This document shows, in pieces, positions 1 to 64,000 of a DNA stretch of 64,000 bases. Within the stretch, counting starts at the first letter, position 1. Every line of letters begins with the position of its first letter. The DNA lies in the NCBI GenBank assembly GCA_965224195.1, contig OZ245040.1, positions 1,536,001 to 1,600,000 of the forward strand, given 5' to 3'. This DNA is from Nitrosopumilus sp. Its GTDB lineage: Archaea; Thermoproteota; Nitrososphaeria; Nitrososphaerales; Nitrosopumilaceae. The position numbers were made by a program, and so were the translations under genes. The notes beneath the pieces were generated by a model. The model was given only the letters and a program-made list of their open reading frames with translations, was not told the origin of the DNA and did not search any database.

Positions 1-174
1 AGAGGCAGCAGCATTACTTAACGCAGCAAACAAACTGTTACTTGCAGCAACAGTTGGAGGGAATCCCAAAAATGTTAATACCGGAACTACAATTATTCCA
101 CCACCAAGACCAATCATAGAACCTAAAAGTCCAGCTGCGAATCCCAAAGGAATTAGCCATAGTTGATCAATCAT
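1..174 (-). CDS. TauE/SafE (sulfite exporter) family membrane protein, 5' part; runs off the window
   Basis: Manual translation from ATG 174: MIDQLWLIPLGFAAGLLGSMIGLGGGIIVVPVL, with the TauE GxGGG motif. Confidence 0.85.
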   Translation of the reverse strand, partial: MIDQLWLIPLGFAAGLLGSMIGLGGGIIVVPVLTFLGFPPTVAASNSLFAALSNAAAS

Positions 175-213
175 TGTAATGTCAATCAGAGAATTTTCTA
201 TTATATAATTAAA

Positions 214-846
214 CTATTTTAGAATAAGCAATGTCTGCAAAATAGAATTATCCTTTGTAGTTATTTCTAAAAGTATTTCATATCCGGCTAAATCATCGAT
301 TTTAGATTTAATATTACGCTTGTCAGAATCAATGTAAAAAGTTTGAACCTCCTCCAACCATGAAGAAATTGTAGGATAGTCTTCAGATTTTTCTTCTTCC
401 CAGCAGTCACAAACAAGGGTTTCAATCATAACCTCAAACACAGTAAAAACTTCATCTTGACTTGATTCTAGAGAAGGGGTTTCAAGATTAGCAATAGCTA
501 GAATAGGAGACTGAGTATCTCCTCCAATGTTGATATTTCCAAGAGAAGTTCCCTGATAGTCCAATACTGCAGTGGTAGTACAGTATTCTACACTTCTTGG
601 AAGTCCCTTTTCAAAATAAGTACAGTATTGACTTATGGTGTGATCAGCAATTGCTGTAGGAGAAGAGACAAAAATATTGTGGTCTTCTAAATTATTTTGA
701 ATGTGTTCAATATCATAATAACTAAATCCAACATCATAGATCAATTGAGATTCAGAGTCTGAAGATGTATCATTTGATAACATAAGAAAAACTGAAACAG
801 CAATAATAATTCCCACTAAAATAGGAATTATAATCATCTTGTTCAT
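214..846 (-). CDS. Membrane-anchored hypothetical protein
   Basis: 210 aa ORF with an N-terminal TM helix and an acidic extracellular domain with paired Cys. Confidence 0.7.
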   Translation of the reverse strand: MNKMIIIPILVGIIIAVSVFLMLSNDTSSDSESQLIYDVGFSYYDIEHIQNNLEDHNIFVSSPTAIADHTISQYCTYFEKGLPRSVEYCTTTAVLDYQGTSLGNINIGGDTQSPILAIANLETPSLESSQDEVFTVFEVMIETLVCDCWEEEKSEDYPTISSWLEEVQTFYIDSDKRNIKSKIDDLAGYEILLEITTKDNSILQTLLILK

Positions 847-886
847 AAAAAATCTATTTTTTATTCAAAGATAAGGCTTTGCAATT

Positions 887-1378
887 TTATATTGATATAA
901 TGGTTAATTTTGAATCTATTGTGATATTGTTTTGATCAATAAATCCAGAAGTCAATTCAAGAACATATGATGCTTCATTATCTGGCACTACACTCTGACA
1001 AGTAGTTATTTCTACTACAGTTTTACATGGTGGTACATCTTTTTCAATATGTACAACATTTCCATCTTGATCAAACCAAATCATATCTAAGGGAAATTGC
1101 ATGTTAAGCATCCATAAAGAGTACAATCCAGGTTCAGTAAATACAAAAATCATTCCTTGATCATAAGGTAATTGATCTTGGAACATCAATCCACGAACTC
1201 TTCGTGGTTCAGAATCAGCAATTTGAACTTCTAGTGCAACATCATCAACCAAAATAGTACCACGAGGGAATTCAACGGATTCTAATTTACTATCACTTGG
1301 AAGAGTCAACATACCAACTACTCCAATAATCACAGCTGCAATTGTAATTGGAATTAATGCTTGAGCACGAGTTGTCAT
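887..1378 (-). CDS. DUF192 domain protein
   Basis: Motifs RVRGLMF, GMIFVF, WMLNMQFPLDMIW and YVLEL. Confidence 0.9.
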   Translation of the reverse strand: MTTRAQALIPITIAAVIIGVVGMLTLPSDSKLESVEFPRGTILVDDVALEVQIADSEPRRVRGLMFQDQLPYDQGMIFVFTEPGLYSLWMLNMQFPLDMIWFDQDGNVVHIEKDVPPCKTVVEITTCQSVVPDNEASYVLELTSGFIDQNNITIDSKLTIISI

Positions 1379-1418
1379 GAATTAATTGGTTTGGCTCCTT
1401 TTTAAAAACTAAGAGTAT

Positions 1419-1769
1419 TTACATTACAGAATTTCTAAAGTCACTAATGGTAGACATGTTATTTTTTGTCTGATGCCCAATGTCATTAAGGGTGGAACCA
1501 TTGTATTTTTTGTCAAGATATCGTCCAGCAACTATCATAGGTCCTCCAATAGCACAAGTCACACCAGTTGGTTCAGGTACCCATAACATCAAAAATCCTA
1601 TTTTTTGAAGTTTTTTACCAGGGGCAGGTGCTTTTTGTAGAGCCCCCAATGAACGAGCAGTATGTTTGTCATTCATCCCAGATACTTCACAATACAGATT
1701 TGCCCTACGCTTAGCAGAATCAGAGAATTTCTTCAATTTTTCGAGACGTTCCTTTAAGGGATCAACCAT
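1419..1769 (-). CDS. Hypothetical protein
   Basis: 116 aa ORF with PEPTGVT hydrophobic hairpin. Confidence 0.65.
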   Translation of the reverse strand: MVDPLKERLEKLKKFSDSAKRRANLYCEVSGMNDKHTARSLGALQKAPAPGKKLQKIGFLMLWVPEPTGVTCAIGGPMIVAGRYLDKKYNGSTLNDIGHQTKNNMSTISDFRNSVM

Positions 1770-1901
1770 TCCAACCTTGATTTAGAAGAAATTAGTTAAG
1801 AAACAAAGATCAACTCATGTCACATTCAAGTCAACAAAGAATAGCTAAAATCAACAAAAAGACACTCAATTATACTAGATTTCATTTAGATACAAAGATA
1901 C

Positions 1902-2366
1902 ATGAAAACTAAGAATTCCAAAAGACTAGATTCAATCAAAGCAGCTCATGAATTAGAAAGAACTCGTTCAAGTTCAAGAATGGAAGATTATTTGGAAATT
2001 ATTGGAGAATTAGTAGAGTTGAAAGGATATGCAACCACTTTGGATATTTCAAGATACATGAATGTCAGTGCACCAAGTGTAACTAAAATGCTTCAAAGAC
2101 TAGAGGAAAATGGGTTTTTAGAATATGAAAAATATCATGGAATCAATCTTACAGATAAAGGAATGCAAGTTGCAGAAGGAATAAGACAGAAACATGGAAT
2201 ATTATTAGAATTTTTTGAAATTTTAGGAGTAGGATATGAAACAGCCAACCAAGATGCAGAAGGAATAGAACATCACTTAAATCCAAAAACAATAAAACAA
2301 TTAAGAAAATTTATTACTTTTCTGAAAGCAAATCCAAAAATTATTGATAATTTTAAAAATCTTTAA
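1902..2366 (+). CDS. mntR: DtxR/MntR family metal-dependent transcriptional regulator
   Basis: MEDYLE, VSAPSVTKMLQRL HTH, DAEGIEHHL. Confidence 0.9.
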   Translation: MKTKNSKRLDSIKAAHELERTRSSSRMEDYLEIIGELVELKGYATTLDISRYMNVSAPSVTKMLQRLEENGFLEYEKYHGINLTDKGMQVAEGIRQKHGILLEFFEILGVGYETANQDAEGIEHHLNPKTIKQLRKFITFLKANPKIIDNFKNL

Positions 2367-4173
2367 GATATAATTTGATATCATTTTGTGAAGATGAAAA
2401 ATCCATCAAGGTTCGTGCCACATCAGAACGTTTTGGAATTTTAAGTTGTCCTTTTTTTCCAATTCTAACAGATGCAACGAATTTTTCATTGGCATAGATA
2501 TCAGTATGCATTGATGTAAAATCCCTATTCACAGTAAGAAGAATTGCAGTTTTTGATTCAGAGAAACTAAATGGTAAATCATTAGATGTTAGTGATATAT
2601 CATCAGGTGATTTTTCAACAACGTCAATATGGACTTTGAGTAATTTTTCAATTTCATTAATGTTTGAGCCTCCACGTCCAATAATGGATGCAATATTTCG
2701 CTCATTGACCATAACTTTAACTCGATTATCAGATAAAATTTCAACTTCTGCATGTGGATCATATTGTCTGAAAGTTTCTTTAATTTTATCCTCAGCAAGT
2801 TTTTCTATTCCAATTTTATCGACTTTTTTCCCTACTGGAACTATAACATTTTCTTCACCAAAAGTGTAAATCTCATGTTCTAGAACATCATTCTCAAAAT
2901 TTCTAATTTCAATTACGGGTCTAGCCAAATCAGATTCAGTCATCCCAGTTGGAACTTTTACTTTTAATTCTAAATCATATACCATTTGAATTTCACCGTC
3001 TTTTACAAAAACTACAGTATCCAAAACATTTGGAATAATTCCTAATTCAATTTTACCAATGAATCGCTGAATTGCATCTAATGGAGAATTTGCATGTACA
3101 ACGCCAACCATTCCAACTCCAGTTAATCTCAAATCAGCAAAAGTAGCAAAATCTTCCCTTCGTCTTACTTCATCAAAAATTGTATAATCAGGTCTAACTA
3201 ATAATAAAATATCAGCAGAATTATCAAAACTTCCATCAAGTTTACTGTATTGAGTTACTCCCGAATCAACTTGTAAATCTCGTGGAGATTCAAATGTTTT
3301 TACAATCTTTCCCTGTTTATGATAAAAATTTGCAAGTCCTGATGCAAGTGTACTTTTTCCAGAACCAGGAGCACCTGAAATAACAATACCTTCTGCACTA
3401 CCAGAGAATCGTTCCATTAATTTTTCAGAAATAGAATAATCTTCAAGAGATAATTTTACAATTGGATGAACTATGGTAATTTCAAAAGATTCTGAAAAAG
3501 GAGGATGTGTAATTGCAATTCTATAATCTTGATGTTGAACAACAGATGCGCCTGTTTTAGATATTTCCAGAGCAGTAGAATCAGATATGTTCACGACATC
3601 CAAAATTTGTGCTGAAATCATTTCTAAATAATCCTTAGATAGAAGATCATCATTTAACTTTGTCAACACAAAGGCTCCAGGTTTTCCTTTTTTTGCCAAA
3701 GGGCATTGATTTTCTTTTAGATGAACACTCATTGTTTCAGAATCAAAATATTTTAAAAATTCTAAAGATTCATTTTTAATTTCAGATTTTAAAAATACTG
3801 TTTCAACACCTTCTCCCTGCGCCACCAAATGTTGAACATGATCAGAGGTGTACAGTATTGCATTGTTTTGTTTAGCCATATCTACTATTAGAGAATCAAT
3901 TCTCCCACTACTAGCAAGATTCACATCATCTGAAGAAGGATGTGTTCCATCCACAACAATACTTAGCCCATAACTTCCAGACAATAATTTCAGCTTTCGA
4001 ATCTTCTCAAGACCAATAAATCCCTGTTCTTTTTTCTTCGATGCCTGTGATTGCAACTCATCAAATACAGCTTGAGGAATAATGATTTCAAAATTTCTAA
4101 CACTCCCAGATTCAATTTGGGATACAAGTTGGCCATTGATAATTACGCTAGTATCAGCTACAATTTTTGACAA
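2353..4173 (-). CDS. PIN-domain ATPase with KH domain (PINA / PINc-VapC family ATPase)
   Basis: N-terminal PIN (ADTSVII), Walker A GAPGSGKS, FDEVR, KH GRGG motif. Confidence 0.9.
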   Translation of the reverse strand: MSKIVADTSVIINGQLVSQIESGSVRNFEIIIPQAVFDELQSQASKKKEQGFIGLEKIRKLKLLSGSYGLSIVVDGTHPSSDDVNLASSGRIDSLIVDMAKQNNAILYTSDHVQHLVAQGEGVETVFLKSEIKNESLEFLKYFDSETMSVHLKENQCPLAKKGKPGAFVLTKLNDDLLSKDYLEMISAQILDVVNISDSTALEISKTGASVVQHQDYRIAITHPPFSESFEITIVHPIVKLSLEDYSISEKLMERFSGSAEGIVISGAPGSGKSTLASGLANFYHKQGKIVKTFESPRDLQVDSGVTQYSKLDGSFDNSADILLLVRPDYTIFDEVRRREDFATFADLRLTGVGMVGVVHANSPLDAIQRFIGKIELGIIPNVLDTVVFVKDGEIQMVYDLELKVKVPTGMTESDLARPVIEIRNFENDVLEHEIYTFGEENVIVPVGKKVDKIGIEKLAEDKIKETFRQYDPHAEVEILSDNRVKVMVNERNIASIIGRGGSNINEIEKLLKVHIDVVEKSPDDISLTSNDLPFSFSESKTAILLTVNRDFTSMHTDIYANEKFVASVRIGKKGQLKIPKRSDVARTLMDFSSSQNDIKLYLKDF

Positions 4174-4330
4174 ATTTTAGTTCAATGGATTAGATGATTA
4201 ATGCCCTAATTTACTTTCTTAAATTAAAGACTTGATGATTCTAAATGCCATTAATTGCTTAAAGAAAACAAACTTTCAGAACTAAAATCACTCACACTCT
4301 TAACAAAATGGATATTTTTTCATTCAGATT

Positions 4331-4474
4331 ATGGAACAACTACATGAGAAAAACAAGGAATTTTATGAAAATTGTACCAAGTATTTTGAATTTTTACGTA
4401 AAAAATCAGGTACAGACTATAATTTTGAAGATGAGTACTATTTCACCATGCCTGCAATATCAAGGCAGAGATAG
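4331..4474 (+). CDS. Small hypothetical protein (47 aa), missing from the ORF track
   Basis: Manual translation MEQLHEKNKEFYENCTKYFEFLRKKSGTDYNFEDEYYFTMPAISRQR*; more protein-like than the overlapping 4308-4514 ORF. Confidence 0.6.
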   Translation: MEQLHEKNKEFYENCTKYFEFLRKKSGTDYNFEDEYYFTMPAISRQR

Positions 4475-4510
4475 CAGAAGATTTACGAGCAACTCACAAT
4501 TGCATAGAAT

Positions 4511-4665
4511 ATGAAATACAAGATTACAGGATCTTGCAGATAAGGCACTCAAATATGCAGAACAGTCAGGTGCTCAATATTGTAACATTAGAGCAGAACA
4601 ACAAGAACGAAGATCAGTATTAATAGGAAAAAATCAGTAGAATATGTTAAAGTTGATAACGATGC
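4511..4665 (+). pseudogene. tldD: TldD/PmbA family protein, N-terminal remnant (frameshifted and truncated at the island's left edge)
   Basis: RLQDLADKALKYAEQSGAQYCNIRAEQQERRSVLI...VEYVKVDND resembles the TldD N-terminus; similarity stops near 4665. Confidence 0.7.
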
Positions 4666-4722
4666 ATCTTGTAAGAAAAATGACCAAAAAAACAAGGACT
4701 AAATCAAAGGTGTAAGAATTAT

Positions 4723-5940
4723 TCATCTGCTGGCATTGTGGGCACGAACTACTGACTGCAAGTATTGCACTGCCTTTGCCTACTCTATCTTCATCGCATC
4801 TATTACCACTGGGTCTGACAGCTTGTCTGATGATGGCACTATCCAGATGGTTACTGGCTCTTTCAGGTCATTAAATGACTCATCAAAGAGCCCAGAGTTT
4901 GAATAATATTCCTTTACGTATTGCAGTGCACGATCCTTCTCATAGGATATGATACCATCATAGTTTGAGTTTGTCCTGCTCATTACATTTTTGATGTCAT
5001 CCTGGTATCGTACAAACTCGTCTCTTTCCAGCTAGAGCCACGTGCCAAAGTCGTTATGTGTCCATGCATATCCCCACTGGTCAGCAGTCAAAAATGTCAG
5101 AGCTTGAGCAGCAACAGCAGGTCGTTATGTGTCCATGCATATCCCCACGGGTCAGCCCACAGGTTGCCGGCTCTGTCTGTCTGGGTCAGTACCAGCTGGT
5201 GGATGCTTGCATATTCCTCTGAGTGATACATGCCGCTGCTTACAATGTGTCTCACATCAGCAGGGTTTAGTGACTCCCCAATTACGACAAAGCCGTGATT
5301 AAAATAATTCATGTGGATTCGTCTGTCAGTATCGACTGCTCCAATAGCAAATACCTTGTGTATTGGCGTCTCGTTGAAGTCAAACTGCAGCGTTACAGTG
5401 TGGCATTTTGGCGTTGTGTCTGTGCGCAGGCATTTGCTTGGCTCTATGGTTGCAGCAGTTACCGTACCATCCAGTAACCCTTCTGCATCAAGCACATCAA
5501 TTCTGACTACATAGTTATTGGGACTGGTATAGTTTCTAGACAGGTGTACCTTTACGCTTGTCTCTACATTATATACATCTCCAAGTCTTGGCACTCCAAA
5601 GAAAAACTCCACATAAGATAATATCTTGTCTGTGCATACCTTGCCTTGCAGATAGTTTGTGGTGTCTACCAGGATTTTGTCCTCAGGATACTCAGTGTGC
5701 CAGTCCGTCACGTCAACGCAGTTTTCATTCAGGCACATGCCGTTATTTACAATTAAATCATGTGTCAACTGAGACTTGCCAAAGGTTGGCTTTTTGTAAT
5801 CCTGCTGTATGATTGCAACATCATTGTTTGCAGCTGTGGTTGTTGCATCAACTGTTCCAATAGTTGTTGAAAATAATATTGATGCTGATACCAGTAGTAG
5901 AATTGTTATGTGATACTGCGTGTACCCCCTCCCCCTTCAT
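4723..5940 (-). pseudogene. Secreted/surface protein of a thaumarchaeal family, disrupted
   Basis: Signal peptide (YHITILLLVSASILFSTTIGTVDA) is out of frame with ATG 5940. ORFs 5097-5768 and 4780-4983 join once the 71-bp insertion is removed. Further in-frame stops at 5032 and 4780. Confidence 0.8.
5050..5156. repeat. 36-bp direct repeat (5050-5085, 5121-5156; 1 mismatch) flanking a 35-bp unique insert
   Basis: gtcgttatgtgtccatgcatatccccac(t/g)ggtcagc x2; insert agtcaaaaatgtcagagcttgagcagcaacagcag. Confidence 0.95.
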
Positions 5941-6206
5941 TGTTTGCTTTAAGCTCATTTACAATTATAGGATTTATATAATATTTAATACATCTTTCAT
6001 TCACAACCAGCCAGCGATCTCCTGACGTATGGTTTTGATTTCATATATTCATACTGCAATTATTCAACCGACTGGAATATTGAGGAGCCAAGTTTCAAGA
6101 AATATTCTCAAAATTTACAGCAAAAAGAATTTTGGAAAAAAGATTCTCAAATATGCAATAAAATTAGTCTATTCATCCGGCAAGATGAATCTGTAAAAGA
6201 TATCAG

Positions 6207-6545
6207 TTGACTCATCATGATGGGTCAATCAAAGAAATCACATCAGTTTATGCAGACAAGGAATACGACAGCACAGCAATCAGAAATTATTTGAAAAATA
6301 GAAACATTACCCCATGCATTCCAAAAAGAAATTTCAAGAAAAACAGTACTGAAAAATATAGTTACAAAAATTACAACAAGGTGAGATTTGTTGTGGAGAG
6401 ATTTTTTGCATGGTTCTGGTCCACTATGGTTGAACAATGGTTTTCATAGAACTAGAATCAGACATGAAAGAATTACAGATAATTATTTGTCATTTGCTTA
6501 TTTGGCATCAATTATGATGTATTGGAGGGTTTTAGGATAAGTTGA
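6207..6545 (+). mobile_element. IS5-family transposase C-terminal remnant with right end
   Basis: VYADKEYDS, RFVVERFFAW, then after a 16-bp insertion NGFHRTRIRHE...YWRVLG* (stop 6540). Confidence 0.8.
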
Positions 6546-6562
6546 ATAGATGAGTTGCGCAA

Positions 6563-6654
6563 TTGATTCAAAATGCAAGTAAAATTTAGTCTCAGATCTC
6601 GATACTTAACACGAAGAAGATCCATAGTTGAGGTCTTGATTACTTAACAGAACC
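6563..6654 (+). mobile_element. IS6-family right-end remnant
   Basis: LIQNASKI* (6563-6589) matches the C-termini of the other transposases here; terminal repeat at 6641-6654 reads GGTTCTGTTAAGTA on the minus strand. Confidence 0.75.
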
Positions 6655-6795
6655 TAATAATAACATCATAATCATCATATAGATTGAATTTTTCTTATAG
6701 ACCTGGCCATATGCTATTGTATCCTTTTCTGGCTCGGGTTTAGATTTTGGTTCTGGTTTAGTTTTCCAAAATCTCTTAAAATGATTTAACATCAT
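6640..6795 (-). pseudogene. Membrane protein 5' fragment truncated by the IS6 end
   Basis: MMLNHFKRFW...MMIMMLLL, then GSVK* encoded by the IS terminal repeat. Confidence 0.55.
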
Positions 6796-6931
6796 GAGGT
6801 TTTTTAAAGAAATATACTAAAAGAAAGTATTTTAACTAAAAAGATTAACGTTAACGTGTTTTAGAATTTTCTTTCCTTTTCATTTGATTGTATTTTCTTC
6901 ATTACATCGTCATAGTTAATTTTCCATCAGG

Positions 6932-7039
6932 TAAGAAGTGTGTAAATATTTTTCCTATGTTTCCATCTTGAGAATTTTGTTAAATGTAATGTCTATGCTC
7001 TTTTAAGAAGTGTGTAAATATTTTTCCTATGTTTCCATC
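6932..7039. repeat. 36-bp perfect direct repeat (6932-6967, 7004-7039) flanking a 36-bp unique insert
   Basis: taagaagtgtgtaaatatttttcctatgtttccatc x2; insert ttgagaattttgttaaatgtaatgtctatgctcttt. Confidence 0.95.
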
Positions 7040-7390
7040 AGGTAAGATTTTAAAAGTTATGATAACTGTTTGATTGCCATTAGTTGAAGTGAATCCTATC
7101 TTCCGGTCTGTAAGATAAGATGTGTCTCCTAATGATTGGACGTTTTTATATTTGGATGTAAAATTCATGTACTCTGGAGTTTGTTTGACTTTGTTTTCAA
7201 TACTGGTAAAAGGTTCCCATACAAGATCTCCGTAGATATTTCCAGATGAAAATAAATTCCAAATTAAACTGTATTGTGTAGCTCCCAAAATGACGAAAAT
7301 GGAGAGAAAAATAATTAAAATAATACCTGTCAATGGATTATTTTTAAAAAAAGAAAAAAAGTTAGAAATGAGCATGCCACCATTGAACAT
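6980..7390 (-). CDS. Small membrane-anchored protein, C-terminus altered by a 72-bp insertion; likely start 7375
   Basis: One TM helix; the current stop lies inside the 36-bp insert, and without it the ORF ends ...THFLPDGKLTMTM* at 6902. Confidence 0.7.
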   Translation of the reverse strand: MFNGGMLISNFFSFFKNNPLTGIILIIFLSIFVILGATQYSLIWNLFSSGNIYGDLVWEPFTSIENKVKQTPEYMNFTSKYKNVQSLGDTSYLTDRKIGFTSTNGNQTVIITFKILPDGNIGKIFTHFLKEHRHYI

Positions 7391-8693
7391 AGCTAGGCCA
7401 CCACAATCCAGGCCAAATATAACTTAGAACCTCAGGATTTGGTTCTTGACCATAGACGATATAGTCATAGCTTGATCTATCAATAATTGCCTGATCTCTG
7501 AACTGACCACTATTACAATTTCCTGGAGCGCCACTACTGACAACTTTGGCATAATCATATGGTCTAGAGGCTTCACCACTAAATGTTGCATATGAAGAAA
7601 CTTGATGATATCTATCACGCAGTAAATCATGCTGAGCTTGATAGAGGCTGCTGAATCCAGATTCGGAATCAATAACGCCTATATCTGGATGAGGATTAGA
7701 CATTCCATAACTTCCACAAGCACTAGGGCTTGAATTTGTACTGTGTCTTACTTTGGTGATTTCTGTATCAGACTCAACTCCAAATGCTGATTTTATAGGG
7801 GTTGAGACTTGATCATACATTACAAATACAATTTGCGTGTCATCTGTCAAATGTTCAGTATGAACTATACTCTCCACAGGATCAAACATTTTATGGAATT
7901 GTCCTGATTCCAATGATTCTATTGCATCATCAGATTGTTTCTCATCAACATCAGTTTGATCATAAAATGCATCGGCCATCTTATTGTGTATATCTGCAAA
8001 GTCTACAATTATCTGAATTTCAGAATTTGTCAATCCTTCAGATCTTAGAGTCTTTTTGTCTACAATCATGTGCATTGCATCATCAAAGGATACAAAATTC
8101 TCTGCATGTTCAAAAGCATGTCCAATTTCATCTATGGGATAACCAGTTACAATAGCATCCTCGTTCTCTTGGGCATACTGTCTGTCCAATCTGTCATTTA
8201 GCTTTGCAAGTCTATTCTCGGCCTTGGCAAGCTTTTCACTCAATACCTCAACTTTGTTGGAATTTTCTTTTGATTCCTGTGCAATCTTTACAGCTAACTT
8301 GGAAATTCGCTTCTCAACCTGATTGATTAGATGCTTAGTTGTTTCTATTTGCCCTTTTTTGGCATCTAGTTTATCCTGAATTTTGGCATGTTTTGCTTCT
8401 AACTTGACTAGTTTCTGCTCTACATTACCAATCTTTTCTTCAATGTCTTGAATGTGTTTTTGGTTTCCTTGTTCCTGTGCTTTGAGAAGTTTTTCTGCAA
8501 AGTCTGCCTTTTTGCTTTCAATGTTGGCAATCTCGTCTGCAATCTTTTGGAGTTTGATCTCAAGTTTGTCGATCTTTTTTTGTTTTTTATAGTCTGAGGT
8601 TGCAGCATCTGCCATATTCATAGATGAAAATGGTAGAATCATTGCAACAATCAACGAAGCAAACAAAAACGTTTTCGTTCTTCTATTTGTCAT
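7362..8693 (-). CDS. Secreted protein with long coiled coil and Trp-rich C-terminal domain
   Basis: Signal peptide KTFLFASLIVAMILPFSSMNMADA, about 140 aa of heptad coiled coil, C-terminus QEPNPEVLSYIWPGLWWPSYVQWWHAHF. Confidence 0.8.
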   Translation of the reverse strand: MTNRRTKTFLFASLIVAMILPFSSMNMADAATSDYKKQKKIDKLEIKLQKIADEIANIESKKADFAEKLLKAQEQGNQKHIQDIEEKIGNVEQKLVKLEAKHAKIQDKLDAKKGQIETTKHLINQVEKRISKLAVKIAQESKENSNKVEVLSEKLAKAENRLAKLNDRLDRQYAQENEDAIVTGYPIDEIGHAFEHAENFVSFDDAMHMIVDKKTLRSEGLTNSEIQIIVDFADIHNKMADAFYDQTDVDEKQSDDAIESLESGQFHKMFDPVESIVHTEHLTDDTQIVFVMYDQVSTPIKSAFGVESDTEITKVRHSTNSSPSACGSYGMSNPHPDIGVIDSESGFSSLYQAQHDLLRDRYHQVSSYATFSGEASRPYDYAKVVSSGAPGNCNSGQFRDQAIIDRSSYDYIVYGQEPNPEVLSYIWPGLWWPSYVQWWHAHF

Positions 8694-8839
8694 TAAATTA
8701 GAATAAAATTATTTAGATTTAAAGATGATGATCAACTCATATAAAATATCATTAATCATATACCAAAATACTAAACAACAATACTAGGAACTCAAGTAAC
8801 AGATCAACGCTTTTATCTCAGATCATCACTGAATTTACC

Positions 8840-8981
8840 ATGTCAAATAGTACAAAAAGTGCCAAATGTCCTCAGTGTCAGTTGACTGTCCGGGGAGAGT
8901 ATCTATGATATTTGGATATCGTGTAAACCAGAGGAAAAAGAAATCCAGTCCTGGTGTAAGGGATGCCGCTCTACTTCTTAA
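8840..8981 (+). pseudogene. Small Zn-finger protein remnant (frameshifted)
   Basis: AKCPQC...IFGYR...IQSWCKGCR spread over three frames. Confidence 0.55.
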
Positions 8982-9079
8982 CTGTCATACTCTATTAATG
9001 GCAGGGCTTTATCCTATTGATATTTCTCCATATGTTAGAATAATGCCATTAATTCCATTTTATATGTGGTATAATCACA

Positions 9080-9973
9080 GGTTCTGCTAACTTATCGAGG
9101 GATAAACTAGACTGAATTTTCCTTGTATAAACTGGCGTTTTCAATAATAGTTTTCCATCTATTCTTACCATCAACTTCAATCATGGCTTGTTCTGCTGGT
9201 GTCTTGCCTTTCAAAGAACCGTGTTTCTTTGTGAAATTGTAATAGGCCTTCATTCCGTCAATCAAAGGAGTATCAAATTTCTTTAATCCTCGGAATACTT
9301 TCTCTCTGTCTCTTATTTCTCCATTCAATCTCTCCATCTTGTTATTGCTGCCTCTGCCTCTTCTGCCTGCAATGTGAATATGTCCGACATGGTTGGTTTT
9401 CTTTCCAAAGACTTTCTTGCTTGACTTCATATATGCTGGCAGTCCATCAGTTACAAAGTGTGCAGGGGATTTTCCAATCTTCTTTTTTGTCAATTCCAAT
9501 AATGTGCCTGCATTATGCTGGAATTTTGTCTCTGACGTGTCACTAGCCAACCAGTAACGAGTATCATCATCCATAGAGGCAAAGAGATAGTTTTGTTTTC
9601 CTGCGATTTTAATCCAAACCTCATCTGCTCTGACCATAGCCCTGTCATTGGTTCTTGGTACAATGTCATTTAGATATTTTGAAACCATTGTGGAATATTT
9701 ACAAATCCATTTGTAAACTGCAACATCAGATACCTCAATACCCATCATCTCATAATGGTTTGAAATATCCCTTGTGGACATCCACGAATAATACATTTGT
9801 AATGCATCTGTAATTGTATTGGGGCTATCTTGTTTTCTCAAATCCAAAGTTTAAGCTAAATTTCTTCTTGCAGTCTAGACATTCAAAGATTCTAACTTTA
9901 CCGTTTTTGTTCTTTCTAAATCCATCTTTTCTTAATCTGCCTGAATCACAGTATTTGCATAGTTCTAATTTTG
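9080..9973 (-). mobile_element. IS6-family (DDE, IS240-like) element; frameshifted transposase with N-terminal Zn ribbon, 5' end cut by the next IS
   Basis: ORF 9107-9847 has RADEVW, VTDGLPAY, NNKMERLNG; CKYC...CLDC lies in another frame at 9850-9970; terminal repeat GGTTCTGCTAACTT at 9080-9093. Confidence 0.9.
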
Positions 9974-10455
9974 GGTTCTGTTGCGTTAGTGGGTGTTAAG
10001 TAAAAATCTTATTCGTGTTGCGTGTCGGGTGTTTTTGAGGCGTTTTGAATTATGGTCAACCATTTGTTGTTTCCTTTAATGTCAATGCCTGCCCTCAAAG
10101 CTGGCGTATTACTATACAAGCTCATGTGAGGTCTAATGTAATTGTGATATAGCTTGATTCCTGTTAAAGCTGGACTGTCGTCTTTTTTCAAACCACGAAA
10201 TACTTTCTCACGATCCCGAAACTCACCGTTCAATCTTTCCTGTATGTTGTTGTTGGCTAATTGATTCTTAAAGTGAACATCTTTGACGTGCTTGCTTGGC
10301 TTGTGTAGGAAATTCTTTGGTGCAAACTCCTTTTTGAATGCGTCATTATACGCTGGCAATCCATCAGTTACAAATGTAGAGGGAACTTTCTTTGCAACTT
10401 TCTTACCCATCTTTAGAAGACTTTGAGCGTCATGCTTGAACTTACTATCTACCAC
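9974..10455 (-). mobile_element. IS6-family element, 5'-truncated transposase (10009-10455)
   Basis: VTDGLPAY, NNNIQERLNG, WLTIIQNASK; terminal repeat GGTTCTGTTGCGTT at 9974-9987, resembling the IS257 end. Confidence 0.9.
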
Positions 10456-10641
10456 TTCCTGAATTGAAACATGGTGATGAATTTGAGAAAAGAGTCAAGC
10501 ATCTAAAACATGATATGCAAGAAAAATACTTTGATCGTGCTGAATTTGTTAAAATGGGGCAACAAAAAATGAATGAATCCCTATTTCGTGATTTTATTAA
10601 ATTCACAAACAAGATAAACACCAAATAATCACGCTTCTACT

Positions 10642-11090
10642 ATGATACATGATTTTATTTTTAACATGACTCATCTACTTGATATATTTGCATTAGCTGC
10701 AAACATAACACTCATAGTTACAGTCTACATATTATTCTCTCAATCCAGAAAGAAAAACAAAATTGCATCCATCCAATTATGTCGAGATTTGTTAAATCTC
10801 ACAGGTAAAGGTAATAAACTAAAAGAGACAAACAATTTCATAGTAAATAATGATTAGACAATTGCAAAAAAATTGATATTGAAAACTTTCTAAACGAATA
10901 TGATGATATTGCATTTTATTGGTCTGATGGTATTGTACATATAAAACACATAAAAGAAATGCATGGAGCTATTCTCTCAAAAATCAAAACTGATAAACTA
11001 ATCCAAAATATCATAAAAGAAAAAAGAAAAGAAGATGAGTTTTATTTCTCCAATTTGGTAAAATTATTGAAAAAGATTAAAACTATCTAG
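10642..11090 (+). pseudogene. DUF4760-like membrane-anchored protein, split
   Basis: N-terminal TM ORF 10642-10857 continues in another frame as IENFLNEYDDIAFYWSDGIV...FSNLVKLL*. Confidence 0.55.
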
Positions 11091-11094
11091 TACC

Positions 11095-11232
11095 TGTTCT
11101 GCCACCTGTGAGATATTTCTCAAACATGACGGTAAGTTTTGCCCCTGTTGCAAAACTCAGCTAAGAACAAAACCAAAATCTAAATTGGGTAAACAAAAAT
11201 GGACTGAAAGACACGGACTGCCATTCCTCTAA
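11095..11232 (+). pseudogene. 5'-truncated small Cys-rich Zn-finger protein, paralogue of 45869-46066
   Basis: TCEIFLKHDGKFCPCCKTQLRTKPKSK vs CSLCALFFFTEENTCPCCKTRLRTKARSK. Confidence 0.65.
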
Positions 11233-11357
11233 TGTAAGAACCGTAATTGGAAAGAACGGATTGCCTTTATGTACTAGTAAAATGTTAAGGAAGGATGAGA
11301 AATAATGTACCCAACGCTGAAATAATGCTTTAATATGGTAATTATGATTTAAAACAT

Positions 11358-11507
11358 ATGGATTCATTACAGAGTTTTGTACATAATGTAGTAAGAGATG
11401 ATAATTCAGATACAAAAGGACTTCAAGATCTTATGAAGATATTAAATGATCTTGATAGTGAAGAGAAACCATTATACATTCGTCGTAAAGTGACATCTAA
11501 CAGATGA
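11358..11507 (+). CDS. Small acidic protein (49 aa) translationally coupled to the protease
   Basis: MDSLQSFVHNVVRDDNSDTKGLQDLMKILNDLDSEEKPLYIRRKVTSNR*; ATGA overlap with 11504. Confidence 0.6.
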   Translation: MDSLQSFVHNVVRDDNSDTKGLQDLMKILNDLDSEEKPLYIRRKVTSNR

Positions 11508-12400
11508 AGGATATTATAACTGACGGAATTTTTACTAATATTTTAAATCAAAACAATCATGATTATAGACAAAAGCTGATAAAACTAATCGAGGATAATC
11601 TTGGTGGCAGGATCATATGTTATATTGAAAACCCAGAACATCCATTTGCATTTATCAATATGGATGATGCAATTGCATTTGAGGATATGTTGCGTTCTAC
11701 TGGAAAATCTAAAAAAGGATTTTTAATCTTAAATTCTTCTGGCGGTGATGGAAATGCGGCTGAAAAACTACTGTCTATGTGTAGAGAAAGATTTACAGAT
11801 GGTTTTACGATAATTGTTCCAAACTTTGCAAAAAGTGCTGCAACTATGATGTGTCTTGGAGCTGATAAGATTATGATGGGTTATCTTGCAGAGCTTGGCC
11901 CTATTGATCCACAGATCTCTATTCCTAACGGAGTTCCCATACCTGCCCGTTCGTTCATTGATGGTTTGGAAATGGTTAGACAAAATGTGAAAGAGGGTGA
12001 TCCTCCCACCATGTATTTGTCTATGTTACAAAAAGTACGACCTGAGTTGATTTCTCTTTGTAATTCTGCAATTGAAGATGCAAAATGTTTTGCGACTGAT
12101 TGGCTTACCAAGTACATGTTAAAAGATAATCCGGCACACGCCAAAAAAGTTTCTGAATGGCTGTCTGATGGTAAAACATACAAATCTCATGGTAAAATGA
12201 TTAACTATAATGAATCTAAAAATATTTTAAAATTGAATGTTGATTTAATTGATTGTAATTCTGAGCTTTGGTATTGGATTTGGGAATTGTATGTGAGTTC
12301 TATTGTTTATATTCAAAGACAGGGTCCTCACATTGCCAAGCTTTTTGAGAGTTCGACGGTTTCTTTAACTTCATCTGTTGTTCTACCCACACCTAAATAG
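11504..12400 (+). CDS. SDH-family ClpP-fold serine protease
   Basis: LNSSGG, AKSAATMMCLGAD, LGPIDPQ and SHG motifs. Confidence 0.88.
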   Translation: MKDIITDGIFTNILNQNNHDYRQKLIKLIEDNLGGRIICYIENPEHPFAFINMDDAIAFEDMLRSTGKSKKGFLILNSSGGDGNAAEKLLSMCRERFTDGFTIIVPNFAKSAATMMCLGADKIMMGYLAELGPIDPQISIPNGVPIPARSFIDGLEMVRQNVKEGDPPTMYLSMLQKVRPELISLCNSAIEDAKCFATDWLTKYMLKDNPAHAKKVSEWLSDGKTYKSHGKMINYNESKNILKLNVDLIDCNSELWYWIWELYVSSIVYIQRQGPHIAKLFESSTVSLTSSVVLPTPK

Positions 12401-13566
12401 GGCATTGTAAAGTTGATGGGGCTTTAGATCCTAATTTTCTCTTGTCAACTTTCGAGACCTACATTGTTACTTTTCGGTTGCTGTGAAAACAATCTAAATT
12501 TGGAAATAAAATATGTATTTGCAATGATGGATGATGAAACCAGATTCTGGATTGCTCAAGAAGTTGGTGACAGAAAAGAAGGACATAACGCAGGAGGGTT
12601 ACTACAAAAGGCAAAACAAGTTACACAAACAAAACCTAAAGTGTTCATCACAGATGGTCTAGGATCATATCATGAAGCATACAAGAAAGAATTTTGGACA
12701 TTGAAAAGACGTAACAGAACATTACACATCAGACATATTCACTTGCAAGATGACATGAACAATAACAAGATGGAACGACTCAATGGAGAAATTAGAGATA
12801 GGGAAAAAGTAATGAGAGGAATAAAGAAAAAAGATTCAGTTACACTAACTGGTTATCAGTTGTTTCACAATTACATTCGACCACACAGTGCATTAGGTGG
12901 ATTGACACCTAGTGAAAAATGTGGTATGGAGATTCAAGGAGACAATAAATGGATTACATTAATTCAGAATGCTAGTAAGAAATGATTATTGATTATCTTG
13001 ACAATGAACAAAGAACAGGATTTTTCTATCTCTCATTGGATTAATTACAACTTCTACTCTTCCATCAATGATAAACAACATGTGTCCTGCACTTTTTTGA
13101 ACATGTGTACATTCAACAAATGCAGGATGTTTTTCAGGATGTTCAAATTCAACAATGTCTGTTTTGAATTTGGTTAGAAGATCTACGGAAGGATCAGAAA
13201 CATACTCAATATTTACAAAATATTGTGACCACGTAGGTGTTTTACATGTCCAAAAACGAGTCAATATGTAACAAAAACTACTGAGGGATTAAATATCTAC
13301 TTCTTGATCTTCCGTATGCGTCTCAAATTTCTTAGATGATTCTTGTGCTATTTTGAAATGACGTTCTTCCCAATGTCTTTTCTCGGATTTCATGTTATAA
13401 TGTAACATAATACATGTTATAAATTTTCGAAGTTTTACAACAATCACACACGATTATTAAGAAATTTACATAATCTTAATAATATTTGATATTTGGACGG
13501 TACCACTCAAATCTCCATCAACTGACTTTTTACGCCTATTTTATCAACCGCAGGCTTTACAGAACC
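12401..13566 (+). mobile_element. IS6-family element with passenger ORF(s); truncated transposase 12464-12985
   Basis: ITDGL, NNNKMERLNG, WITLIQNASKK; IS6-like ends GGCATTGTAAAGTT (12401-12414) and, on the minus strand, GGTTCTGTAAAGCC (13553-13566). Confidence 0.8.
12986..13264 (-). CDS. IS passenger hypothetical protein (size and pattern weakly RelE/ParE-like)
   Basis: 92 aa ORF whose stop abuts the transposase stop, inside the terminal repeats. Confidence 0.5.
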   Translation of the reverse strand: MTRFWTCKTPTWSQYFVNIEYVSDPSVDLLTKFKTDIVEFEHPEKHPAFVECTHVQKSAGHMLFIIDGRVEVVINPMRDRKILFFVHCQDNQ

Positions 13567-13642
13567 CAAAAATGACTAAAACTGATCCGTTTTTCGTATA
13601 AAATGGACCAAACGGTTATAACGTAATAATGTGAAAAGTACG

Positions 13643-13752
13643 GTATGCAACTTACTGTAACATATAACATTGAGAAAACTCTAAATATTCAGTTAGCCTA
13701 AATGCGTTAGACTAAGTATGCAACCTACTGTAACATATAACATTGAGAAAAC
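13643..13752. repeat. 37-bp direct repeat (13643-13679, 13716-13752; 1 mismatch) flanking a 36-bp unique insert
   Basis: gtatgcaac(t/c)tactgtaacatataacattgagaaaac x2; insert tctaaatattcagttagcctaaatgcgttagactaa. Confidence 0.95.
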
Positions 13753-13939
13753 CACTAGTGGTTTTATTGGACAATGTGTTCAGTTTCCACAAATATTCAC
13801 AGAAGCAAAAACTGAAACTGCACTAAAAAAAGAAATGGATGTTGTTTTAGATGGTTATTTCAAAGCATGTCCACAAGCACACAAAATGATTAAGAAAAAT
13901 GTAGGACATGGAACGTACGAAATCAAGAAAAACGCATAA
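13718..13939 (+). CDS. HicB-like antitoxin
   Basis: IEKTTSGFIGQCVQFPQIFTEAKTETALKKEM follows the HicB beta-beta-beta-alpha pattern. Confidence 0.7.
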   Translation: MQPTVTYNIEKTTSGFIGQCVQFPQIFTEAKTETALKKEMDVVLDGYFKACPQAHKMIKKNVGHGTYEIKKNA

Positions 13940-14153
13940 CTGGAATCAAATCCATTATGTGGTTACTACAATTTTAGGATATAGATCACTTTCAAAATAT
14001 CGAGATGCTTATGTTTACTATCAGCGTGCTGGTTCTTACATAATACCCGTAAAAAAATCCAATTCATTGTCTAAAGAATATACTCAAAAATTAATTCCAT
14101 TGTTTGGAATTTCATATACCGAATTTGTAGATTTGTATAAATCTCGTTCTTAA
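13908..14153 (+). CDS. Divergent HicA-like toxin
   Basis: Overlaps the hicB-like gene; ILGY...IIPV...LSKEYTQKLIPLFGISYTEF resembles HicA but lacks the GSH motif. Confidence 0.55.
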   Translation: MERTKSRKTHNWNQIHYVVTTILGYRSLSKYRDAYVYYQRAGSYIIPVKKSNSLSKEYTQKLIPLFGISYTEFVDLYKSRS

Positions 14154-15140
14154 TCTTTACTAGTATTTTGAATTAACGTAATCAATTTATTATATTCTTT
14201 AATCTCCACTTCATATACACTAAACTCATATTATTTTTTCTTCCCTCTAAAGTGGGGGCAAAAAAACAATACTCGTTAATTTCGTCTAACTATGAGAATG
14301 ACAACAGATAATACCACACCACCACCAAGACCTGTTAAAACAATATTCCAGAAATTTTCAATCATGCAATAACTATCAAACTGTGCATATAACTTCTATG
14401 TAACAATCATTTTGATTTTGTTTAATTAATAATTATTAATTAATCAATTTTGTAATCGTTTGAATAATTTATCACATTCTTCTTGTGCTTTTCTACTTGG
14501 TTCATGCCAATACGGATTATGGTTAATCTCTTCTTTCTTGAAAGGGGGACTGGAACAACAGTCCAAGCGTTCAGTATTTGACACTGAAGCATATGCTGCC
14601 CAATCCAGGGCAAGGCATAAGCGCATATGAAACAGCAGACTGTCACAATTGAACTGTGACGGGTTTGCAAATAAATGCCGCATTACAATGATGTTCATAA
14701 TGAGAAAATAAATGACCTTGTAATGCGTTTCTGCATGCGGTGCAGAGTTTCAAAATTATACGGCATATATTTACGAGACTGTATCTGCTGCTATTTTTGC
14801 ATCTGTTGGTGGCAAAGACCTTGAGCTTGCAGGTGCTGTTGCATCTGTTATGAACATGCAGTATTCCAAATGTCAATCTCTGGCGTATCCGGATAGTTTT
14901 TCAGATTACAGGAATCTCACTATATGTTGTTTTTTAGACCGGTTCAGGTTTGCTGTTGATGATTGTGTTACAGCACGCCAGATGCATTCTGAAAATCCTG
15001 GCATGCCTGTAGTTGAGGACATCACCGCAAAATTTCTAGAAGTCATCAAGATTTCACTTATTTGTAGCTGGATGAAATTATTATCTTGAATTTTTTTTAA
15101 ACGTGAACAGTTTTATTAACTCTGAATTTAATTCAGTTTA

Positions 15141-15590
15141 ATGGAAGATCCACATCATTGCAAATGCTTTTCTATTAAAAGTATTCAAGAGTTTAAAGAT
15201 ATTCTTTTGGATTTAGGATTTAAAGATGGATTTCAAGAAAATCACGGACAGGTTTATGGCTACGCATTAAGAGTTGAAGATAAACTTTAACATCATATCA
15301 AAGTAATGCCTGATGGCAATATTGAATCAGAAATGGAACCGCCACCTGCATATCCTGCAGCACATCTAAATCAAGAGCATAGTTATCCTGCACATCAAGA
15401 AACAGAAAAAGTTTTACGCAAAGCAAAAATTTAATATGATATTATAAATCCAATACCAAACACATGCTTGAACAGAAAAATCAAAAAACCAGATAATCCA
15501 ACACATGCAGCTGGATTTGCCATTGGAGGAGCATTATTAGGCATAGCAGGCTATTTTTTGAAAAAATTATTCGATGATGATAAAAAATGA
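15141..15590 (+). pseudogene. Hypothetical protein with C-terminal TM segment and two in-frame TAA stops
   Basis: One 150-codon frame: MEDPHHCKCF...FQENHGQVYG...HIKVMPDGNIESEMEPPPAYP...GFAIGGALLGIAGYFLKK. Confidence 0.75.
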
Positions 15591-15716
15591 TCATGCCAAT
15601 AATTTTACCATCACCCTAACTGAACCACTCTGTCACCCGAATTTACCATCAGTTGAAAATCCGGCCTAGTTTTGACCAAAGTATCAGATAACATAACATT
15701 CAAAAAATGCGGGATG

Positions 15717-15968
15717 TCATTTGCGCGACATGTCTGCGCGTACTGTATGCTGCAAATAGCTCATTGCCTTTGCTTCCTCCAGTTTCATTGCATCAAGTAT
15801 CTCCGGGTTTTGCAGCTTGCCTGACGGCGAGGGCACAATCCATATGGTTGCAGGCTCTGCCAGATCAGGGGACGGCCTGTCATATATGCTGCCATACATA
15901 TCCTTTGCATGCTGCAATGCGCGGTCCCTCTCATGGGATATCATGCCGTCATAGTTTGAGTTTGCCCT
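15717..15968 (-). pseudogene. C-terminal fragment paralogous to the 4723-5940 secreted protein
   Basis: RANSNYDGMISHERDRALQHAKDMY...EPATIWIVPS vs RTNSNYDGIISYEKDRALQYVKEYY...EPVTIWIVPS. Confidence 0.85.
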
Positions 15969-16093
15969 CCTTGATCTCAATTTCAGCTCTAAAAGCTGGT
16001 GTATGCTCATCTAAACTCATGTGTGGTTTTATGTAATTGTGGCATAGTTTGATTCCTGTAATTGCTGGTGAATCATCTTTTTTCAAAACCTCG
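15968..16093 (-). mobile_element. IS6-family transposase internal fragment
   Basis: LKKDDSPAITGIKLCHNYIKPHMSLDEHTPAFRAEIEIK is close to the 10009-10455 transposase. Confidence 0.8.
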
Positions 16094-16381
16094 TTCTATA
16101 TCTAATTCATGTTGTGCGAATGCCCTGGTTGCATTATCATCCCAATCTACTTTGTTCATACTATATGTTGATTTTTAGGTTAATTATATTATTTGCGATC
16201 ATTTTACTAGAGAATAAAAAATATTTCACAATATTGGGAATTGATAGTAGTTTAAGGTTCAACTAATTTTTGAGATGAAATTTGGATTATGTAGTTTGCG
16301 ATCAAAATTATAAAGTTGATTATTGGAATTTAGTTTTAGATCGTCACATTTAATATCCAATTGGTAATATTTTCCATTTAG

Positions 16382-16882
16382 TTGGATCAGAATACAGGAA
16401 ATAACAGCATTCAAATTTATCGATATAAAAAAGAGATCCAGTTATCATATGATATCATTGAAGAGAAAATCAGCAGTGAAACAGAACACAAATATTCTTT
16501 AAAAATAAAAAAAGATGAAAAAACTAAGAGATATTCTTCTACTTTTGAGTTTAAAAAAAGAACTTCAATTAAAGAGAATGAAGACTTGTTATGGTATGGC
16601 GTTGATGCACAAAGAGAGACAGAGTCAGAAGTTCTAAGTTTACATCATAATGTGTGTTTTAGTAAAAAAGGATTTTTAATAATTACTGGAATGACTAATA
16701 GAAATACATTGTTAAAATATCTTGTAGATTTACTACAGGGGTGTTCTGCAATCCACACTTCTGATTCCCAAGAAATATGTTCAAAATATTTTTTGAAAAA
16801 AGATATTATAAAATTATTTAAGTTAATTATAAAGTTAAAAAATAATAAAAAAGTGAAAATAGACATTGACTATACTTCCTAG
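16382..16882 (+). CDS. Hypothetical protein, probably 3'-truncated at the island's right edge
   Basis: 166 aa ORF whose low-complexity tail runs through the region upstream of mpg. Confidence 0.45.
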   Translation: MDQNTGNNSIQIYRYKKEIQLSYDIIEEKISSETEHKYSLKIKKDEKTKRYSSTFEFKKRTSIKENEDLLWYGVDAQRETESEVLSLHHNVCFSKKGFLIITGMTNRNTLLKYLVDLLQGCSAIHTSDSQEICSKYFLKKDIIKLFKLIIKLKNNKKVKIDIDYTS

Positions 16883-17423
16883 AGAGTTTTATTCAAAAGA
16901 TACTGTTACTGTTGCAAAAAATCTTTTAGGGAAAAAAATAATTAGAAAGATAGGACATGATGAAATATCAGGAATTATTATTGAAACAGAAGCATATAGA
17001 CATAATGATGACCCAGCAAGTCATGCATTTAGAAAAATTACAGATAGAAATAAGATAATGTTTGGAGATGTAGGATTTGCCTATGTCTATTTCACATATG
17101 GAATGCATTTTTGTTTTAATGTTGTTGCAAAAGATGCTAAAAAAGCAGCTGGAGCAGTTCTTATTCGTGCAATTAAGCCTGAAAAAGGAATTAAAATAAT
17201 GCAAAAAAATCGAGGAATACAAAATTTAAAAAATCTTGTTAACGGACCTGCAAAACTAGCACAAGCCTTAGACATCACCAAAGAACATTATGGTATAGAT
17301 TTGACAAAAAAATCTAAACTATACATAACTGAAGGGATTAAATCAAAAAAAGTAACAGCATCAGAAAGAATAGGAATTACAAAGGCAATAGATAAGCTTT
17401 GGAATTTTAAAATTAAAATCTAA
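16866..17423 (+). CDS. mpg: DNA-3-methyladenine glycosylase (MPG/AAG)
   Basis: IIETEAY, YVYFTYGMHFCFNVV, AVLIRA, NGPAKL, RIGI. Confidence 0.95.
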   Translation: MTILPREFYSKDTVTVAKNLLGKKIIRKIGHDEISGIIIETEAYRHNDDPASHAFRKITDRNKIMFGDVGFAYVYFTYGMHFCFNVVAKDAKKAAGAVLIRAIKPEKGIKIMQKNRGIQNLKNLVNGPAKLAQALDITKEHYGIDLTKKSKLYITEGIKSKKVTASERIGITKAIDKLWNFKIKI

Positions 17424-18052
17424 TCTTTGTTATTTTCATCCAAAGTCCAAGGGGCAAACTTTCCAAGGATTCTTGCCCAATCTAATCTTAGTAACAATAC
17501 AATAACTGCAGTCATCATTACTGCAAAAATAATAATTCCAATGTATATCGAAGTTGCGTCATCTACATTTTCAAGGAATGGTTCTACTAATGACAATCCC
17601 AAATAATGTGAAATAAATACAATAGAGTAACTTAGAACTATTTTTCCAGTAAGAGTTGCAATAAAGAATCGTTTTGGATTATATTTTGCCAATCCCAATG
17701 GAACGTACACTAAATCGTCAGGAATTGGAGTTGCTGCAGCAAAGAATGCAGCTGCTGCACCATATTTTTTAATTAATCTTTCAAATGGACGCATTCTCTT
17801 TTGAGTTTTTTCATTAATCATTCTTCTCCCTCTAGAACTAATATAGAAAATAATTTGTTTTGCGACAGTTGCAGTTATTGCAGATACCAATGCTAAAATA
17901 TGTAGATCGTACTGATTACCTACAGACATTGTAGCAAGAAGTAAGAATCCAGGTAATGGGACAAAAGGAACTAAAGAACCAAAGAAATTAACTAAAGCTA
18001 GAAGAGTATATCCAATGTCAGGTGCAAACGGAAAGATGTCAACAAAATCCAC
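17420..18052 (-). CDS. VTT/DedA (YqaA-like) membrane protein
   Basis: Multiple TM helices; FAAATPIPDD...GK motif. Confidence 0.85.
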   Translation of the reverse strand: MDFVDIFPFAPDIGYTLLALVNFFGSLVPFVPLPGFLLLATMSVGNQYDLHILALVSAITATVAKQIIFYISSRGRRMINEKTQKRMRPFERLIKKYGAAAAFFAAATPIPDDLVYVPLGLAKYNPKRFFIATLTGKIVLSYSIVFISHYLGLSLVEPFLENVDDATSIYIGIIIFAVMMTAVIVLLLRLDWARILGKFAPWTLDENNKD

Positions 18053-18217
18053 AAATCAGACTGTTTTCAGGCCGTATTTAATTAAATCTAGAATGGAAAC
18101 ACCTTGCAATTCATTAACTAATCGTTATTTGGAAAGAAATAGTCTAAAATGCACTAACTATAGGTAAATTATTAAACTAAAAAATTGTTAATTATTAATA
18201 TTTTAAAATCATCATAA

Positions 18218-19336
18218 ATGCCAAAAAAAGATGAATCATCAAAATTTGATTGGAAAAATATGGAATTGGTAGGACTAGGTCCTACAAAGTTTAGTAATCC
18301 TGAAGGAGCAGATGCAAGACGCCCAAGAATTGCAAATGCAATGTATCTTGGCCAATATCCAAAAAATTACGAAATGGCAATTTTTGTTGACGGAATGACC
18401 ATTTCTTCAACTTCTACAACATTTAATTCAAAGGTTCGAATTCATAAAATTCCAATCAATAAGCCAGAGCATATTTGCCTAATCTTAGAATTGGATGCAA
18501 ATACAATTCAGTTTACAGAATTAGATGATATTCTTAATTCATCCGAACTTAAATTATTATCAGAATGGATCAATAATGAGAATGTTCAACTATTAAAAAT
18601 TGCTAATGAGTATGAATAATATAATAGACAATTTTATCATTTTATGTACGACATTATTGGAATCATTAAATCCATCTCCCCCTTAAATTCAAATCTTCAA
18701 AATAAAATTATTTCTCAAACTACAACAGCATTAACATTATTTCATAACAGAATTCAATGTGAAGTATATGCAGCATACCTATAAACAAATCATTTAATTG
18801 AGTTATTTCCAGACAATCAAGAGAATTTAACAGAACCAGATTTAAAAATTGATGGAGTTTATTCAGATATTAAAACAATACTAATTTTAAATCATAATAA
18901 AGAAAAACTATTAAAAAACTATCAAAATAGATTGAAAAAAATCTTAGATGATGAATTAGCTCATTCACAAGTTGGAGATAAAGGGACATTCTTTATTGGA
19001 GTTTGGTCTGGTTTTGTTGCATCAGTTATTTTTTCAGTAATAAACAAATTTCATTCAAACTCTGCTCTGCAAAAAATATCTATTTCAGAAACCATCCCAA
19101 AATTTGAGCCAAATAAGATTATCTTTGTTTTACCAACAGAGGTTGCTTTCAAAAATTGCTATATTACAATGGATAAAAATAGAATAATTTGAGTTTTAGA
19201 TTGGATAATTAAAAAAGGATTTCCAAAAATTCAAAAAATTGAACCCATGGCATACTTGGGGAAAATTGACATTCGTAAAGGATGTACTTTTGGGATAACA
19301 GGCTCTAATCCGATGGCGGTATTCAAACTTAATTAA
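18218..19336 (+). pseudogene. Degraded PD-(D/E)XK nuclease-like gene (ORF pieces 18218-18619 and 18932-19192)
   Basis: Coding-like sequence continues through stops and frameshifts; EPDLKIDGVYSDIKT near 18835. Confidence 0.5.
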
Positions 19337-19498
19337 AACAAATTACCGTTAAAAATCCATAATATAAAAAATTCAGATTATTCCTAAAAATGAGCCAAAA
19401 TTGAACCCTGATAAGACATAATCATAAAAAGATAGATTATTTTTGCGAGAATATGTGATGACATGCATTAAAATATCATCTTTTTAGAACTCTATCAA

Positions 19499-19873
19499 TT
19501 GTCAAAAAAAGATTTTGAAACTATTTGTGATACAATTGCAACAATTAGTCCATTTATCAGATTTATAGGCGTAATTGGTGAAAGTGGGAATCTTTTAGCA
19601 TACAAACGAAGACCAGAATTGATTCCATTATTAAATGAAAAAAATACACAGTATCAATTTTCACATATTGCAATGAAGACAGATTTAGAGGGATTTTTTG
19701 ATAAAAATCTAGGAGAGATTGAATTTGTCTGGGAGGAAAGGAAGAAAGTACAAACAATCTCATTTGCAATTAAAAAATCAAGAGTTTGGATATCAATTGA
19801 TAAAAAAGTAATCAGATCAGAAGCATTAAGAATCATTGATTCATGTTTGCCGATTGTGAAAAAATATTCTTAA
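19499..19873 (+). CDS. Thaumarchaeal roadblock/profilin-like (DUF6659-like) protein
   Basis: IRFIGVIGESGNLL...LGEIEFV...ISIDK. Confidence 0.6.
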   Translation: MSKKDFETICDTIATISPFIRFIGVIGESGNLLAYKRRPELIPLLNEKNTQYQFSHIAMKTDLEGFFDKNLGEIEFVWEERKKVQTISFAIKKSRVWISIDKKVIRSEALRIIDSCLPIVKKYS

Positions 19874-19876
19874 CAC

Positions 19877-19972
19877 ATGAAATGCCCATATTGTGAAATT
19901 GACCTGGATTTACTTAGTATGACTGATGGATTAAAACACATACTAGAACATAAAAAAGAAATACAAAATTAA
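19877..19972 (+). CDS. Putative micro-protein with C2H2-like finger (31 aa)
   Basis: MKCPYCEIDLDLLSMTDGLKHILEHKKEIQN*, starting 3 nt after the previous stop. Confidence 0.45.
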   Translation: MKCPYCEIDLDLLSMTDGLKHILEHKKEIQN

Positions 19973-20075
19973 AATATTTGAATAATTTTTAAAAAACAGG
20001 GATGAATCAGATGAGGTTCAAAATTTAATCGACGAGATCAATTTTAGAAAATCAAATTCTAAAAACTATGAAAAA

Positions 20076-20291
20076 ATGAAATCTATTGAAATCAGTAAAG
20101 AATTAAAAGAAATCATGAAATTTAAACAAGAATCATTTAAGAAAATTGAAGAGTTTGAAAAAACTCAAAAAACCCAGGATTTAGTTCAATACGCTAAAAT
20201 GATTAGTAGAAATACAACTGGAAGAGAAATTTCCCAACTACAAGAAATATACTTGAAAAAAATTGATGATGAATTTCTTAAGAAAAAATAA
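20076..20291 (+). CDS. Hypothetical protein
   Basis: 71 aa charged helical ORF. Confidence 0.5.
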   Translation: MKSIEISKELKEIMKFKQESFKKIEEFEKTQKTQDLVQYAKMISRNTTGREISQLQEIYLKKIDDEFLKKK

Positions 20292-20293
20292 AT

Positions 20294-21235
20294 TTATTTT
20301 TCATCTTCATATAACCAACAACGAACATAACCAGTTTCAGTTTTAAATTTAGGAGGGAGTTCTTTGCATTTCTCTATTGCTAATGGACATCTTTCAATAA
20401 ATCTACATTGTGTTGGAGCATCAAGTAAGCTTGGAGGAATGCCTTTGATGTATTTTGGAGTACCGCCTTTCAAAGTAGGAATTGATTCTAAGAGTCCCTG
20501 AGTATAGGGATGTTTTGGATTCTTGTAAATTTGTTCTGAAGAACCAAATTCTACCATTTGTCCGCCATACATTATACCAATTTTATCAGAAATTTCAGAT
20601 AGAACTGCCAAATCATGCGTAATTAGCATAAAGGACATGCCCTCTTTTTTTAAAGATTTTAGTAAATTGATGATTTGTGCTTGAATTAAAACATCTAATG
20701 CAGTTGTAGGTTCATCAGCAATTACAAATTTTGGTTTGAGCAGTAACGCCATTGCAATGATAACTCTTTGTTTCATCCCACCACTTAATTCATGAGGATA
20801 TTTCTTTAGAATATTTTTATCAAGAGATACAGAATTCATTGCATCAGAAATTATTTTCTTTAAATCACCATCAAAGGAATGCTCTTTTAAAATCTCAATA
20901 AATTGCTCATTAATTGTAAATACAGGATCCAATGAATTCATGGCACCTTGAAAAATCATTGAGATTTTTTTCCATCTATATTCATCATCAAATTTTAAAT
21001 CAGTTAATTCTAAAATAGAAACTCCATCAAATGTGATTTGCCCTTCAGTAACACCGCCCGAAAGCATTCGAATTAAGGATAATCCTAAGGTACTTTTTCC
21101 ACATGCACTTTCACCGGCAATTCCTATGGATTCACCATTATTCAATTCAAAATCTACATCATCGACAGCATATACTGGTCCTTTAGATGAAGAATATTTT
21201 GAGGACAATCCACTAACATTTAGAAATGTCATCAT
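20294..21235 (-). CDS. Oligopeptide/dipeptide ABC transporter ATP-binding subunit (DppD/OppD type)
   Basis: GESACGKS, LSGGMKQR, ADEPTTALD, HPYT and C-terminal Cys motif. Confidence 0.92.
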   Translation of the reverse strand: MMTFLNVSGLSSKYSSSKGPVYAVDDVDFELNNGESIGIAGESACGKSTLGLSLIRMLSGGVTEGQITFDGVSILELTDLKFDDEYRWKKISMIFQGAMNSLDPVFTINEQFIEILKEHSFDGDLKKIISDAMNSVSLDKNILKKYPHELSGGMKQRVIIAMALLLKPKFVIADEPTTALDVLIQAQIINLLKSLKKEGMSFMLITHDLAVLSEISDKIGIMYGGQMVEFGSSEQIYKNPKHPYTQGLLESIPTLKGGTPKYIKGIPPSLLDAPTQCRFIERCPLAIEKCKELPPKFKTETGYVRCWLYEDEK

Positions 21236-21314
21236 TCTCTTAGATCCAAACTAGGATTTTTATTTTGCACTAAGGGATATAAACAACATTATCAGAATGA
21301 AAAAGTCGATTTAA

Positions 21315-21827
21315 ATGAAATTACCTATTTGTGGCTTTGATGCAAAAAATTCTATTCTTTGTCCTCAATGTGAAAGTAAAATTGAATCAGGAGAATTGAC
21401 AAAAGCTGATGCAGAAGCATCAATAAATCTTGCAAAAATTGCAAAATCAAATAAAGAAATTGAAAATTTCACACTATATTCTTGTAAAGAATTTGATGGA
21501 AATTTTGTATTATCCCTAGCAAAAAATGATATTATGCTAATTAGACAAAGTAGAACATTATATCGAACATTACAAGACCAATTCAAAGGTAAAATTTGGC
21601 TTGTAGAAGCAGATGAAACAGACAAACGCTTCATAGAAGATTTGTTCTTTCCCACCAAAATCCTATCAATTAATGAAGTTTGGGCACCAGGCGGTGTTCA
21701 AAAAACAAAAGCAGTTGTTTCAGGGAAATGGACTCCAAAATTCCCTATTGACACTGAAAAAGTAGTACAGATAGTCAAGAATGCCCGAAACCTTGACATT
21801 GAGATAGAATTTGAGGATAAAAGATAG
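21315..21827 (+). CDS. Archaeal NusA-like protein with N-terminal Zn site
   Basis: MKLPICGFDAKNSILCPQCE; adjacent to aspS. Confidence 0.7.
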   Translation: MKLPICGFDAKNSILCPQCESKIESGELTKADAEASINLAKIAKSNKEIENFTLYSCKEFDGNFVLSLAKNDIMLIRQSRTLYRTLQDQFKGKIWLVEADETDKRFIEDLFFPTKILSINEVWAPGGVQKTKAVVSGKWTPKFPIDTEKVVQIVKNARNLDIEIEFEDKR

Positions 21828-21829
21828 AC

Positions 21830-23116
21830 ATGATTTTTGTAAAAACTCACGATATTTCTGAACTAAATCAAGAACTGATAGGAAAAGAAGTAGTATTGGG
21901 AGGATGGATTGAGGATCTTAGAAAATTAGGAAAAATGTCATTTATCACTCTTCGGGATGTGTCAGGAATATCTCAAATTATAGTTAAAGGAGAACTAAAT
22001 GACAATCTTGGTGAGATTAATCGTCAAAGTGTTGTCATCATTAAAGGAATAATGCAAGAAACTAAAGCTCGGGACTTTGCATTTGAGGTTAAGGCAGATG
22101 AAATAGAAGTTTTAGGAAAAGCAATTCACCCATTACCAGTTGACCCAATTGGCAGACTGGAAAGTAATATCGATACAAGATTAAATCATAGAGCACTAGA
22201 TATGAGAAATCAAAAAACAGCTTCAATTTTTAAATTACGACATCATGTATTACAATCTTTAAGAAAAACCCTTGCAGACAAAAAATTTATCGAAATCACA
22301 ACTCCAAAAATAATTGGAAGTGCAAGTGAAGGGGGTGCAGATTTATTTTCATTGGACTATTTTGGAAAAACAGCATATCTTGCTCAGAGTCCACAATTAT
22401 ACAAAGAACAAATGACAATCGGTTTAGAACGAGTATTTGAGATTTCAAATTTTTACAGGGCAGAAAATTCTCATACAGGAAGACATTTGACAGAATTTAC
22501 CAGTATTGACATTGAAGCTGCATTTATGGACTATGAGGATGTCATGAATGTTTTAGAATCTCTAGTATTATCAGTTTACAAAGATGTTTCAGAAAATTGT
22601 AAAACAGAGCAAGAAGCAATTGAGCACACAATAGAAGTTCCCTCAACACCGTTTGAGAGAATTACATACACACAGTGTGTTGAAGAGTTGAAAAAAGCAG
22701 GGGAAAAAGTCGAATTTGGAGACGATTTACTTGATGCACATCTTAGAATCATTGGACAAAACCATCCAGGGTTTTTCTTTTTAACTGACTGGCCCATGAA
22801 ACTAAAACCATTTTACATCAGAGAAAAGGATGATGATGCAGCACTTTCACGTTCTTTTGATTTGCAGTATGGATTTTTAGAATTGTCCTCAGGAGGAACT
22901 AGACTTCACAATCCAGAAATGCTCAAAGAGAGACTAAAAGAACAAGGATTAGATCCTAACCAATTTGCAGACCACCTTAAAACATTTGATTGGGGAATGC
23001 CACCACATTCAGGTTGGGGAATGGGATTAGATAGATTGATGACTACACTAATTGGAATGGATAATGTTCGCGAAGTAGTTTTGTATCCACGAGACCCAGA
23101 CAGGCTTAGTCCATAG
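21830..23116 (+). CDS. aspS: Aspartyl-tRNA synthetase, archaeal (probably non-discriminating)
   Basis: LAQSPQLYK, YRAENSHTGRHL, GMPPHSGWGMGLDR. Confidence 0.96.
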   Translation: MIFVKTHDISELNQELIGKEVVLGGWIEDLRKLGKMSFITLRDVSGISQIIVKGELNDNLGEINRQSVVIIKGIMQETKARDFAFEVKADEIEVLGKAIHPLPVDPIGRLESNIDTRLNHRALDMRNQKTASIFKLRHHVLQSLRKTLADKKFIEITTPKIIGSASEGGADLFSLDYFGKTAYLAQSPQLYKEQMTIGLERVFEISNFYRAENSHTGRHLTEFTSIDIEAAFMDYEDVMNVLESLVLSVYKDVSENCKTEQEAIEHTIEVPSTPFERITYTQCVEELKKAGEKVEFGDDLLDAHLRIIGQNHPGFFFLTDWPMKLKPFYIREKDDDAALSRSFDLQYGFLELSSGGTRLHNPEMLKERLKEQGLDPNQFADHLKTFDWGMPPHSGWGMGLDRLMTTLIGMDNVREVVLYPRDPDRLSP

Positions 23117-23131
23117 AGGAGCATATGAAAT

Positions 23132-23365
23132 ATGACATTATTCTGTAAACAATGTAACGAAAGAAGATTACCGATAGTCTTTGCTAAAGACAAACCTCCA
23201 TTATGGATATGTGAAAAATGTGAAAATTTTGCAGATGGTGAAGATGTTATAATTCGAGAAGTAACTAAAGAAGAAAAAGAGGGAATAAAGAAAAAGTTGG
23301 AAGATTTTGAAAATAACACCGAATTAAATGGTGAAAAACTAAAAAGAAGAAAAGGCGTTAATTGA
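23132..23365 (+). CDS. Small Zn-ribbon protein
   Basis: CKQC...CEKC. Confidence 0.75.
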   Translation: MTLFCKQCNERRLPIVFAKDKPPLWICEKCENFADGEDVIIREVTKEEKEGIKKKLEDFENNTELNGEKLKRRKGVN

Positions 23366-23622
23366 TCATGATTGATCAAAAGGATGCGAAAAAAGTTGTA
23401 GAAGTAATTGGGAACAATTTGATTGGAGTATCACATGATTCTAGTAGTTTTGCTAAATTGCCTGACTCATTTTGGGGATATTTTGCAAGAGGGCACGATA
23501 CAAAAGGGACATTTGGTGTCATCGTGACTTATTCTGAAGAAGGTAAAGATGTGGATGGGCTGATCAAAATGTATGAAGAATGGGCTGCAAAAAATAAAAC
23601 AAAATCAGAAGAACCTACTTAG
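23362..23622 (+). CDS. Hypothetical protein
   Basis: 86 aa ORF, co-oriented with the aspS operon. Confidence 0.7.
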   Translation: MIMIDQKDAKKVVEVIGNNLIGVSHDSSSFAKLPDSFWGYFARGHDTKGTFGVIVTYSEEGKDVDGLIKMYEEWAAKNKTKSEEPT

Positions 23623-23666
23623 TTTATTGTCAATTTTGTTTAGTAAACTCAGACATAAAAAATATT

Positions 23667-24422
23667 TTAATCATTTTTTACTTCAATTTTATTTTTATTG
23701 AATTTGTTGTAACCCTCTTTGTTGTAGCCCTCTTTGTTGTAGCCTAGGTGATCATATCCAAGTCTATCATACCCGTCTTTGTTGTGCCCATTGCTATCAT
23801 ACCCATCTAAATCATACCCGTCTTTGTTGTATCCATTTACATCATATCCATTACTATCATATCCATTTTTATCATATCCGTCTTTGTTAAACCCGTCTTT
23901 GTTAAACCCGTCTTTGTTGTATCCCTTTAGATCATACCCGTCTTTGTTAAACCCATTTTTGTTGTATCCATCTTTGTTGTATCCTTTTTTGTTGTACCCA
24001 TTTTTGTTGTATCCATCTTTGTTGTATCCTTTTTTGTTGTACCCGTCTTTATCAAAATTTATTTTTGTATCAATGTGAATCCCATCAAGAGAAAAACCAC
24101 GATTATCGTACCCGTCTTTGTTGTATCCCTTGTTGTTGTATCCATTTTTGTTGTATCCGTCTTTGTCGTAACCCTTGTAATTGTATCCATCTTCGTCGTA
24201 TCCATCTTTGTATCCCTTTTTGTCATATCCATTTTTGTTGTAACCCTTTTTGTCATATCCATTTTTGTTGTAACCCTTTTTGTCATATCTCTTGTTGTTG
24301 TATCCATCTTTATCAAATCCATTTTTGTTGTAACCCTTTTTGTCATATCCATCTTTATCATACCCATCCAAGTCATACCCAAACTTGTCAAATGTTTTAC
24401 TAAATTTATCAAACAAACCCAT
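23667..24422 (-). CDS. G-[YF]-[DN]-K-x pentapeptide-repeat protein
   Basis: About 45 GYDKD/GYNKN-type repeats (15-bp degenerate unit); N-terminus MGLFDKF. Confidence 0.85.
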   Translation of the reverse strand: MGLFDKFSKTFDKFGYDLDGYDKDGYDKKGYNKNGFDKDGYNNKRYDKKGYNKNGYDKKGYNKNGYDKKGYKDGYDEDGYNYKGYDKDGYNKNGYNNKGYNKDGYDNRGFSLDGIHIDTKINFDKDGYNKKGYNKDGYNKNGYNKKGYNKDGYNKNGFNKDGYDLKGYNKDGFNKDGFNKDGYDKNGYDSNGYDVNGYNKDGYDLDGYDSNGHNKDGYDRLGYDHLGYNKEGYNKEGYNKFNKNKIEVKND

Positions 24423-24493
24423 AACAGAATTTCATGAATCCAATTTAGATAAGCATTTTCATACCTGAGAATAGTCAATAAACGGATCTATTG

Positions 24494-24625
24494 CTACTTA
24501 GTTTCTTTGAGTAATTTACGATATCCTGCACATTCTTTACAAATTGGTTTTCCTTTGTATTTTGGATTTCCATCAGTAATTTTTAGAGTTCCAGGAACGG
24601 CTTTACAAATACAACAATCCACCAT
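24494..24625 (-). CDS. Small Zn-finger protein (43 aa), missing from the ORF track
   Basis: MVDCCICKAVPGTLKITDGNPKYKGKPICKECAGYRKLLKETK*. Confidence 0.7.
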   Translation of the reverse strand: MVDCCICKAVPGTLKITDGNPKYKGKPICKECAGYRKLLKETK

Positions 24626-24995
24626 AGATTTTGGTTTGAATATGCAATTAATAAAAATTGGTAATTGTTAAAAATTTATAAATTATTAGTGAGTTTAGGC
24701 TCAAAAGATAAGAATAACCAAAAAATCAAATTTTTTACACTTTTTGATCTTTATCGAAAATTATCTAATAATTTTCATGGGATCAAACTATGAAGCATTT
24801 TTGTGGATTATTCAAAACCAGAAAAAAATTCATGAGGAATATATTCAGAAAATATCATAGTTTAGAAATAATTAAGGATTATCAGTAAAATAGAATGCCC
24901 ATCTTCAATCCCCTATTTTTAGACAAACTCATCAGCATTGTCCTAGTTGGGTAATCAAAGATTGGGTTTATTTCCTTCCAATAAAATCAATAACT

Positions 24996-26117
24996 GTGAA
25001 AGCGCAGACAATAATTATATTATTTTTAGTAATGACATGTTCGATAATCTCGCCTATTTTTGCACAGGAATTTGTAGAGCCACACTATACAATTCGTGGA
25101 GCCGATGTTTTAGACTTTGAATTAGACGGTGAATCCTCATCCCTAATCATTACACTTGATGGTCGGGCTAGAGGGGAAATAATCATCACACTACCAAGAT
25201 ATCTAATTGATGCTAAAATCGACTCTGAAGATACTGATTTTGAAATTTTAGTAGGTGGATTTAGAATTAATTCCTTTGATGAAAAAGTTACTTTAACTGA
25301 GAGAATAATTGCAATTCCATTTAAAAAAAATACCACTGAAATAAAAATTATTGGAACTCATGTTTTAACTCAAGTATCTGCTGTGCAAACTAGTCTTGCT
25401 AATCAAATGGATAACACAATACAATCAGAACTGAAAAAGCAAACTGCTGACGGTACCGCCAAACTGTTGGTATTTTCTAATACAAAATGGACTGGTGCTT
25501 TGCAATCATCAACTGTTGCGTATACTGAAATAAATGGTAATGGTGATAAAATTATCACTTTTGGATGTGAATCAACGCAATTTAATCAGGGATCTTTTGG
25601 TGCAAAAATTCAAAAAATTACAGAGAATGGTTTTGTGAGAATTGTTGCAATTCAGAATCAACAAATCATTACACAAGGTACAAGTGATGTGCAGTTTGAA
25701 GAAGTGTTCATTAATGGTGATTGTTATTCAAGTTTTGCTGCAAGTCCGGGTGGATGTCTTATAGCTACTGCCACATATGGCACAGAACTTGCACCCCAAG
25801 TACAACTCCTGCGAGAAATTAGAGATGAATCACTATTACAAACAGAATACGGGACTAATTTTATGAATTTGTTCAACGATGTATACTATTCATTTAGCCC
25901 AATAATTGCAGATTATGAGCGCGAAAACCCAACATTCAAAGAAATTGTAAAGATTGCAATTACACCAATGATTAGTTCTTTGTCCATTTTGAATTATGTT
26001 GATATGGATTCAGAAAGTGCGGTGTTAGGATATGGAATATCTTTGATCATACTAAATGGAATGATGTATGTTGGGATTCCAGTTGTTACAATTGTTGGAT
26101 TTAAGAAAAGATTCTGA
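24996..26117 (+). CDS. Secreted protein with CFI-box-CTERM domain
   Basis: Signal peptide; GGCLIATATYGTELAPQVQLLREIRD...YYSFSP; C-terminal TM. Confidence 0.9.
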   Translation: MKAQTIIILFLVMTCSIISPIFAQEFVEPHYTIRGADVLDFELDGESSSLIITLDGRARGEIIITLPRYLIDAKIDSEDTDFEILVGGFRINSFDEKVTLTERIIAIPFKKNTTEIKIIGTHVLTQVSAVQTSLANQMDNTIQSELKKQTADGTAKLLVFSNTKWTGALQSSTVAYTEINGNGDKIITFGCESTQFNQGSFGAKIQKITENGFVRIVAIQNQQIITQGTSDVQFEEVFINGDCYSSFAASPGGCLIATATYGTELAPQVQLLREIRDESLLQTEYGTNFMNLFNDVYYSFSPIIADYERENPTFKEIVKIAITPMISSLSILNYVDMDSESAVLGYGISLIILNGMMYVGIPVVTIVGFKKRF

Positions 26118-26185
26118 AAATTTTAGATTTTAGTACTTTATTACGACCGTCGTATTCTCACGACTAAATCTGAGGCATTCTATTT

Positions 26186-27199
26186 TTAGAGATTATCAGT
26201 AATTTGTTTTGTAAATTCCGAGGTACTTGCATCTCCACCAATATCTTTAGTCTTGACACCAGACTTTACTAAATCAAATATTGTTGATTCCAACTTTTGA
26301 CCAACTTCAATACATTTGGAATCATTGTGTTTGTTTCCCAACCAATCAAGCATCATCTTAATTGATAGCAAGAATGATGAAGGATTTGCAATGTTTTGTC
26401 CGGCAATATCAAATGCCGCACCGTGAACTGGCTCAAACAATGCAAATTTGTCTCCAATGTTAGCAGCTGGCGCCATACCTAATCCTCCAACCACTTGGGA
26501 TGATTCATCAGATAAAATATCCCCAAACAAATTAGTAGTAACTATAACATCAAACTGTTCTGGTTGTCGAATCAAATTCATAGCACATGCATCAACATAC
26601 ATTTCTTCAAATGTAATATCAGGATAATCTTTTGATACATCAGTACATGCTTTGGCAAACATTCCATCGGTAACTCGCATTACATTTGATTTATGAACAC
26701 AAGTTACTTTTTTCATAGAGTCACGTTGTGTGGCAGTTTCAAAAGCATATTTTGCAATTCGCTTTGAAGCTTTTTCAGAAATTATTCTAAGTGCAACTGA
26801 AGAATTACCCAAGCTAAATTCTTTTCCAGTGTATAGATCCTCAGTATTCTCTCGAACTATCACCATGTCAATATCATCACGTAATGCAGTCATATGCGGA
26901 TATGATTTTGCAGGTCGGATATTTGCATACAAATCAAGCATTCGCCTCAACACCACTATTACATCAGCCGCACTTTCACCAACGGGTGCTTTCATACATG
27001 CATCAGATTGTTTTATGGAATCAACTGTTTCATCAGGAAGTGCTTTTCCAGTTTCAGACAATGCATGGTCACCGGCAGATAACTTGGCAATATCAAATTT
27101 CAAATCAAGTTTATCATGAATTGTAGTTAAAACAGAAATTGCAGATTCTGATAATTCAGGGCCAATTCCATCGCCAGTGATTAAAGAAATTTTATACAT
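26186..27199 (-). CDS. leuB: 3-isopropylmalate dehydrogenase (isocitrate/isopropylmalate DH family)
   Basis: GDGIGPE, RENTED, NLFGDILSD, EPVHGAA; located in the ilv-leu operon. Confidence 0.88.
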   Translation of the reverse strand: MYKISLITGDGIGPELSESAISVLTTIHDKLDLKFDIAKLSAGDHALSETGKALPDETVDSIKQSDACMKAPVGESAADVIVVLRRMLDLYANIRPAKSYPHMTALRDDIDMVIVRENTEDLYTGKEFSLGNSSVALRIISEKASKRIAKYAFETATQRDSMKKVTCVHKSNVMRVTDGMFAKACTDVSKDYPDITFEEMYVDACAMNLIRQPEQFDVIVTTNLFGDILSDESSQVVGGLGMAPAANIGDKFALFEPVHGAAFDIAGQNIANPSSFLLSIKMMLDWLGNKHNDSKCIEVGQKLESTIFDLVKSGVKTKDIGGDASTSEFTKQITDNL

Positions 27200-27249
27200 A
27201 TCAAAACATCACAACAAGGGAATTTTAGGTTTAGCTTATCTGCTTTTCG

Positions 27250-28752
27250 CTAAGGCATCTTTTTGAACATAATTCCATTGATTGCATCAATTACTGCCTT
27301 TACAGAAGTAGTAACAATATCCTCACCAACTGATTTTGCTGAAACCTTGTTTCCTAATGGATCCTCAACTTTTACTGTAACTTCACACAAGGCATCAGAG
27401 CCACCAGAAATTGATGCCAATCCATAGTCTTTAATTCTAATCTCTGAAATCTTACCTGTAATTTTTTGAATTGCATTTAATGCTGCATCTACAGGTCCAA
27501 CCCCATAATCAGTTCCAATGTGATCCTGACCATCAATGTTTAATTTTACAAATGCATATGGCATGGTTCCAATACCAGTAGATACTGAAAAACCAGTTAA
27601 TCGTACAATTCTTTTGAGTTCTTTTTCACCCAAAACTTCACTTGCCATAGATAACAATTCTACATCGGTAACTTGTTTTCCTTGATCACCAAGTATTTTG
27701 ATTTTTTCTAAGATTTGTTTTGCTTGTTCTTCAGTTGGTTTTACACCATATTCTGCCAATATTGCATTCATTCCATGAACTCCTGCATGTTTTCCAACCT
27801 TTAACCATCTTTTTCTTCCAACTAATTCAGGACTAATTGGTTCGTAAGTGAGAGGATTATTCAATACACCATGAGTGTGAATTCCAGACTCGTGGCCAAA
27901 TGCATTGGCACCAACGATTGCCTTGTTAGGTTGTACCATTATCCCCACAGTCTTTGAGATGAATCTAGAAGTTTCATAGATTAATTCAGATTTAATATTA
28001 GTTTCATAATTTTGTTCATAAGGCAAACATTTGAGTGCCATTGAAAATTCTTCCAATGAAGCATTTCCTGCACGTTCTCCAATTCCATTAATTGTAACAT
28101 GTGCACATGCAGCACCTGCATGAATACCAGATAACGCATTTGCAACTGCCAATCCAAAATCATTGTGACAGTGAACACTTACTGGGAGTTTTGTAGCTTC
28201 AATTGTATCTCTAGTGATTTCAGCCATATATTCAGGAGTTGAATACCCCACAGTATCAGGAATATTAACACGATCAGCACCTGCTTTTGCAACAGCACCA
28301 AAAACTTTTTTCAAAAATTCTCGGTCTGTTCTGGATGCATCCTCAGCTGAAAACTCTACTTGTAATCCACGGGACTTTCCATACTCTACTGCCTCAATTG
28401 CTTTTTCAAGTGCTTGGTCTCGGGTCATTTGGAGCTTGTGTTCCAAATGAATATCTGATGTTGCAATGAAGGTATGAATATAATTTAATCCAGCATCAAC
28501 TGCTGCATCAATATCTTTTTTGATAGTTCTAGTTAATCCTGCAATTTCACAAGATAATCCTTCAGAAGTAATCATCTTGACTGCTTTTAATTCACCATCA
28601 GAAATTACCGGAAATCCAGCTTCAATTGCATCAACACCTAATGCATCAAGTTTTTTTGCAATTGCTAATTTTTGATCTGGAGACAAAGATACACCAAGGG
28701 TTTGTTCACCATCACGTAATGTGGTATCAAAAATTCTAACATTTACCATCAT
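27250..28752 (-). CDS. leuA: 2-isopropylmalate synthase (LeuA/CimA family)
   Basis: DTTLRDGEQ, HCHND, GERAGN and C-terminal regulatory domain. Confidence 0.85.
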   Translation of the reverse strand: MMVNVRIFDTTLRDGEQTLGVSLSPDQKLAIAKKLDALGVDAIEAGFPVISDGELKAVKMITSEGLSCEIAGLTRTIKKDIDAAVDAGLNYIHTFIATSDIHLEHKLQMTRDQALEKAIEAVEYGKSRGLQVEFSAEDASRTDREFLKKVFGAVAKAGADRVNIPDTVGYSTPEYMAEITRDTIEATKLPVSVHCHNDFGLAVANALSGIHAGAACAHVTINGIGERAGNASLEEFSMALKCLPYEQNYETNIKSELIYETSRFISKTVGIMVQPNKAIVGANAFGHESGIHTHGVLNNPLTYEPISPELVGRKRWLKVGKHAGVHGMNAILAEYGVKPTEEQAKQILEKIKILGDQGKQVTDVELLSMASEVLGEKELKRIVRLTGFSVSTGIGTMPYAFVKLNIDGQDHIGTDYGVGPVDAALNAIQKITGKISEIRIKDYGLASISGGSDALCEVTVKVEDPLGNKVSAKSVGEDIVTTSVKAVIDAINGIMFKKMP

Positions 28753-29234
28753 GCACCACTTCTCTGTAATGCAGCAACACCAGTTCGAGCAACATCAAGA
28801 ATACCAAATGGCTTTACTAATTCTTCAAAGGCTTTGATTTGATCAGGAGTGGCAGTTAATTCTACCATCATAGAATCTTTTTTCACATCATGGACTTTGC
28901 CACCATATGCATTTGCTAATTTGTTAACTTCCATACTATCATTAGCATTACTGAGTTTTATCTTAAAAATACTAAGTTCTCGAAACACAGTTTTGTGCTC
29001 ATCTAACCGTTCAACTTTGACAGTATCAATCATTTTATCAAGTTGTTTTACTACCTGCTCGATTCGTTTTTCATCTCCATATGTGGTGATGGTCATTTTT
29101 GAATAATCAGGATTTTCAGTAATTCCAACTGAAATACTATCAATATTGAAATTTCTTGCTCTAAAAAGATGAGTTATCTTGAATAAAATTCCAGGTTTGT
29201 TTTCAACTAAAATAGAAAGGATTGCCCACATCAT
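28749..29234 (-). CDS. ilvH: Acetolactate synthase small subunit
   Basis: VENKPG..FRARNFNIDSI ACT domain, VARTG. Confidence 0.93.
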   Translation of the reverse strand: MMWAILSILVENKPGILFKITHLFRARNFNIDSISVGITENPDYSKMTITTYGDEKRIEQVVKQLDKMIDTVKVERLDEHKTVFRELSIFKIKLSNANDSMEVNKLANAYGGKVHDVKKDSMMVELTATPDQIKAFEELVKPFGILDVARTGVAALQRSGA

Positions 29235-29241
29235 AAATCAC

Positions 29242-30939
29242 CTAAGATGGTAAAATCATATCCGATAACGAAGTTCCAGGAGCTACAAATGGTAATACAT
29301 CTTCTTCAGGATCAATTGGAATGTCGATAACTGTTGCAACATCACTACTCAATGCATTTTTGATTGCTTTGTCAAGTTCATCCATTGATTGTGCACAAAT
29401 TCCTTGAGCACCATAAGACTCTGCTAATTTAACATAATCAGGACAACTGTGTTGTTCGACACCAGTCATTCGTCTATCATAGAAAGTTCTCTGCCATTGA
29501 GCTACCATTCCCAATGAAGAGTTGTTTAAAATAAATACAATTACAGGAATATCTTCTAAAACTGCAGTTGCAAGAGAATTTTCGGTCATACTAAAACTGC
29601 CATCACCTGCAATATCCACAACAGGAACATCAGGTTTTGCAACTTTGGCACCAATAGCAGCTGGGAATCCCCAACCCATAGTACCAAGTCCTGTAGAACT
29701 AAAGAAAGTACCAGGTTGAATTACATCATAGAATAATGATGCCCACATTTGGTGTTGTCCAACTTCAGTAGTTACAATAGATTCTTTTGGTAATAATTCA
29801 CGAAGTTTACGTAAAATTTTAGCAGCACCCATTTTACCTGGATGGATTTTTAAGTTTTCTTTCCAATATGCTTTGGTTTCTTTAACATGTTTTACCCAAG
29901 GGGATTCATCAGTTTTTTTAATAGTCTTTTGTAAAAGTAACTTTACCATAACTCGAAGGTTTACCTTTACATCTCCAACAACAGCTATCTGAGCATTTTG
30001 ATTCTTGCCAATTTCAGCAGGGTCAACATCCATGTGAATAATTTTTAATCGTTTTTCAAAAGCCTCAAAAGTTCCAACAGACCTATCTGAAAATCTAGTT
30101 CCAATAGCTAAAACACAGTCAGCTTCTGCCATCATTTTGTTAGCTTCTGCATGTCCATGCATCCCAATTGGACCTAATGACAAAGGATGAGTTTCAGGAA
30201 ATGCACCTTTACCTTTGAAAGTAGAAACTACAGGAAGCATAAGAGTTTCTGCAACAGCTTGTAATTCAGCAAATGCCGATGAAATAATTGCTCCACCACC
30301 AGCTAAGATAATTGGTTTTTCAGCATGAAGTAACATATCGATTGCTCTTTCGACATTAACAATATCAGGATCAGCCCACGGATGATAACCTTGAATTTTA
30401 AATTCATCTGGAAATTCCATTGGTGCTTCATTAGTTTGAACATCTTTTGGAATGTCAATCAATACAGGTCCAGGCCTTCCAGTTTCTGCAATGAAAAATC
30501 CTTTCTTGACAACTTCTGGAATTTCTCCAGCGGTTCTTGGTTGAAATGCATATTTTACAACAGGATTTGCCATTCCAATAATATCACTTTCTTGAAATGC
30601 ATCTTTACCAATCATGTTAACAGCTACTTGTCCAGTAACTGCAATCATAGGTGCAGAATCTGCTTGTGCAGTTGCAATACCTGTTAAAATGTTAGTTGCA
30701 CCAGGACCAGAGGTTGCAAAGCATACACCAGGTTTTCTACTAACCCTTCCAAATCCATCAGCCATATGAGCAGCTGACTGTTCATGTCTTACCAAAATAT
30801 GTCGAATATCACATCGGTTAAATTCATCGTACATTGGAAGGTTGGCACCTCCCGGCAATCCAAATACTTGTTTGACGCCTTCTTTTTCCATAGCCGTCAT
30901 CAAGGCTTTTGCACCTGTCATAGTTTCCATTTCATTCAT
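29242..30939 (-). CDS. ilvB: Acetolactate synthase large subunit
   Basis: FGLPGG, RHEQ, TSGPGATN, GDGSF TPP motif. Confidence 0.95.
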   Translation of the reverse strand: MNEMETMTGAKALMTAMEKEGVKQVFGLPGGANLPMYDEFNRCDIRHILVRHEQSAAHMADGFGRVSRKPGVCFATSGPGATNILTGIATAQADSAPMIAVTGQVAVNMIGKDAFQESDIIGMANPVVKYAFQPRTAGEIPEVVKKGFFIAETGRPGPVLIDIPKDVQTNEAPMEFPDEFKIQGYHPWADPDIVNVERAIDMLLHAEKPIILAGGGAIISSAFAELQAVAETLMLPVVSTFKGKGAFPETHPLSLGPIGMHGHAEANKMMAEADCVLAIGTRFSDRSVGTFEAFEKRLKIIHMDVDPAEIGKNQNAQIAVVGDVKVNLRVMVKLLLQKTIKKTDESPWVKHVKETKAYWKENLKIHPGKMGAAKILRKLRELLPKESIVTTEVGQHQMWASLFYDVIQPGTFFSSTGLGTMGWGFPAAIGAKVAKPDVPVVDIAGDGSFSMTENSLATAVLEDIPVIVFILNNSSLGMVAQWQRTFYDRRMTGVEQHSCPDYVKLAESYGAQGICAQSMDELDKAIKNALSSDVATVIDIPIDPEEDVLPFVAPGTSLSDMILPS

Positions 30940-30982
30940 TTAATTTCTCTCCATAATTTTAAGCTAGTAAATTTTGGGCACA

Positions 30983-31042
30983 CTATAATAGAACAACAAG
31001 AGGCAAATCATTGCCAAATATTTTAGTTAATTTTGTGTCCAT
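30983..31042 (-). promoter_or_regulatory. Putative leader peptide (uORF) of the ilvB-ilvH-leuA-leuB operon
   Basis: MDTKLTKIFGNDLPLVVLL*; 6 of the last 7 codons are Leu/Val; ends 43 nt before the ilvB ATG. Confidence 0.6.
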
Positions 31043-31162
31043 TGAAATCATAAAAACAATCAATTGATAATTAATAAAGATTATCTAAAAAATAATCAAG
31101 GATTCACTCTATATCGTGCAGAAGACTTAAACGGATATTTTCTGAATTTGGAATGGACTATT

Positions 31163-31567
31163 TTGAGCGATAATGAAGAAATAATCAACATCATAGAAAC
31201 ATTATTTGAATCAGGAATCAACAAAGATCTTTCAAAACTTAGAGACATTCATCTAAATGATTCCAAATTTTCTAGCTTTAGTGATTTGCCACCATATGAC
31301 CTTAAAGATTATCAAACAACAATTGAACTTGAAGAATTGAGATTCATCAGCATATCAGATTATTCATATGAAATAAAAAATCCAAAAATTAGCTTGTTTG
31401 GATATACAGCAGTTGTTGCTTTAGAACTAATTCAAAAAGGGATGTTGGTAGATAACAAGGCATACACAGGAGAACACATGGTGATTACGGGTCGTGCAAC
31501 ATTTGTTTTAGTAAAGCAGCCAACATGGAAAATAGCACACATTCATTTATCAAAGATTGACGGATAA
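31163..31567 (+). CDS. SnoaL/NTF2-like protein (DUF4440-like); the ORF-track start at 31064 is probably too long
   Basis: MSDNEEII...GRATFVLVK..WKIAHIHLS. Confidence 0.8.
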   Translation: MSDNEEIINIIETLFESGINKDLSKLRDIHLNDSKFSSFSDLPPYDLKDYQTTIELEELRFISISDYSYEIKNPKISLFGYTAVVALELIQKGMLVDNKAYTGEHMVITGRATFVLVKQPTWKIAHIHLSKIDG

Positions 31568-31570
31568 TTT

Positions 31571-32455
31571 CTATTTTTTAGTAATAGTGGGTTTGTTTTG
31601 ATTAGGGTTGTTTGGTTTGTTTGATTTCTTTTGATTAGGGTTGTTTGGTTTGTTTGATTTCTTTTTAGGTTCTTCACTAACTAATTTTTGGTATAATTTG
31701 AAGGCCTGATCAACATTTTTGTTATTATGAACAATTGCCCTAACGGCTTTAATCATTGAAACTGGATGGTCAGATTGCCAAATGTTTCTACCCATATCAA
31801 CACCTACGGCACCGCCTTTAATTGCATTAAATGTTAATTGTAAAGCATCACGTTCAGGAATTTTTTTTCCACCTGCCACAATAATTGGGACAGGACATGA
31901 TTCAACTACTTTTTCAAAATTATCACAATAGTATGTTTTAACAATATGAGCACCTTGTTCTGCTGCAACACGACATGCTAATGAAAGATATCTAGCATCC
32001 TTACCAAGTTCTTTTCCAACTGCAGTTACTGCTAAAACAGGCAATCCATATTTTTCCGCTTCGCTAACTAATTTTCCAAGATTAACAATAGTTTGATATT
32101 CATATTTTGAGCCAACAAAGATAGACATTGCAAGAGCACTAGCATTTAGTCTAATTGCATCTTCAATAGAGACTGTAATGTCTTCCTGGGATAAATCCTC
32201 ACCTATGATACTAGAACCACCAGATACTCTCAAGACCATAGGAGTATCAGTTGTTGCAGAAACAGAAGATCTTTGAACTCCCCTTGTGACCATTAAAGAA
32301 TCACAATATTTCAAAAGAGGTGCGACTACTTTTTTTGGATTTTCAAGTTTTTCAGTTGGACCTAGAAAATATCCATGATCTACTGCTAACATTAATGCAC
32401 GATTATTTTGTGGTTTAATTATACGAGAAATTCTATTTTGTAATCCCCAATCCAT
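31571..32455 (-). CDS. lsrF: LsrF-like class I aldolase/thiolase (DhnA family)
   Basis: MDWGLQNRISRI, AVDHGYFLGP, VKTYY, AGGKK, DMGRNIWQ. Confidence 0.85.
   Translation of the reverse strand: MDWGLQNRISRIIKPQNNRALMLAVDHGYFLGPTEKLENPKKVVAPLLKYCDSLMVTRGVQRSSVSATTDTPMVLRVSGGSSIIGEDLSQEDITVSIEDAIRLNASALAMSIFVGSKYEYQTIVNLGKLVSEAEKYGLPVLAVTAVGKELGKDARYLSLACRVAAEQGAHIVKTYYCDNFEKVVESCPVPIIVAGGKKIPERDALQLTFNAIKGGAVGVDMGRNIWQSDHPVSMIKAVRAIVHNNKNVDQAFKLYQKLVSEEPKKKSNKPNNPNQKKSNKPNNPNQNKPTITKK
31596..31665. repeat. 33-bp tandem repeat x2 encoding KKSNKPNNPNQ in the lsrF tail
   Basis: Two adjacent identical copies with no spacer. Confidence 0.9.
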
Positions 32456-32500
32456 ATTTCTTCGATTTTGAAAGAATGAAAATCCCTTCTTAAGCCTTTC

Positions 32501-33529
32501 TCATTTTGTAATAATTATCTTCATTGCATTTTCACCAGTACGGGCATGATCAAATGCTTTTTGAGAATCAGAAATGGAGTAGGTATGTGTGATTAGTTGT
32601 TTAACATCGATTTGAGAAGATTCGATTAGATTCAATGCTTCTTTTGTATCTGAATCAGATGCAGCATAGCTAGTAACCAAAGTTATTTCTTTAGAGTAAA
32701 TTTTACTCATATCTAAATCCAATTTTGCCCCTTTTGATGGAACACCAAATATCATTACAGTGCCTCCTTTTCTAGTCATGTCAATAGCATCATCTAATGC
32801 TTTGAGGCTACTTGTAGCAACAATTGCTACATCTACACCTTGTCCATCAGTATTATCCAAAACTGTTTGTTTTCTATGTTCATCCATTGAAGAAATGGAA
32901 GCAGTAATGTTAAATTTTTTTGCAAAATCTAATCTAAAATCATTTACATCAAAGCAGAAAATTTTGGAGAATTTTTTTGCATGTGCTAACATGACATGCA
33001 TCATTCCAGTTGGACCAACTCCAAAGATTGCAGTAGAATCACCCTCCACATATGCAAATTTAGACCAGGCCCTAACACAACATGCTAAAGGTTCAATCAT
33101 TGCAGCTTCTTCATAACTAAGAGAGTCTGAAATTTTTAAAACTCCACCATGTGAAACGTTCCATGCAGGGACTACATATTCTTCAGATAATCCACATGGA
33201 GAAAGATTAGTTTCATAATATTTTTCACACATTGTTTCATTTCCATGATTACAGTAATGACAATTATAGCATGGAACATGGTGATGTGTAAAAACTCTAT
33301 CACCTTTTTGGAATTCAGTTACATCAGCACCAACATCTAGTATTATTCCAGATGGTTCATGACCTAATCGCATTGAAGGTTGTCCATATTGTCCAAAAAC
33401 TTTTTCTAAATCAGAACCACAAATTCCACAAGCATGCATCTGCACTAGGACATCACCAGAAGTTAACTGAAGCTTATCTACATCATCAACAGAAATTACA
33501 GATGGTTCTTTAACAGATGCACTTTTCAT
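32501..33529 (-). CDS. Zn-dependent alcohol dehydrogenase (MDR family)
   Basis: CGICGSD, GHE, CxxCxxC...C, GVGPTG. Confidence 0.92.
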   Translation of the reverse strand: MKSASVKEPSVISVDDVDKLQLTSGDVLVQMHACGICGSDLEKVFGQYGQPSMRLGHEPSGIILDVGADVTEFQKGDRVFTHHHVPCYNCHYCNHGNETMCEKYYETNLSPCGLSEEYVVPAWNVSHGGVLKISDSLSYEEAAMIEPLACCVRAWSKFAYVEGDSTAIFGVGPTGMMHVMLAHAKKFSKIFCFDVNDFRLDFAKKFNITASISSMDEHRKQTVLDNTDGQGVDVAIVATSSLKALDDAIDMTRKGGTVMIFGVPSKGAKLDLDMSKIYSKEITLVTSYAASDSDTKEALNLIESSQIDVKQLITHTYSISDSQKAFDHARTGENAMKIIITK

Positions 33530-33561
33530 GGTAAAACATTAGAGGTTTGATTATAAGAAGA

Positions 33562-33855
33562 TTATACACCGAGAATCTTTTTCAACATTACTCTGTAATC
33601 AACTGCATTTTTTTCACTTCCAGTTGCAGGTAATGCAAATACCAAAGTTGATTTTTCTGCACGCAACGCAGTTAACTCATCACTAATAGATTCTGTAATA
33701 TCATCACTAACTAAAACAAGTCCAACATCAGAATCATCAGTTAATGTCTTAATTTCTTCAAGAGCATTTTGAGGATTTTCAGAAATTTTTCCTGGAATTC
33801 CAGCTAATTGAAAGCTAGTTACAAAAGATTTGCTACCAACAGTGAAGATTTTCAC
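33562..33855 (-). CDS. atpF: A/V-type ATP synthase subunit F
   Basis: VGSKSFVTSFQLAGI...LKKILGV. Confidence 0.85.
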   Translation of the reverse strand: MKIFTVGSKSFVTSFQLAGIPGKISENPQNALEEIKTLTDDSDVGLVLVSDDITESISDELTALRAEKSTLVFALPATGSEKNAVDYRVMLKKILGV

Positions 33856-33943
33856 AGTTGTGGATTTTGTACGTTCTAATTTAACCCTTTTTGGAGTAGT
33901 CAGATCAGGAAAGGTTGATTTAGTTTGAAAAACCAGTCAAATC

Positions 33944-34243
33944 ATGGCAGAAATTGACACTCAAAAAAATATCTATTTGTTCCTACATGGAAGAATGGAT
34001 CTTAAAGAAAAGGCAACAAATGCACTAACTGTAAAAGGATTTGTGGCAGATAAAGTCATCATGGCCTCACCAACTAAGGTAGGAGAAGTAGGAGATTACA
34101 TGGCAATGTTATGGATGCCTCCAACCCCAGATCATATCAAGATTCAACAAATTACTAAAGTTGAAAAAGTTGAGCCAGAAGGAATGATTGGTCTTTGGAA
34201 AGGGGTTTCAAAAGATGATATCGACACTACGCCATTAGAGTAG
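33944..34243 (+). CDS. Hypothetical protein
   Basis: 99 aa ORF with protein-like composition. Confidence 0.75.
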   Translation: MAEIDTQKNIYLFLHGRMDLKEKATNALTVKGFVADKVIMASPTKVGEVGDYMAMLWMPPTPDHIKIQQITKVEKVEPEGMIGLWKGVSKDDIDTTPLE

Positions 34244-34245
34244 GT

Positions 34246-34497
34246 TTAGCTGAATCCAGCACCAAACTCGTTACCTTTTTCTAAAACATCACTAGAATCA
34301 GAATTTTTTAATTTTCTATAAAGTAATGTCTCATAAACTATCTTTAAGGCACTTTCATCATCAAGATCACAATCTTCCTTGATCTGATTTTTGTACTTTT
34401 CTAATTTTGTGGCATCTTGTTCATCAGGTGAAAGATTATCATGAACCATTAGATTTGCAATTTTTTCTATTTCAGAATTTTGTTGGTCTTCATCCAT
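34246..34497 (-). CDS. Hypothetical protein
   Basis: 83 aa acidic ORF. Confidence 0.7.
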   Translation of the reverse strand: MDEDQQNSEIEKIANLMVHDNLSPDEQDATKLEKYKNQIKEDCDLDDESALKIVYETLLYRKLKNSDSSDVLEKGNEFGAGFS

Positions 34498-34535
34498 AAT
34501 AGTATGAATAATTTCTAGTTATTAACAGGTTCGAA

Positions 34536-34838
34536 TTATAAATCAGAAATCAAGCCTCTAAGAAAATCAGAAAATTCATCATCAGAGAAAATTATTTCTT
34601 CAACTTTATTTTCATTCCTAGCTAGTTGTGCAGATTCAAGATGATAGCAAGTCATTTTTCCATTTAATTTACCAAAATAGAAACCAGGGCAAGAACAATA
34701 ATTACAATCAGGATCAATCCAATGTTCTTCGCCTTTTCCAACTACAGTCCAAATTTTGCGCTGTGTGGGCTCAAAAATATGTAATTTTACTCGTTTTTCA
34801 GAAACCAAAGATTGAACTCGATCCAAATTTTTACTCAT
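34536..34838 (-). CDS. SWIM Zn-finger protein
   Basis: YCSCPGF...CYHL. Confidence 0.85.
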   Translation of the reverse strand: MSKNLDRVQSLVSEKRVKLHIFEPTQRKIWTVVGKGEEHWIDPDCNYCSCPGFYFGKLNGKMTCYHLESAQLARNENKVEEIIFSDDEFSDFLRGLISDL

Positions 34839-34869
34839 AAGGGTTTAATCAGATATCTACAGTATAACT

Positions 34870-35622
34870 TTGATGTTACAAACAAGAATTATTCCATCAA
34901 AACCTGCATTAGTTTTGGAAGGTGAAAAAAAGAATCTGATAGTAACAGATGTCCACATAGGATTTGAAAGTAACATGGCATCAAATGAAATTTTCATAGG
35001 TAAAAATTCAACAATTAATGAATCAATTCAAGAATTATCAGACATCATAGATTCAGAAAAACCAGATTCAGTGATTTTATTAGGAGATATTAAATCAAGT
35101 GTTAAAAATATTTCAAAAAACGAATGGGATGAAGTTCCTTTGTTTTTTAAAAAAATAAGAGAAAAATGTGATGTAGTACTAGTTCCAGGAAATCACGAGG
35201 CAAATATCCAAAGATTAGTTCCAGATAACATTACAATGATTAGTTCAATAGGAATGATTGAAGAAAATGTTTTGCTAACACATGGCCATACATTACCTTC
35301 AGAAAACTTTTCACATGTAGATAAAATTATCATGGGACATCTTCATCCCGTATTTTTTCAAGAAAATTCTATAATCAATGGTCAAAGAGTTTGGGTATCA
35401 ATTAAAACAGATAAAGAAAACATATTCCCAAACAAGACAGGGGAAATTGAAATAATAATTGTTCCATCATTTAACAAATATTTTTACGCTACACATAGAA
35501 AACAATACAAAAAATCCATTTCCCCAATAATCAATAAAATAAATGAGATATCTAAAGCAAAAATAATTACACTTGATGGAACAATTATTGGAAATGAATC
35601 AAACATCAACCAAGTGATTTAA
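34870..35622 (+). CDS. Metallophosphoesterase
   Basis: DVHIG, LLGD, GNHE, THGH, GHLHP. Confidence 0.9.
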   Translation: MMLQTRIIPSKPALVLEGEKKNLIVTDVHIGFESNMASNEIFIGKNSTINESIQELSDIIDSEKPDSVILLGDIKSSVKNISKNEWDEVPLFFKKIREKCDVVLVPGNHEANIQRLVPDNITMISSIGMIEENVLLTHGHTLPSENFSHVDKIIMGHLHPVFFQENSIINGQRVWVSIKTDKENIFPNKTGEIEIIIVPSFNKYFYATHRKQYKKSISPIINKINEISKAKIITLDGTIIGNESNINQVI

Positions 35623-36075
35623 TCAGACAATTTTTGTTACTAATGTGCCCTTCATTGCACAGTTAGGACATCTTTGAGATGTTCCCCAATTTTTGACAGT
35701 TTCAGAATATAAAACACGAATTCCATAGGAATAGCCACAATTTTGACATTGAACTTCTGATGAATAACTACCCTTATTCCAATCATCATTTGGATCACGA
35801 ATGAATTTAGAAATTAAGTTACGCCCTTTATCAGTAATACGATATAGTGTTAAATCATGAAAGCCGGGTTTATCATCAAAAGGGATTCTTTGAACCAGGC
35901 CATTTTCATCTAGAAAAACCAAAATATCTTTGAGTTTAAATTCTGCAATCTTTATTTTTACAAAATTTATCTTTACGTTATTTTTTAGATGAATAAAACG
36001 AATTCCATCAGAATCAAATTTTTCAATTTTACTTAAAACTTCATCAAGTTCATCATCAGGAAATTTTTTTGCCAT
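35623..36075 (-). CDS. Winged-helix protein with C-terminal Zn ribbon
   Basis: LDENGLV...YRITDKG wing; CQNC...CPNC. Confidence 0.65.
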   Translation of the reverse strand: MAKKFPDDELDEVLSKIEKFDSDGIRFIHLKNNVKINFVKIKIAEFKLKDILVFLDENGLVQRIPFDDKPGFHDLTLYRITDKGRNLISKFIRDPNDDWNKGSYSSEVQCQNCGYSYGIRVLYSETVKNWGTSQRCPNCAMKGTLVTKIV

Positions 36076-36113
36076 AACATTTTATAGAATACTTGTGTTT
36101 ATGTTTTTTATAA

Positions 36114-39100
36114 TCACTCATATTTGTCATATGACTCAATTGGATCTTTTGTTGTTTTATTATCTCTTAACCATTCTAATGTTTTTACAAAAGAATCAGC
36201 CAATTCAATAGTAGTCAAGACAGGAATCCCTAATTCAAGTGATTTTCGTCTTATTTGATATTCATCATCAAGCATTCCCACATATTTTTCTAAAGTAGAA
36301 GTACTTGGAATATTTATGATGAAATCGATTTTTCGTTCATATAATAAATCAGAAATGTTGGGCTTTCGTTCAGGTTCTGAAATTTTATGAACAATTTCAA
36401 CTTGACCAATTTTTTCTTCAAAAAATTCTGCAGTGTGCTCTGTTGCCAATATTTTAAATCCCAATTGTTTTAATTTTGCAATTGTTGGAACTAGTTTTGC
36501 TTTATTTTGTGCACCTCCTACAGTGACAAGAGCTGAGCCTTTATCTGGGAGATTATAACCAACAGAGGTCAATCCTTTGGATAATGCATCATAGAAACTA
36601 TTTCCAAAACATGCCGCTTCTCCGGTAGATTGCATTTCAACCCCCAATGCAATATCTGCTCCCTCTAATTGCATAAAGGAGAATTGTGGGACCTTAATTC
36701 CATAGTTGTGAATTTTTTTCCATTTATTTTCAGGGATTTTAGGCAGTGGTTTATCCAAAATAGCCTTAGCAGCAAGAGAAATCAGGTTTGTTTTAACTAA
36801 TTTTGACACAAAAGGCATTGAACGCGATGCCCTAATGTTTAGCTCTATCACATAGACATGATCATCATGAACTAAAAATTGTAAGTTGAATGGACCTTTG
36901 ACATTAAATGTTAATGCAATCTTTTTTGAATATTCATTAATTGTTTCAATAGTTTTGTTGCTTAGACGCCAAGGAGGAATTACCATCATAGCATCTCCAG
37001 AGTGAACACCAGCACTATCAATATGTTCAACTATTGCACCAATGACAACTTCTTTTCCATCACTTATTCCATCTACATCAACTTCAAGGGAGTTTAACAT
37101 GAATTTGGAAATTACTACAGGATGATCAGGCGACACATCAGTAGCTTCTTTGACATATTTTTTTAATTCTTCTTGAGACCAAACAACTTTCATTGCAGCA
37201 CCAGACAAAACATAAGAAGGTCTAACAATTACAGGGAATTCAACTTCTTGAGCAAATGATTTTGCTTCATTTAGATTTGAAAACGCTTGCCAGCGAGGTT
37301 GCTGAATGTGAAGTTTATCAAGTTCTGCACTAAATTTAGAGCGGTCTTCTGCCCTATCAACATCTTGTGCACTAGTACCCAAAATGTTTACACCATGTTG
37401 TGCAAGACCAGGAGTTAAATTGTTTGCAGTTTGGCCTCCAACACAAGTTATGATTCCTTTTGGATGTTCAAATTCAGTAATATCTAAAATTCTTTCTTGA
37501 GTTAATTCTTCAAAGTATAATCTTGTACAAATATCATAATCAGTTGAAACAGTTTCAGGATTACAATTTACTACTGAGACACTTTTTTCATTATTTTCTT
37601 GAAGACCCCAAACCATGTTAACAGTACCCCAGTCAAATTCAACACTACTTCCTATTCTATAAGGTCCTGCGCCAAGTACAACAATTCCCTTTTCATCCTG
37701 TGAAATTACCACATCATTGGAGTGACCACCATATGTCAAATACAAATAATTTGTAACGGCAGGCCATTCTGCTGCAAGTGTATCAATCTGTTTAACAGAA
37801 GGAATTACGCCTAATTTCTTTCTCAAATCACGAATTTCATCAGGAGATTTGTCTTTTGCACGTGCAATCTGTTTATCTGAAAATCCTAATTTTTTAGATT
37901 CCCACATCAAAGATTCATCGAGTTCAGAATTGTTTAGTTTTTCTTCAACATTTACAATATTTTTTATTTTTTCAATAAACCAAGGATCAACAGTAGACAA
38001 TTTGTAAATTCGTTCTACTGCAATTCCCATCTTTAATGCAATTGCAACATGGTATAGAACTTGATCATCATGATGAGATAATTTGTATTCAATTTCTTCT
38101 TCAGTATACTTAATTCCGTTTGTACGATTCAAAACTAGCCCATCATTCCCAATATCTAACATTCGGATTGCTTTTTGGAACGATTCCTCAAACGTTCTAC
38201 CAACTGCCATCACTTCTCCAACAGATTTCATTGTAGGACCTAGTCTTCTATTAACTAATTCAAATTTATCAAAATCCCATCTAGGGTGTTTACATACAAT
38301 GTAATCAAGTGAGGGTTCAAAACATGCAGTGGTATTTTTTGTAATTCTATTTACAAGTTCAGATAGATTGTAACCTAGTCCAATTTTTGCAGACATGTAT
38401 GCTAATGGATATCCAGTAGCTTTACTTGCCAATGCAGATGAACGAGAAAGTCTAGGGTTAATTTCAATTGCAACATATTTGTCAGAATCAGGATCTAGAG
38501 CATACTGTATATTGCATTCACCAACTATTCCAACATGTTTTGTTGCACGAAGTGCAGCTGAACGTAACATATGATATTCGTGGTTATCAATTGTTTGTGA
38601 TGGTGCAACAACAATATTATCACCAGTATGGGCTTTCATAGAAAGAACATTCTCCATATTACATACAATTACATTATTTCCATCATAATCCTGCATTACC
38701 TCATATTCAATTTGTTTCCAATGACCAATGTATTCTTCAACTAGTACTTGTTTAACCAGACTCGCTTTGAGACCTCGTTCAACAATTTCATGCAATTCAA
38801 TTTCATTATGTGCAACACCTCCACCTCGTCCTCCCAGAGTATATGCAACTCGAATAATCACAGGATATGCTAATTCTTCAGCCGCCTTTTTGGCATCTTC
38901 AAAATTGTTGACAGTTTTACTTCGTAATACAGGTACATCACATTCATTCATAGAATCTTTGAAGAGCTGTCTATCTTCGGTTTTTTTAATACCTGCAATC
39001 TGAGTTCCAAGTACATTGACACCATATTTTTTGAGAATATCTGATTCATCTAGATTAACACCGCAGTTGAGAGCAGTTTGTCCCCCATATGCCAACATAA

Positions 39101-39356
39101 TTCCATCAGGTCTTTCTTTTTCAATAATTGATTCTACATAATCAGCATTAACTGGAAGAAGATACACTTGATCTGCAAATCGAGTGTCTGTTTGGATAGT
39201 CGCAATATTTGGATTGATTAAGACACTGTTAATTCCATCTTCATGTATTGCTTTGAGACATTGACTTCCAGAATAATCAAATTCTCCAGCTTCACCAATT
39301 TTAATTGCACCACTTCCAAGTACCAGGATTTTCTTTAAGGATTCATTCTTTGGCAA
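36114..39356 (-). CDS. carB: Carbamoyl-phosphate synthase large subunit
   Basis: GEFDYSG, two ATP-grasp halves and MGS domain. Confidence 0.97.
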   Translation of the reverse strand: MPKNESLKKILVLGSGAIKIGEAGEFDYSGSQCLKAIHEDGINSVLINPNIATIQTDTRFADQVYLLPVNADYVESIIEKERPDGIMLAYGGQTALNCGVNLDESDILKKYGVNVLGTQIAGIKKTEDRQLFKDSMNECDVPVLRSKTVNNFEDAKKAAEELAYPVIIRVAYTLGGRGGGVAHNEIELHEIVERGLKASLVKQVLVEEYIGHWKQIEYEVMQDYDGNNVIVCNMENVLSMKAHTGDNIVVAPSQTIDNHEYHMLRSAALRATKHVGIVGECNIQYALDPDSDKYVAIEINPRLSRSSALASKATGYPLAYMSAKIGLGYNLSELVNRITKNTTACFEPSLDYIVCKHPRWDFDKFELVNRRLGPTMKSVGEVMAVGRTFEESFQKAIRMLDIGNDGLVLNRTNGIKYTEEEIEYKLSHHDDQVLYHVAIALKMGIAVERIYKLSTVDPWFIEKIKNIVNVEEKLNNSELDESLMWESKKLGFSDKQIARAKDKSPDEIRDLRKKLGVIPSVKQIDTLAAEWPAVTNYLYLTYGGHSNDVVISQDEKGIVVLGAGPYRIGSSVEFDWGTVNMVWGLQENNEKSVSVVNCNPETVSTDYDICTRLYFEELTQERILDITEFEHPKGIITCVGGQTANNLTPGLAQHGVNILGTSAQDVDRAEDRSKFSAELDKLHIQQPRWQAFSNLNEAKSFAQEVEFPVIVRPSYVLSGAAMKVVWSQEELKKYVKEATDVSPDHPVVISKFMLNSLEVDVDGISDGKEVVIGAIVEHIDSAGVHSGDAMMVIPPWRLSNKTIETINEYSKKIALTFNVKGPFNLQFLVHDDHVYVIELNIRASRSMPFVSKLVKTNLISLAAKAILDKPLPKIPENKWKKIHNYGIKVPQFSFMQLEGADIALGVEMQSTGEAACFGNSFYDALSKGLTSVGYNLPDKGSALVTVGGAQNKAKLVPTIAKLKQLGFKILATEHTAEFFEEKIGQVEIVHKISEPERKPNISDLLYERKIDFIINIPSTSTLEKYVGMLDDEYQIRRKSLELGIPVLTTIELADSFVKTLEWLRDNKTTKDPIESYDKYE

Positions 39357-39360
39357 TTAT

Positions 39361-40500
39361 TTATTTCTCCATTAGGTTTTTGAGTTCTTCAAAGATAAAT
39401 TTACAATCAAAAGGGCCAGGAGCAGCTTCTGGATGAAACTGTACTGCAATACAACTTTGCTTTTTATGTTTTATTCCTTCAACTGTTTTATCATCTGCAT
39501 TTGTAAACCATAATTTAAAATCAGATTTTTCAATGGATTCAGGAGTAATGCCATATCCATGATTCTGACTTGTAACATAGACTTGATTATTTTCTAAATT
39601 AATACAAGGTTTGTTTTGTCCTCTATGTCCATACTTTAGTTTGTAAGTTTCTGTATTTCCTGCAATACCAATAATTTGTGCACCTAAACAAATACCCAAT
39701 GTAGGGATATTATTTTCAATTAATTTTTTTACAGTATCAATAGTATCTGGACATTTTTGTGGGTCACCTGGACCACTACTAAGTACAACGCCATCAGGAT
39801 GATATGACATTACTTTTTCATATGTAGTATTCCATGGAACTAAGATTGCTTTGTAACCAAGGTCACGAACATTTCTTAGAATTGCATTTTTTGCGCCAGT
39901 ATCAATTACAACAACAGATTTTTCTTCATTGCCGTAGATTTGCTCTTCTTGTGTAGATACAATATCCATAAATTGTTCAGAATCATAATGTTTTGCAGAT
40001 TCCAGTTGTTTTTTAACAGATTCAACATCAATTTCAGTATCAGATACAACCAAAGCTGCCATCATTACTCCGCTGGTTCGAAGTTTTTTTGTCAACTCAC
40101 GAGTATCAATTCCGGAGATTCCGGGCACCTTTTCATTGTTCATCCATTCATCCAAAGTCATAGAAAGATTCCAATGACTTGCAGTCAAGGATAATTCATG
40201 AACAACTAAACCACGAATTTGCATTTGATCAGACTCAAAGAATTTTGAAATTCCATCTTCATCAACAATAGATGGATCGGGTACACCGTAATTTCCAATC
40301 AGAGGATAAGTTAAAGTGAGAATTTGACCATTATACGAAGGATCAGTTAAGGCCTCAGTGTAACCGACCATTCCAGTATTGAAAACAATTTCCCCAAAAA
40401 CAGTTGTAGAATAGCCAAAACCTTGACCATCAAGAGCAGTGCCATCATCAAAAATCAGTTTTCCAAACTTGTTTGCGTGGTTTGATTTCTTTGTAGTAAT
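39361..40500 (-). CDS. carA: Carbamoyl-phosphate synthase small subunit; apparent ATT start at 40500
   Basis: The frame extends 43 codons above the ORF-track start and includes GKLIFDDG..GFG..GEIVFNTGMVGY; also GICLG and QFHPE. Confidence 0.93.
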   Translation of the reverse strand: MTTKKSNHANKFGKLIFDDGTALDGQGFGYSTTVFGEIVFNTGMVGYTEALTDPSYNGQILTLTYPLIGNYGVPDPSIVDEDGISKFFESDQMQIRGLVVHELSLTASHWNLSMTLDEWMNNEKVPGISGIDTRELTKKLRTSGVMMAALVVSDTEIDVESVKKQLESAKHYDSEQFMDIVSTQEEQIYGNEEKSVVVIDTGAKNAILRNVRDLGYKAILVPWNTTYEKVMSYHPDGVVLSSGPGDPQKCPDTIDTVKKLIENNIPTLGICLGAQIIGIAGNTETYKLKYGHRGQNKPCINLENNQVYVTSQNHGYGITPESIEKSDFKLWFTNADDKTVEGIKHKKQSCIAVQFHPEAAPGPFDCKFIFEELKNLMEK

Positions 40501-40590
40501 TGTGACCCTCGTAAAGTCCGAATTATTATGAATTTAAGTTTTGTGCGTAATTAAAATTCAAAAAGTTGATCGCAAAATGAGATTAATCAA

Positions 40591-41784
40591 TCAGAGTGCT
40601 TGGAACTCTTCGCTCCATTTGTGATAAGCGCGAATCATCTCAGTTGAAACACTAGGTTTTCTTCTCTCCATTATATTTTTGAAATCAGCAGTTGTTAAAT
40701 CTCTTGGCTGAATTGGTGCCTCACCTTCTACTGGTTCATGGTAATCTGGAGAATCAAAAATTTCATGAACAGTCTTAATTTGTGCTGCTTGACAGACATC
40801 TTTGATATCACTTGCACTGTATCCATCAAATAATTTTGCTAATTCAGTATTGTTTACATTGATACTTTTACTCAAGGGAGCAGTGTATTGTTCAAAGAGA
40901 TTTTCTCGTGCTGCTTGAGTAGGCAACGATACATAGATTCTTTTCTGGAATCTTCTAAGGAAAGGCCAATCAAGACTCCAGGGTTTGTTTGTTGCACCAA
41001 TTACATACAACATCAAATCTTTTCCTTTTCCATTAACTCCATCCATTTCAGTTAAAAATTGATTTTTAGTTCTAACTTCGCCTCCAACTTCACTACTTCT
41101 AGAGCCTAACAAAGAATCCACTTCATCTACAAACAAAATAACAGGTTTACCTTCTTTCTCAGCATACTGTCTTGCCATAGCAAATAATTTTGAGACATTC
41201 TTTTCTGCCTCACCAAGCCATTTACTCATCATTGATGATGCATCTACATTAATGAAATAACCATCCATCTCATTTGCAGTAGCTGCTGCAAGCATAGTTT
41301 TTCCTGTACCCGGTGGACCATAAAGTAACATTCCTTTTGGCCATCCAAGTGGAAACAGATCAGGTCTTTTAGTAGGATATACAATGGATTCACGTAATGC
41401 ACTTTTTGCATCATCTAAACCAATTACTTGGTCCCAAGTAACATCAGGTTTTTCTTTCATAATTAATTCTTCAAAATCATTTTCGTTGTCTTGTCTTTGT
41501 ACAGATTTCTTTTGGTCTGAATCAGAAGCTTTTGGATCAACTGCAGGCTCAACACCATGAGATTGTTGTAGTGCTTGAATTCTACCATGGTAAGAGTTAC
41601 ATCGTTCTTTGTAAATTTGATTAAGTTTACTGTTAGGGTAAAGTTGTAATAATTTTACTAAAGCATCTATTGCTTGTTGATAATGAGTAATTGCCATTCC
41701 ACGAGCACCTTGAGAGTCAAATTTGATGGCTTCAGAAGCATATTTGCTTGCTGTGTTCTCTAATTCTTGTGGGGCTAAACTCAT
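40591..41784 (-). CDS. cdvC: Vps4-like AAA ATPase, cell division protein CdvC
   Basis: N-terminal MIT domain, GPPGTGKT, FVDEVD, RRFQKRIY. Confidence 0.93.
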   Translation of the reverse strand: MSLAPQELENTASKYASEAIKFDSQGARGMAITHYQQAIDALVKLLQLYPNSKLNQIYKERCNSYHGRIQALQQSHGVEPAVDPKASDSDQKKSVQRQDNENDFEELIMKEKPDVTWDQVIGLDDAKSALRESIVYPTKRPDLFPLGWPKGMLLYGPPGTGKTMLAAATANEMDGYFINVDASSMMSKWLGEAEKNVSKLFAMARQYAEKEGKPVILFVDEVDSLLGSRSSEVGGEVRTKNQFLTEMDGVNGKGKDLMLYVIGATNKPWSLDWPFLRRFQKRIYVSLPTQAARENLFEQYTAPLSKSINVNNTELAKLFDGYSASDIKDVCQAAQIKTVHEIFDSPDYHEPVEGEAPIQPRDLTTADFKNIMERRKPSVSTEMIRAYHKWSEEFQAL

Positions 41785-41793
41785 TCAGATTAC

Positions 41794-42279
41794 CTACGCA
41801 GTTTCCTCTCGAGAATTTTGTTGGTATTCTACGGTGTTAATCTCTGTCACAAAATTGGTTAAATTAATTGCACTTGTTTCGTGTTCATTATAGTCAGGTC
41901 CATCAAGATATCTTTTTTTGAAATCAGACTTGTCGGAGATATGAGCATGCATGTCTTTGACTTTGTTAATAGAGTCTTCAGCAGATATTATTAATTCAGA
42001 AACCTCATCATCCATATCTTCAAGAGAACTGGCAGTTTCATCTATTATCGATGTGAAATGCTTAAGAATTGAGCGCATTTCTTTCTTATCGTCATATTTA
42101 CACATCATAAAATTAGCAATTCCAACAATTTTGTCTAAATCTTGTAATTCTTCCAAGGTGAGTTTATCAATTTTTGAATCTTCTGAAGGCTTTACTTCAG
42201 ACAGTTTTTTATCAATTATTGACGAAATAGACTTGATTCGCCCTATATCTTTTGAAAAATCTCGTTTTTGATTTAGCAT
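41794..42279 (-). CDS. Coiled-coil hypothetical protein in the cdv locus
   Basis: Helical ORF between the cdvB-like gene and cdvC. Confidence 0.7.
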   Translation of the reverse strand: MLNQKRDFSKDIGRIKSISSIIDKKLSEVKPSEDSKIDKLTLEELQDLDKIVGIANFMMCKYDDKKEMRSILKHFTSIIDETASSLEDMDDEVSELIISAEDSINKVKDMHAHISDKSDFKKRYLDGPDYNEHETSAINLTNFVTEINTVEYQQNSREETA

Positions 42280-42280
42280 A

Positions 42281-42889
42281 TCAGGTATTGCATAATTTCA
42301 AAAAATCAAGATTAGGATACTGCTTATTTAATTTAGAGTCCACCATCAATTTTACTTTATTAAGATTAGAAGATGACTCATGATTTGATTGACTAAAATC
42401 AAATCTGGCAGTAGTTAGAGCGGCTGAATCTATTACGATACTTCCCAAATGAACAGAGATTTCAGATAGTTTTTGACTACAGTTTGGAATAAATTCAAAA
42501 AGTTGTGCACTAACAGTTCTAATCATAGGAATTGAAGAAGGTAAAACTTCGGGAATACTACTTATGTTAGAAATTCTTCCCATGTTCTTTTGTACAGAAA
42601 GTAGAATTTCTAAAGAAAGCATTACAAGATGCTCTAGTTTCAATGCATCAGTATGGAGTTTATCAGATTCATCAAAATCATAAATTAAATCTTGGTTTGA
42701 TTTTTTTATTTGGATTTGTCTATCATTAAGAACATCAATTACATCATCTAGAATATTCATAGAATATTCCAATCTAGGAACAAGAGTTACAGAATGAGAG
42801 ATATTTTCAACTTCTATTGAATCAACACTACATTTTACCAACATACCGAATATCACTTCTAGATTTTGTATTTGAGGATGATGTATCAA
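42281..42889 (-). CDS. ESCRT-III/CdvB-like paralogue (CdvB3-type)
   Basis: All-helical Snf7-like pattern, two genes upstream of cdvC. Confidence 0.55.
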   Translation of the reverse strand: MIHHPQIQNLEVIFGMLVKCSVDSIEVENISHSVTLVPRLEYSMNILDDVIDVLNDRQIQIKKSNQDLIYDFDESDKLHTDALKLEHLVMLSLEILLSVQKNMGRISNISSIPEVLPSSIPMIRTVSAQLFEFIPNCSQKLSEISVHLGSIVIDSAALTTARFDFSQSNHESSSNLNKVKLMVDSKLNKQYPNLDFLKLCNT

Positions 42890-43003
42890 ATATTTTGGTA
42901 ACCACGGTTACACCCATCAGCAGATACAATTTGAGTTTTTTTTGAGTATTTGTGTAAAGGAATTTAGCTCTCAATTTTACCTAATAACAAATCAAGGTAA
43001 ATC

Positions 43004-44164
43004 ATGGTAAATGAGCACGTTTTGACAGTCAGTCTAGAAGAGTTTGGGTTAAGCAAGTATGAAGCACAAGCATATGTGTCATTAATTGCAAAGGGCACTA
43101 TTTCAGCAGGAGACCTTGCATATTATTCAGAGATTCCAAGGACAAAAATTTATCCAACATTATTGAAACTAGAAAATAAAAAACTAGTCATCATTTCAAA
43201 AAGTAAACCAATTATGTGTACAGCAATTGCTCCAGAAGATGCGTTTGATGGAATAATTCATGAGCAGATCAACAAAGTAAATGCCATGAACACTTTGATT
43301 TCTAATTTAAAGAAAGCAAGTGAAGAAAGTAGAAAAACTCGAGGTTCTGAAGAAAAAAGATACTTTCATTTGAGTGCAAACAATGTGTTATCACAACTAC
43401 AAACAATGATTGAAGGTTCAAAATCATCAATTAAAATTATGACTGATCAGTGGGGTTTTGGATTATTAGCTGAATGCAAAGAACAACTATTATCAGTATT
43501 ACGAAGAAATCTAGATGTCAAGGTTTTAGTAGCACCCTCTCAAATTTGTTCTGAATCATTTAGAGTAATTCCAGACGGAGTTGAAATTAGAGCATCAGAT
43601 ATTACACAAAACTGCTTCATTTTTGATGAAACTGAATTGTTAATGATAGATAACAGTAATGGCAAAGGAGCAATCTTTTCATCTACAGATATTTTGGAAA
43701 TGAACCAAGAAAAAGTATTTTCCAATATTTGGAAAAATGCAATTAAGACTAAAGCATTAGGCGACATGACAAAAACTGAGGCACAAGAAGTTTACAAAAT
43801 TATTAAAATTGTTAATGAAGCAGGTTTGTCATATTTGCTAAATTCTACAATGGTATCTAAAAAACCAGAAGCAGACATGTTCAAACTTTTGGAGAAAAAC
43901 GGTGTTTCTTTAAAATCAAAAACACTAGATGATGTGATTGAAATTATTGATGCAATAATGCAAATCACATGTTCAGGTCATGTTAATTTTGAGGCAAATA
44001 CCAAAAACATCATGATTGAATCAAAATTAAACAGCGGACATTCATTACCATGGGTGTCAATTTTAGATGGATGTCTTCAAAAACAAGGGTACAAAACAAG
44101 AACAGCATATCAAAATAATTCAAGCAAAGGCGAAAAAGTCCATATTAAAATAACTAAAAATTAG
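43004..44164 (+). CDS. TrmB family transcriptional regulator
   Basis: FGLSKYEAQAY..IPRTKIY HTH. Confidence 0.9.
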   Translation: MVNEHVLTVSLEEFGLSKYEAQAYVSLIAKGTISAGDLAYYSEIPRTKIYPTLLKLENKKLVIISKSKPIMCTAIAPEDAFDGIIHEQINKVNAMNTLISNLKKASEESRKTRGSEEKRYFHLSANNVLSQLQTMIEGSKSSIKIMTDQWGFGLLAECKEQLLSVLRRNLDVKVLVAPSQICSESFRVIPDGVEIRASDITQNCFIFDETELLMIDNSNGKGAIFSSTDILEMNQEKVFSNIWKNAIKTKALGDMTKTEAQEVYKIIKIVNEAGLSYLLNSTMVSKKPEADMFKLLEKNGVSLKSKTLDDVIEIIDAIMQITCSGHVNFEANTKNIMIESKLNSGHSLPWVSILDGCLQKQGYKTRTAYQNNSSKGEKVHIKITKN

Positions 44165-44583
44165 AAAAAACTATTCAAATGATTTTGAATTAGTATTGGA
44201 TTTTTTCTGAGATTCTTTATAGGCAACATATGAAATAAATTCTGAGGTGCTTTGAAAAGGAGCATTTCCCAATAGATTTTTCTCAATAAATGCAGATGCC
44301 GTATTTGCTAATTTTTCACTATCAATCATTTTTGTATTCTTGTTGAATTAGTTCAATAGTCTTAGAATCAAATTTTGCAAAGCATTTGTTTAATTCTTCC
44401 TCATCTAATTCTTCATCATGATAAAGCATTATAATTATGATTTAGAGTTCAACATTCATTACAATAGTAGATTAGAAAGATGTACAAAATACTCAGTTTT
44501 CATACCATATTGTAATCAATAGGCTCCATGAGAGACAAAATTTCAGTCACCACCAATAAATAATTACAATAAAGAGATAGGCC

Positions 44584-45189
44584 ATGCAAACAATTTCAAT
44601 TGAATATATTTTAGAATGTATGAATAATGAAAAAAATTATGTTGGAGATTTATGGCAAACCTGCCTAAATAATAAAAAAAGATTCAAAAAAAGTAAGCTA
44701 AAAGAAATTTTAAAAAAAATGGAATTACTAGGCCATATTAAAAAACATGGTTACAAAGATGACGCATACTATGTAAAATATTATCATTATTCGTTTGAGG
44801 AGCATATTGGTTTTGTCAATAGCAATATTTTCACATATGAATCTAAAATAAATTCTGCAATTAAAAATTTAGAGAATAAAAGAATATTTTTAGACATATC
44901 AAAAGATCTCAGTTCACATAAATTTAGTAAATATACAAAATTAGATTATGAATCATTATTAGTCAGTATGACAGGTATGTTTGAATTAGCATCATCAATA
45001 CTATGGACTAAAGAAAATAGTGATGACAAAGAATTGAAAAAAGAATTAACAAAGTGCTTCAAGCAGATTAATGAATTCATGGAGGAAATAAATCGAAGAT
45101 TGCTTGAAGGCAGAAAAACTCAAGAAAGAATAGTATTACAACGAGAATTTACAGGTAAAATCCCAAAAGCAGGATATCTAAAAATCTAA
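44584..45189 (+). CDS. Hypothetical protein with N-terminal winged-helix-like segment
   Basis: LKEILKKMELLGHIKK...YYV. Confidence 0.6.
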   Translation: MQTISIEYILECMNNEKNYVGDLWQTCLNNKKRFKKSKLKEILKKMELLGHIKKHGYKDDAYYVKYYHYSFEEHIGFVNSNIFTYESKINSAIKNLENKRIFLDISKDLSSHKFSKYTKLDYESLLVSMTGMFELASSILWTKENSDDKELKKELTKCFKQINEFMEEINRRLLEGRKTQERIVLQREFTGKIPKAGYLKI

Positions 45190-45367
45190 AATAAATTTTC
45201 AAATATCACCAGAGACATTTACTAGATCCTCATCATAAAACGCCTCTAGTGACAATTATTAGGGAATTTTTCACATATACAAAATCTTCTAATTATTTTG
45301 AATTTAGAAAAAACTCATGAGATAAATTCTAAATACTAAAATCAGACATAAATTAAGCATCATAATC

Positions 45368-45823
45368 ATGATTGAAGAAAAACTTGAATCCATAGGAATC
45401 AAACTTCCAAATCCACCTACACCTGCAGGATCATATGTTCCCGTTATACGTACAGGGAATTTGTTATTTATCTCAGGTCAAATTCCAATGGAAGATGGAA
45501 AAGTAATCTTTACAGAAAAAGTTTCAGATAATAATTTAGAAACAGCTCAAAAATCTGCTAGAATGTGTGCAATTAACATTATTGCTCAAATTAAAAGAGA
45601 ACTTGGAAGCTTGGACAAAGTTACAAAAATTGTAAAACTTTCAGGATTTGTAAATTCTATGCCAGAGTTTACACAACATCCCAAAGTTATCAATTCCGCA
45701 TCAGATTTACTCTTTGAGATATTTGGTGAAAAAGGAAAACATGCCAGAGTTGCAGTTGGTGTATCTTGTCTACCATTGGATTCAATGACAGAAATAGATG
45801 CAATTGTAGAGTTTTCAGAATAA
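45368..45823 (+). CDS. RidA/YjgF family protein
   Basis: GSYVP, ISGQIP, GKHARVAVG. Confidence 0.92.
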   Translation: MIEEKLESIGIKLPNPPTPAGSYVPVIRTGNLLFISGQIPMEDGKVIFTEKVSDNNLETAQKSARMCAINIIAQIKRELGSLDKVTKIVKLSGFVNSMPEFTQHPKVINSASDLLFEIFGEKGKHARVAVGVSCLPLDSMTEIDAIVEFSE

Positions 45824-45868
45824 TCAATTTGGAAATTTTCTTAAATAGATTTTTGTCTTTTTGAATTC

Positions 45869-46066
45869 ATGGTACAGATGTGTCGTGGATTATGTGAACG
45901 GCTAAAATCGACATCATTTACAAACAATCTACGATATAAAATTGGACAAAAATGGTGTTCTCTATGTGCGTTATTTTTCTTTACTGAAGAAAATACATGC
46001 CCATGTTGTAAAACAAGACTTAGAACAAAAGCTAGGAGTAAAAAACATGAATTGCCCAGAATGTAA
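45869..46066 (+). CDS. Small Cys-rich Zn-finger protein
   Basis: CRGLC, CSLC, CPCC. Confidence 0.8.
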   Translation: MVQMCRGLCERLKSTSFTNNLRYKIGQKWCSLCALFFFTEENTCPCCKTRLRTKARSKKHELPRM

Positions 46067-46202
46067 TCATGAAAAAGACAAATGTGAATGCCTATGCTGT
46101 TGTTCAATTTCAAAAATTGGTTGTGTTTATTGCATACTGCCAGTATTAGGATACAGACAGATTAAGAAAATTATAAGAAATAGAAAAAAGATAGAAAATT
46201 GA
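46047..46202 (+). CDS. Small Cys-rich protein
   Basis: MNCPECNHEKDKCECLCCCSISKIGCVYC... Confidence 0.55.
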   Translation: MNCPECNHEKDKCECLCCCSISKIGCVYCILPVLGYRQIKKIIRNRKKIEN

Positions 46203-46271
46203 ATCTAAAGATAAGAACATTACTACACATTTGTAGAAACAATTCATATATGCTAAAAATTTAGTGAAAAC

Positions 46272-46630
46272 ATGCTCAAGATTTCATTGATGATGTTATT
46301 TGCAATATCAATGGTACAGATATCACACTAATTGTCAGTTCGCCAGTTGGAAATCTAATCACAATTGATCAAGTGACACCTGGAATATACGGTGATTTTG
46401 AAGTAGAACTCAAAGTTGGAGGCCCAATGTGGAAAGTAGATGGAATGTATACAATCACAGTAAATCAAGGAGCAGCCTCAGAGCATAAAGAATCAATTCA
46501 AGTAGAAATTAAAGACGGAGTTGTAGTTCCAGAATTTGGCGTCATAGCATCATTAATTTTGGCAATTTCAATTATTACAATAATTGCTGTTTCTGCAAAG
46601 TCTAGGCTTGCGATATTACCTAGATATTAA
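46272..46630 (+). pseudogene. PEFG-CTERM surface protein, internally deleted and frameshifted
   Basis: Signal-like start is out of frame with DITLIVSSPVGNLITIDQV...VVPEFGVIA plus TM. Confidence 0.7.
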
Positions 46631-46654
46631 TTTCAGAATAGAAATTACAGCATT

Positions 46655-47023
46655 ATGTTTAGTTTAGACGAAATAAAATCAGAAAAATACATTTCACTTG
46701 AAACGTATAGAAAAAATGGTCAATCAGTTAAATCACCAGTATGGTTTGTTATTGAAAATAATTTGTTATACGTTATCACACGAAGTCAAACAGGGAAAGT
46801 AAAACGTCTTAAAAATAATCTCCAAGTAAAATTTGCATTATGTACCATGAAAGGTAAAATTACAGGAGAGTGGATTTCAGGTACTGCAAAAATTTTAGAT
46901 GAAAAGCATACTAAGGATGCAATAAAAATGAGAGATAAGAAATATGGCTTTATGGCAAAAATAGCAAAATTAGTTAGTAAGAGTAAGGGAGATTTTTTTG
47001 CATTCTCAATTAAAACAAATTAA
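46655..47023 (+). CDS. PPOX-class F420-dependent oxidoreductase
   Basis: YISLETYRKNG..SPVWF..GKVKRLKNN. Confidence 0.88.
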   Translation: MFSLDEIKSEKYISLETYRKNGQSVKSPVWFVIENNLLYVITRSQTGKVKRLKNNLQVKFALCTMKGKITGEWISGTAKILDEKHTKDAIKMRDKKYGFMAKIAKLVSKSKGDFFAFSIKTN

Positions 47024-47498
47024 ATGATTTTTGCAATTTTAATTCTCTTCTTAGTTTGAATGCAGTTAGTCCTGCAAAACCAAAAATTATAATCAGACCA
47101 ACATAGGACAACACCTGACTGTACTCTATCAAAACTGCAGAAACTCCTGTTCCAACAACACTTGGAAGTAAAGATAAGGCATACAACCACCATCCACAGC
47201 AACCAAGAGGGACTAGAGAGAAAAACGAAAAGAAAGATGTTGCAGCTGTGCTTCCAGTATTTCCTCCAAAAGCTTTTTTCTTGACAGATAGTTTACAACC
47301 CAACATTTTACTTTTCTCAGAAAGAAAAACTTGCAAGCCAATCCCAATACCCATCCCAAGAATTACAATTGAATTTAGTTGAAGCGCTGCATTGATTGCG
47401 GCAAGTGGCTCTAATGCAGGAGTTGTAATTACAACTACTGAAAGATATACAATTACAGTGATAATTCCAACAAGAGTTGCTTTTTGAAGAGGTTTCAT
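47010..47498 (-). CDS. Membrane protein with GCCG motif
   Basis: About 4 TM helices; TGATG overlap with the DUF3179 gene. Confidence 0.7.
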   Translation of the reverse strand: MKPLQKATLVGIITVIVYLSVVVITTPALEPLAAINAALQLNSIVILGMGIGIGLQVFLSEKSKMLGCKLSVKKKAFGGNTGSTAATSFFSFFSLVPLGCCGWWLYALSLLPSVVGTGVSAVLIEYSQVLSYVGLIIIFGFAGLTAFKLRRELKLQKSFNLF

Positions 47499-48607
47499 CA
47501 AGATGCACCAAAAATCAAGGTTTGAGGATGAAATGCCACCCATTCAAACCAAAATCCAGGCTCAATTGGGAGTCTTTCCAGTTGTTTCCCATGGTAAGTT
47601 CCAGATATAGATAATCCATCATAACTCCATTCAGAATTAGTTTGAGAATCAAATATTTTTCCATTTTCATAAGCAAAATCTAAAATATTGTCATCAACTA
47701 TTCTTACAAAGGCTCGAGAATTTTCAGAGTATAATGAAATTAACATTACAGGAGTATTACCAATAGAATCGTTAATTATTATTTTAGATTCAATATCATT
47801 TTGTTTGTAAGCTTTGTAAATATCATCTTGATTAAATCCAATTATAATTTCTTTTGGAGATAGTCTATCATCACTATGTTCTACTGGAAACATGATTCGC
47901 GGTTCTGTGTAATAATTTCCATAAGGATCAGTTGCATACGAACGAATGTGGCCAGTATCAGTAGTTAACACTACAGTTTCAGGGTGAAGTTTTTCCCAAT
48001 CTCCCCAAGTTATTACATCAAATGGAATTAAATTTAGTTCATATCCTGTTAATTCTCCTTTAACGGCAATCCCAAGAGCTTGACTCCAATAAGATTCAGT
48101 ATACCTATCATACATCAACAAATTACTGTTGTATAATTTTCCAGAAGTTCCAAACTCAACTTCTTGCCCATCTATTACTCTCTCAAAAACTTGATTGGTG
48201 TAACATAAAGGACAATATGTAACAGATACAGGAACACCACCTACATAATCATTGACAATTTCATGCCAAACTAAAATAAAGATAGGGTATGCTTTTGCCT
48301 CACCATTAATTTCCAAACCAATTACAGTATCAGAACTAGACATAAAACGAGAATCTTGTATTTCTGCAAATTTAGGATTATCAATTGATGGAATTCCATC
48401 TTTTGGTGGCCCTCCTCCTTTAATTTTATCAAGAGGAATACTGTGTTTGATGCCATTTGTCTCCATTATTTGCAATTCAGCAGCCTCAAAATCAATTACA
48501 GAAGTAGTTGGAATAGAATTTTCGTCATTGAATATTTGAAATGAAATTAACAAGATTGCAATTACAACCCCAATTATTATCATGGGTGCAAGAACCTTTA
48601 GATCCAA
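47498..48607 (-). CDS. DUF3179 domain protein
   Basis: GGPPKDGIPSID, WHEIVND, TYCPLC, SGKLYNSNL. Confidence 0.9.
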   Translation of the reverse strand: MDLKVLAPMIIIGVVIAILLISFQIFNDENSIPTTSVIDFEAAELQIMETNGIKHSIPLDKIKGGGPPKDGIPSIDNPKFAEIQDSRFMSSSDTVIGLEINGEAKAYPIFILVWHEIVNDYVGGVPVSVTYCPLCYTNQVFERVIDGQEVEFGTSGKLYNSNLLMYDRYTESYWSQALGIAVKGELTGYELNLIPFDVITWGDWEKLHPETVVLTTDTGHIRSYATDPYGNYYTEPRIMFPVEHSDDRLSPKEIIIGFNQDDIYKAYKQNDIESKIIINDSIGNTPVMLISLYSENSRAFVRIVDDNILDFAYENGKIFDSQTNSEWSYDGLSISGTYHGKQLERLPIEPGFWFEWVAFHPQTLIFGAS

Positions 48608-48704
48608 TTTTAAATAATTTTAGTCATCAAATTATTAAAAAATTGTTCCAACTTTATTTTTAATTTGGGCAAACCCTTTTAATAAATTTCAAAAGCGTTT
48701 ATCC

Positions 48705-49126
48705 ATGAATGCAGAAGCAAGTCTAAAAGAGAATGTATTACATGATATTACCCACTGGGGACTCAGAGCATCAATTGGGGCCATATTCATAGTTCATAGT
48801 TTGAAGAAATTTGATCCTAGCTGGCAAGAGTGGTTAATGAGTATTGGAATTCCACCAGAGATGCAATTACCAATTGCTTTAGCGGAATTAATTGGCGGAA
48901 TTTTGTTGGTGGTAAAGTACTTACTAGAGTTACGGGTTCGATATTTGCAGTAATTTTACTTGGTGCAATATTTCACATTAGATGGGAAAACGGATTTTTT
49001 GTTTCTCAAGGAGGATGGGAATGGGATCTTGTAATGTTAGCTGCTGTTCTTCTAATCATTGTCGCAGGGCCAGGGCGAATATCAATTGCACACTTGGTGA
49101 AAAGAATCCCTAGAGCATTACAGTAA
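48705..49126 (+). pseudogene. DoxX family membrane protein with a frameshift near 48910
   Basis: 48705 frame LRASIGAIFIVH...AELIGG continues in the 48830 frame as VLTR...GGWEWDL..GPGRIS. Confidence 0.8.
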
Positions 49127-50254
49127 TTATTTAATTTTTTTATTTAATTCTGTAATGAATTTTTTTATTTTTGGTTTTGGAACAACTGCTCCACATGCTT
49201 TATCATGTCCACCACCAGAACCACCAAGACTAGTTGCCAAAAGATTAACAATTTTACCCAAGTGAACCTTACAATCCTTTGAACCTCTAACAGATACAGC
49301 ATAGATACCATGATTAACTCGTTCTTTGTAAGCAACACCAACATTTTTCCCAGATAATCCCATAACAAAATTAACTGCACCACTTGCACCAGCATCTAAA
49401 ATTTCCATATGACCAAGATTACTCATTGTTTTTAGTCCTACCTTTACTTTGGCAATCATTTGAGATAGTTTTTCCACTTGAATTTGTGCAAATTCAAAGG
49501 TGTTTGGAATAGCATGTGGGAATTTAGAGTCTGCTAATTCTTCAACTAAATATTGTAAATAATCAGGTTCTCTTTGGCGTCCTACAATATTGTAAGTCAA
49601 AACAGTAGCACTGATTAATGCAAATTGTCGGTCATAGATTTGTAGTAATTTTGCACCAAGTGGCCTAGTTTCCATATAATCGGTGATTGCAGCACATGTT
49701 GCAATAAAAGATGCATGATCGTTGAGTTTTGATTTGAATGCAGTATAAGTTAGAACTGCAGTGCATTCATTGATATCATGAATTACTTTGACTTTGATTT
49801 TGTTTAATGCCTTTACAACATTAGGATCAATATCATGATGATCAATGTAAGTAACTGAAACTTTATTTTTTCTCAAAGTTGTCAATATATCGATAAACTC
49901 ATCTTGTGTTTTTTTGCTTAATCCTAAATCACAAATAAATAATGATTTTAATTTTTCATCTGAAACTACTTGGTTTAATGCCTCCATTTGTCCAGGATAA
50001 TCAACCAACATAGCATCACCGCCAAATGCTTGACGAATTAATGCTGCAGAGCTAATACCATCACAATCTTCTTTATGAGAAATACAAATTACTTTGGTAC
50101 GTTTTGATTTGGTTACTTTTTTAGCTGCTGTTTTTTTGGTTACTTTTTTAGCTGCTGTTTTTTTGGTTACTTTTTTAGCTGCTGTTTTTTTGGTTACTTT
50201 TTTAGCTGCTGTTTTTTTGGTTTTAGGAGATACCAATACAGATTCAAAAATCAC
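49127..50254 (-). CDS. DHH/DHHA1 phosphoesterase with Lys/Ala-rich N-terminal tail
   Basis: SHKEDCDG, DLG, IDHH, GGGH. Confidence 0.9.
   Translation of the reverse strand: MIFESVLVSPKTKKTAAKKVTKKTAAKKVTKKTAAKKVTKKTAAKKVTKSKRTKVICISHKEDCDGISSAALIRQAFGGDAMLVDYPGQMEALNQVVSDEKLKSLFICDLGLSKKTQDEFIDILTTLRKNKVSVTYIDHHDIDPNVVKALNKIKVKVIHDINECTAVLTYTAFKSKLNDHASFIATCAAITDYMETRPLGAKLLQIYDRQFALISATVLTYNIVGRQREPDYLQYLVEELADSKFPHAIPNTFEFAQIQVEKLSQMIAKVKVGLKTMSNLGHMEILDAGASGAVNFVMGLSGKNVGVAYKERVNHGIYAVSVRGSKDCKVHLGKIVNLLATSLGGSGGGHDKACGAVVPKPKIKKFITELNKKIK
50108..50222. repeat. 27-bp tandem repeat x4 (KKTAAKKVT)
   Basis: Identical in-frame units. Confidence 0.92.
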
Positions 50255-50283
50255 AAACCCTCATTTAAATGAAGAATGTAAAA

Positions 50284-50499
50284 TTAAGATTTTCTAAAAA
50301 GCTTTTTGATACTTTGGTTTACCAACGAACTTGAATCAAGATATACATCGTACAGGGATAGTCCTTCCATTTGGGTTTGATTATCAATTTCTTGAATTTT
50401 TTTTAGTTCTTCAGATGAGGCATTCAGTACCAAGTCATCTAATTTTTTCAAATGTTCTCGCTCTTTCGGAGTCATTAAATTTTGATTAAAAATAACCAT
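50284..50499 (-). CDS. Hypothetical protein
   Basis: 71 aa ORF; likely start MTPKER. Confidence 0.65.
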   Translation of the reverse strand: MVIFNQNLMTPKEREHLKKLDDLVLNASSEELKKIQEIDNQTQMEGLSLYDVYLDSSSLVNQSIKKLFRKS

Positions 50500-50592
50500 T
50501 TATGACCAAAAGTTGCCATATTAGACTAATTACTAAACTTCATAGACATGTTTTTGGAGAAAATATAATAAAAGATTTTCAGTAGGCTCATT

Positions 50593-51756
50593 GTGGAGAC
50601 AAAAAATATCGGTCTACGAGGTATTGAAGTTGCAGATACCAGAATTTCCAACATAGATGGTGAAAAAGGAAAGCTCATTTATCGTGGATTTGACATTTTA
50701 GATCTTACAAAGAATTCTACATTTGAAGAAACATCATATCTTTTACTTTATGACAAATTACCAACAAAAAACCAATTAGATGAATTTAATGCAAAATTAG
50801 TCGATGCAAGATACATTCCAAAACAAATGCAAAAAAACATGGGGAATTGGAGAAAGGATGCAGATCCAATGGATATGCTTCAAGCATTTGTATCTGCACT
50901 TGCAGGGTATTATGATGAAGAATTTTCAAACAAAGATGCAAGTTATGATAAAGCAATTAATCTCATTGCAAAAGTACCCACCATTGTTGCCAGTTGGCAT
51001 AGAATAAGAAATGGATTAGAACCAGTAGAACCTGATTCGTCACTTAGTCATGCTGCAAATTTTCTATACATGATGTTTGGGGAAAAGCCAGATAAAGAAG
51101 TTGAAAAAATATTTGACGTTTGTCTAATTCTTCATGCTGATCATACATTCAACGCATCTACTTTTACAGCTAGACAAGTTGCATCAACGAGAGCACACAT
51201 GTATTCAGCATCAAGTGCTGCAATTGGAGCACTAAGTGGAGAACTACACGGAGGAGCAAATACAGAAGTAATGAAAATGCTCTTAGAAATTGCAGAATTA
51301 GATAATGTAGAAGGATGGATTAAGGAAAAAATGGAAGTAGGAGATAAGATTATGGGAATGGGTCATGCAGTATACAAAACTTATGATCCACGAGCACAAG
51401 TGTTAAAAGAACTGTCTAGAAAATTAGCAGAAAAAACTAAAGACCCATGGTTTGACATTACAGAAAAAGTAGAAACTGCAACTATTTCTGAAATGAAATC
51501 CCAAAAAGACAGAGACATTTATCCAAACGTAGACCTGTACAGTGCATCATTATATTACATGTTAAAAATTCCAATGGATCTCAACACCCCAATCTTTGCG
51601 ATTTCAAGAGTGGTAGGATGGGCAGCTCACATCATTGAAGAAAAATTTGCAGAGGCTGCACCTAAACCAGCATTGTACAGACCAAAGGCCACATATGTTG
51701 GAAAATATTGCGGACCTCAAGGTTGTGAATATCAAACATTAAACTTGAGAAAATAA
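50593..51756 (+). CDS. gltA: Citrate synthase
   Basis: HADHTFNAST, LHGGAN, GMGHAVY, PNVD. Confidence 0.95.
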   Translation: METKNIGLRGIEVADTRISNIDGEKGKLIYRGFDILDLTKNSTFEETSYLLLYDKLPTKNQLDEFNAKLVDARYIPKQMQKNMGNWRKDADPMDMLQAFVSALAGYYDEEFSNKDASYDKAINLIAKVPTIVASWHRIRNGLEPVEPDSSLSHAANFLYMMFGEKPDKEVEKIFDVCLILHADHTFNASTFTARQVASTRAHMYSASSAAIGALSGELHGGANTEVMKMLLEIAELDNVEGWIKEKMEVGDKIMGMGHAVYKTYDPRAQVLKELSRKLAEKTKDPWFDITEKVETATISEMKSQKDRDIYPNVDLYSASLYYMLKIPMDLNTPIFAISRVVGWAAHIIEEKFAEAAPKPALYRPKATYVGKYCGPQGCEYQTLNLRK

Positions 51757-51758
51757 AA

Positions 51759-51965
51759 TTAATTTCTTGTACTTAACCAATCTTTAGCTTTTGAATTGAC
51801 ATCATGTTTGTACAATACTTCAAAAACCATATCATAGAATGTGATACCTTTTTTCTGGGCCTGATCATCAAGCCACTTTATCCCATCTGCTAATTCTGGA
51901 TCATATTCTGAGAATTCAACTAACTCATCTACCATTTTCGAGAAAAAGGCGTGAGATTCAAGCAT
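51759..51965 (-). CDS. Hypothetical protein
   Basis: MLESHAFFSKMVDELVEF... Confidence 0.7.
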   Translation of the reverse strand: MLESHAFFSKMVDELVEFSEYDPELADGIKWLDDQAQKKGITFYDMVFEVLYKHDVNSKAKDWLSTRN

Positions 51966-52041
51966 ATGTACACCTTTCAATCTATGATCATAAGTAGGGG
52001 ATTTAAAATATATTAACAAAAGACCCCTTTTTGGTTGACAA

Positions 52042-52452
52042 TTGGACCATGTTTTTTATTCTGATGGAAATGCAAAGAGGATTTCTTGGATAATTCAAAC
52101 AAATGATTCAGTCATTGAGCAAAATAGAGAGCATGTAGATATTTACAGAAATAAAATTTCAAATTTACAATCAAAATATGTGGCGTTACATATTGGATTA
52201 TTTTGGGGAATAGGAGTATTCAAAATTAAAAATAAAGAGGTTGTCAAAATAAAGTTAGATGGAAAAACAATGTTTGATCAGCTTAGTACAGACCTAGAAA
52301 TAGATGATAAATTTATTGCAAATCGAATTAAATTCATCAACCAATTAACTAAACAAAAAAAGTTAAAGATTCAATTTGAATTGATTAAACAAAAAGATAA
52401 CTTGGCAAATAAAAAACTAGAAGCAAAAGAGCTTAAGACCAAAAACGGATAG
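52042..52452 (+). CDS. RNase H-like fold protein, probably inactive
   Basis: FYSDG, SKYVALHIGL, IKLDG, NLA pattern of RNase HI. Confidence 0.65.
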   Translation: MDHVFYSDGNAKRISWIIQTNDSVIEQNREHVDIYRNKISNLQSKYVALHIGLFWGIGVFKIKNKEVVKIKLDGKTMFDQLSTDLEIDDKFIANRIKFINQLTKQKKLKIQFELIKQKDNLANKKLEAKELKTKNG

Positions 52453-52669
52453 TTACTTGGTGAGAGCTCAATCGCAGTTTGTGATTATGCTTAGCACTAG
52501 ATGAGTAAAAAAAGATTTGTTCATTAACAACACTTCACATTCAATTAGAGCGATCTTATGAAATTTTCAATAGATAATCAACAATATTGAAAATATTTCA
52601 ACAATAATGAATTTCATGAAGGTAAGTTTTTAAAAATACCCATTTGTGACGATTAGATTTATTTAGAAC

Positions 52670-53371
52670 ATGATAAGTTTTGAATTAATTATGGCAGGTA
52701 TAGACAAGGCAGCAATAGTATTCTCAATTGCAATCGCACTAGTAGGTGTAGGAATTGCAGTTGCAGGAAGCGCTGCAGATAATGCTCCAACATACACTGC
52801 TCCAGCAGTTACAAAAGAAATGTCAGAACCAGAAACTCAAAATGAGTCATTTGGTGCAGGCATTGCTGAGAAAGTAAAATCTGGGGATAATATGATGGAG
52901 AAAGAAACTGTACTGGAAGAAGAACTCAACATGGTAGAAACTCATGAAGAAGAACTCAACATGGTAGAAACTCATGAAGAAGAACTCAACATGGTAGAAA
53001 CTCATGAAGAAGAACTCAACATAGTAGAAACTCATGAAGAAGAAACCATGATGGAAGAACCAGTAGGACCAACAACTCACACAGTTGATATTCCAACAGG
53101 TACTTCAGTTCCAGGATGTGAAGAAAGTAATGTATGCTACTCACCAGCAGATATCATAATCAATGCTGGAGATACAGTAGAATGGATTAACGTCGACACA
53201 GCAGCACACACAGTAACTGGTGGCAGTCCAGCTGATGGCCCATCTGGCGTATTTGATAGCAGTCTAGTCATGGTAGATGCAGTTTATGCATTTACATTTG
53301 ATGACGCAGGCAATTACGATTACTTCTGTATGGTTCATCCATGGATGGTCGGTAGTGTTACAGTGAACTAA
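52670..53371 (+). CDS. Membrane-anchored blue-copper (plastocyanin/cupredoxin) protein; likely start 52691
   Basis: N-terminal TM; HTVT and YFCMVHPWM type-1 Cu ligands. Confidence 0.92.
   Translation: MISFELIMAGIDKAAIVFSIAIALVGVGIAVAGSAADNAPTYTAPAVTKEMSEPETQNESFGAGIAEKVKSGDNMMEKETVLEEELNMVETHEEELNMVETHEEELNMVETHEEELNIVETHEEETMMEEPVGPTTHTVDIPTGTSVPGCEESNVCYSPADIIINAGDTVEWINVDTAAHTVTGGSPADGPSGVFDSSLVMVDAVYAFTFDDAGNYDYFCMVHPWMVGSVTVN
52916..53044 (+). repeat. 30-bp tandem repeat x4 (EEELNMVETH)
   Basis: Three identical units and one with a single change. Confidence 0.93.
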
Positions 53372-53391
53372 CTAAAATTTTTCCTTTTTTC

Positions 53392-54978
53392 TTATTTTAT
53401 TTGATTTTTCCTTATTGTTCTATTATATGCAACACCAAATCGGTGCGTTTCATCTCTAGCATATTGTAAAATTTTTAGAGATGATTTGTATTTTGGAATA
53501 ACTATAGGGTTTTTATTTTTAGGCAAATAGACTTCTTCATTTTCTTTTGCCAAAGAGATGCAAGGTAAATCCAACCCAAGTGATTCTAAAGACTTCATTG
53601 TAGAACTAAGCTGACCTTTACCTCCATCAATCACTATCAAGTCAGGAAGTTCAGCATTCTCTTCTAATAACCTATAATATCGTCTCTTGATAATCTCACC
53701 AATCATTGCAAAATCATCTCGCCCAGATACTGTTTTGATTTTAAATTTCCTATATCCAGATTTATTTGGAATACCACCAACAAATCTAGACATTGACCCC
53801 ACTGCAAAATCTTCCCCATGATTAGATATATCAAAACATTCAATGATGTTTGGAATGACAGGTAGACTAAGAATTTCTTTTAATTCAACTAATCCAGGAT
53901 CCCCTCCTTTGGAAAGTATTAATTTAATATTTTTTAAAATCAGATTAATAATATCTTTTTTCTTACCTTTTGAAGGACATAGAATTTGAACTTTAAGTCC
54001 TGATTGTTCAGAGAGTAATAATTCTAATAATTGTTTATTGTCAGGCAATTCACTAACCAAAATAAATTTTGGAATTTTATGTGTAGAATAATATTGATAT
54101 AAAAAATTTGAAAAAGAATTATCACCAACTAAATCAAAAAAGAACTTGTCACTATCTCTAATCACACCATTAATCATTCTAAAGTTCATAACAGTTGCAG
54201 ATTGTTCTTGAATACCCATTCCAAAATATTCTTCATCAGAGTTTTCAACATATTCCATTTTTTGTTTAGTTTGAAGACTTCCAAGCCTAACCAGGGTATC
54301 ACGAATGTCTTTTGCACGTTCAAATTGTTGTGATTCAGCAGCCTGTTGCATTTCTTCTTCTAATTTTTTTGTAAAAATTTTAGCATGGTTTTTACCTTTC
54401 AAAACATCCTGTAATGCATTCACATGTTTTGGATATCTTTCTTGAGCATCCTTAAATTCACAAGGCCCCTCACAGTTACCCAGATGATATTCTAAGCAGA
54501 CTTTTTTTGGAAGAGTTTTACAAATTCTGATTTGGAATGATTTTCTCAATGTACCAATGGTAAGTAATTTTGAACTACCTTGTGTAAAAGGACCAAAAGT
54601 TTTCCCCTTACCAAGAAATTTTCCATCTCTAGTTCTTCTTGAAACTAATAGTCTAGGAAATTTTTCATCAGATATTCTAAGGTATGTGTATCGTTGTTGA
54701 TCTTTTAATTCAATATTAAATCTTGGTCGATATTTTTTAATCATATTGGATTCTAAAAGAAATGCTTCACTTTCATTATCAGTTAAAACAAATTCAATTG
54801 AGAAAATGTTTTCAACAAGCTTTTGGGTTTTATAATTTTGATTTTTGTTAAAATACGATCTTACCCTATTTTTCAAATTTTTTGCTTTACCAATATAAAT
54901 AATTTTACCATCAGAATCTTTCATCAAATAGATTCCAGGATCAGTAGGGATAGTAATTTTAGAAATATCAAAAGTCAT
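53392..54978 (-). CDS. uvrC: Excinuclease ABC subunit C
   Basis: GIY-YIG domain, FDISN, IDGGKGQL. Confidence 0.96.
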   Translation of the reverse strand: MTFDISKITIPTDPGIYLMKDSDGKIIYIGKAKNLKNRVRSYFNKNQNYKTQKLVENIFSIEFVLTDNESEAFLLESNMIKKYRPRFNIELKDQQRYTYLRISDEKFPRLLVSRRTRDGKFLGKGKTFGPFTQGSSKLLTIGTLRKSFQIRICKTLPKKVCLEYHLGNCEGPCEFKDAQERYPKHVNALQDVLKGKNHAKIFTKKLEEEMQQAAESQQFERAKDIRDTLVRLGSLQTKQKMEYVENSDEEYFGMGIQEQSATVMNFRMINGVIRDSDKFFFDLVGDNSFSNFLYQYYSTHKIPKFILVSELPDNKQLLELLLSEQSGLKVQILCPSKGKKKDIINLILKNIKLILSKGGDPGLVELKEILSLPVIPNIIECFDISNHGEDFAVGSMSRFVGGIPNKSGYRKFKIKTVSGRDDFAMIGEIIKRRYYRLLEENAELPDLIVIDGGKGQLSSTMKSLESLGLDLPCISLAKENEEVYLPKNKNPIVIPKYKSSLKILQYARDETHRFGVAYNRTIRKNQIK

Positions 54979-57794
54979 TTTTTTAACAATTTCTTCAAAT
55001 ACTTTCCAGTATAACTCCCAGGTGCTTTTGCAACATCTTTAGGAGTACCAACTGCAACTACTTTGCCACCTTCATCTCCACCCTCAGGTCCAAGATCAAT
55101 TAACCAATCAGAATTTTTGATTACATCCATGTTGTGCTCTATTACAACCACAGTGTTTCCCAAGTTCACTAAACGATTAAGAACATCTAGTAATTTTTGA
55201 ACATCTGCAAAATGTAAACCTGTTGTAGGCTCATCCAAAATGTATAGGGTTTTTCCAGTACCTCGTTTTGATAATTCAGATGCAAGTTTCACTCTTTGAG
55301 CCTCACCACCAGATAAAGTGGTGGATGATTGTCCAAGTTTGATATATTCCAATCCAACATCATACATAGTTTGCAATGTTCGTTTTATTCTAGGGATATT
55401 CTCAAAGAAATTTAATGCCTCATAAACAGTCATATCTAAAATATCAGAAATATTTTTTCCCTTATACAACACAGACAAAGTTTCAGTGTTGTATCTTTTT
55501 CCTTTACATTCATCACACTTTACATAGACATCAGATAAAAACTGCATTTCAATTTTCTTGACACCGTCACCATCACATGCAAAACACCTACCAACAGCAA
55601 CATTAAATGAAAATTGACCTGGTGCATATCCACGTTCTTTTGATAATGCAGTGTTTGCATAAAGTTCTCGAATAGGAGTGAAAGATCCAATGTAAGTTGC
55701 AGGGTTTGAACGTGGGGTTCTGCCAATAGGAGATTGGTCTATGGCAATTACTTTATCAATATTTTCTAAACCAATAATTTCCTTATGAACACCAGATCTA
55801 ACATTTGATTTGTAAAAATGATTTTCTAATGTTTTTAACAGAACATCATTAATCAGAGTAGATTTTCCAGAACCAGAAACTCCAGTTACAGAAACAAAAA
55901 AACCTAGAGGGATTTCAACATCAATAAATTTTAAATTATTTTCAGAGGCTTTCTTTATAACTATAGAACCTGAGCGATTACGAACTTTATCAGTCAAATT
56001 AATTAATGAATTATTTTTCAGATATCGACCAGTTATAGATTTTGTATCTTTAAGAATTTGATTTACAGTACCTTCAAAAACTACGTTTCCCCCATGTATG
56101 CCAGCACCTGGACCTAAATCTATCATCCAGTCTGAATTTCGTATAACTTCTTCGTCATGCTCTACAACAATGACTGTATTTCCCAGATTTCGTAGCTTAT
56201 TTAGCGTTTTAATGAGTCGGGTATTATCTCGCTGATGCAATCCAATTGTTGGCTCATCAAGCACATACAATACGCCAGTTAAATTAGAACCAATCTGAGT
56301 TGCCAATCTAATTCGTTGTGATTCACCACCAGATAAAGTAGAACTTAATCTATTCAAAGATAGATAATTTAATCCGACATTCATTAAAAATTCAAGACGT
56401 TCTTTAATTTCTTTTAGAACATCCCTTGCAATGTATTGTTCATTTTCAGTTAATTTTAGTGAAGAAAAGAAATCATAGCAATGATCAATAGACATATCAC
56501 ATACATCCATTATTCCTTTTTCGTTAATTTTAACAGCAAGAGATTCTGGTTTTAGTTTTTTACCATTGCATGAATTACAAGGAGTATCTCGCATGAATTG
56601 CTTTAACCATTCTCTTTTTGATTCAGAATCAGTCTCCATAAAAGTTCGTTGTAGATTAGATAAAACACCTTCAAACGCATTTGTAGATTGCCAAGAAGAA
56701 TCTCCAGATTTTGAACGATATGTGAAATCAATTAAATCATCTGTACCATTTAAAATTATTTTAAGATGTTTTGGTTTTATTTTATCAAAAGGAGTCATCA
56801 AATCAAACCCAAATTTTTTACCCACTGCTCTTAATGCTTGACGTCTAAATACAGAAAATCGTCCACTCCAAGGAACAATTGCACCATCCAAAATAGATTT
56901 AGTTTTATCAGGTACAACTAAATCTTCATCAAACTCCATCTTTACTCCCAAACCATTACATGTTTTACACATACCAAAAGGAGAATTAAATGAAAAAGAT
57001 CTTGGCTCTAATTCACCTACGGTTAATCCACAATAAGGACATGCATTGTTTTGTGAGAAAATCTTTTCTGATTTCTCAGTTGCAATCATAACATCGCCTT
57101 TGGACGCATTGATTGCAGTCTGTATGGCTTCAAAGAGCCTGGATCTCTCAGATTTTTCAATGGTGATTCTATCAACTACAATCTCAATATTGTGCCATTT
57201 TTGTCTATCAAGAGTGGGAATATCATCATCCAGGCTCAGAATTTCACCATTTAAGCGTATTCTAGAATATCCATCCTTTTTGATTTGTTCGAATAATTTC
57301 TCATACGTTCCCTTTTTTCTCTGAACCATAGGGGCCAAAACAAAAATTTTTTTCCCTAAAAAATCTTTGAGAACAGAATCACATATTCGTTCTATTGATT
57401 GGGTTGACACTTTACGTCCACAATTAGTACAATAAGGAATACCAATTCGGGCAAATAATAATCTCATATAATCATAAATTTCCGTAGTAGTTCCAACTGT
57501 AGAACGCGGATTTTTACTTGTAGTTTTTTGTTGTATCGCAATTGCAGGGGAAAGCCCTTCAATTGAATCAACATCAGGTTTATCCATCATGTCTAAAAAT
57601 TGACGAGCGTATGCAGAAAGAGATTCTACATATCTTCTCTGACCTTCAGCATAGATTGTATCAAATGCCAAAGTAGATTTTCCAGAACCAGACAATCCAC
57701 TAATTACAACCAATTTATTTTTTGGAATATCAATGTCTAAATTTTTTAGATTATGATGTCGTGCACCTCTAATTTTTAATTTATTTTCGGTCAT
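54975..57794 (-). CDS. uvrA: Excinuclease ABC subunit A
   Basis: Two ABC cassettes (GLSGSGKS, GVSGSGKS) and Zn fingers. Confidence 0.97.
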   Translation of the reverse strand: MTENKLKIRGARHHNLKNLDIDIPKNKLVVISGLSGSGKSTLAFDTIYAEGQRRYVESLSAYARQFLDMMDKPDVDSIEGLSPAIAIQQKTTSKNPRSTVGTTTEIYDYMRLLFARIGIPYCTNCGRKVSTQSIERICDSVLKDFLGKKIFVLAPMVQRKKGTYEKLFEQIKKDGYSRIRLNGEILSLDDDIPTLDRQKWHNIEIVVDRITIEKSERSRLFEAIQTAINASKGDVMIATEKSEKIFSQNNACPYCGLTVGELEPRSFSFNSPFGMCKTCNGLGVKMEFDEDLVVPDKTKSILDGAIVPWSGRFSVFRRQALRAVGKKFGFDLMTPFDKIKPKHLKIILNGTDDLIDFTYRSKSGDSSWQSTNAFEGVLSNLQRTFMETDSESKREWLKQFMRDTPCNSCNGKKLKPESLAVKINEKGIMDVCDMSIDHCYDFFSSLKLTENEQYIARDVLKEIKERLEFLMNVGLNYLSLNRLSSTLSGGESQRIRLATQIGSNLTGVLYVLDEPTIGLHQRDNTRLIKTLNKLRNLGNTVIVVEHDEEVIRNSDWMIDLGPGAGIHGGNVVFEGTVNQILKDTKSITGRYLKNNSLINLTDKVRNRSGSIVIKKASENNLKFIDVEIPLGFFVSVTGVSGSGKSTLINDVLLKTLENHFYKSNVRSGVHKEIIGLENIDKVIAIDQSPIGRTPRSNPATYIGSFTPIRELYANTALSKERGYAPGQFSFNVAVGRCFACDGDGVKKIEMQFLSDVYVKCDECKGKRYNTETLSVLYKGKNISDILDMTVYEALNFFENIPRIKRTLQTMYDVGLEYIKLGQSSTTLSGGEAQRVKLASELSKRGTGKTLYILDEPTTGLHFADVQKLLDVLNRLVNLGNTVVVIEHNMDVIKNSDWLIDLGPEGGDEGGKVVAVGTPKDVAKAPGSYTGKYLKKLLKK

Positions 57795-59736
57795 TTTTAT
57801 ATTCAATCTCCTTTTCCAGTCTTTTTATTCTATCTCGACATTCAATCGCACGTTCAAAATCTAACTCTTCAGAATATTTTTTCATTTGAGCATCCAAATC
57901 TATGATTTCAGTAGTAAGATCATGCGTAGATTTTAGTTTAGAATCATCTAATGCAACTTCTTGAATTGGAACAGATTTGATAATTGTTTTAGGGGCAATA
58001 TTGTGATCTTTGTTATATTGAATTTGTTTTTCTCTACGACGTTTAGTTTCACTCATAGTATTTTTCATAGATTGCGTTGTTTTATCAGCATACATTATGA
58101 CAGTCCCATTCACATTTCTTGCAGCTCGACCACATGTTTGAATCAAACTTGTAAAATTCCTCAAAAACCCTTCTTTGTCAGCATCTAAAATTGCAACTAG
58201 AGAAACTTCTGGAAGATCCAACCCTTCTCTGAGAAGATTAATGCCAACAAGAACATCAAATTCACCCAATCGTAATTGCCTAAGTATCTCAGTTCTCTGC
58301 AATCCCTCGATTTCTGAATGCATGTATCTAACTCTAACATGTTTTTTTGAAAGATACTCAGCCAAATCTTCAGCCATCCTCTTAGTCAAAGTAGTGACTA
58401 AAACTCGTTCAGAATTAGCAGATCTTTTGTTAATTTCCCGGATTAGATCATCCATCTGGTTTTTTGTAGACCTAATCTCAACTTGAGGGTCAAGTAAGCC
58501 AGTAGGCCTTACAAGTTGCTCAACAATTTGAGATGAAATTTTTTTCTCATATTCAGAAGGAGTGGCTGAAACAAAAACTGTATTTTGTATGTATTCTTCA
58601 AATTCTTCAAATTTTAGGGGACGGTTATCAAGCGCACTAGGTAGCCTAAACCCATATGTAATTAGTTCATTTTTTCTTGAGCGGTCACCCTTGTACATTC
58701 CGTGAAGCTGAGGCAATGTAACATGAGACTCATCAATTACTAATAGATAGTCATCACCAAAAAAATCCATCAAACAAAATGCTTTTTCACCGGCTTTTCG
58801 TCCATCAAAATGTCTAGAGTAATTTTCAATTCCAGAACAATATCCCAATTCTTCAATCATTTCCAAATCATATTTTGTCCTCATCTCAAGTCTTTGTTTT
58901 TCTAATTCATTTAATTCAGGCAATCGTTTTTTTAATTCATCTCTAATTGATTTAACAGCTTTTTTACGAACATCTTTTGCAATAAGATAGTGTTTTGCAG
59001 GATAAATTTTCATTTGCGATACTTTCTTTTTTTCTTTCAAGGAAATATGATCTAAAATAGTTATTTTTTCTACCTCATCTCCAAACATAGAGATTCTAAC
59101 TAAATCTTCAGAATATGCAGGAGTAACATCAATGGTGTCACCTTTAACTCTAAAATTTCCAGGTGCTATTTCAATATCATTTCGTTCATACCTTGCATCT
59201 ACAAATCTTCGAATTATCTCACTTCTTTTAATTTCATCACCCGTGTTAATTATAACAGCTAAATCTCCCCAATCCTTTGGATTACCAAGAGAATAGATGC
59301 AAGATACTGTGGATACAATAATTGTAGGTTCTCCTGAAAGCAGCATTGCAGTTGCCTCTAATCTCATCTTTTCTATTTTTTCATTAATTTGAGTATCTTT
59401 TTCTATGTAGGTATCAGTTTGTGGAAGATAACTTTCCGGTTGATAATAATCATAATAGGATACAAAATAACCAACATTGTTTTTTGGAAAAAATTGTTTT
59501 AATTCAGAATAAAGTTGTGCTGCAAGAGTTTTGTTATGAGAAATCACAAGTGTGTGTTTTCCAGTTCTTGCAATTACATTTGCTACAGAAAACGTCTTTC
59601 CACTTCCCGTCACCCCAAGTAATGTTTGAACGGTTCCTTTCTTCACACCTTTTACCAAAGAATCAATTGCTTGAGGTTGATCGCCTGTAGGCACATAATC
59701 AGATGATAATTCAAAGTGGGATATTTGTTCCAACAT
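57781..59736 (-). CDS. uvrB: Excinuclease ABC subunit B
   Basis: GVTGSGKT, YYDYYQPE, DESH and C-terminal UVR domain. Confidence 0.97.
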   Translation of the reverse strand: MLEQISHFELSSDYVPTGDQPQAIDSLVKGVKKGTVQTLLGVTGSGKTFSVANVIARTGKHTLVISHNKTLAAQLYSELKQFFPKNNVGYFVSYYDYYQPESYLPQTDTYIEKDTQINEKIEKMRLEATAMLLSGEPTIIVSTVSCIYSLGNPKDWGDLAVIINTGDEIKRSEIIRRFVDARYERNDIEIAPGNFRVKGDTIDVTPAYSEDLVRISMFGDEVEKITILDHISLKEKKKVSQMKIYPAKHYLIAKDVRKKAVKSIRDELKKRLPELNELEKQRLEMRTKYDLEMIEELGYCSGIENYSRHFDGRKAGEKAFCLMDFFGDDYLLVIDESHVTLPQLHGMYKGDRSRKNELITYGFRLPSALDNRPLKFEEFEEYIQNTVFVSATPSEYEKKISSQIVEQLVRPTGLLDPQVEIRSTKNQMDDLIREINKRSANSERVLVTTLTKRMAEDLAEYLSKKHVRVRYMHSEIEGLQRTEILRQLRLGEFDVLVGINLLREGLDLPEVSLVAILDADKEGFLRNFTSLIQTCGRAARNVNGTVIMYADKTTQSMKNTMSETKRRREKQIQYNKDHNIAPKTIIKSVPIQEVALDDSKLKSTHDLTTEIIDLDAQMKKYSEELDFERAIECRDRIKRLEKEIEYKNDRK

Positions 59737-60031
59737 ATCCAATCCCTGAAAACTGAACTTATAGCTAACGCTTTCCAAATAAGAGCAACAAGTCAAGAAT
59801 ATATCAAATTTAGGAATTTTGAAAAAATGTTATATTTTAATAATTCAATAAAAAATTCAGTTGGCAACAGAAAAGGATGCTAAAAAAGACCTCAAAGAAA
59901 CACAGAAGAGGTAATGATGGACTTGGCATTAAAAACAAACACATTTCTTGAAAAATTAAAGACTGAGACTAGAAAGAACAGAGTCCAAATATAGTATGAA
60001 ATAATTCCAATGAATTAGATAAATTCCATAA

Positions 60032-60664
60032 TTACCATAAAGGCTCATCAATCATCTTTAAACCAGATTCAGTTACCTCAAAACCCATAATTTTTAAAGT
60101 TTCAATAGCAGATGGGGAATTTTTCTGTAGAATTTTTTGTGCCAAATCTAATCGGTTTTCAGGCCTCATATGTTGACCAATTTTGTATTTACCATGCAAT
60201 GTTTGAGGAGTTACTTTGATTACGCTTACAGCATCCAATACACGCATTTCAGATTGTATAGGATCATACTGGCCTTCAGGTTGATATTTTTCCATCAAAC
60301 TATTTAGTGCAAGAGTTTTTTCTTCTCTATCAGATACAAAAGAAGCAATGCCTTTGATTACAACACTGATGTATAATGTATCAGCTAAAGACGCATTGCG
60401 TGGATCTTCAAAATAAGATGGTAAAAATTCTAGTTCCCGGTCAGCTTCAAATCCAACTTTATTGTTTCTTGCAATATTATTCAATTTCTCACCTTTCACA
60501 TGAGAATGCATGTAAACTGCATCGTTAAGAAATACAAAATTCATTGGAATTATTTGTGGAAACCCATCCTCATCAATGCTTGCTACCCGTCCAACATGTT
60601 CTTCATGCAAAAATTCTTTTACTTTTTCATATGATTTAATTTGAAGAATTCCAGTTAACTGCAT
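60032..60664 (-). CDS. Pyridoxamine 5'-phosphate oxidase-like flavin-binding protein
   Basis: GRVASID..PQIIPMNF..YMHS..GEKL. Confidence 0.85.
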   Translation of the reverse strand: MQLTGILQIKSYEKVKEFLHEEHVGRVASIDEDGFPQIIPMNFVFLNDAVYMHSHVKGEKLNNIARNNKVGFEADRELEFLPSYFEDPRNASLADTLYISVVIKGIASFVSDREEKTLALNSLMEKYQPEGQYDPIQSEMRVLDAVSVIKVTPQTLHGKYKIGQHMRPENRLDLAQKILQKNSPSAIETLKIMGFEVTESGLKMIDEPLW

Positions 60665-60740
60665 AATTTAATTCAGTAAAATAATATTATAAATCCAGAG
60701 CATAGAAATCCCTAAAATACAAGGTAAATAAAAAATCATC

Positions 60741-60959
60741 ATGGATGATCCATATCTTAATGAATTAAGAGGTGATTTTCAAAGATATTCCAATCAATTA
60801 AAAAAATTAAAAACAAAATTATTAAAATCAAATTCCCCAGATTTACAGGCAAAAATCATCAAACAAATTGATTCCATAGCAAACAAGATGGAGAATAATC
60901 AAAAACAATCAGTAAAAGTAACAAAATCTAGAATTAAAGAACTAAAATCAAAAAAATAG
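60741..60959 (+). CDS. Small coiled-coil protein
   Basis: 72 aa helical ORF. Confidence 0.65.
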   Translation: MDDPYLNELRGDFQRYSNQLKKLKTKLLKSNSPDLQAKIIKQIDSIANKMENNQKQSVKVTKSRIKELKSKK

Positions 60960-61168
60960 ATTCAATCTTCTTCATCTAATTCTTTGGCCATAGCCTTAAT
61001 TTCCAAAATTCTACATTCTAATTCATTGCATTCTGTTTTGAATTCTGTGCCCATAGGGTATCATTACAAAAATAATCAAAAACAAATAACATCCTAAAAC
61101 TTGACTTTTTTCATCCAAATTCTTCATTAATGTAAATTCCTAAATTTAGGATTAATTCAACGTATGAA

Positions 61169-61582
61169 ATGAGCGAAGTTGATGAAGAACGAGAAGAAGC
61201 AGTCAAGGTAACTTTGAATCTTTTAGAAGAATGGGGTTCTGCATCAAAATTCATCTGGTTTAGAGAATTACATAGAATTACAGACATTGACAAAGGATTG
61301 CTTCGAAATATCCTCAATGAATTAAAAAAATCAAAAGAAGTCAAAGAGATGCATGGAACCAATAATAGAATATTTTTTTGCCTCAAAAGATATTACATCA
61401 AATGTAGAGATGTAGAGTTTAGATTCAAAGGTAAACAAATTATGTTAAAGGATGGAAGTAAAACAAAAATCATTCAAGGTTCAACTAATGCAACAGAACG
61501 AACTAGAAAAAGAATAGAAAAGCAAAAAAACAGACATAATTCAAAAGCAACTACAAAAAGAAAAAGACCACATAAATCATAG
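61169..61582 (+). CDS. Basic winged-helix-like hypothetical protein
   Basis: WFRELHRITDIDKGLLRNILNEL HTH pattern; basic tail. Confidence 0.6.
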   Translation: MSEVDEEREEAVKVTLNLLEEWGSASKFIWFRELHRITDIDKGLLRNILNELKKSKEVKEMHGTNNRIFFCLKRYYIKCRDVEFRFKGKQIMLKDGSKTKIIQGSTNATERTRKRIEKQKNRHNSKATTKRKRPHKS

Positions 61583-61810
61583 AGAGTCTTCAGATTGACG
61601 TCTTGAAAAATTTGATTCTGCATGTTTTAGTTTAGCAGATTCTGCCACATCTTCAGTCATATCATAAAGATTATGTAATTCCATATCAGGAGTTAATTCA
61701 TCTTCCTTTTCATCATCTAAATCATACTCTAGATTTGCTAAAATGTCAACATTTTCTTCTAAAATATCAAGACATTTTTTTACAGATTCAGGAAGGTCTT
61801 CATCCATCAT
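61577..61810 (-). CDS. Acidic hypothetical protein
   Basis: 77 aa ORF. Confidence 0.55.
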   Translation of the reverse strand: MMDEDLPESVKKCLDILEENVDILANLEYDLDDEKEDELTPDMELHNLYDMTEDVAESAKLKHAESNFSRRQSEDSL

Positions 61811-61866
61811 AGTATCTAGAACATAGTAAACTAAATGATTTGCTGTATGTTATAGTAAAGAACGTC

Positions 61867-62973
61867 TTATTGTTTGGCTATTTCTCTGAGTTTTGGCATT
61901 ACATGAGTTGCAAATTTGTCAATAGAGCCAAAGTAGTTCTTACCCCAAAATCTAATTACAAAGTGATTGACACCAGCTTTCATAAATTCCTCAAATACTG
62001 GAATTATGTCTTCAGGAGTACCAAGTGCAATTGAAGAACGGGCAACATCATCAGGCATCTTAGTTGCAGCCTCTCTCATCTTTACAATCCAAGATTGGTC
62101 GGACATTGAATATTCTGTAAAGTATTTTACAAAATCAAATCCCTCTATTTCTTTTAAGCCGTGAACTCTCAAAATTTCAGGCTTGAATAAACTAACTTTT
62201 ACTGCTTCTTTCATTTTAGCCCATGATTGTTCTGCATCTTCTGAAAAGTACACATCAATATCAAGTGCAAATTGAAAGTTGTCTTTTTCTTCTTGTGTTC
62301 TATTATTTTCATCCATTGATTTTTCAATTTGCGCTTTATGATCTGCAAAAAGTGGCGGAGTATAACCAATGGGTAGCCAACCATCACCTAATTTTCCAGT
62401 CATTGCAAGTGTACGTTTACCACCTGCTGCCATGTATGTTGGTGGATGTGGTTTTCTAATTGGTGGTGCTTGCAAACATGCACCTTCTAATTTGTAATAT
62501 TTACCATCATAGCTAACTGTGTTATCAGGAGTGGATTCATATAATTTATGAATAACTTGAATTTGTTCTTCCCATTTTGAAACTGGTTTCTCAAACGGAA
62601 TACAAAATTCTTTTAGATTTTGTGCCTCACCTGCACCAATACCGAGAATAGCTCTACCTTTTGAAATTCTATCAAGAGAAATTGTAGCTAGAGCAATATT
62701 TGAGGGGTGTCTTCTAATTGCATCAGTCACACACGTACCAATCTCAACATTCTGTGTAACTGCAGCAATTGCAGACAACATAACCCATGGATCTAATACA
62801 ATGGCATTTTTCCATTGTGGGACATTTGTGTGGTCCATATAGAAAATAGAATCATAACCAGTTTTATCAGCAAGTATACAAGCTGTTAAAATTTGGTCTT
62901 CAGAATAACCAGCTCTTGCCACATTTAGTCCGTTTTGAATACCAAATTTGAGTTGTTTTGAAGCCAAGTACAT
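61867..62973 (-). CDS. LLM-class (luciferase-like) flavin/F420 oxidoreductase
   Basis: MDH, DPWVMLSAIA, SKGRAILGIGAG, GDGW. Confidence 0.9.
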   Translation of the reverse strand: MYLASKQLKFGIQNGLNVARAGYSEDQILTACILADKTGYDSIFYMDHTNVPQWKNAIVLDPWVMLSAIAAVTQNVEIGTCVTDAIRRHPSNIALATISLDRISKGRAILGIGAGEAQNLKEFCIPFEKPVSKWEEQIQVIHKLYESTPDNTVSYDGKYYKLEGACLQAPPIRKPHPPTYMAAGGKRTLAMTGKLGDGWLPIGYTPPLFADHKAQIEKSMDENNRTQEEKDNFQFALDIDVYFSEDAEQSWAKMKEAVKVSLFKPEILRVHGLKEIEGFDFVKYFTEYSMSDQSWIVKMREAATKMPDDVARSSIALGTPEDIIPVFEEFMKAGVNHFVIRFWGKNYFGSIDKFATHVMPKLREIAKQ

Positions 62974-63066
62974 TTACGTCAGATTATTAGAATAAAAAGT
63001 TTCATCAAGCTGCCAATTTCGCACTATATCAAGAAAATAGAAAAAAAGTAAAAAATATTGAATTTT

Positions 63067-64000
63067 TTACAAATTACCTGCGTTGATATCTTCAAGACAC
63101 TTTACGACATCATCTTTTGATATTGGAATTGGGTTTGGATCCAAATGTCCTCTATCTGTCATTACAGTGTCTGCAGCTTCTGAAATATCAGCTTTGAGTT
63201 CTAGTTTATCAAAGCCTAATTTTTCCATAGCCTCTTTGAATCTATCATAAAAGATTGATTTGTTATGCTTGTGTGCAACTGTAGTGCATGAAGATAATGA
63301 AAATCCATGCGGTACACCCTCATTTGAGAACACATAGGACAATGCATGTCCTAGAGTTGTAGAGCAATTCCCAAATCCCATTCCAGACAACATTGATCCA
63401 TAAGGATAGTTTTCTGGTTTGTCATTCATAATTGCATCATACAGAATATCAAATGCTTGTTTGCATAGAGTTCTTGTCAAGTCATTGCCGAGTTTGCTAT
63501 CATAGCCTTCGGTTGCTTGAGCACATGCATCACAGACAGAATTTTTCAAAACCTGTTCTGGAGTGCCATCCATAAAGTATGAATCGACTACAGCCATGTC
63601 AGCTAAAAATTTGTCTTCACGTAACAATTTCTTTTTACCATCAAATTTCAGAACGCAATAAGTTGTCATTTCAGCTCCAGTTCCAAATGTTGTTGGAATT
63701 AAGATTTTTTCTTTTTTCATCTCAGGTGCAGCATATTTTACTACATCCATTGAACTTCCTCCACCAAGTCCAATTAGACATGATGGGTTTTTGTCTTTGA
63801 ATTGTGAAATAACAGTATTGACATCGTCAATTGATGGTTCAGGTTTTACTTGGTCATACAACATGTAATCCTGGATACCCATTTTTGCCAACCATTTATC
63901 AGATAGTGCTGGCGGAACGGTTGTGACAACTAGGGCATTTTTTGGATACTCTGTTTCACCAAGTGCATTTTCTCCAAAGTTGATAACCTTTGGAATGCGT
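63067..64000 (-). CDS. Iron-containing alcohol dehydrogenase, probably the malonic semialdehyde reductase of the 3HP/4HB cycle; start lies outside the window
   Basis: The frame is open to the window edge (RIPKVINFGENALG...); GGGSSMD, PTTFGTGAE, GHALS..PHG. Confidence 0.8.
   Translation of the reverse strand, partial: RIPKVINFGENALGETEYPKNALVVTTVPPALSDKWLAKMGIQDYMLYDQVKPEPSIDDVNTVISQFKDKNPSCLIGLGGGSSMDVVKYAAPEMKKEKILIPTTFGTGAEMTTYCVLKFDGKKKLLREDKFLADMAVVDSYFMDGTPEQVLKNSVCDACAQATEGYDSKLGNDLTRTLCKQAFDILYDAIMNDKPENYPYGSMLSGMGFGNCSTTLGHALSYVFSNEGVPHGFSLSSCTTVAHKHNKSIFYDRFKEAMEKLGFDKLELKADISEAADTVMTDRGHLDPNPIPISKDDVVKCLEDINAGNL

Follow-up and report, generated by a model that had tools for sequence, protein, structure and literature searches.

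Off-target spacer integration is commonly regarded as a rare laboratory side reaction. Non-canonical integration, giving rise to 'neo-CRISPR' loci, was reportedly described by Nivala, Shipman & Church (Nat Microbiol 2018) for the type I-E system of E. coli, in which Cas1-Cas2 was over-produced and the events were found by deep sequencing. Such integration is said to have been proposed there as a seed of new arrays, and the two species with natural cases are reportedly Yersinia pestis and Sulfolobus islandicus. To our knowledge, how archaeal integrases of the type I-G and I-B-like systems choose their targets has hardly been studied.

In one source, the natural cases amount to no more than "circumstantial evidence ... 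in two other species" (10.1101/148544). Off-target integration in vitro by Pyrococcus furiosus Cas1-Cas2 is described in another (PMC6698737), where purified proteins and a repeat of 30 nt were used in a plasmid assay. Spacers have also been acquired ectopically within arrays of Streptococcus thermophilus and S. mutans (PMC7999890, PMC8265633), and a family 1 casposase of Ca. Nitrosopumilus koreensis, a Cas1-like enzyme of casposon integration, has been described (PMC8464041).

The stretch of DNA analyzed here (the window) comprises 64,000 nt of Nitrosopumilus sp. (assembly GCA_965224195.1, contig OZ245040.1), and unit coordinates are relative to it. A first-pass annotation had proposed, from the sequence alone, that three genes of the window bear the marks of ectopic spacer integration by a Cas1-type integrase. 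This proposal is supported by a genome-wide length ruler, by cas modules adjoining the resident arrays, by empty sites and by inserts that do not derive from adjacent DNA. The units are very probably the products of natural off-target (non-canonical) spacer integration by the Cas1-Cas2 of the genome's own adaptation machinery.

Repeat-insert-repeat units in the window

A repeat search, performed both on positions 4500-14500 and on the whole window, recovered exactly the three units and the periods (71, 72 and 73) that had been claimed, with dimensions of 36/35/36, 36/36/36 and 37/36/37 nt. The remaining four of the seven repeat families in the window are coding repeats, arranged head-to-tail. 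Sequence comparison bore out that the target repeats of the three units are unrelated to one another. The components of the units are as follows.

5050..5085, strand not given: unit 1, target copy 1, 36 nt (repeat search)
5086..5120, strand not given: unit 1, spacer-sized insert, 35 nt
5121..5156, strand not given: unit 1, target copy 2, 36 nt, one mismatch to copy 1; period 71
6932..6967, strand not given: unit 2, target copy 1, 36 nt (repeat search)
6968..7003, strand not given: unit 2, spacer-sized insert, 36 nt
7004..7039, strand not given: unit 2, target copy 2, 36 nt, identical to copy 1; period 72
13643..13679, strand not given: unit 3, target copy 1, 37 nt (repeat search)
13680..13715, strand not given: unit 3, spacer-sized insert, 36 nt
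13716..13752, strand not given: unit 3, target copy 2, 37 nt, one mismatch; period 73

Unit 1 is located in a diverged fragment of a multi-copy family of 1446-codon genes, read on the minus strand, and its insert brings a stop into that frame. Its target occurs in single copy, without an insert, in four paralogues (e.g., C1:1602175-1602211), and homology to the intact 1446-codon paralogues continues across the site. Unit 2 is placed in a minus-strand frame of 147 codons (function unknown), close to the 3' end, and the last nine codons of this frame are replaced by seven foreign codons and a stop. The claim that excision rejoins the interrupted coding sequence holds for the unit at 6932, where in silico collapse restores the native stop, read from the sequence nine codons past the repeat. 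It is not borne out by the unit at 5050, where simple collapse of the diverged fragment does not yield a long frame (277 versus 279 codons).

In unit 3, target copy 1 includes the ATG, with the first 11 codons, of a small gene on the plus strand, and a TATA-like TTATAA can be read in the sequence 24-29 nt upstream of that copy. The real gene start is therefore now 73 bp further from TTATAA. Copy 2 forms the current start of an 80-codon frame (13718-13939), while a paralogue (C1:2050981-2051283) contains the target sequence only once in the alignment.

A length ruler across the genome

The three window units constitute a local sample of a larger set. The 2.06-Mb genome (two contigs) was scanned for isolated direct-repeat pairs at offsets of 31-160 (130 offsets), and 33 of the 64 pairs had a period of 70-76 bp, i.e., fell within 7 of the 130 offsets (binomial p 4.5e-25); a repeat scan with a 24-nt window placed 33 of 67 pairs at periods of 70-75. 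In total, 40 units of unrelated sequence were catalogued. Most (32 of 40) are typical, their repeats measuring 34-39 nt and their inserts 33-40 nt. Among these, repeat length has its mode at 36-37 nt (mean 36.9), inserts average 36.0 nt (34-38 nt in 30 of the 32), and the mode of the period is 73 (11 units), followed by 72 (seven), 74 (six) and 71 (four). The sharp peak in length and period that a ruler mechanism had been expected to leave is thus observed genome-wide. The other eight units, with repeats of 30-32 or 42-57 nt and inserts of 21-39 nt, may have a different origin.

None of the catalogued loci carries three in-register copies of its repeat, i.e., none has grown into an array. One locus (C1:1090832-1091014) displays nested re-integration, in which the second event is out of register.

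Resident CRISPR-Cas systems and relatives

Three large CRISPR arrays are present in the genome, and a separate set of cas1, cas2 and cas4 belongs to each. All three Cas1 hits adjoin an array and are accompanied by cas2 and cas4, and no Cas1 homologue was found away from the arrays in this genome. The repeat of array A is 36 nt long, with periods of 72 (30) and 73 (31), and that of array C is 37 nt long, with periods of 72 (38) and 73 (40); the integration genes and array dimensions that the first-pass annotation had presupposed are therefore present. The module of array A is type I-G (the Cas4g/Cas1g model scores 714.7 bits, with a cut-off of 560, and Cas3g is also present), and that of array C is type I, with I-B as the nearest subtype. 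The array spacers (n=288) are mostly 35-38 nt in length, and the modal repeat length of the units equals the repeat lengths of arrays A and C.

Across two relatives, the ruler tracks the resident system: a genome with a 36-nt I-G-like repeat and periods of 72-74 (G055) contains one 37/35 unit, and another with a 36-nt repeat and periods of 70-72 (G087) contains two 35/34 units. Such units also occur in relatives having only one of the I-G and I-B-like types.

These correspondences bear on the alternative offered by the first-pass annotation, namely an unknown non-CRISPR integrase that would insert 35 nt of DNA and duplicate 36 bp of the target. No direct link between the scars and Cas1-Cas2 has been demonstrated, and in a third relative (G007), of which only a 400-kb sample was searched, one clean 38/34 unit is present although no Cas1 was found there. 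The same sample, however, contains an orphan pair of CRISPR-like repeats, so that a lost system could account for its unit. Moreover, the lengths of duplication and insert coincide with those of the resident arrays and shift with the array period in G087, the G+C content of the inserts (41%) is the same as that of the array spacers (40-42%; genome, 33.6%), and the genome has no genes of the Cas1 family other than the three next to the arrays. In view of the ruler, the cas modules and the empty sites described below, an unknown integrase is not needed and is considered very unlikely.

Composition and source of the inserts

The longest exact match between an insert and its own flanks (1 kb per side) was at most 10 nt, equal to that of random controls, which answers in the negative the question, raised earlier, of whether the inserts copy adjacent DNA. 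For eight of the 40 inserts, a match of 28-39 nt exists at another place in the chromosome, as it does for none of the 288 array spacers (Fisher p 2.5e-8), and the sources of these eight are situated tens to hundreds of kb from the unit; the remaining 32 have no second match in the genome. This disparity is the residue that autoimmunity would leave, although the reason for the survival of self-derived inserts only outside arrays is inferred.

Neither a viral match nor a shared PAM, both of which had been proposed as checks, was found for the three window inserts. The insert of unit 1 has no match of at least 22 nt in the genome and none in the array spacers, phage records or IMG/VR (24-mer), and those of units 2 and 3 are likewise without a match in all four. 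The eight self protospacers revealed no common flanking triplet by eye, the orientation of the units being unknown.

Replication slippage, template switching or filler-DNA repair of breaks might also enclose short inserts by chance, and both the eight units of atypical dimensions and the pure tandem duplications seen in a relative (G002) are consistent with such events. These processes nevertheless lack a ruler of 36 nt plus 36 nt, in contrast to the sharp period peak; the inserts do not copy the neighboring kilobase on either side, and the known sources are distant. We regard this explanation as very improbable. Casposon, IS or MITE insertion was rejected on the basis of terminal inverted repeats of at most 2 nt in all 40 units, the uniqueness of 32 of the 40 inserts and a duplication of about 36 nt.

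Empty sites and affected host genes

Four units were compared with sister species. Two of them had orthologues, both of which are empty, and no orthologue of the other two was found among the genomes searched. The short-chain dehydrogenase gene contains one 36-nt copy and no insert in G069 (95% identical) and G015, as does the thioredoxin/DsbA-like gene, with one copy and no insert, in G015, G017, G019, G012 and others. Within the genome itself, single-copy (empty) paralogues were identified for seven units. Since these orthologues and paralogues have one copy without an insert, the repeats are target-site duplications, as had been claimed for the window.

The suggestion that core genes are spared does not quite hold: the conserved short-chain dehydrogenase gene is truncated by a unit, and in the conserved thioredoxin/DsbA-like gene the unit forms an in-frame insertion.

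The repeat-spacer-repeat anatomy of each unit would also be expected of decayed or horizontally acquired mini CRISPR arrays, consisting of two repeats and one spacer and not arising by insertion. The 'repeat' is nevertheless different in every unit and represents host coding sequence, single in the insert-free orthologues and paralogues, and collapse places 21 of the 40 units in open frames that are 120 codons or longer. Mini-arrays are therefore extremely unlikely. A canonical CRISPR array was likewise rejected, there being no shared series of repeats beside a leader; each catalogued unit comprises instead two copies of its own unique host sequence.

An assembly artefact is scarcely credible: Logan contigs of two public runs (X1 and X2; a single study, from which the assembly may derive) do end within the identical 36-nt copies of unit 2, the expected behavior of a 31-mer graph, but those of both runs cover all of unit 1 without a gap, the 40 units of unrelated sequence reside in a two-contig genome, and comparable units occur in three further assemblies (G055, G087 and G007).

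Target sequence preference

The targets were scored against a template set a priori from the leader-distal end of the array A and C repeats. Their score was 4.0 of 8 versus a null of 3.23, a value reached in none of 2000 draws, and many targets lack the motif. In the pooled junctions (n=64), C was present at position -2 in 25 and G or C at +1 in 40. The likeness of the targets to the canonical repeat, although statistically significant, is weak.

Proposed mechanism and significance

In the mechanism envisaged for off-target integration by the resident machinery, Cas1-Cas2 together with Cas4, carrying a 34-38-nt prespacer, would attack ordinary chromosomal DNA rather than an array at its leader-repeat junction. 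A distance of one repeat length (about 36-37 bp) would separate the two strand transfers, and repair of the gaps would duplicate the interval between them, to yield target copy, spacer and target copy. The anatomy of the units, the ruler and its match to the resident arrays, the empty sites and the spacer-like character of the inserts are shown by the sequences. Catalysis by Cas1-Cas2 is inferred, in the absence of a biochemical or genetic test, as is the identity of the acting module; the type I-G module (Cas4g/Cas1g fusion and Cas2, 36-nt repeat) and the I-B-like module (Cas1, Cas2 and Cas4, 37-nt repeat) are most likely responsible.

As immunity the scars are inert, because the pseudo-repeat of each is unique and a leader is missing. 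They act as 70-76-bp insertion mutations, which truncate, frameshift or lengthen host genes. The 2-Mb genome bears at least 32-40 fixed scars, about one per 55 kb, conserved cellular genes included, and approximately one fifth of the captured inserts are host-derived. On balance, albeit with only slight preference, we consider that adaptation is a quantitatively important endogenous insertional mutagen in this lineage of ammonia-oxidizing archaea, that the scars provide a selection-free record of capture and target choice, and that the nested locus represents the first step in the birth of an array.

Dozens of dated events, each resolved at the sequence level within one wild genome, would permit direct tests of the true mutational cost of an active adaptation module (as in the truncated dehydrogenase), of the target preference intrinsic to archaeal integrases of the I-G and I-B-like types, of the self/non-self capture ratio before autoimmunity purges self spacers (8 of 40 versus 0 of 288), and of the birth of new arrays from such seeds. 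Isolated direct repeats as long as the resident CRISPR repeat are suggested as a signature for genome scans.

Comparison with known systems

Casposons are several kb long and carry terminal inverted repeats and genes of their own, with much shorter target duplications. The Nitrosopumilus casposase shares with the present case a Cas1-family integrase, staggered cuts, target-site duplication and a related lineage. Unlike casposons, however, the inserts described here are 34-38 nt without inverted repeats, and no Cas1 homologue beyond the three array-adjacent ones was found in this genome.

The streptococcal cases resemble ours in that integration occurs away from the leader-proximal repeat, but there a true CRISPR repeat is duplicated within an existing array, whereas here ordinary host DNA is duplicated. 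The P. furiosus work concerns a plasmid assay; the present units constitute a record of in vivo chromosomal events, with targets weakly like the repeat ends of arrays A and C.

The closest parallel is with the E. coli loci of Nivala et al., in which, as here, a spacer-sized insert reportedly resides outside the arrays, the target duplication is one repeat length and the targets somewhat resemble the native site of integration. In contrast to that study, 32-40 fixed scars are found in the genome of a single wild archaeon whose modules are of the I-G and I-B-like types, together with orthologous empty sites, nested re-integration and a fraction of self-derived inserts that can be measured. The mechanism is already known from the E. 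coli experiments, while the scar density, the nested re-integration and the self-derived share are new.

Repeat-insert-repeat units of the window and their setting

The first-pass annotation had described three unrelated genes, each carrying a direct repeat of its own sequence around a short foreign insert, and all three units were recovered at the same positions and with the same dimensions.

Repeat-insert-repeat units of the window (window positions)
Unit 1, 5050-5156: copies of 36 nt, insert of 35 nt, 1 mismatch between copies
Unit 2, 6932-7039: copies of 36 nt, insert of 36 nt, 0 mismatches
Unit 3, 13643-13752: copies of 37 nt, insert of 36 nt, 1 mismatch between copies

No further spaced repeats of this type were detected in a repeat scan of the whole window, in which the remaining four repeat families were head-to-tail coding repeats. 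In-frame tandem repeats were observed at 23700-24400 (15-nt units across ∼700 bp), 50108-50222 (a perfect 27-nt unit, 4.3 times) and 52916-53044 (a 30-nt unit, 4.3 times), and the genome also contains many 153/156-bp and 60/120-bp repeat tracts.

The source genome (G000) comprises 2.06 Mb plus a 7.4-kb contig, with a G+C content of 33.6%, and encodes an archaeal AmoA, which identifies the organism as an ammonia-oxidising archaeon. The window corresponds to 1536001-1600000 of its main contig, C1. The ∼10 kb around the three units form an island dense in insertion sequences and gene fragments. The following features were located in this part of the window.

Fragment of DDE_Tnp_IS240: 9107-9847
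Fragment of DDE_Tnp_IS240: 10009-10455
Fragment of DDE_Tnp_IS240: 12464-12985
Element of ∼45 bp: 6500-6550
Protein of 606 amino acids with PIN, P-loop ATPase (T2SSE-like) and KH domains: 2353-4173, minus strand

The ∼45-bp element, probably the end of an IS or MITE, occurs in many copies in the source genome and in several genomes of the genus (88-98% identity), in more than 10 places in, for example, G009 and G014.

The window stretch is present in four public sequencing runs, two of which (X1 and X2) yield contigs that pass uninterrupted through unit 1. Because the assembly itself may have been built from these runs, the contigs count only against an assembly artefact. No joint skipping a unit was found in the contigs of the four runs, the cover of the unit sites in run X3 not being judgeable; since contigs drop rare variants, this absence is uninformative with respect to polymorphism.

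Genome-wide distribution and dimensions

The chromosome was compared with itself at offsets of 31-160 (30-nt window, at least 28 matches), and stand-alone pairs were kept. Offsets of 70-76 accounted for 33 of the 64 isolated repeat pairs, with a peak at 72-73, while the other 123 offsets together gave 31 (binomial p = 4.5e-25). The peak was unchanged in a looser 24-nt scan (33 of 67 pairs at offsets 70-75). After removal of six low-complexity coding repeats, 40 units were catalogued (referred to here by number, except those in the window), of which the three in the window constitute a local cluster. Clustering along the chromosome was marginal overall (11 gaps below 10 kb versus 6.9 expected, p = 0.054). 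The repeat sequences were all distinct across the 40 units.

Thirty-two units were classified as typical. Their repeats measured 34-39 nt (36 nt in 9, 37 in 10, 38 in 7) and their inserts 33-40 nt (35 nt in 9, 36 in 8), giving periods of 73 in 11 units, 72 in 7, 74 in 6 and 71 in 4. In 22 typical units the copies were identical, in eight they differed at one position and in two at two positions. The other eight, atypical, had repeats of 30-32 or 42-57 nt. Those with long duplications (42-57 nt, enclosing 21-35 nt of insert) were units 778950, 798295, 923061, 1129510 and 1619794; at C1:1326357-1326500, 54 nt surround 35 nt. This class may represent slipped-ruler integrations or another process. 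A period-69 cluster at C1:1219568, considered as an array, was rejected as a coding tandem repeat.

Three large CRISPR arrays, each adjoined by its own cas1, cas2 and cas4, are resident in the genome, and no Cas1-family match was found in it away from them.

Resident CRISPR arrays (positions on C1)
Array A, 707.1-713.7 kb: 90-91 repeats of 36 nt; periods 72 (30 times), 73 (31), 74 (12)
Array B, 942.0-946.5 kb: 69 repeats of 30 nt; periods 66-67
Array C, 1457.2-1466.8 kb: 132 repeats of 37 nt; periods 72 (38 times), 73 (40), 74 (20), 71 (12)

System A is of type I-G: the Cas4g/Cas1g fusion model scored 714.7 bits (cut-off 560), and the system also includes Cas3g, Csb2 and Csb1. System C is a type I system nearest to I-B, with Cas3, Cas1, Cas2 and Cas4, its Cas7/Csh2 and Cas5b matches falling under the subtype cut-offs. 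In system B, Cas1b was above its cut-off. In repeat length and period the units match arrays A and C and not array B. The 24-nt scan showed no additional peak where array B would place one (30-nt repeat, period 66-67); only unit 912673 (repeat/insert 30/36, period 66) fits them, and unit 1228750 (30/39) nearly so.

Empty sites

Four lines of evidence establish that the repeats are target-site duplications, as the first-pass annotation had argued from the reading frames and, for unit 3, the promoter; single-copy, insert-free alleles were found in orthologues of two units and in paralogues of seven. Unit 173581 cuts short a short-chain dehydrogenase gene (adh_short), the region of which is matched in 57 of 61 genus genomes, the source genome included. 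In the closest genomes the two query halves align to subject stretches that share exactly one repeat (19740-20176 and 19348-19775 in G069; 32629-33065 and 33030-33457 in G015). On alignment (A2), the dehydrogenase gene of the source genome has 73 additional bases, namely a 37-nt insert and a second 36-nt copy, and is otherwise unchanged. Unit 886994 is inserted in frame into a thioredoxin/DsbA-like gene; in G015 the two halves share 37 nt of the subject, and the same pattern was seen in G017, G019, G012, G003 and others.

Within the source genome itself, single-copy paralogues lacking the insert exist for units 1973078, 1892823, 1692970, 1639458, 1718775 and 1159163 and for window unit 1. The last sits in a diverged fragment belonging to a family of which three copies, each of 1446 codons, are intact:

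Intact paralogue, 1446 codons: C1:668035-672372
Intact paralogue, 1446 codons: C1:1013661-1017998
Intact paralogue, 1446 codons: C1:1601855-1606192

The family also includes a 615-codon copy, and the window fragment spans ∼4780-5934. For window unit 3, the repeat sequence is present once in the paralogue (alignment A1). Window unit 2 and unit 1326527 yielded no orthologue: for the former only the upstream 45-bp repeated element was matched, in 40 relatives, and for the latter none of 25 genomes gave a match. Both regions seem to be strain-specific.

Origin of the inserts

The inserts are no copies of nearby DNA: the longest exact match of an insert within 1 kb on each side was at most 10 nt, as for random 36-mers. 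Terminal inverted repeats in the inserts did not exceed 2 nt. The G+C content of the inserts (41%) is that of the array spacers (40-42%), the genome having 33.6%. No insert matched an array spacer beyond 13 nt.

Eight of the 40 inserts have a 28-39-nt match at another place on the chromosome, in several cases within multi-copy genes; that of unit 690211 derives from a member of the 1446-codon family. In contrast, no chromosomal match outside the arrays was obtained for any of the 288 array spacers (Fisher p = 2.5e-8). By inference, Cas1-Cas2 would capture host DNA as well, and a self spacer in a functional array would lead to cell death or loss of the spacer; off-target self inserts may persist because they would not be made into crRNA.

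The three window inserts had no match among 50,697 phage records, and their central 24-mers had no exact match in IMG/VR contigs, a search that near matches with mismatches would escape. For the eight inserts with a chromosomal match, no PAM could be established in the flanks of the matched sites, which were inspected by eye only.

Target preference and consequences for genes

An unanchored motif search (a home-made EM) returned only a weak TTGCA[AG] at scattered positions and was replaced by end-anchored tests with a preset template. The template, G[CT]TTCAAT read inward, was derived from the A and C repeats at their leader-distal end; applied to the target ends of the 32 typical units, it scored 4.0 of 8 versus a null of 3.23, and none of 2000 random sets scored as high. 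The 64 pooled junctions (units unoriented) depart far from genome composition, with A at -3 in 28, C at -2 in 25 (p = 3e-6), G or C at +1 in 40 (p = 2e-6) and T at +2 in 29. The leader-repeat junction of array C, ACA|GT, fits this pattern. The target preference is statistically significant but loose, and many single targets do not show the motif.

Following collapse in silico, 21 of the 40 units lay within open frames of 120 codons or more. Periods that are multiples of three were not enriched (remainder 0 in 14 units, 1 in 15, 2 in 11), indicating that selection has not filtered for in-frame events. Frameshifting units 739057 and 1363425 split frames of 414 and 324 codons into 327 + 120 and 287 + 88, respectively, while in-frame units lengthen theirs by 24-26 codons (from 1035 to 1060 for unit 1326527). 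Pfam matches in 7 of the 20 target frames searched (adh_short, Thioredoxin_4/DSBA, MCM, Beta_propel with Copper-bind, fn3, SHOCT, the last under its cut-off, and DDE_Tnp_1) showed that the targets include cellular as well as mobile genes. At C1:912527-912768, a single MCM-like gene carries two independent units (36/40 and 30/36) 146 bp apart, the second having the dimensions of array B.

A nested locus

The locus C1:1090832-1091014 consists, in order, of an outer copy (37 nt), S1 (38 nt), S2 (35 nt), S1 again (38 nt) and the outer copy (37 nt). The simplest history has two steps and suggests that a second integration duplicated an earlier spacer: off-target integration would have set S1 between the duplicated outer copies, and a second event would then have used S1 as its "repeat", duplicating it around S2. 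The pseudo-locus would thereby have been hit again, one unit out of register. In-register growth was not found at any unit locus in the source genome.

Units in related genomes

Cas1-family matches were present in 31 of the 78 genus genomes, including the source genome. About a dozen of the 31 have strong CRISPR-type matches; the weaker ones (∼1e-28) look like casposases. Only four relatives were sampled for units, 400 kb each.

Units in sampled relatives
G055: only an I-G-like system (36-nt repeat, periods 72-74); one unit, 37/35
G087: only a C-like system (36-nt repeat, periods 70-72); two units, 35/34
G007: no Cas1 match; one unit, 38/34, and an orphan pair of CRISPR-like repeats
G002: no Cas1 match; no unit, three pure tandem duplications only

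The phenomenon is therefore not private to the source genome, and I-G-like and C-like systems both seem able to make units. The source genome, at 2-8 typical units per 400 kb, is unusually loaded in comparison with the sampled relatives. As a CRISPR-free control G007 was not clean, owing to its unit and its orphan repeat pair. In the latter (C1:883264-883362 of G007), GTTTCAATCTTTATTGTAATAGAAATCT occurs twice, 71 bp apart; in reverse complement it resembles the C-type repeat found in G087, and the locus looks like an orphan array remnant.

Comparison with known systems

The ruler, the empty sites and the spacer-like inserts together support the central interpretation of the first-pass annotation: the units are very probably scars of off-target Cas1-Cas2 spacer integration, the catalysis by Cas1-Cas2 and the responsible module being inferred. 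No report of abundant natural scars, or of any in ammonia-oxidising archaea, was found in a literature search of limited coverage, which excluded supplements that may list natural cases. Off-target integration is reported to have been demonstrated in E. coli over-producing Cas1-Cas2, the natural cases in two other species being judged circumstantial (Nivala et al. 2018). Off-target sites used in vitro in P. furiosus have features in common with repeats (PMC6698737), with which the loose preference observed here agrees. The mechanism itself is already known. New here are the lineage of the host, the I-G and I-B-like subtypes and the number of fixed events, together with the empty sites in orthologues, the nested locus and the contrast between inserts and array spacers in self-derived sequence.

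Follow-up and report, generated by a model that had tools for sequence, protein, structure and literature searches.

At the start of a 73-aa gene, the window analysed here (64,000 nucleotides of the chromosome of a Nitrosopumilus sp., corresponding to C1:1536001-1600000 of that genome, G000) carries a direct repeat of 37 nt, the two copies of which stand 73 nt apart from start to start and enclose a spacer-sized insert that is unlike either flank (Table 1). The copies differ at a single position, the tenth, and the bases adjoining them differ on both sides (g and a before, t and c after the two copies), which sets the maximum extent of the repeat at 37 nt, while a true duplication of 36 nt extended by one chance match is a conceivable alternative sizing. 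The insertion duplicates the start codon and leaves the gene itself intact. In a preliminary description of this DNA, the locus had been presented as a 37-bp repeat (or 36 bp plus a chance match) that displaces an intact gene by 73 bp and creates an upstream open reading frame (ORF) of 18 codons, and all of these details are correct.

Table 1. Features of the duplicated gene start and its surroundings, in positions of the window.
Feature	Position	Strand	Remarks
TATA-like box TTATAAC	13616..13622	+	29 to 23 nt 5' of the ATG of copy 1; presumed pre-insertion promoter
TAC at -4..-2 before the target	13639..13641	+	matches the leader end of the 37-nt array (TTACA/GT, the slash marking the border to the repeat)
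Copy 1 of the 37-nt target	13643..13679	+	derived T at position 10; contains the first ATG
Upstream ORF of 18 codons, made by the insertion	13645..13701	+	translation MQLTVTYNIEKTLNIQLA; stop codon within the insert
Insert of 36 nt, spacer-sized	13680..13715	+	no donor match in the collections searched
Copy 2 of the target	13716..13752	+	ancestral C at position 10; 5' end of the intact gene
73-aa gene	13718..13939	+	open frame from the ATG of copy 2; HicB N-terminal/UPF0150-like fold (predicted), without DNA-binding domain
81-aa ORF overlapping the 3' end of the 73-aa gene	13908..14153	+	conserved along with the 73-aa gene at homologous loci; without recognisable family

The product of the 73-aa gene is 97% identical to a database homologue of 74 aa. 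It belongs to no family above threshold, the UPF0150-like match in Pfam (E=0.15) reaching 12.4 bits against a cut-off of 27.3. An AlphaFold2 model built from eight sequences (pLDDT 72.5) predicts three strands and a long helix, followed by a disordered tail from residue 63. With this model, HicB antitoxins and UPF0150 proteins predominate among the best Foldseek matches (E 0.2-1.5), and HicB/UPF0150 chains also lead in VIA-align, with middling Z scores of 5.2-7.7. The predicted arrangement of three strands and a helix matches structures of HicB and UPF0150 proteins best, some solved members of the latter being as short as the 73-aa product. On the other hand, the scores are middling, the C-terminal DNA-binding domain of HicB is lacking, as the model stops after the helix, and the neighbouring ORF is not recognisably HicA. 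The designation 'hicB-like' in the preliminary description accordingly holds as a weak match at the level of the fold to HicB/UPF0150, but not at the level of the family, where the Pfam score falls below the cut-off and no HicA-like partner is recognised.

The overlapping 81-aa ORF matches no Pfam or NCBIfam family, and its helical model, of low confidence (pLDDT 65), finds no match in Foldseek. A HicA-like pattern perceived by eye in this ORF was not borne out, with neither a family nor a fold match. Since the resemblance to HicB is a weak fold match and a HicA-like partner is not recognised, the remark that the insertion may shift a toxin:antitoxin balance is speculative.

The uninterrupted form of the locus is represented twice. 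A paralogue of the two-gene cassette in the same genome (C1:2050810-2051256, 81% identity) and the homologue of the cassette in a relative, G017 (84% identity), each have a single copy of the target, and when copy 1 and the insert are removed, the window aligns collinearly with both loci across the upstream region. In each of the three loci, TTATAAC occupies the positions 29-23 nt 5' of the ATG, and the stretch AAA.TAC.GTATG likewise recurs in the aligned upstream region. The proposal that the gene has been moved 73 nt away from its promoter is thereby supported, as the promoter-like box stands directly before the ATG in both the paralogue and the G017 homologue. Judged by how far TATA boxes usually lie from the start in archaea, this box would act as the promoter of the gene, and its position, together with the same general distance, suggests that before the insertion the mRNA probably started at or just before the ATG. 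At the position where the two copies differ, the homologues have a proline codon with C; as this is the base of copy 2, it was copy 1 that changed after the duplication. With one mismatch only, which lies in the copy that is now outside the gene, the event is recent as far as can be read from the sequence.

The unit, i.e. both copies together with the insert, is not an artefact of assembly, since contigs of three sequencing runs contain it. Two independent contigs from two public runs, of 260 nt (X1, 13538-13797) and 246 nt (X2, 13552-13797), span it with zero differences, and a contig of a third run from a separate study (X3) crosses it with no gap of 73 nt. A joint lacking the 73 nt is absent from the contigs of four runs, which as contigs drop rare variants, and an empty orthologous allele from a closer strain was not recovered there.

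There are three CRISPR-Cas loci in the genome; every one has a Cas1 of its own and one of three Cas2 genes beside it. The array with a 37-nt repeat (C1:1457180-1466714, 132 copies) contains 131 spacers, which mostly measure 35 or 36 nt (38 and 40 spacers, respectively), and adjoins a type I-B-like set of genes for Cas7/Csh2, Cas5, Cas3, Cas1 and Cas4. The array with a 36-nt repeat (90 copies) has spacers of mostly 36-37 nt, with 37 nt in 31 of 89, and is adjoined by type I-G genes, which encode a Cas4/Cas1 fusion, Csb1, Csb2 and Cas3g, while the array with a 30-nt repeat (68 copies, spacers mostly 36-37 nt) is adjoined by type I-B genes for Cas6, Cas7, Cas5, Cas3, Cas4 and Cas1b. The leader ends in TTACA before the 37-nt repeat and in CTGCT before the 36-nt repeat; the terminal bases of the repeats are G...C in the former and A...C in the latter.

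The duplication at the gene start has the length of a resident repeat (37 or 36 nt) and its insert that of a resident spacer, and the combination of 37 and 36 nt is the modal unit size of the 37-nt array. Likeness to the resident arrays thus extends to the lengths of unit and spacer and to the first and last base, which are those of the 37-nt repeat. In contrast to an array, it is the start of the local gene that has been duplicated, there is one unit only, and cas genes are not found nearby.

These dimensions recur throughout the chromosome (G000 C1, 2.06 Mb, 33.6% G+C). When direct repeats were sought that measure 28 nt or more, differ at no more than two positions and lie at spacings of 40-200, 58 isolated pairs emerged, 49 of which have copies shorter than their own spacing. 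Spacings of 70-76 hold 32 of these 49 pairs (2, 4, 7, 10, 6, 2 and 1 per spacing, with the peak of ten at 73), while the remaining 17 are scattered across 154 other spacings, often at multiples of three, as repeats within proteins would be. As 32 of the 49 isolated pairs cluster at 70-76, the dimensions of the unit at the gene start are not due to chance. Trimming with a stricter score left 45 candidates at spacings of 60-90, among them a core of 31 units with duplications of 34-39 nt and inserts of 33-40 nt. Duplications of 36 and 37 nt occur nine times each in the core and those of 38 nt seven times, and the two copies are identical in 21 units, differ at one position in eight and at two positions in two. 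Because most core copies are identical, the detectable events are recent, and old units would escape the scan.

Two further units, at C1:912673 and C1:1228750, have duplications of 30 nt around inserts of 36 and 39 nt and fit the array with the 30-nt repeat, which suggests that all three adaptation modules may have misfired. Altogether, the chromosome most likely carries about forty off-target integration units. Two of them lie in the same window, at 5050-5085/5121-5156 and 6932-6967/7004-7039, with duplications of 36 nt and inserts of 35 and 36 nt, respectively, and are presumably the first and second of the three scars named in the preliminary description. The former is found at the start of a minus-strand ORF of 223 aa and the latter at the end of an ORF of 136 aa. 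Clustering of the units along the chromosome is marginal (11 gaps below 10 kb versus 6.9 expected, p=0.05), and their open-frame context is mixed, as some interrupt long frames, some are in frame and many lie within short frames.

The origin of the inserts sets these units apart from the true arrays. Eight of 40 inserts have a counterpart elsewhere in the chromosome that aligns to them from end to end with 0-5 mismatches, the similarity ending at the borders of the insert. Self copies delimited in this way show a copy-and-paste of spacer-sized DNA, as Cas1-Cas2 performs. The three true arrays behave otherwise: among their 287 spacers, not one matches another part of the genome over more than 24 nt, i.e. 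self-targeting is absent there. Unit inserts thus include self-matching sequences and array spacers do not, which is consistent with a selection against self-targeting that acts on the arrays only. Inspection by eye of the eight self-derived protospacers revealed no common flank that could represent a PAM.

A donor for the insert at the gene start was not found in its own genome (E up to 0.05) nor, with up to three mismatches allowed, in 150 further genomes of the genus. Viral and metagenome contigs likewise gave no exact match, a comparison that would miss a diverged donor; against phage records, only chance matches of 17-21 nt were obtained (E 1-5). The insert is probably foreign in origin. 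A donor absent from the collections is usual for CRISPR spacers and is compatible with off-target integration.

With respect to the choice of target, the 31 core targets taken over their full length resemble the real repeats at the level of chance (mean best identity 14.2 versus 13.9 for the 36-nt repeat, and 15.1 versus 15.1 for the 37-nt repeat), and the target at the gene start, with a best ungapped identity of 14/37 to the 37-nt repeat (p=0.84) and of 17/36 to the 36-nt repeat (p=0.056), is not above chance either and does not belong to a resident repeat family. The junctions are a different matter. At the 62 target ends of the core units, the first target base is G or C at 38 (34% expected), C is enriched at -2 (24 of 62), and the motif T-R-C at -4..-2 is present at 14 ends versus 2.8% of random sites; the corresponding p of about 2e-9 is optimistic, as the motif was noticed in the same data. 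T-R-C occurs at one or both ends of 12 of the 31 units. Both real leaders for which the ends were compared, TTACA and CTGCT, end in T-R-C-N, and this agreement is the independent part of the support for the motif. In addition, one target end is more like the terminal ten bases of the repeats than random sites are (Mann-Whitney p 8e-5 and 5e-4), and a junction score over 21 positions fixed beforehand is modestly raised in the whole set (p 0.002-0.01). A de novo motif search by expectation-maximisation remained unconvincing, with a best log-likelihood of 47.7 versus 32-44 for six random sets, for which fewer restarts were used.

The junctions of the gene-start target, gTACg/GT...AAAC, are in register with TTACA/GT...AAAC of the real 37-nt unit, and the combination TAC.GT(31)AAAC occurs only 27 times in the chromosome when both strands are counted, a significance that is too optimistic because the agreement in TAC, GT and AAAC was picked after inspection of the data. 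The likeness of the target ends to archaeal repeats, to which the preliminary description had drawn attention, can therefore be upheld for the ends as such: the 37-nt repeat starts with GT and ends with ATTGAAAC, and the target has GT at positions 1-2 and AAAC at 34-37. It does not extend inwards, as the interior is unrelated and identity in register amounts to 11 of 37 positions only; the ATTGA pointed out in the target lies 3 nt out of register with the 37-nt repeat. Of the leader-like stretch described upstream, the TAC that matches a real leader end stands, but the significant feature is the T-R-C motif and not the richness in A and T. Nor is the designation as the most CRISPR-like of the three in the window supported, as the unit ties with the other two on the I-B junction score; its own score over the 21 positions is 10/21 (p=0.35), and several units elsewhere reach 13-14. 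Hit by a single event, the site is at most a putative preferred target. The site thus has junction bases that seem to matter and is not repeat-like.

With the structure and the dimensions of the unit, the empty site in the homologues, the resident enzymes and the genome-wide family all at hand as observations, the unit at the gene start can with considerable confidence be attributed to off-target spacer integration by the archaeon's own Cas1-Cas2. A prespacer of 36 bp, probably foreign, would have been joined to the chromosome by two staggered attacks on opposite strands 37 bp apart, at a site that happened to bear suitable junction bases, namely TAC upstream, G or GT at the first and AAAC or C at the last positions, and gap repair would then have duplicated the 37 bp between the cuts. 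Because the target held the start codon of a small gene behind a promoter box, a decoy ORF of 18 codons would have come to occupy the old position, while the intact gene would have been displaced downstream by 73 nt, to a place that follows a stop codon and lacks an obvious ribosome-binding site.

Among the resident modules, the geometry of 37 plus 36 nt favours the type I-B module of the 37-nt array, which was probably, with a modest degree of confidence, the one that acted. The Cas4/Cas1-Cas2 of type I-G is a possible though less probable author of the unit, in which case the true duplication would measure 36 nt and the insert 37 nt, with one terminal chance match. A spacing of 73 nt is equally the sum of 36 and 37, the modal I-G unit in view of the frequency of 37-nt spacers (31 of 89), and the best identity of the target to any real repeat, 17/36, is to the I-G repeat in reversed orientation (p=0.056). 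Furthermore, nine of the 31 core units have duplications of exactly 36 nt, and the I-G module is probably behind many units. For the gene-start unit, these points are countered by the mismatches that flank both borders of the 37-nt repeat, by the terminal bases G...C, which fit the 37-nt repeat and not the A...C of the I-G repeat, and by the TAC upstream, which fits the leader end TTACA of the 37-nt array, while the I-G leader ends in CTGCT.

The relative G017 (1.94 Mb) provides a comparison for the attribution to resident modules. It has one array, with a 30-nt repeat, and a Cas1 query returned no homologue of the Cas1 of the 37-nt module or of the I-G Cas1. The repeat-pair scan nevertheless finds 43 isolated pairs in this genome, 10 of them at spacings of 72-76, about five of which look like true units; similar units with spacings of 72-74 occur for example at C1 193510, 344304, 782372, 1680226 and 1904174 of G017. 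At least three of the ten pairs, all with a spacing of 75 (17716, 742907 and 777244), share one C-run repeat. The load of units in G000 is several times that of G017. As G017 has units although no such system was found there, a resident system with 36- or 37-nt repeats is not strictly tied to the units today; a possible and the simplest explanation is that the G017 units were left by a 36/37-nt system that has been lost.

Whether integrated by the I-B or the I-G module, the unit might in principle work, as the preliminary description supposed, like an array of one spacer, transcribed from the promoter of the gene and processed to a crRNA that guides interference, a role that is very improbable. 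The unit lies directly 3' of a promoter-like box and is probably transcribed within the mRNA, and the GT and AAAC of the target ends, along with the displaced ATTGA, are reminiscent of the 37-nt repeat. A scar can moreover be hit again, as suggested by a nested locus at C1:1090832-1091014 of the order X-Y-I-Y-X, in which a 37-nt duplication (X) surrounds a sequence of 36-38 nt (Y) that is itself duplicated around an insert of 35 nt (I); it looks as if a second integration had targeted the first insert, and this locus is the sole hint in G000 toward the birth of an array. Against a working guide speak the low identity to the real repeat and its unrelated interior, the lack of a match to any CRISPR family of Rfam in 13400-14000 (E up to 1) and the weak predicted folds of the two copies, which are unlike that of the real repeat and reach -1.7 to -2.9 kcal/mol versus its -5.8 kcal/mol. 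The units as a class are also unlikely to yield working guides because self-matching inserts, which ought to be purged from functional loci, are tolerated in them and absent from the arrays. As judged from these features, the unit is most likely an inert scar and not a working CRISPR locus.

An origin unrelated to CRISPR, be it a tandem duplication of 73 nt with a diverged second half, slippage during replication or a footprint left by a transposable element, would suit a region rich in remains of mobile elements but is hardly credible, since neither the sequence that follows copy 2 nor the rest of the genome has any likeness to the insert, so that the order is A-B-A and not A-B-A-B, and about 40 units combine unrelated inserts and targets with the sizes of CRISPR units, eight of the inserts being precise copies of distant loci. 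Casposases generate target duplications of about 14-15 bp, and we know of no transposase that makes target duplications of 36-37 bp around a cargo of about 36 bp. The mobile-element remains near the gene include fragments of an IS240-type DDE transposase at 9107-9847, 10009-10455 and 12464-12985, which places the unit in an island rich in such elements, and a stretch of 267 nt 5' of the promoter region (13300-13567) has 99% identical copies at C1:1891839 and C1:1426911.

For the 73-aa gene, the insertion probably had a consequence. The true start of the gene follows the stop codon of the decoy ORF by 16 nt, and inspection of the sequence before this start revealed no purine-rich motif for ribosome binding. 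In this position, the gene and the ORF overlapping its end are probably translated at a lower level, with both frames intact.

The mechanism as such is known. Nivala, Shipman and Church 2018 (Nat Microbiol) reportedly observed, in E. coli with overproduced Cas1-Cas2, integration at off-target sites and the formation of neo-CRISPR loci, and are said to have presented circumstantial evidence in two other species. The E. coli events, as reported, and the unit at the gene start have in common a spacer-sized insert, a repeat-sized duplication of a target outside CRISPR and a few bases that agree with the real leader-repeat junction. While a type I-E system was overproduced in that work, the events considered here are natural and took place in an archaeon with I-B and I-G systems; about 40 of them are present in one chromosome, a host factor of the IHF type is not implied, and a start codon has been hit, with a rewired 5' end of the gene as the outcome.

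In vitro, Cas1-Cas2 of P. furiosus integrates at non-CRISPR plasmid sites that are separated by one repeat length, favouring G/C where it attacks and a few bases of the leader and repeat ends (PMC6698737). The units reported here share with these reactions an archaeal integrase, paired attacks, the G/C preference, the bases of leader and repeat ends and the dispensability of identity to a whole repeat; they differ in that purified proteins, plasmids and a spacing of 30 bp were used there, while repaired genomic products with duplications of 36-37 bp (30 bp in two) are at hand here (PMC6698737). Off-target integration has likewise been seen in E. coli overproducing Cas1-Cas2, according to two reports (PMC7054753; bioRxiv 10.1101/148544), one of which calls its natural frequency unclear (10.1101/148544). 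A literature search with most subscription journals outside its scope turned up no archaeal genome for which dozens of natural scars had been described. The unit at the gene start is one more natural example of a known mechanism, and the genome-wide set is the more valuable result.

The combination of a finished genome, three intact adaptation modules and dozens of repaired off-target products, one of them on a start codon with a clean comparison to the empty site, makes the set of units an in vivo readout of the target rules of the integrase and a sample of captured DNA before selection. The set further shows that CRISPR adaptation carries a mutational cost, for example in genes that are interrupted or displaced. 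One may tentatively go further and regard the chromosome as a natural record of adaptation that is unfiltered by interference, in which about one fifth of the captured DNA is self, a target code is legible and units are hit again, a reading for which less than an even case can be made at present. If it holds, the minimal target code would consist of T-R-C-N before the first cut, G/C at both cuts and a ruler of 36, 37 or 30 bp; the nested unit would show how a new array begins to form; and the unit at the gene start would be the clearest single example of the code (TAC.GT...AAAC), combined with a rewired start of translation of a gene. Taken alone, the unit at the gene start is a modest matter, with a probable effect on a small gene of predicted HicB fold.

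Some units depart from the common pattern. At C1:798295, 923061, 1129510, 1326359 and 778950, duplications of 43-57 nt surround inserts of 21-35 nt at spacings of 75-89, and these could be errors of the integrase ruler or something else. A unit of 37 plus 36 nt at C1:3949-4058 lies within an open frame of approximately 2,030 aa that would be disrupted by excision of the 73 nt, which leaves two possibilities, a frame restored by the insertion or a different origin of the unit.
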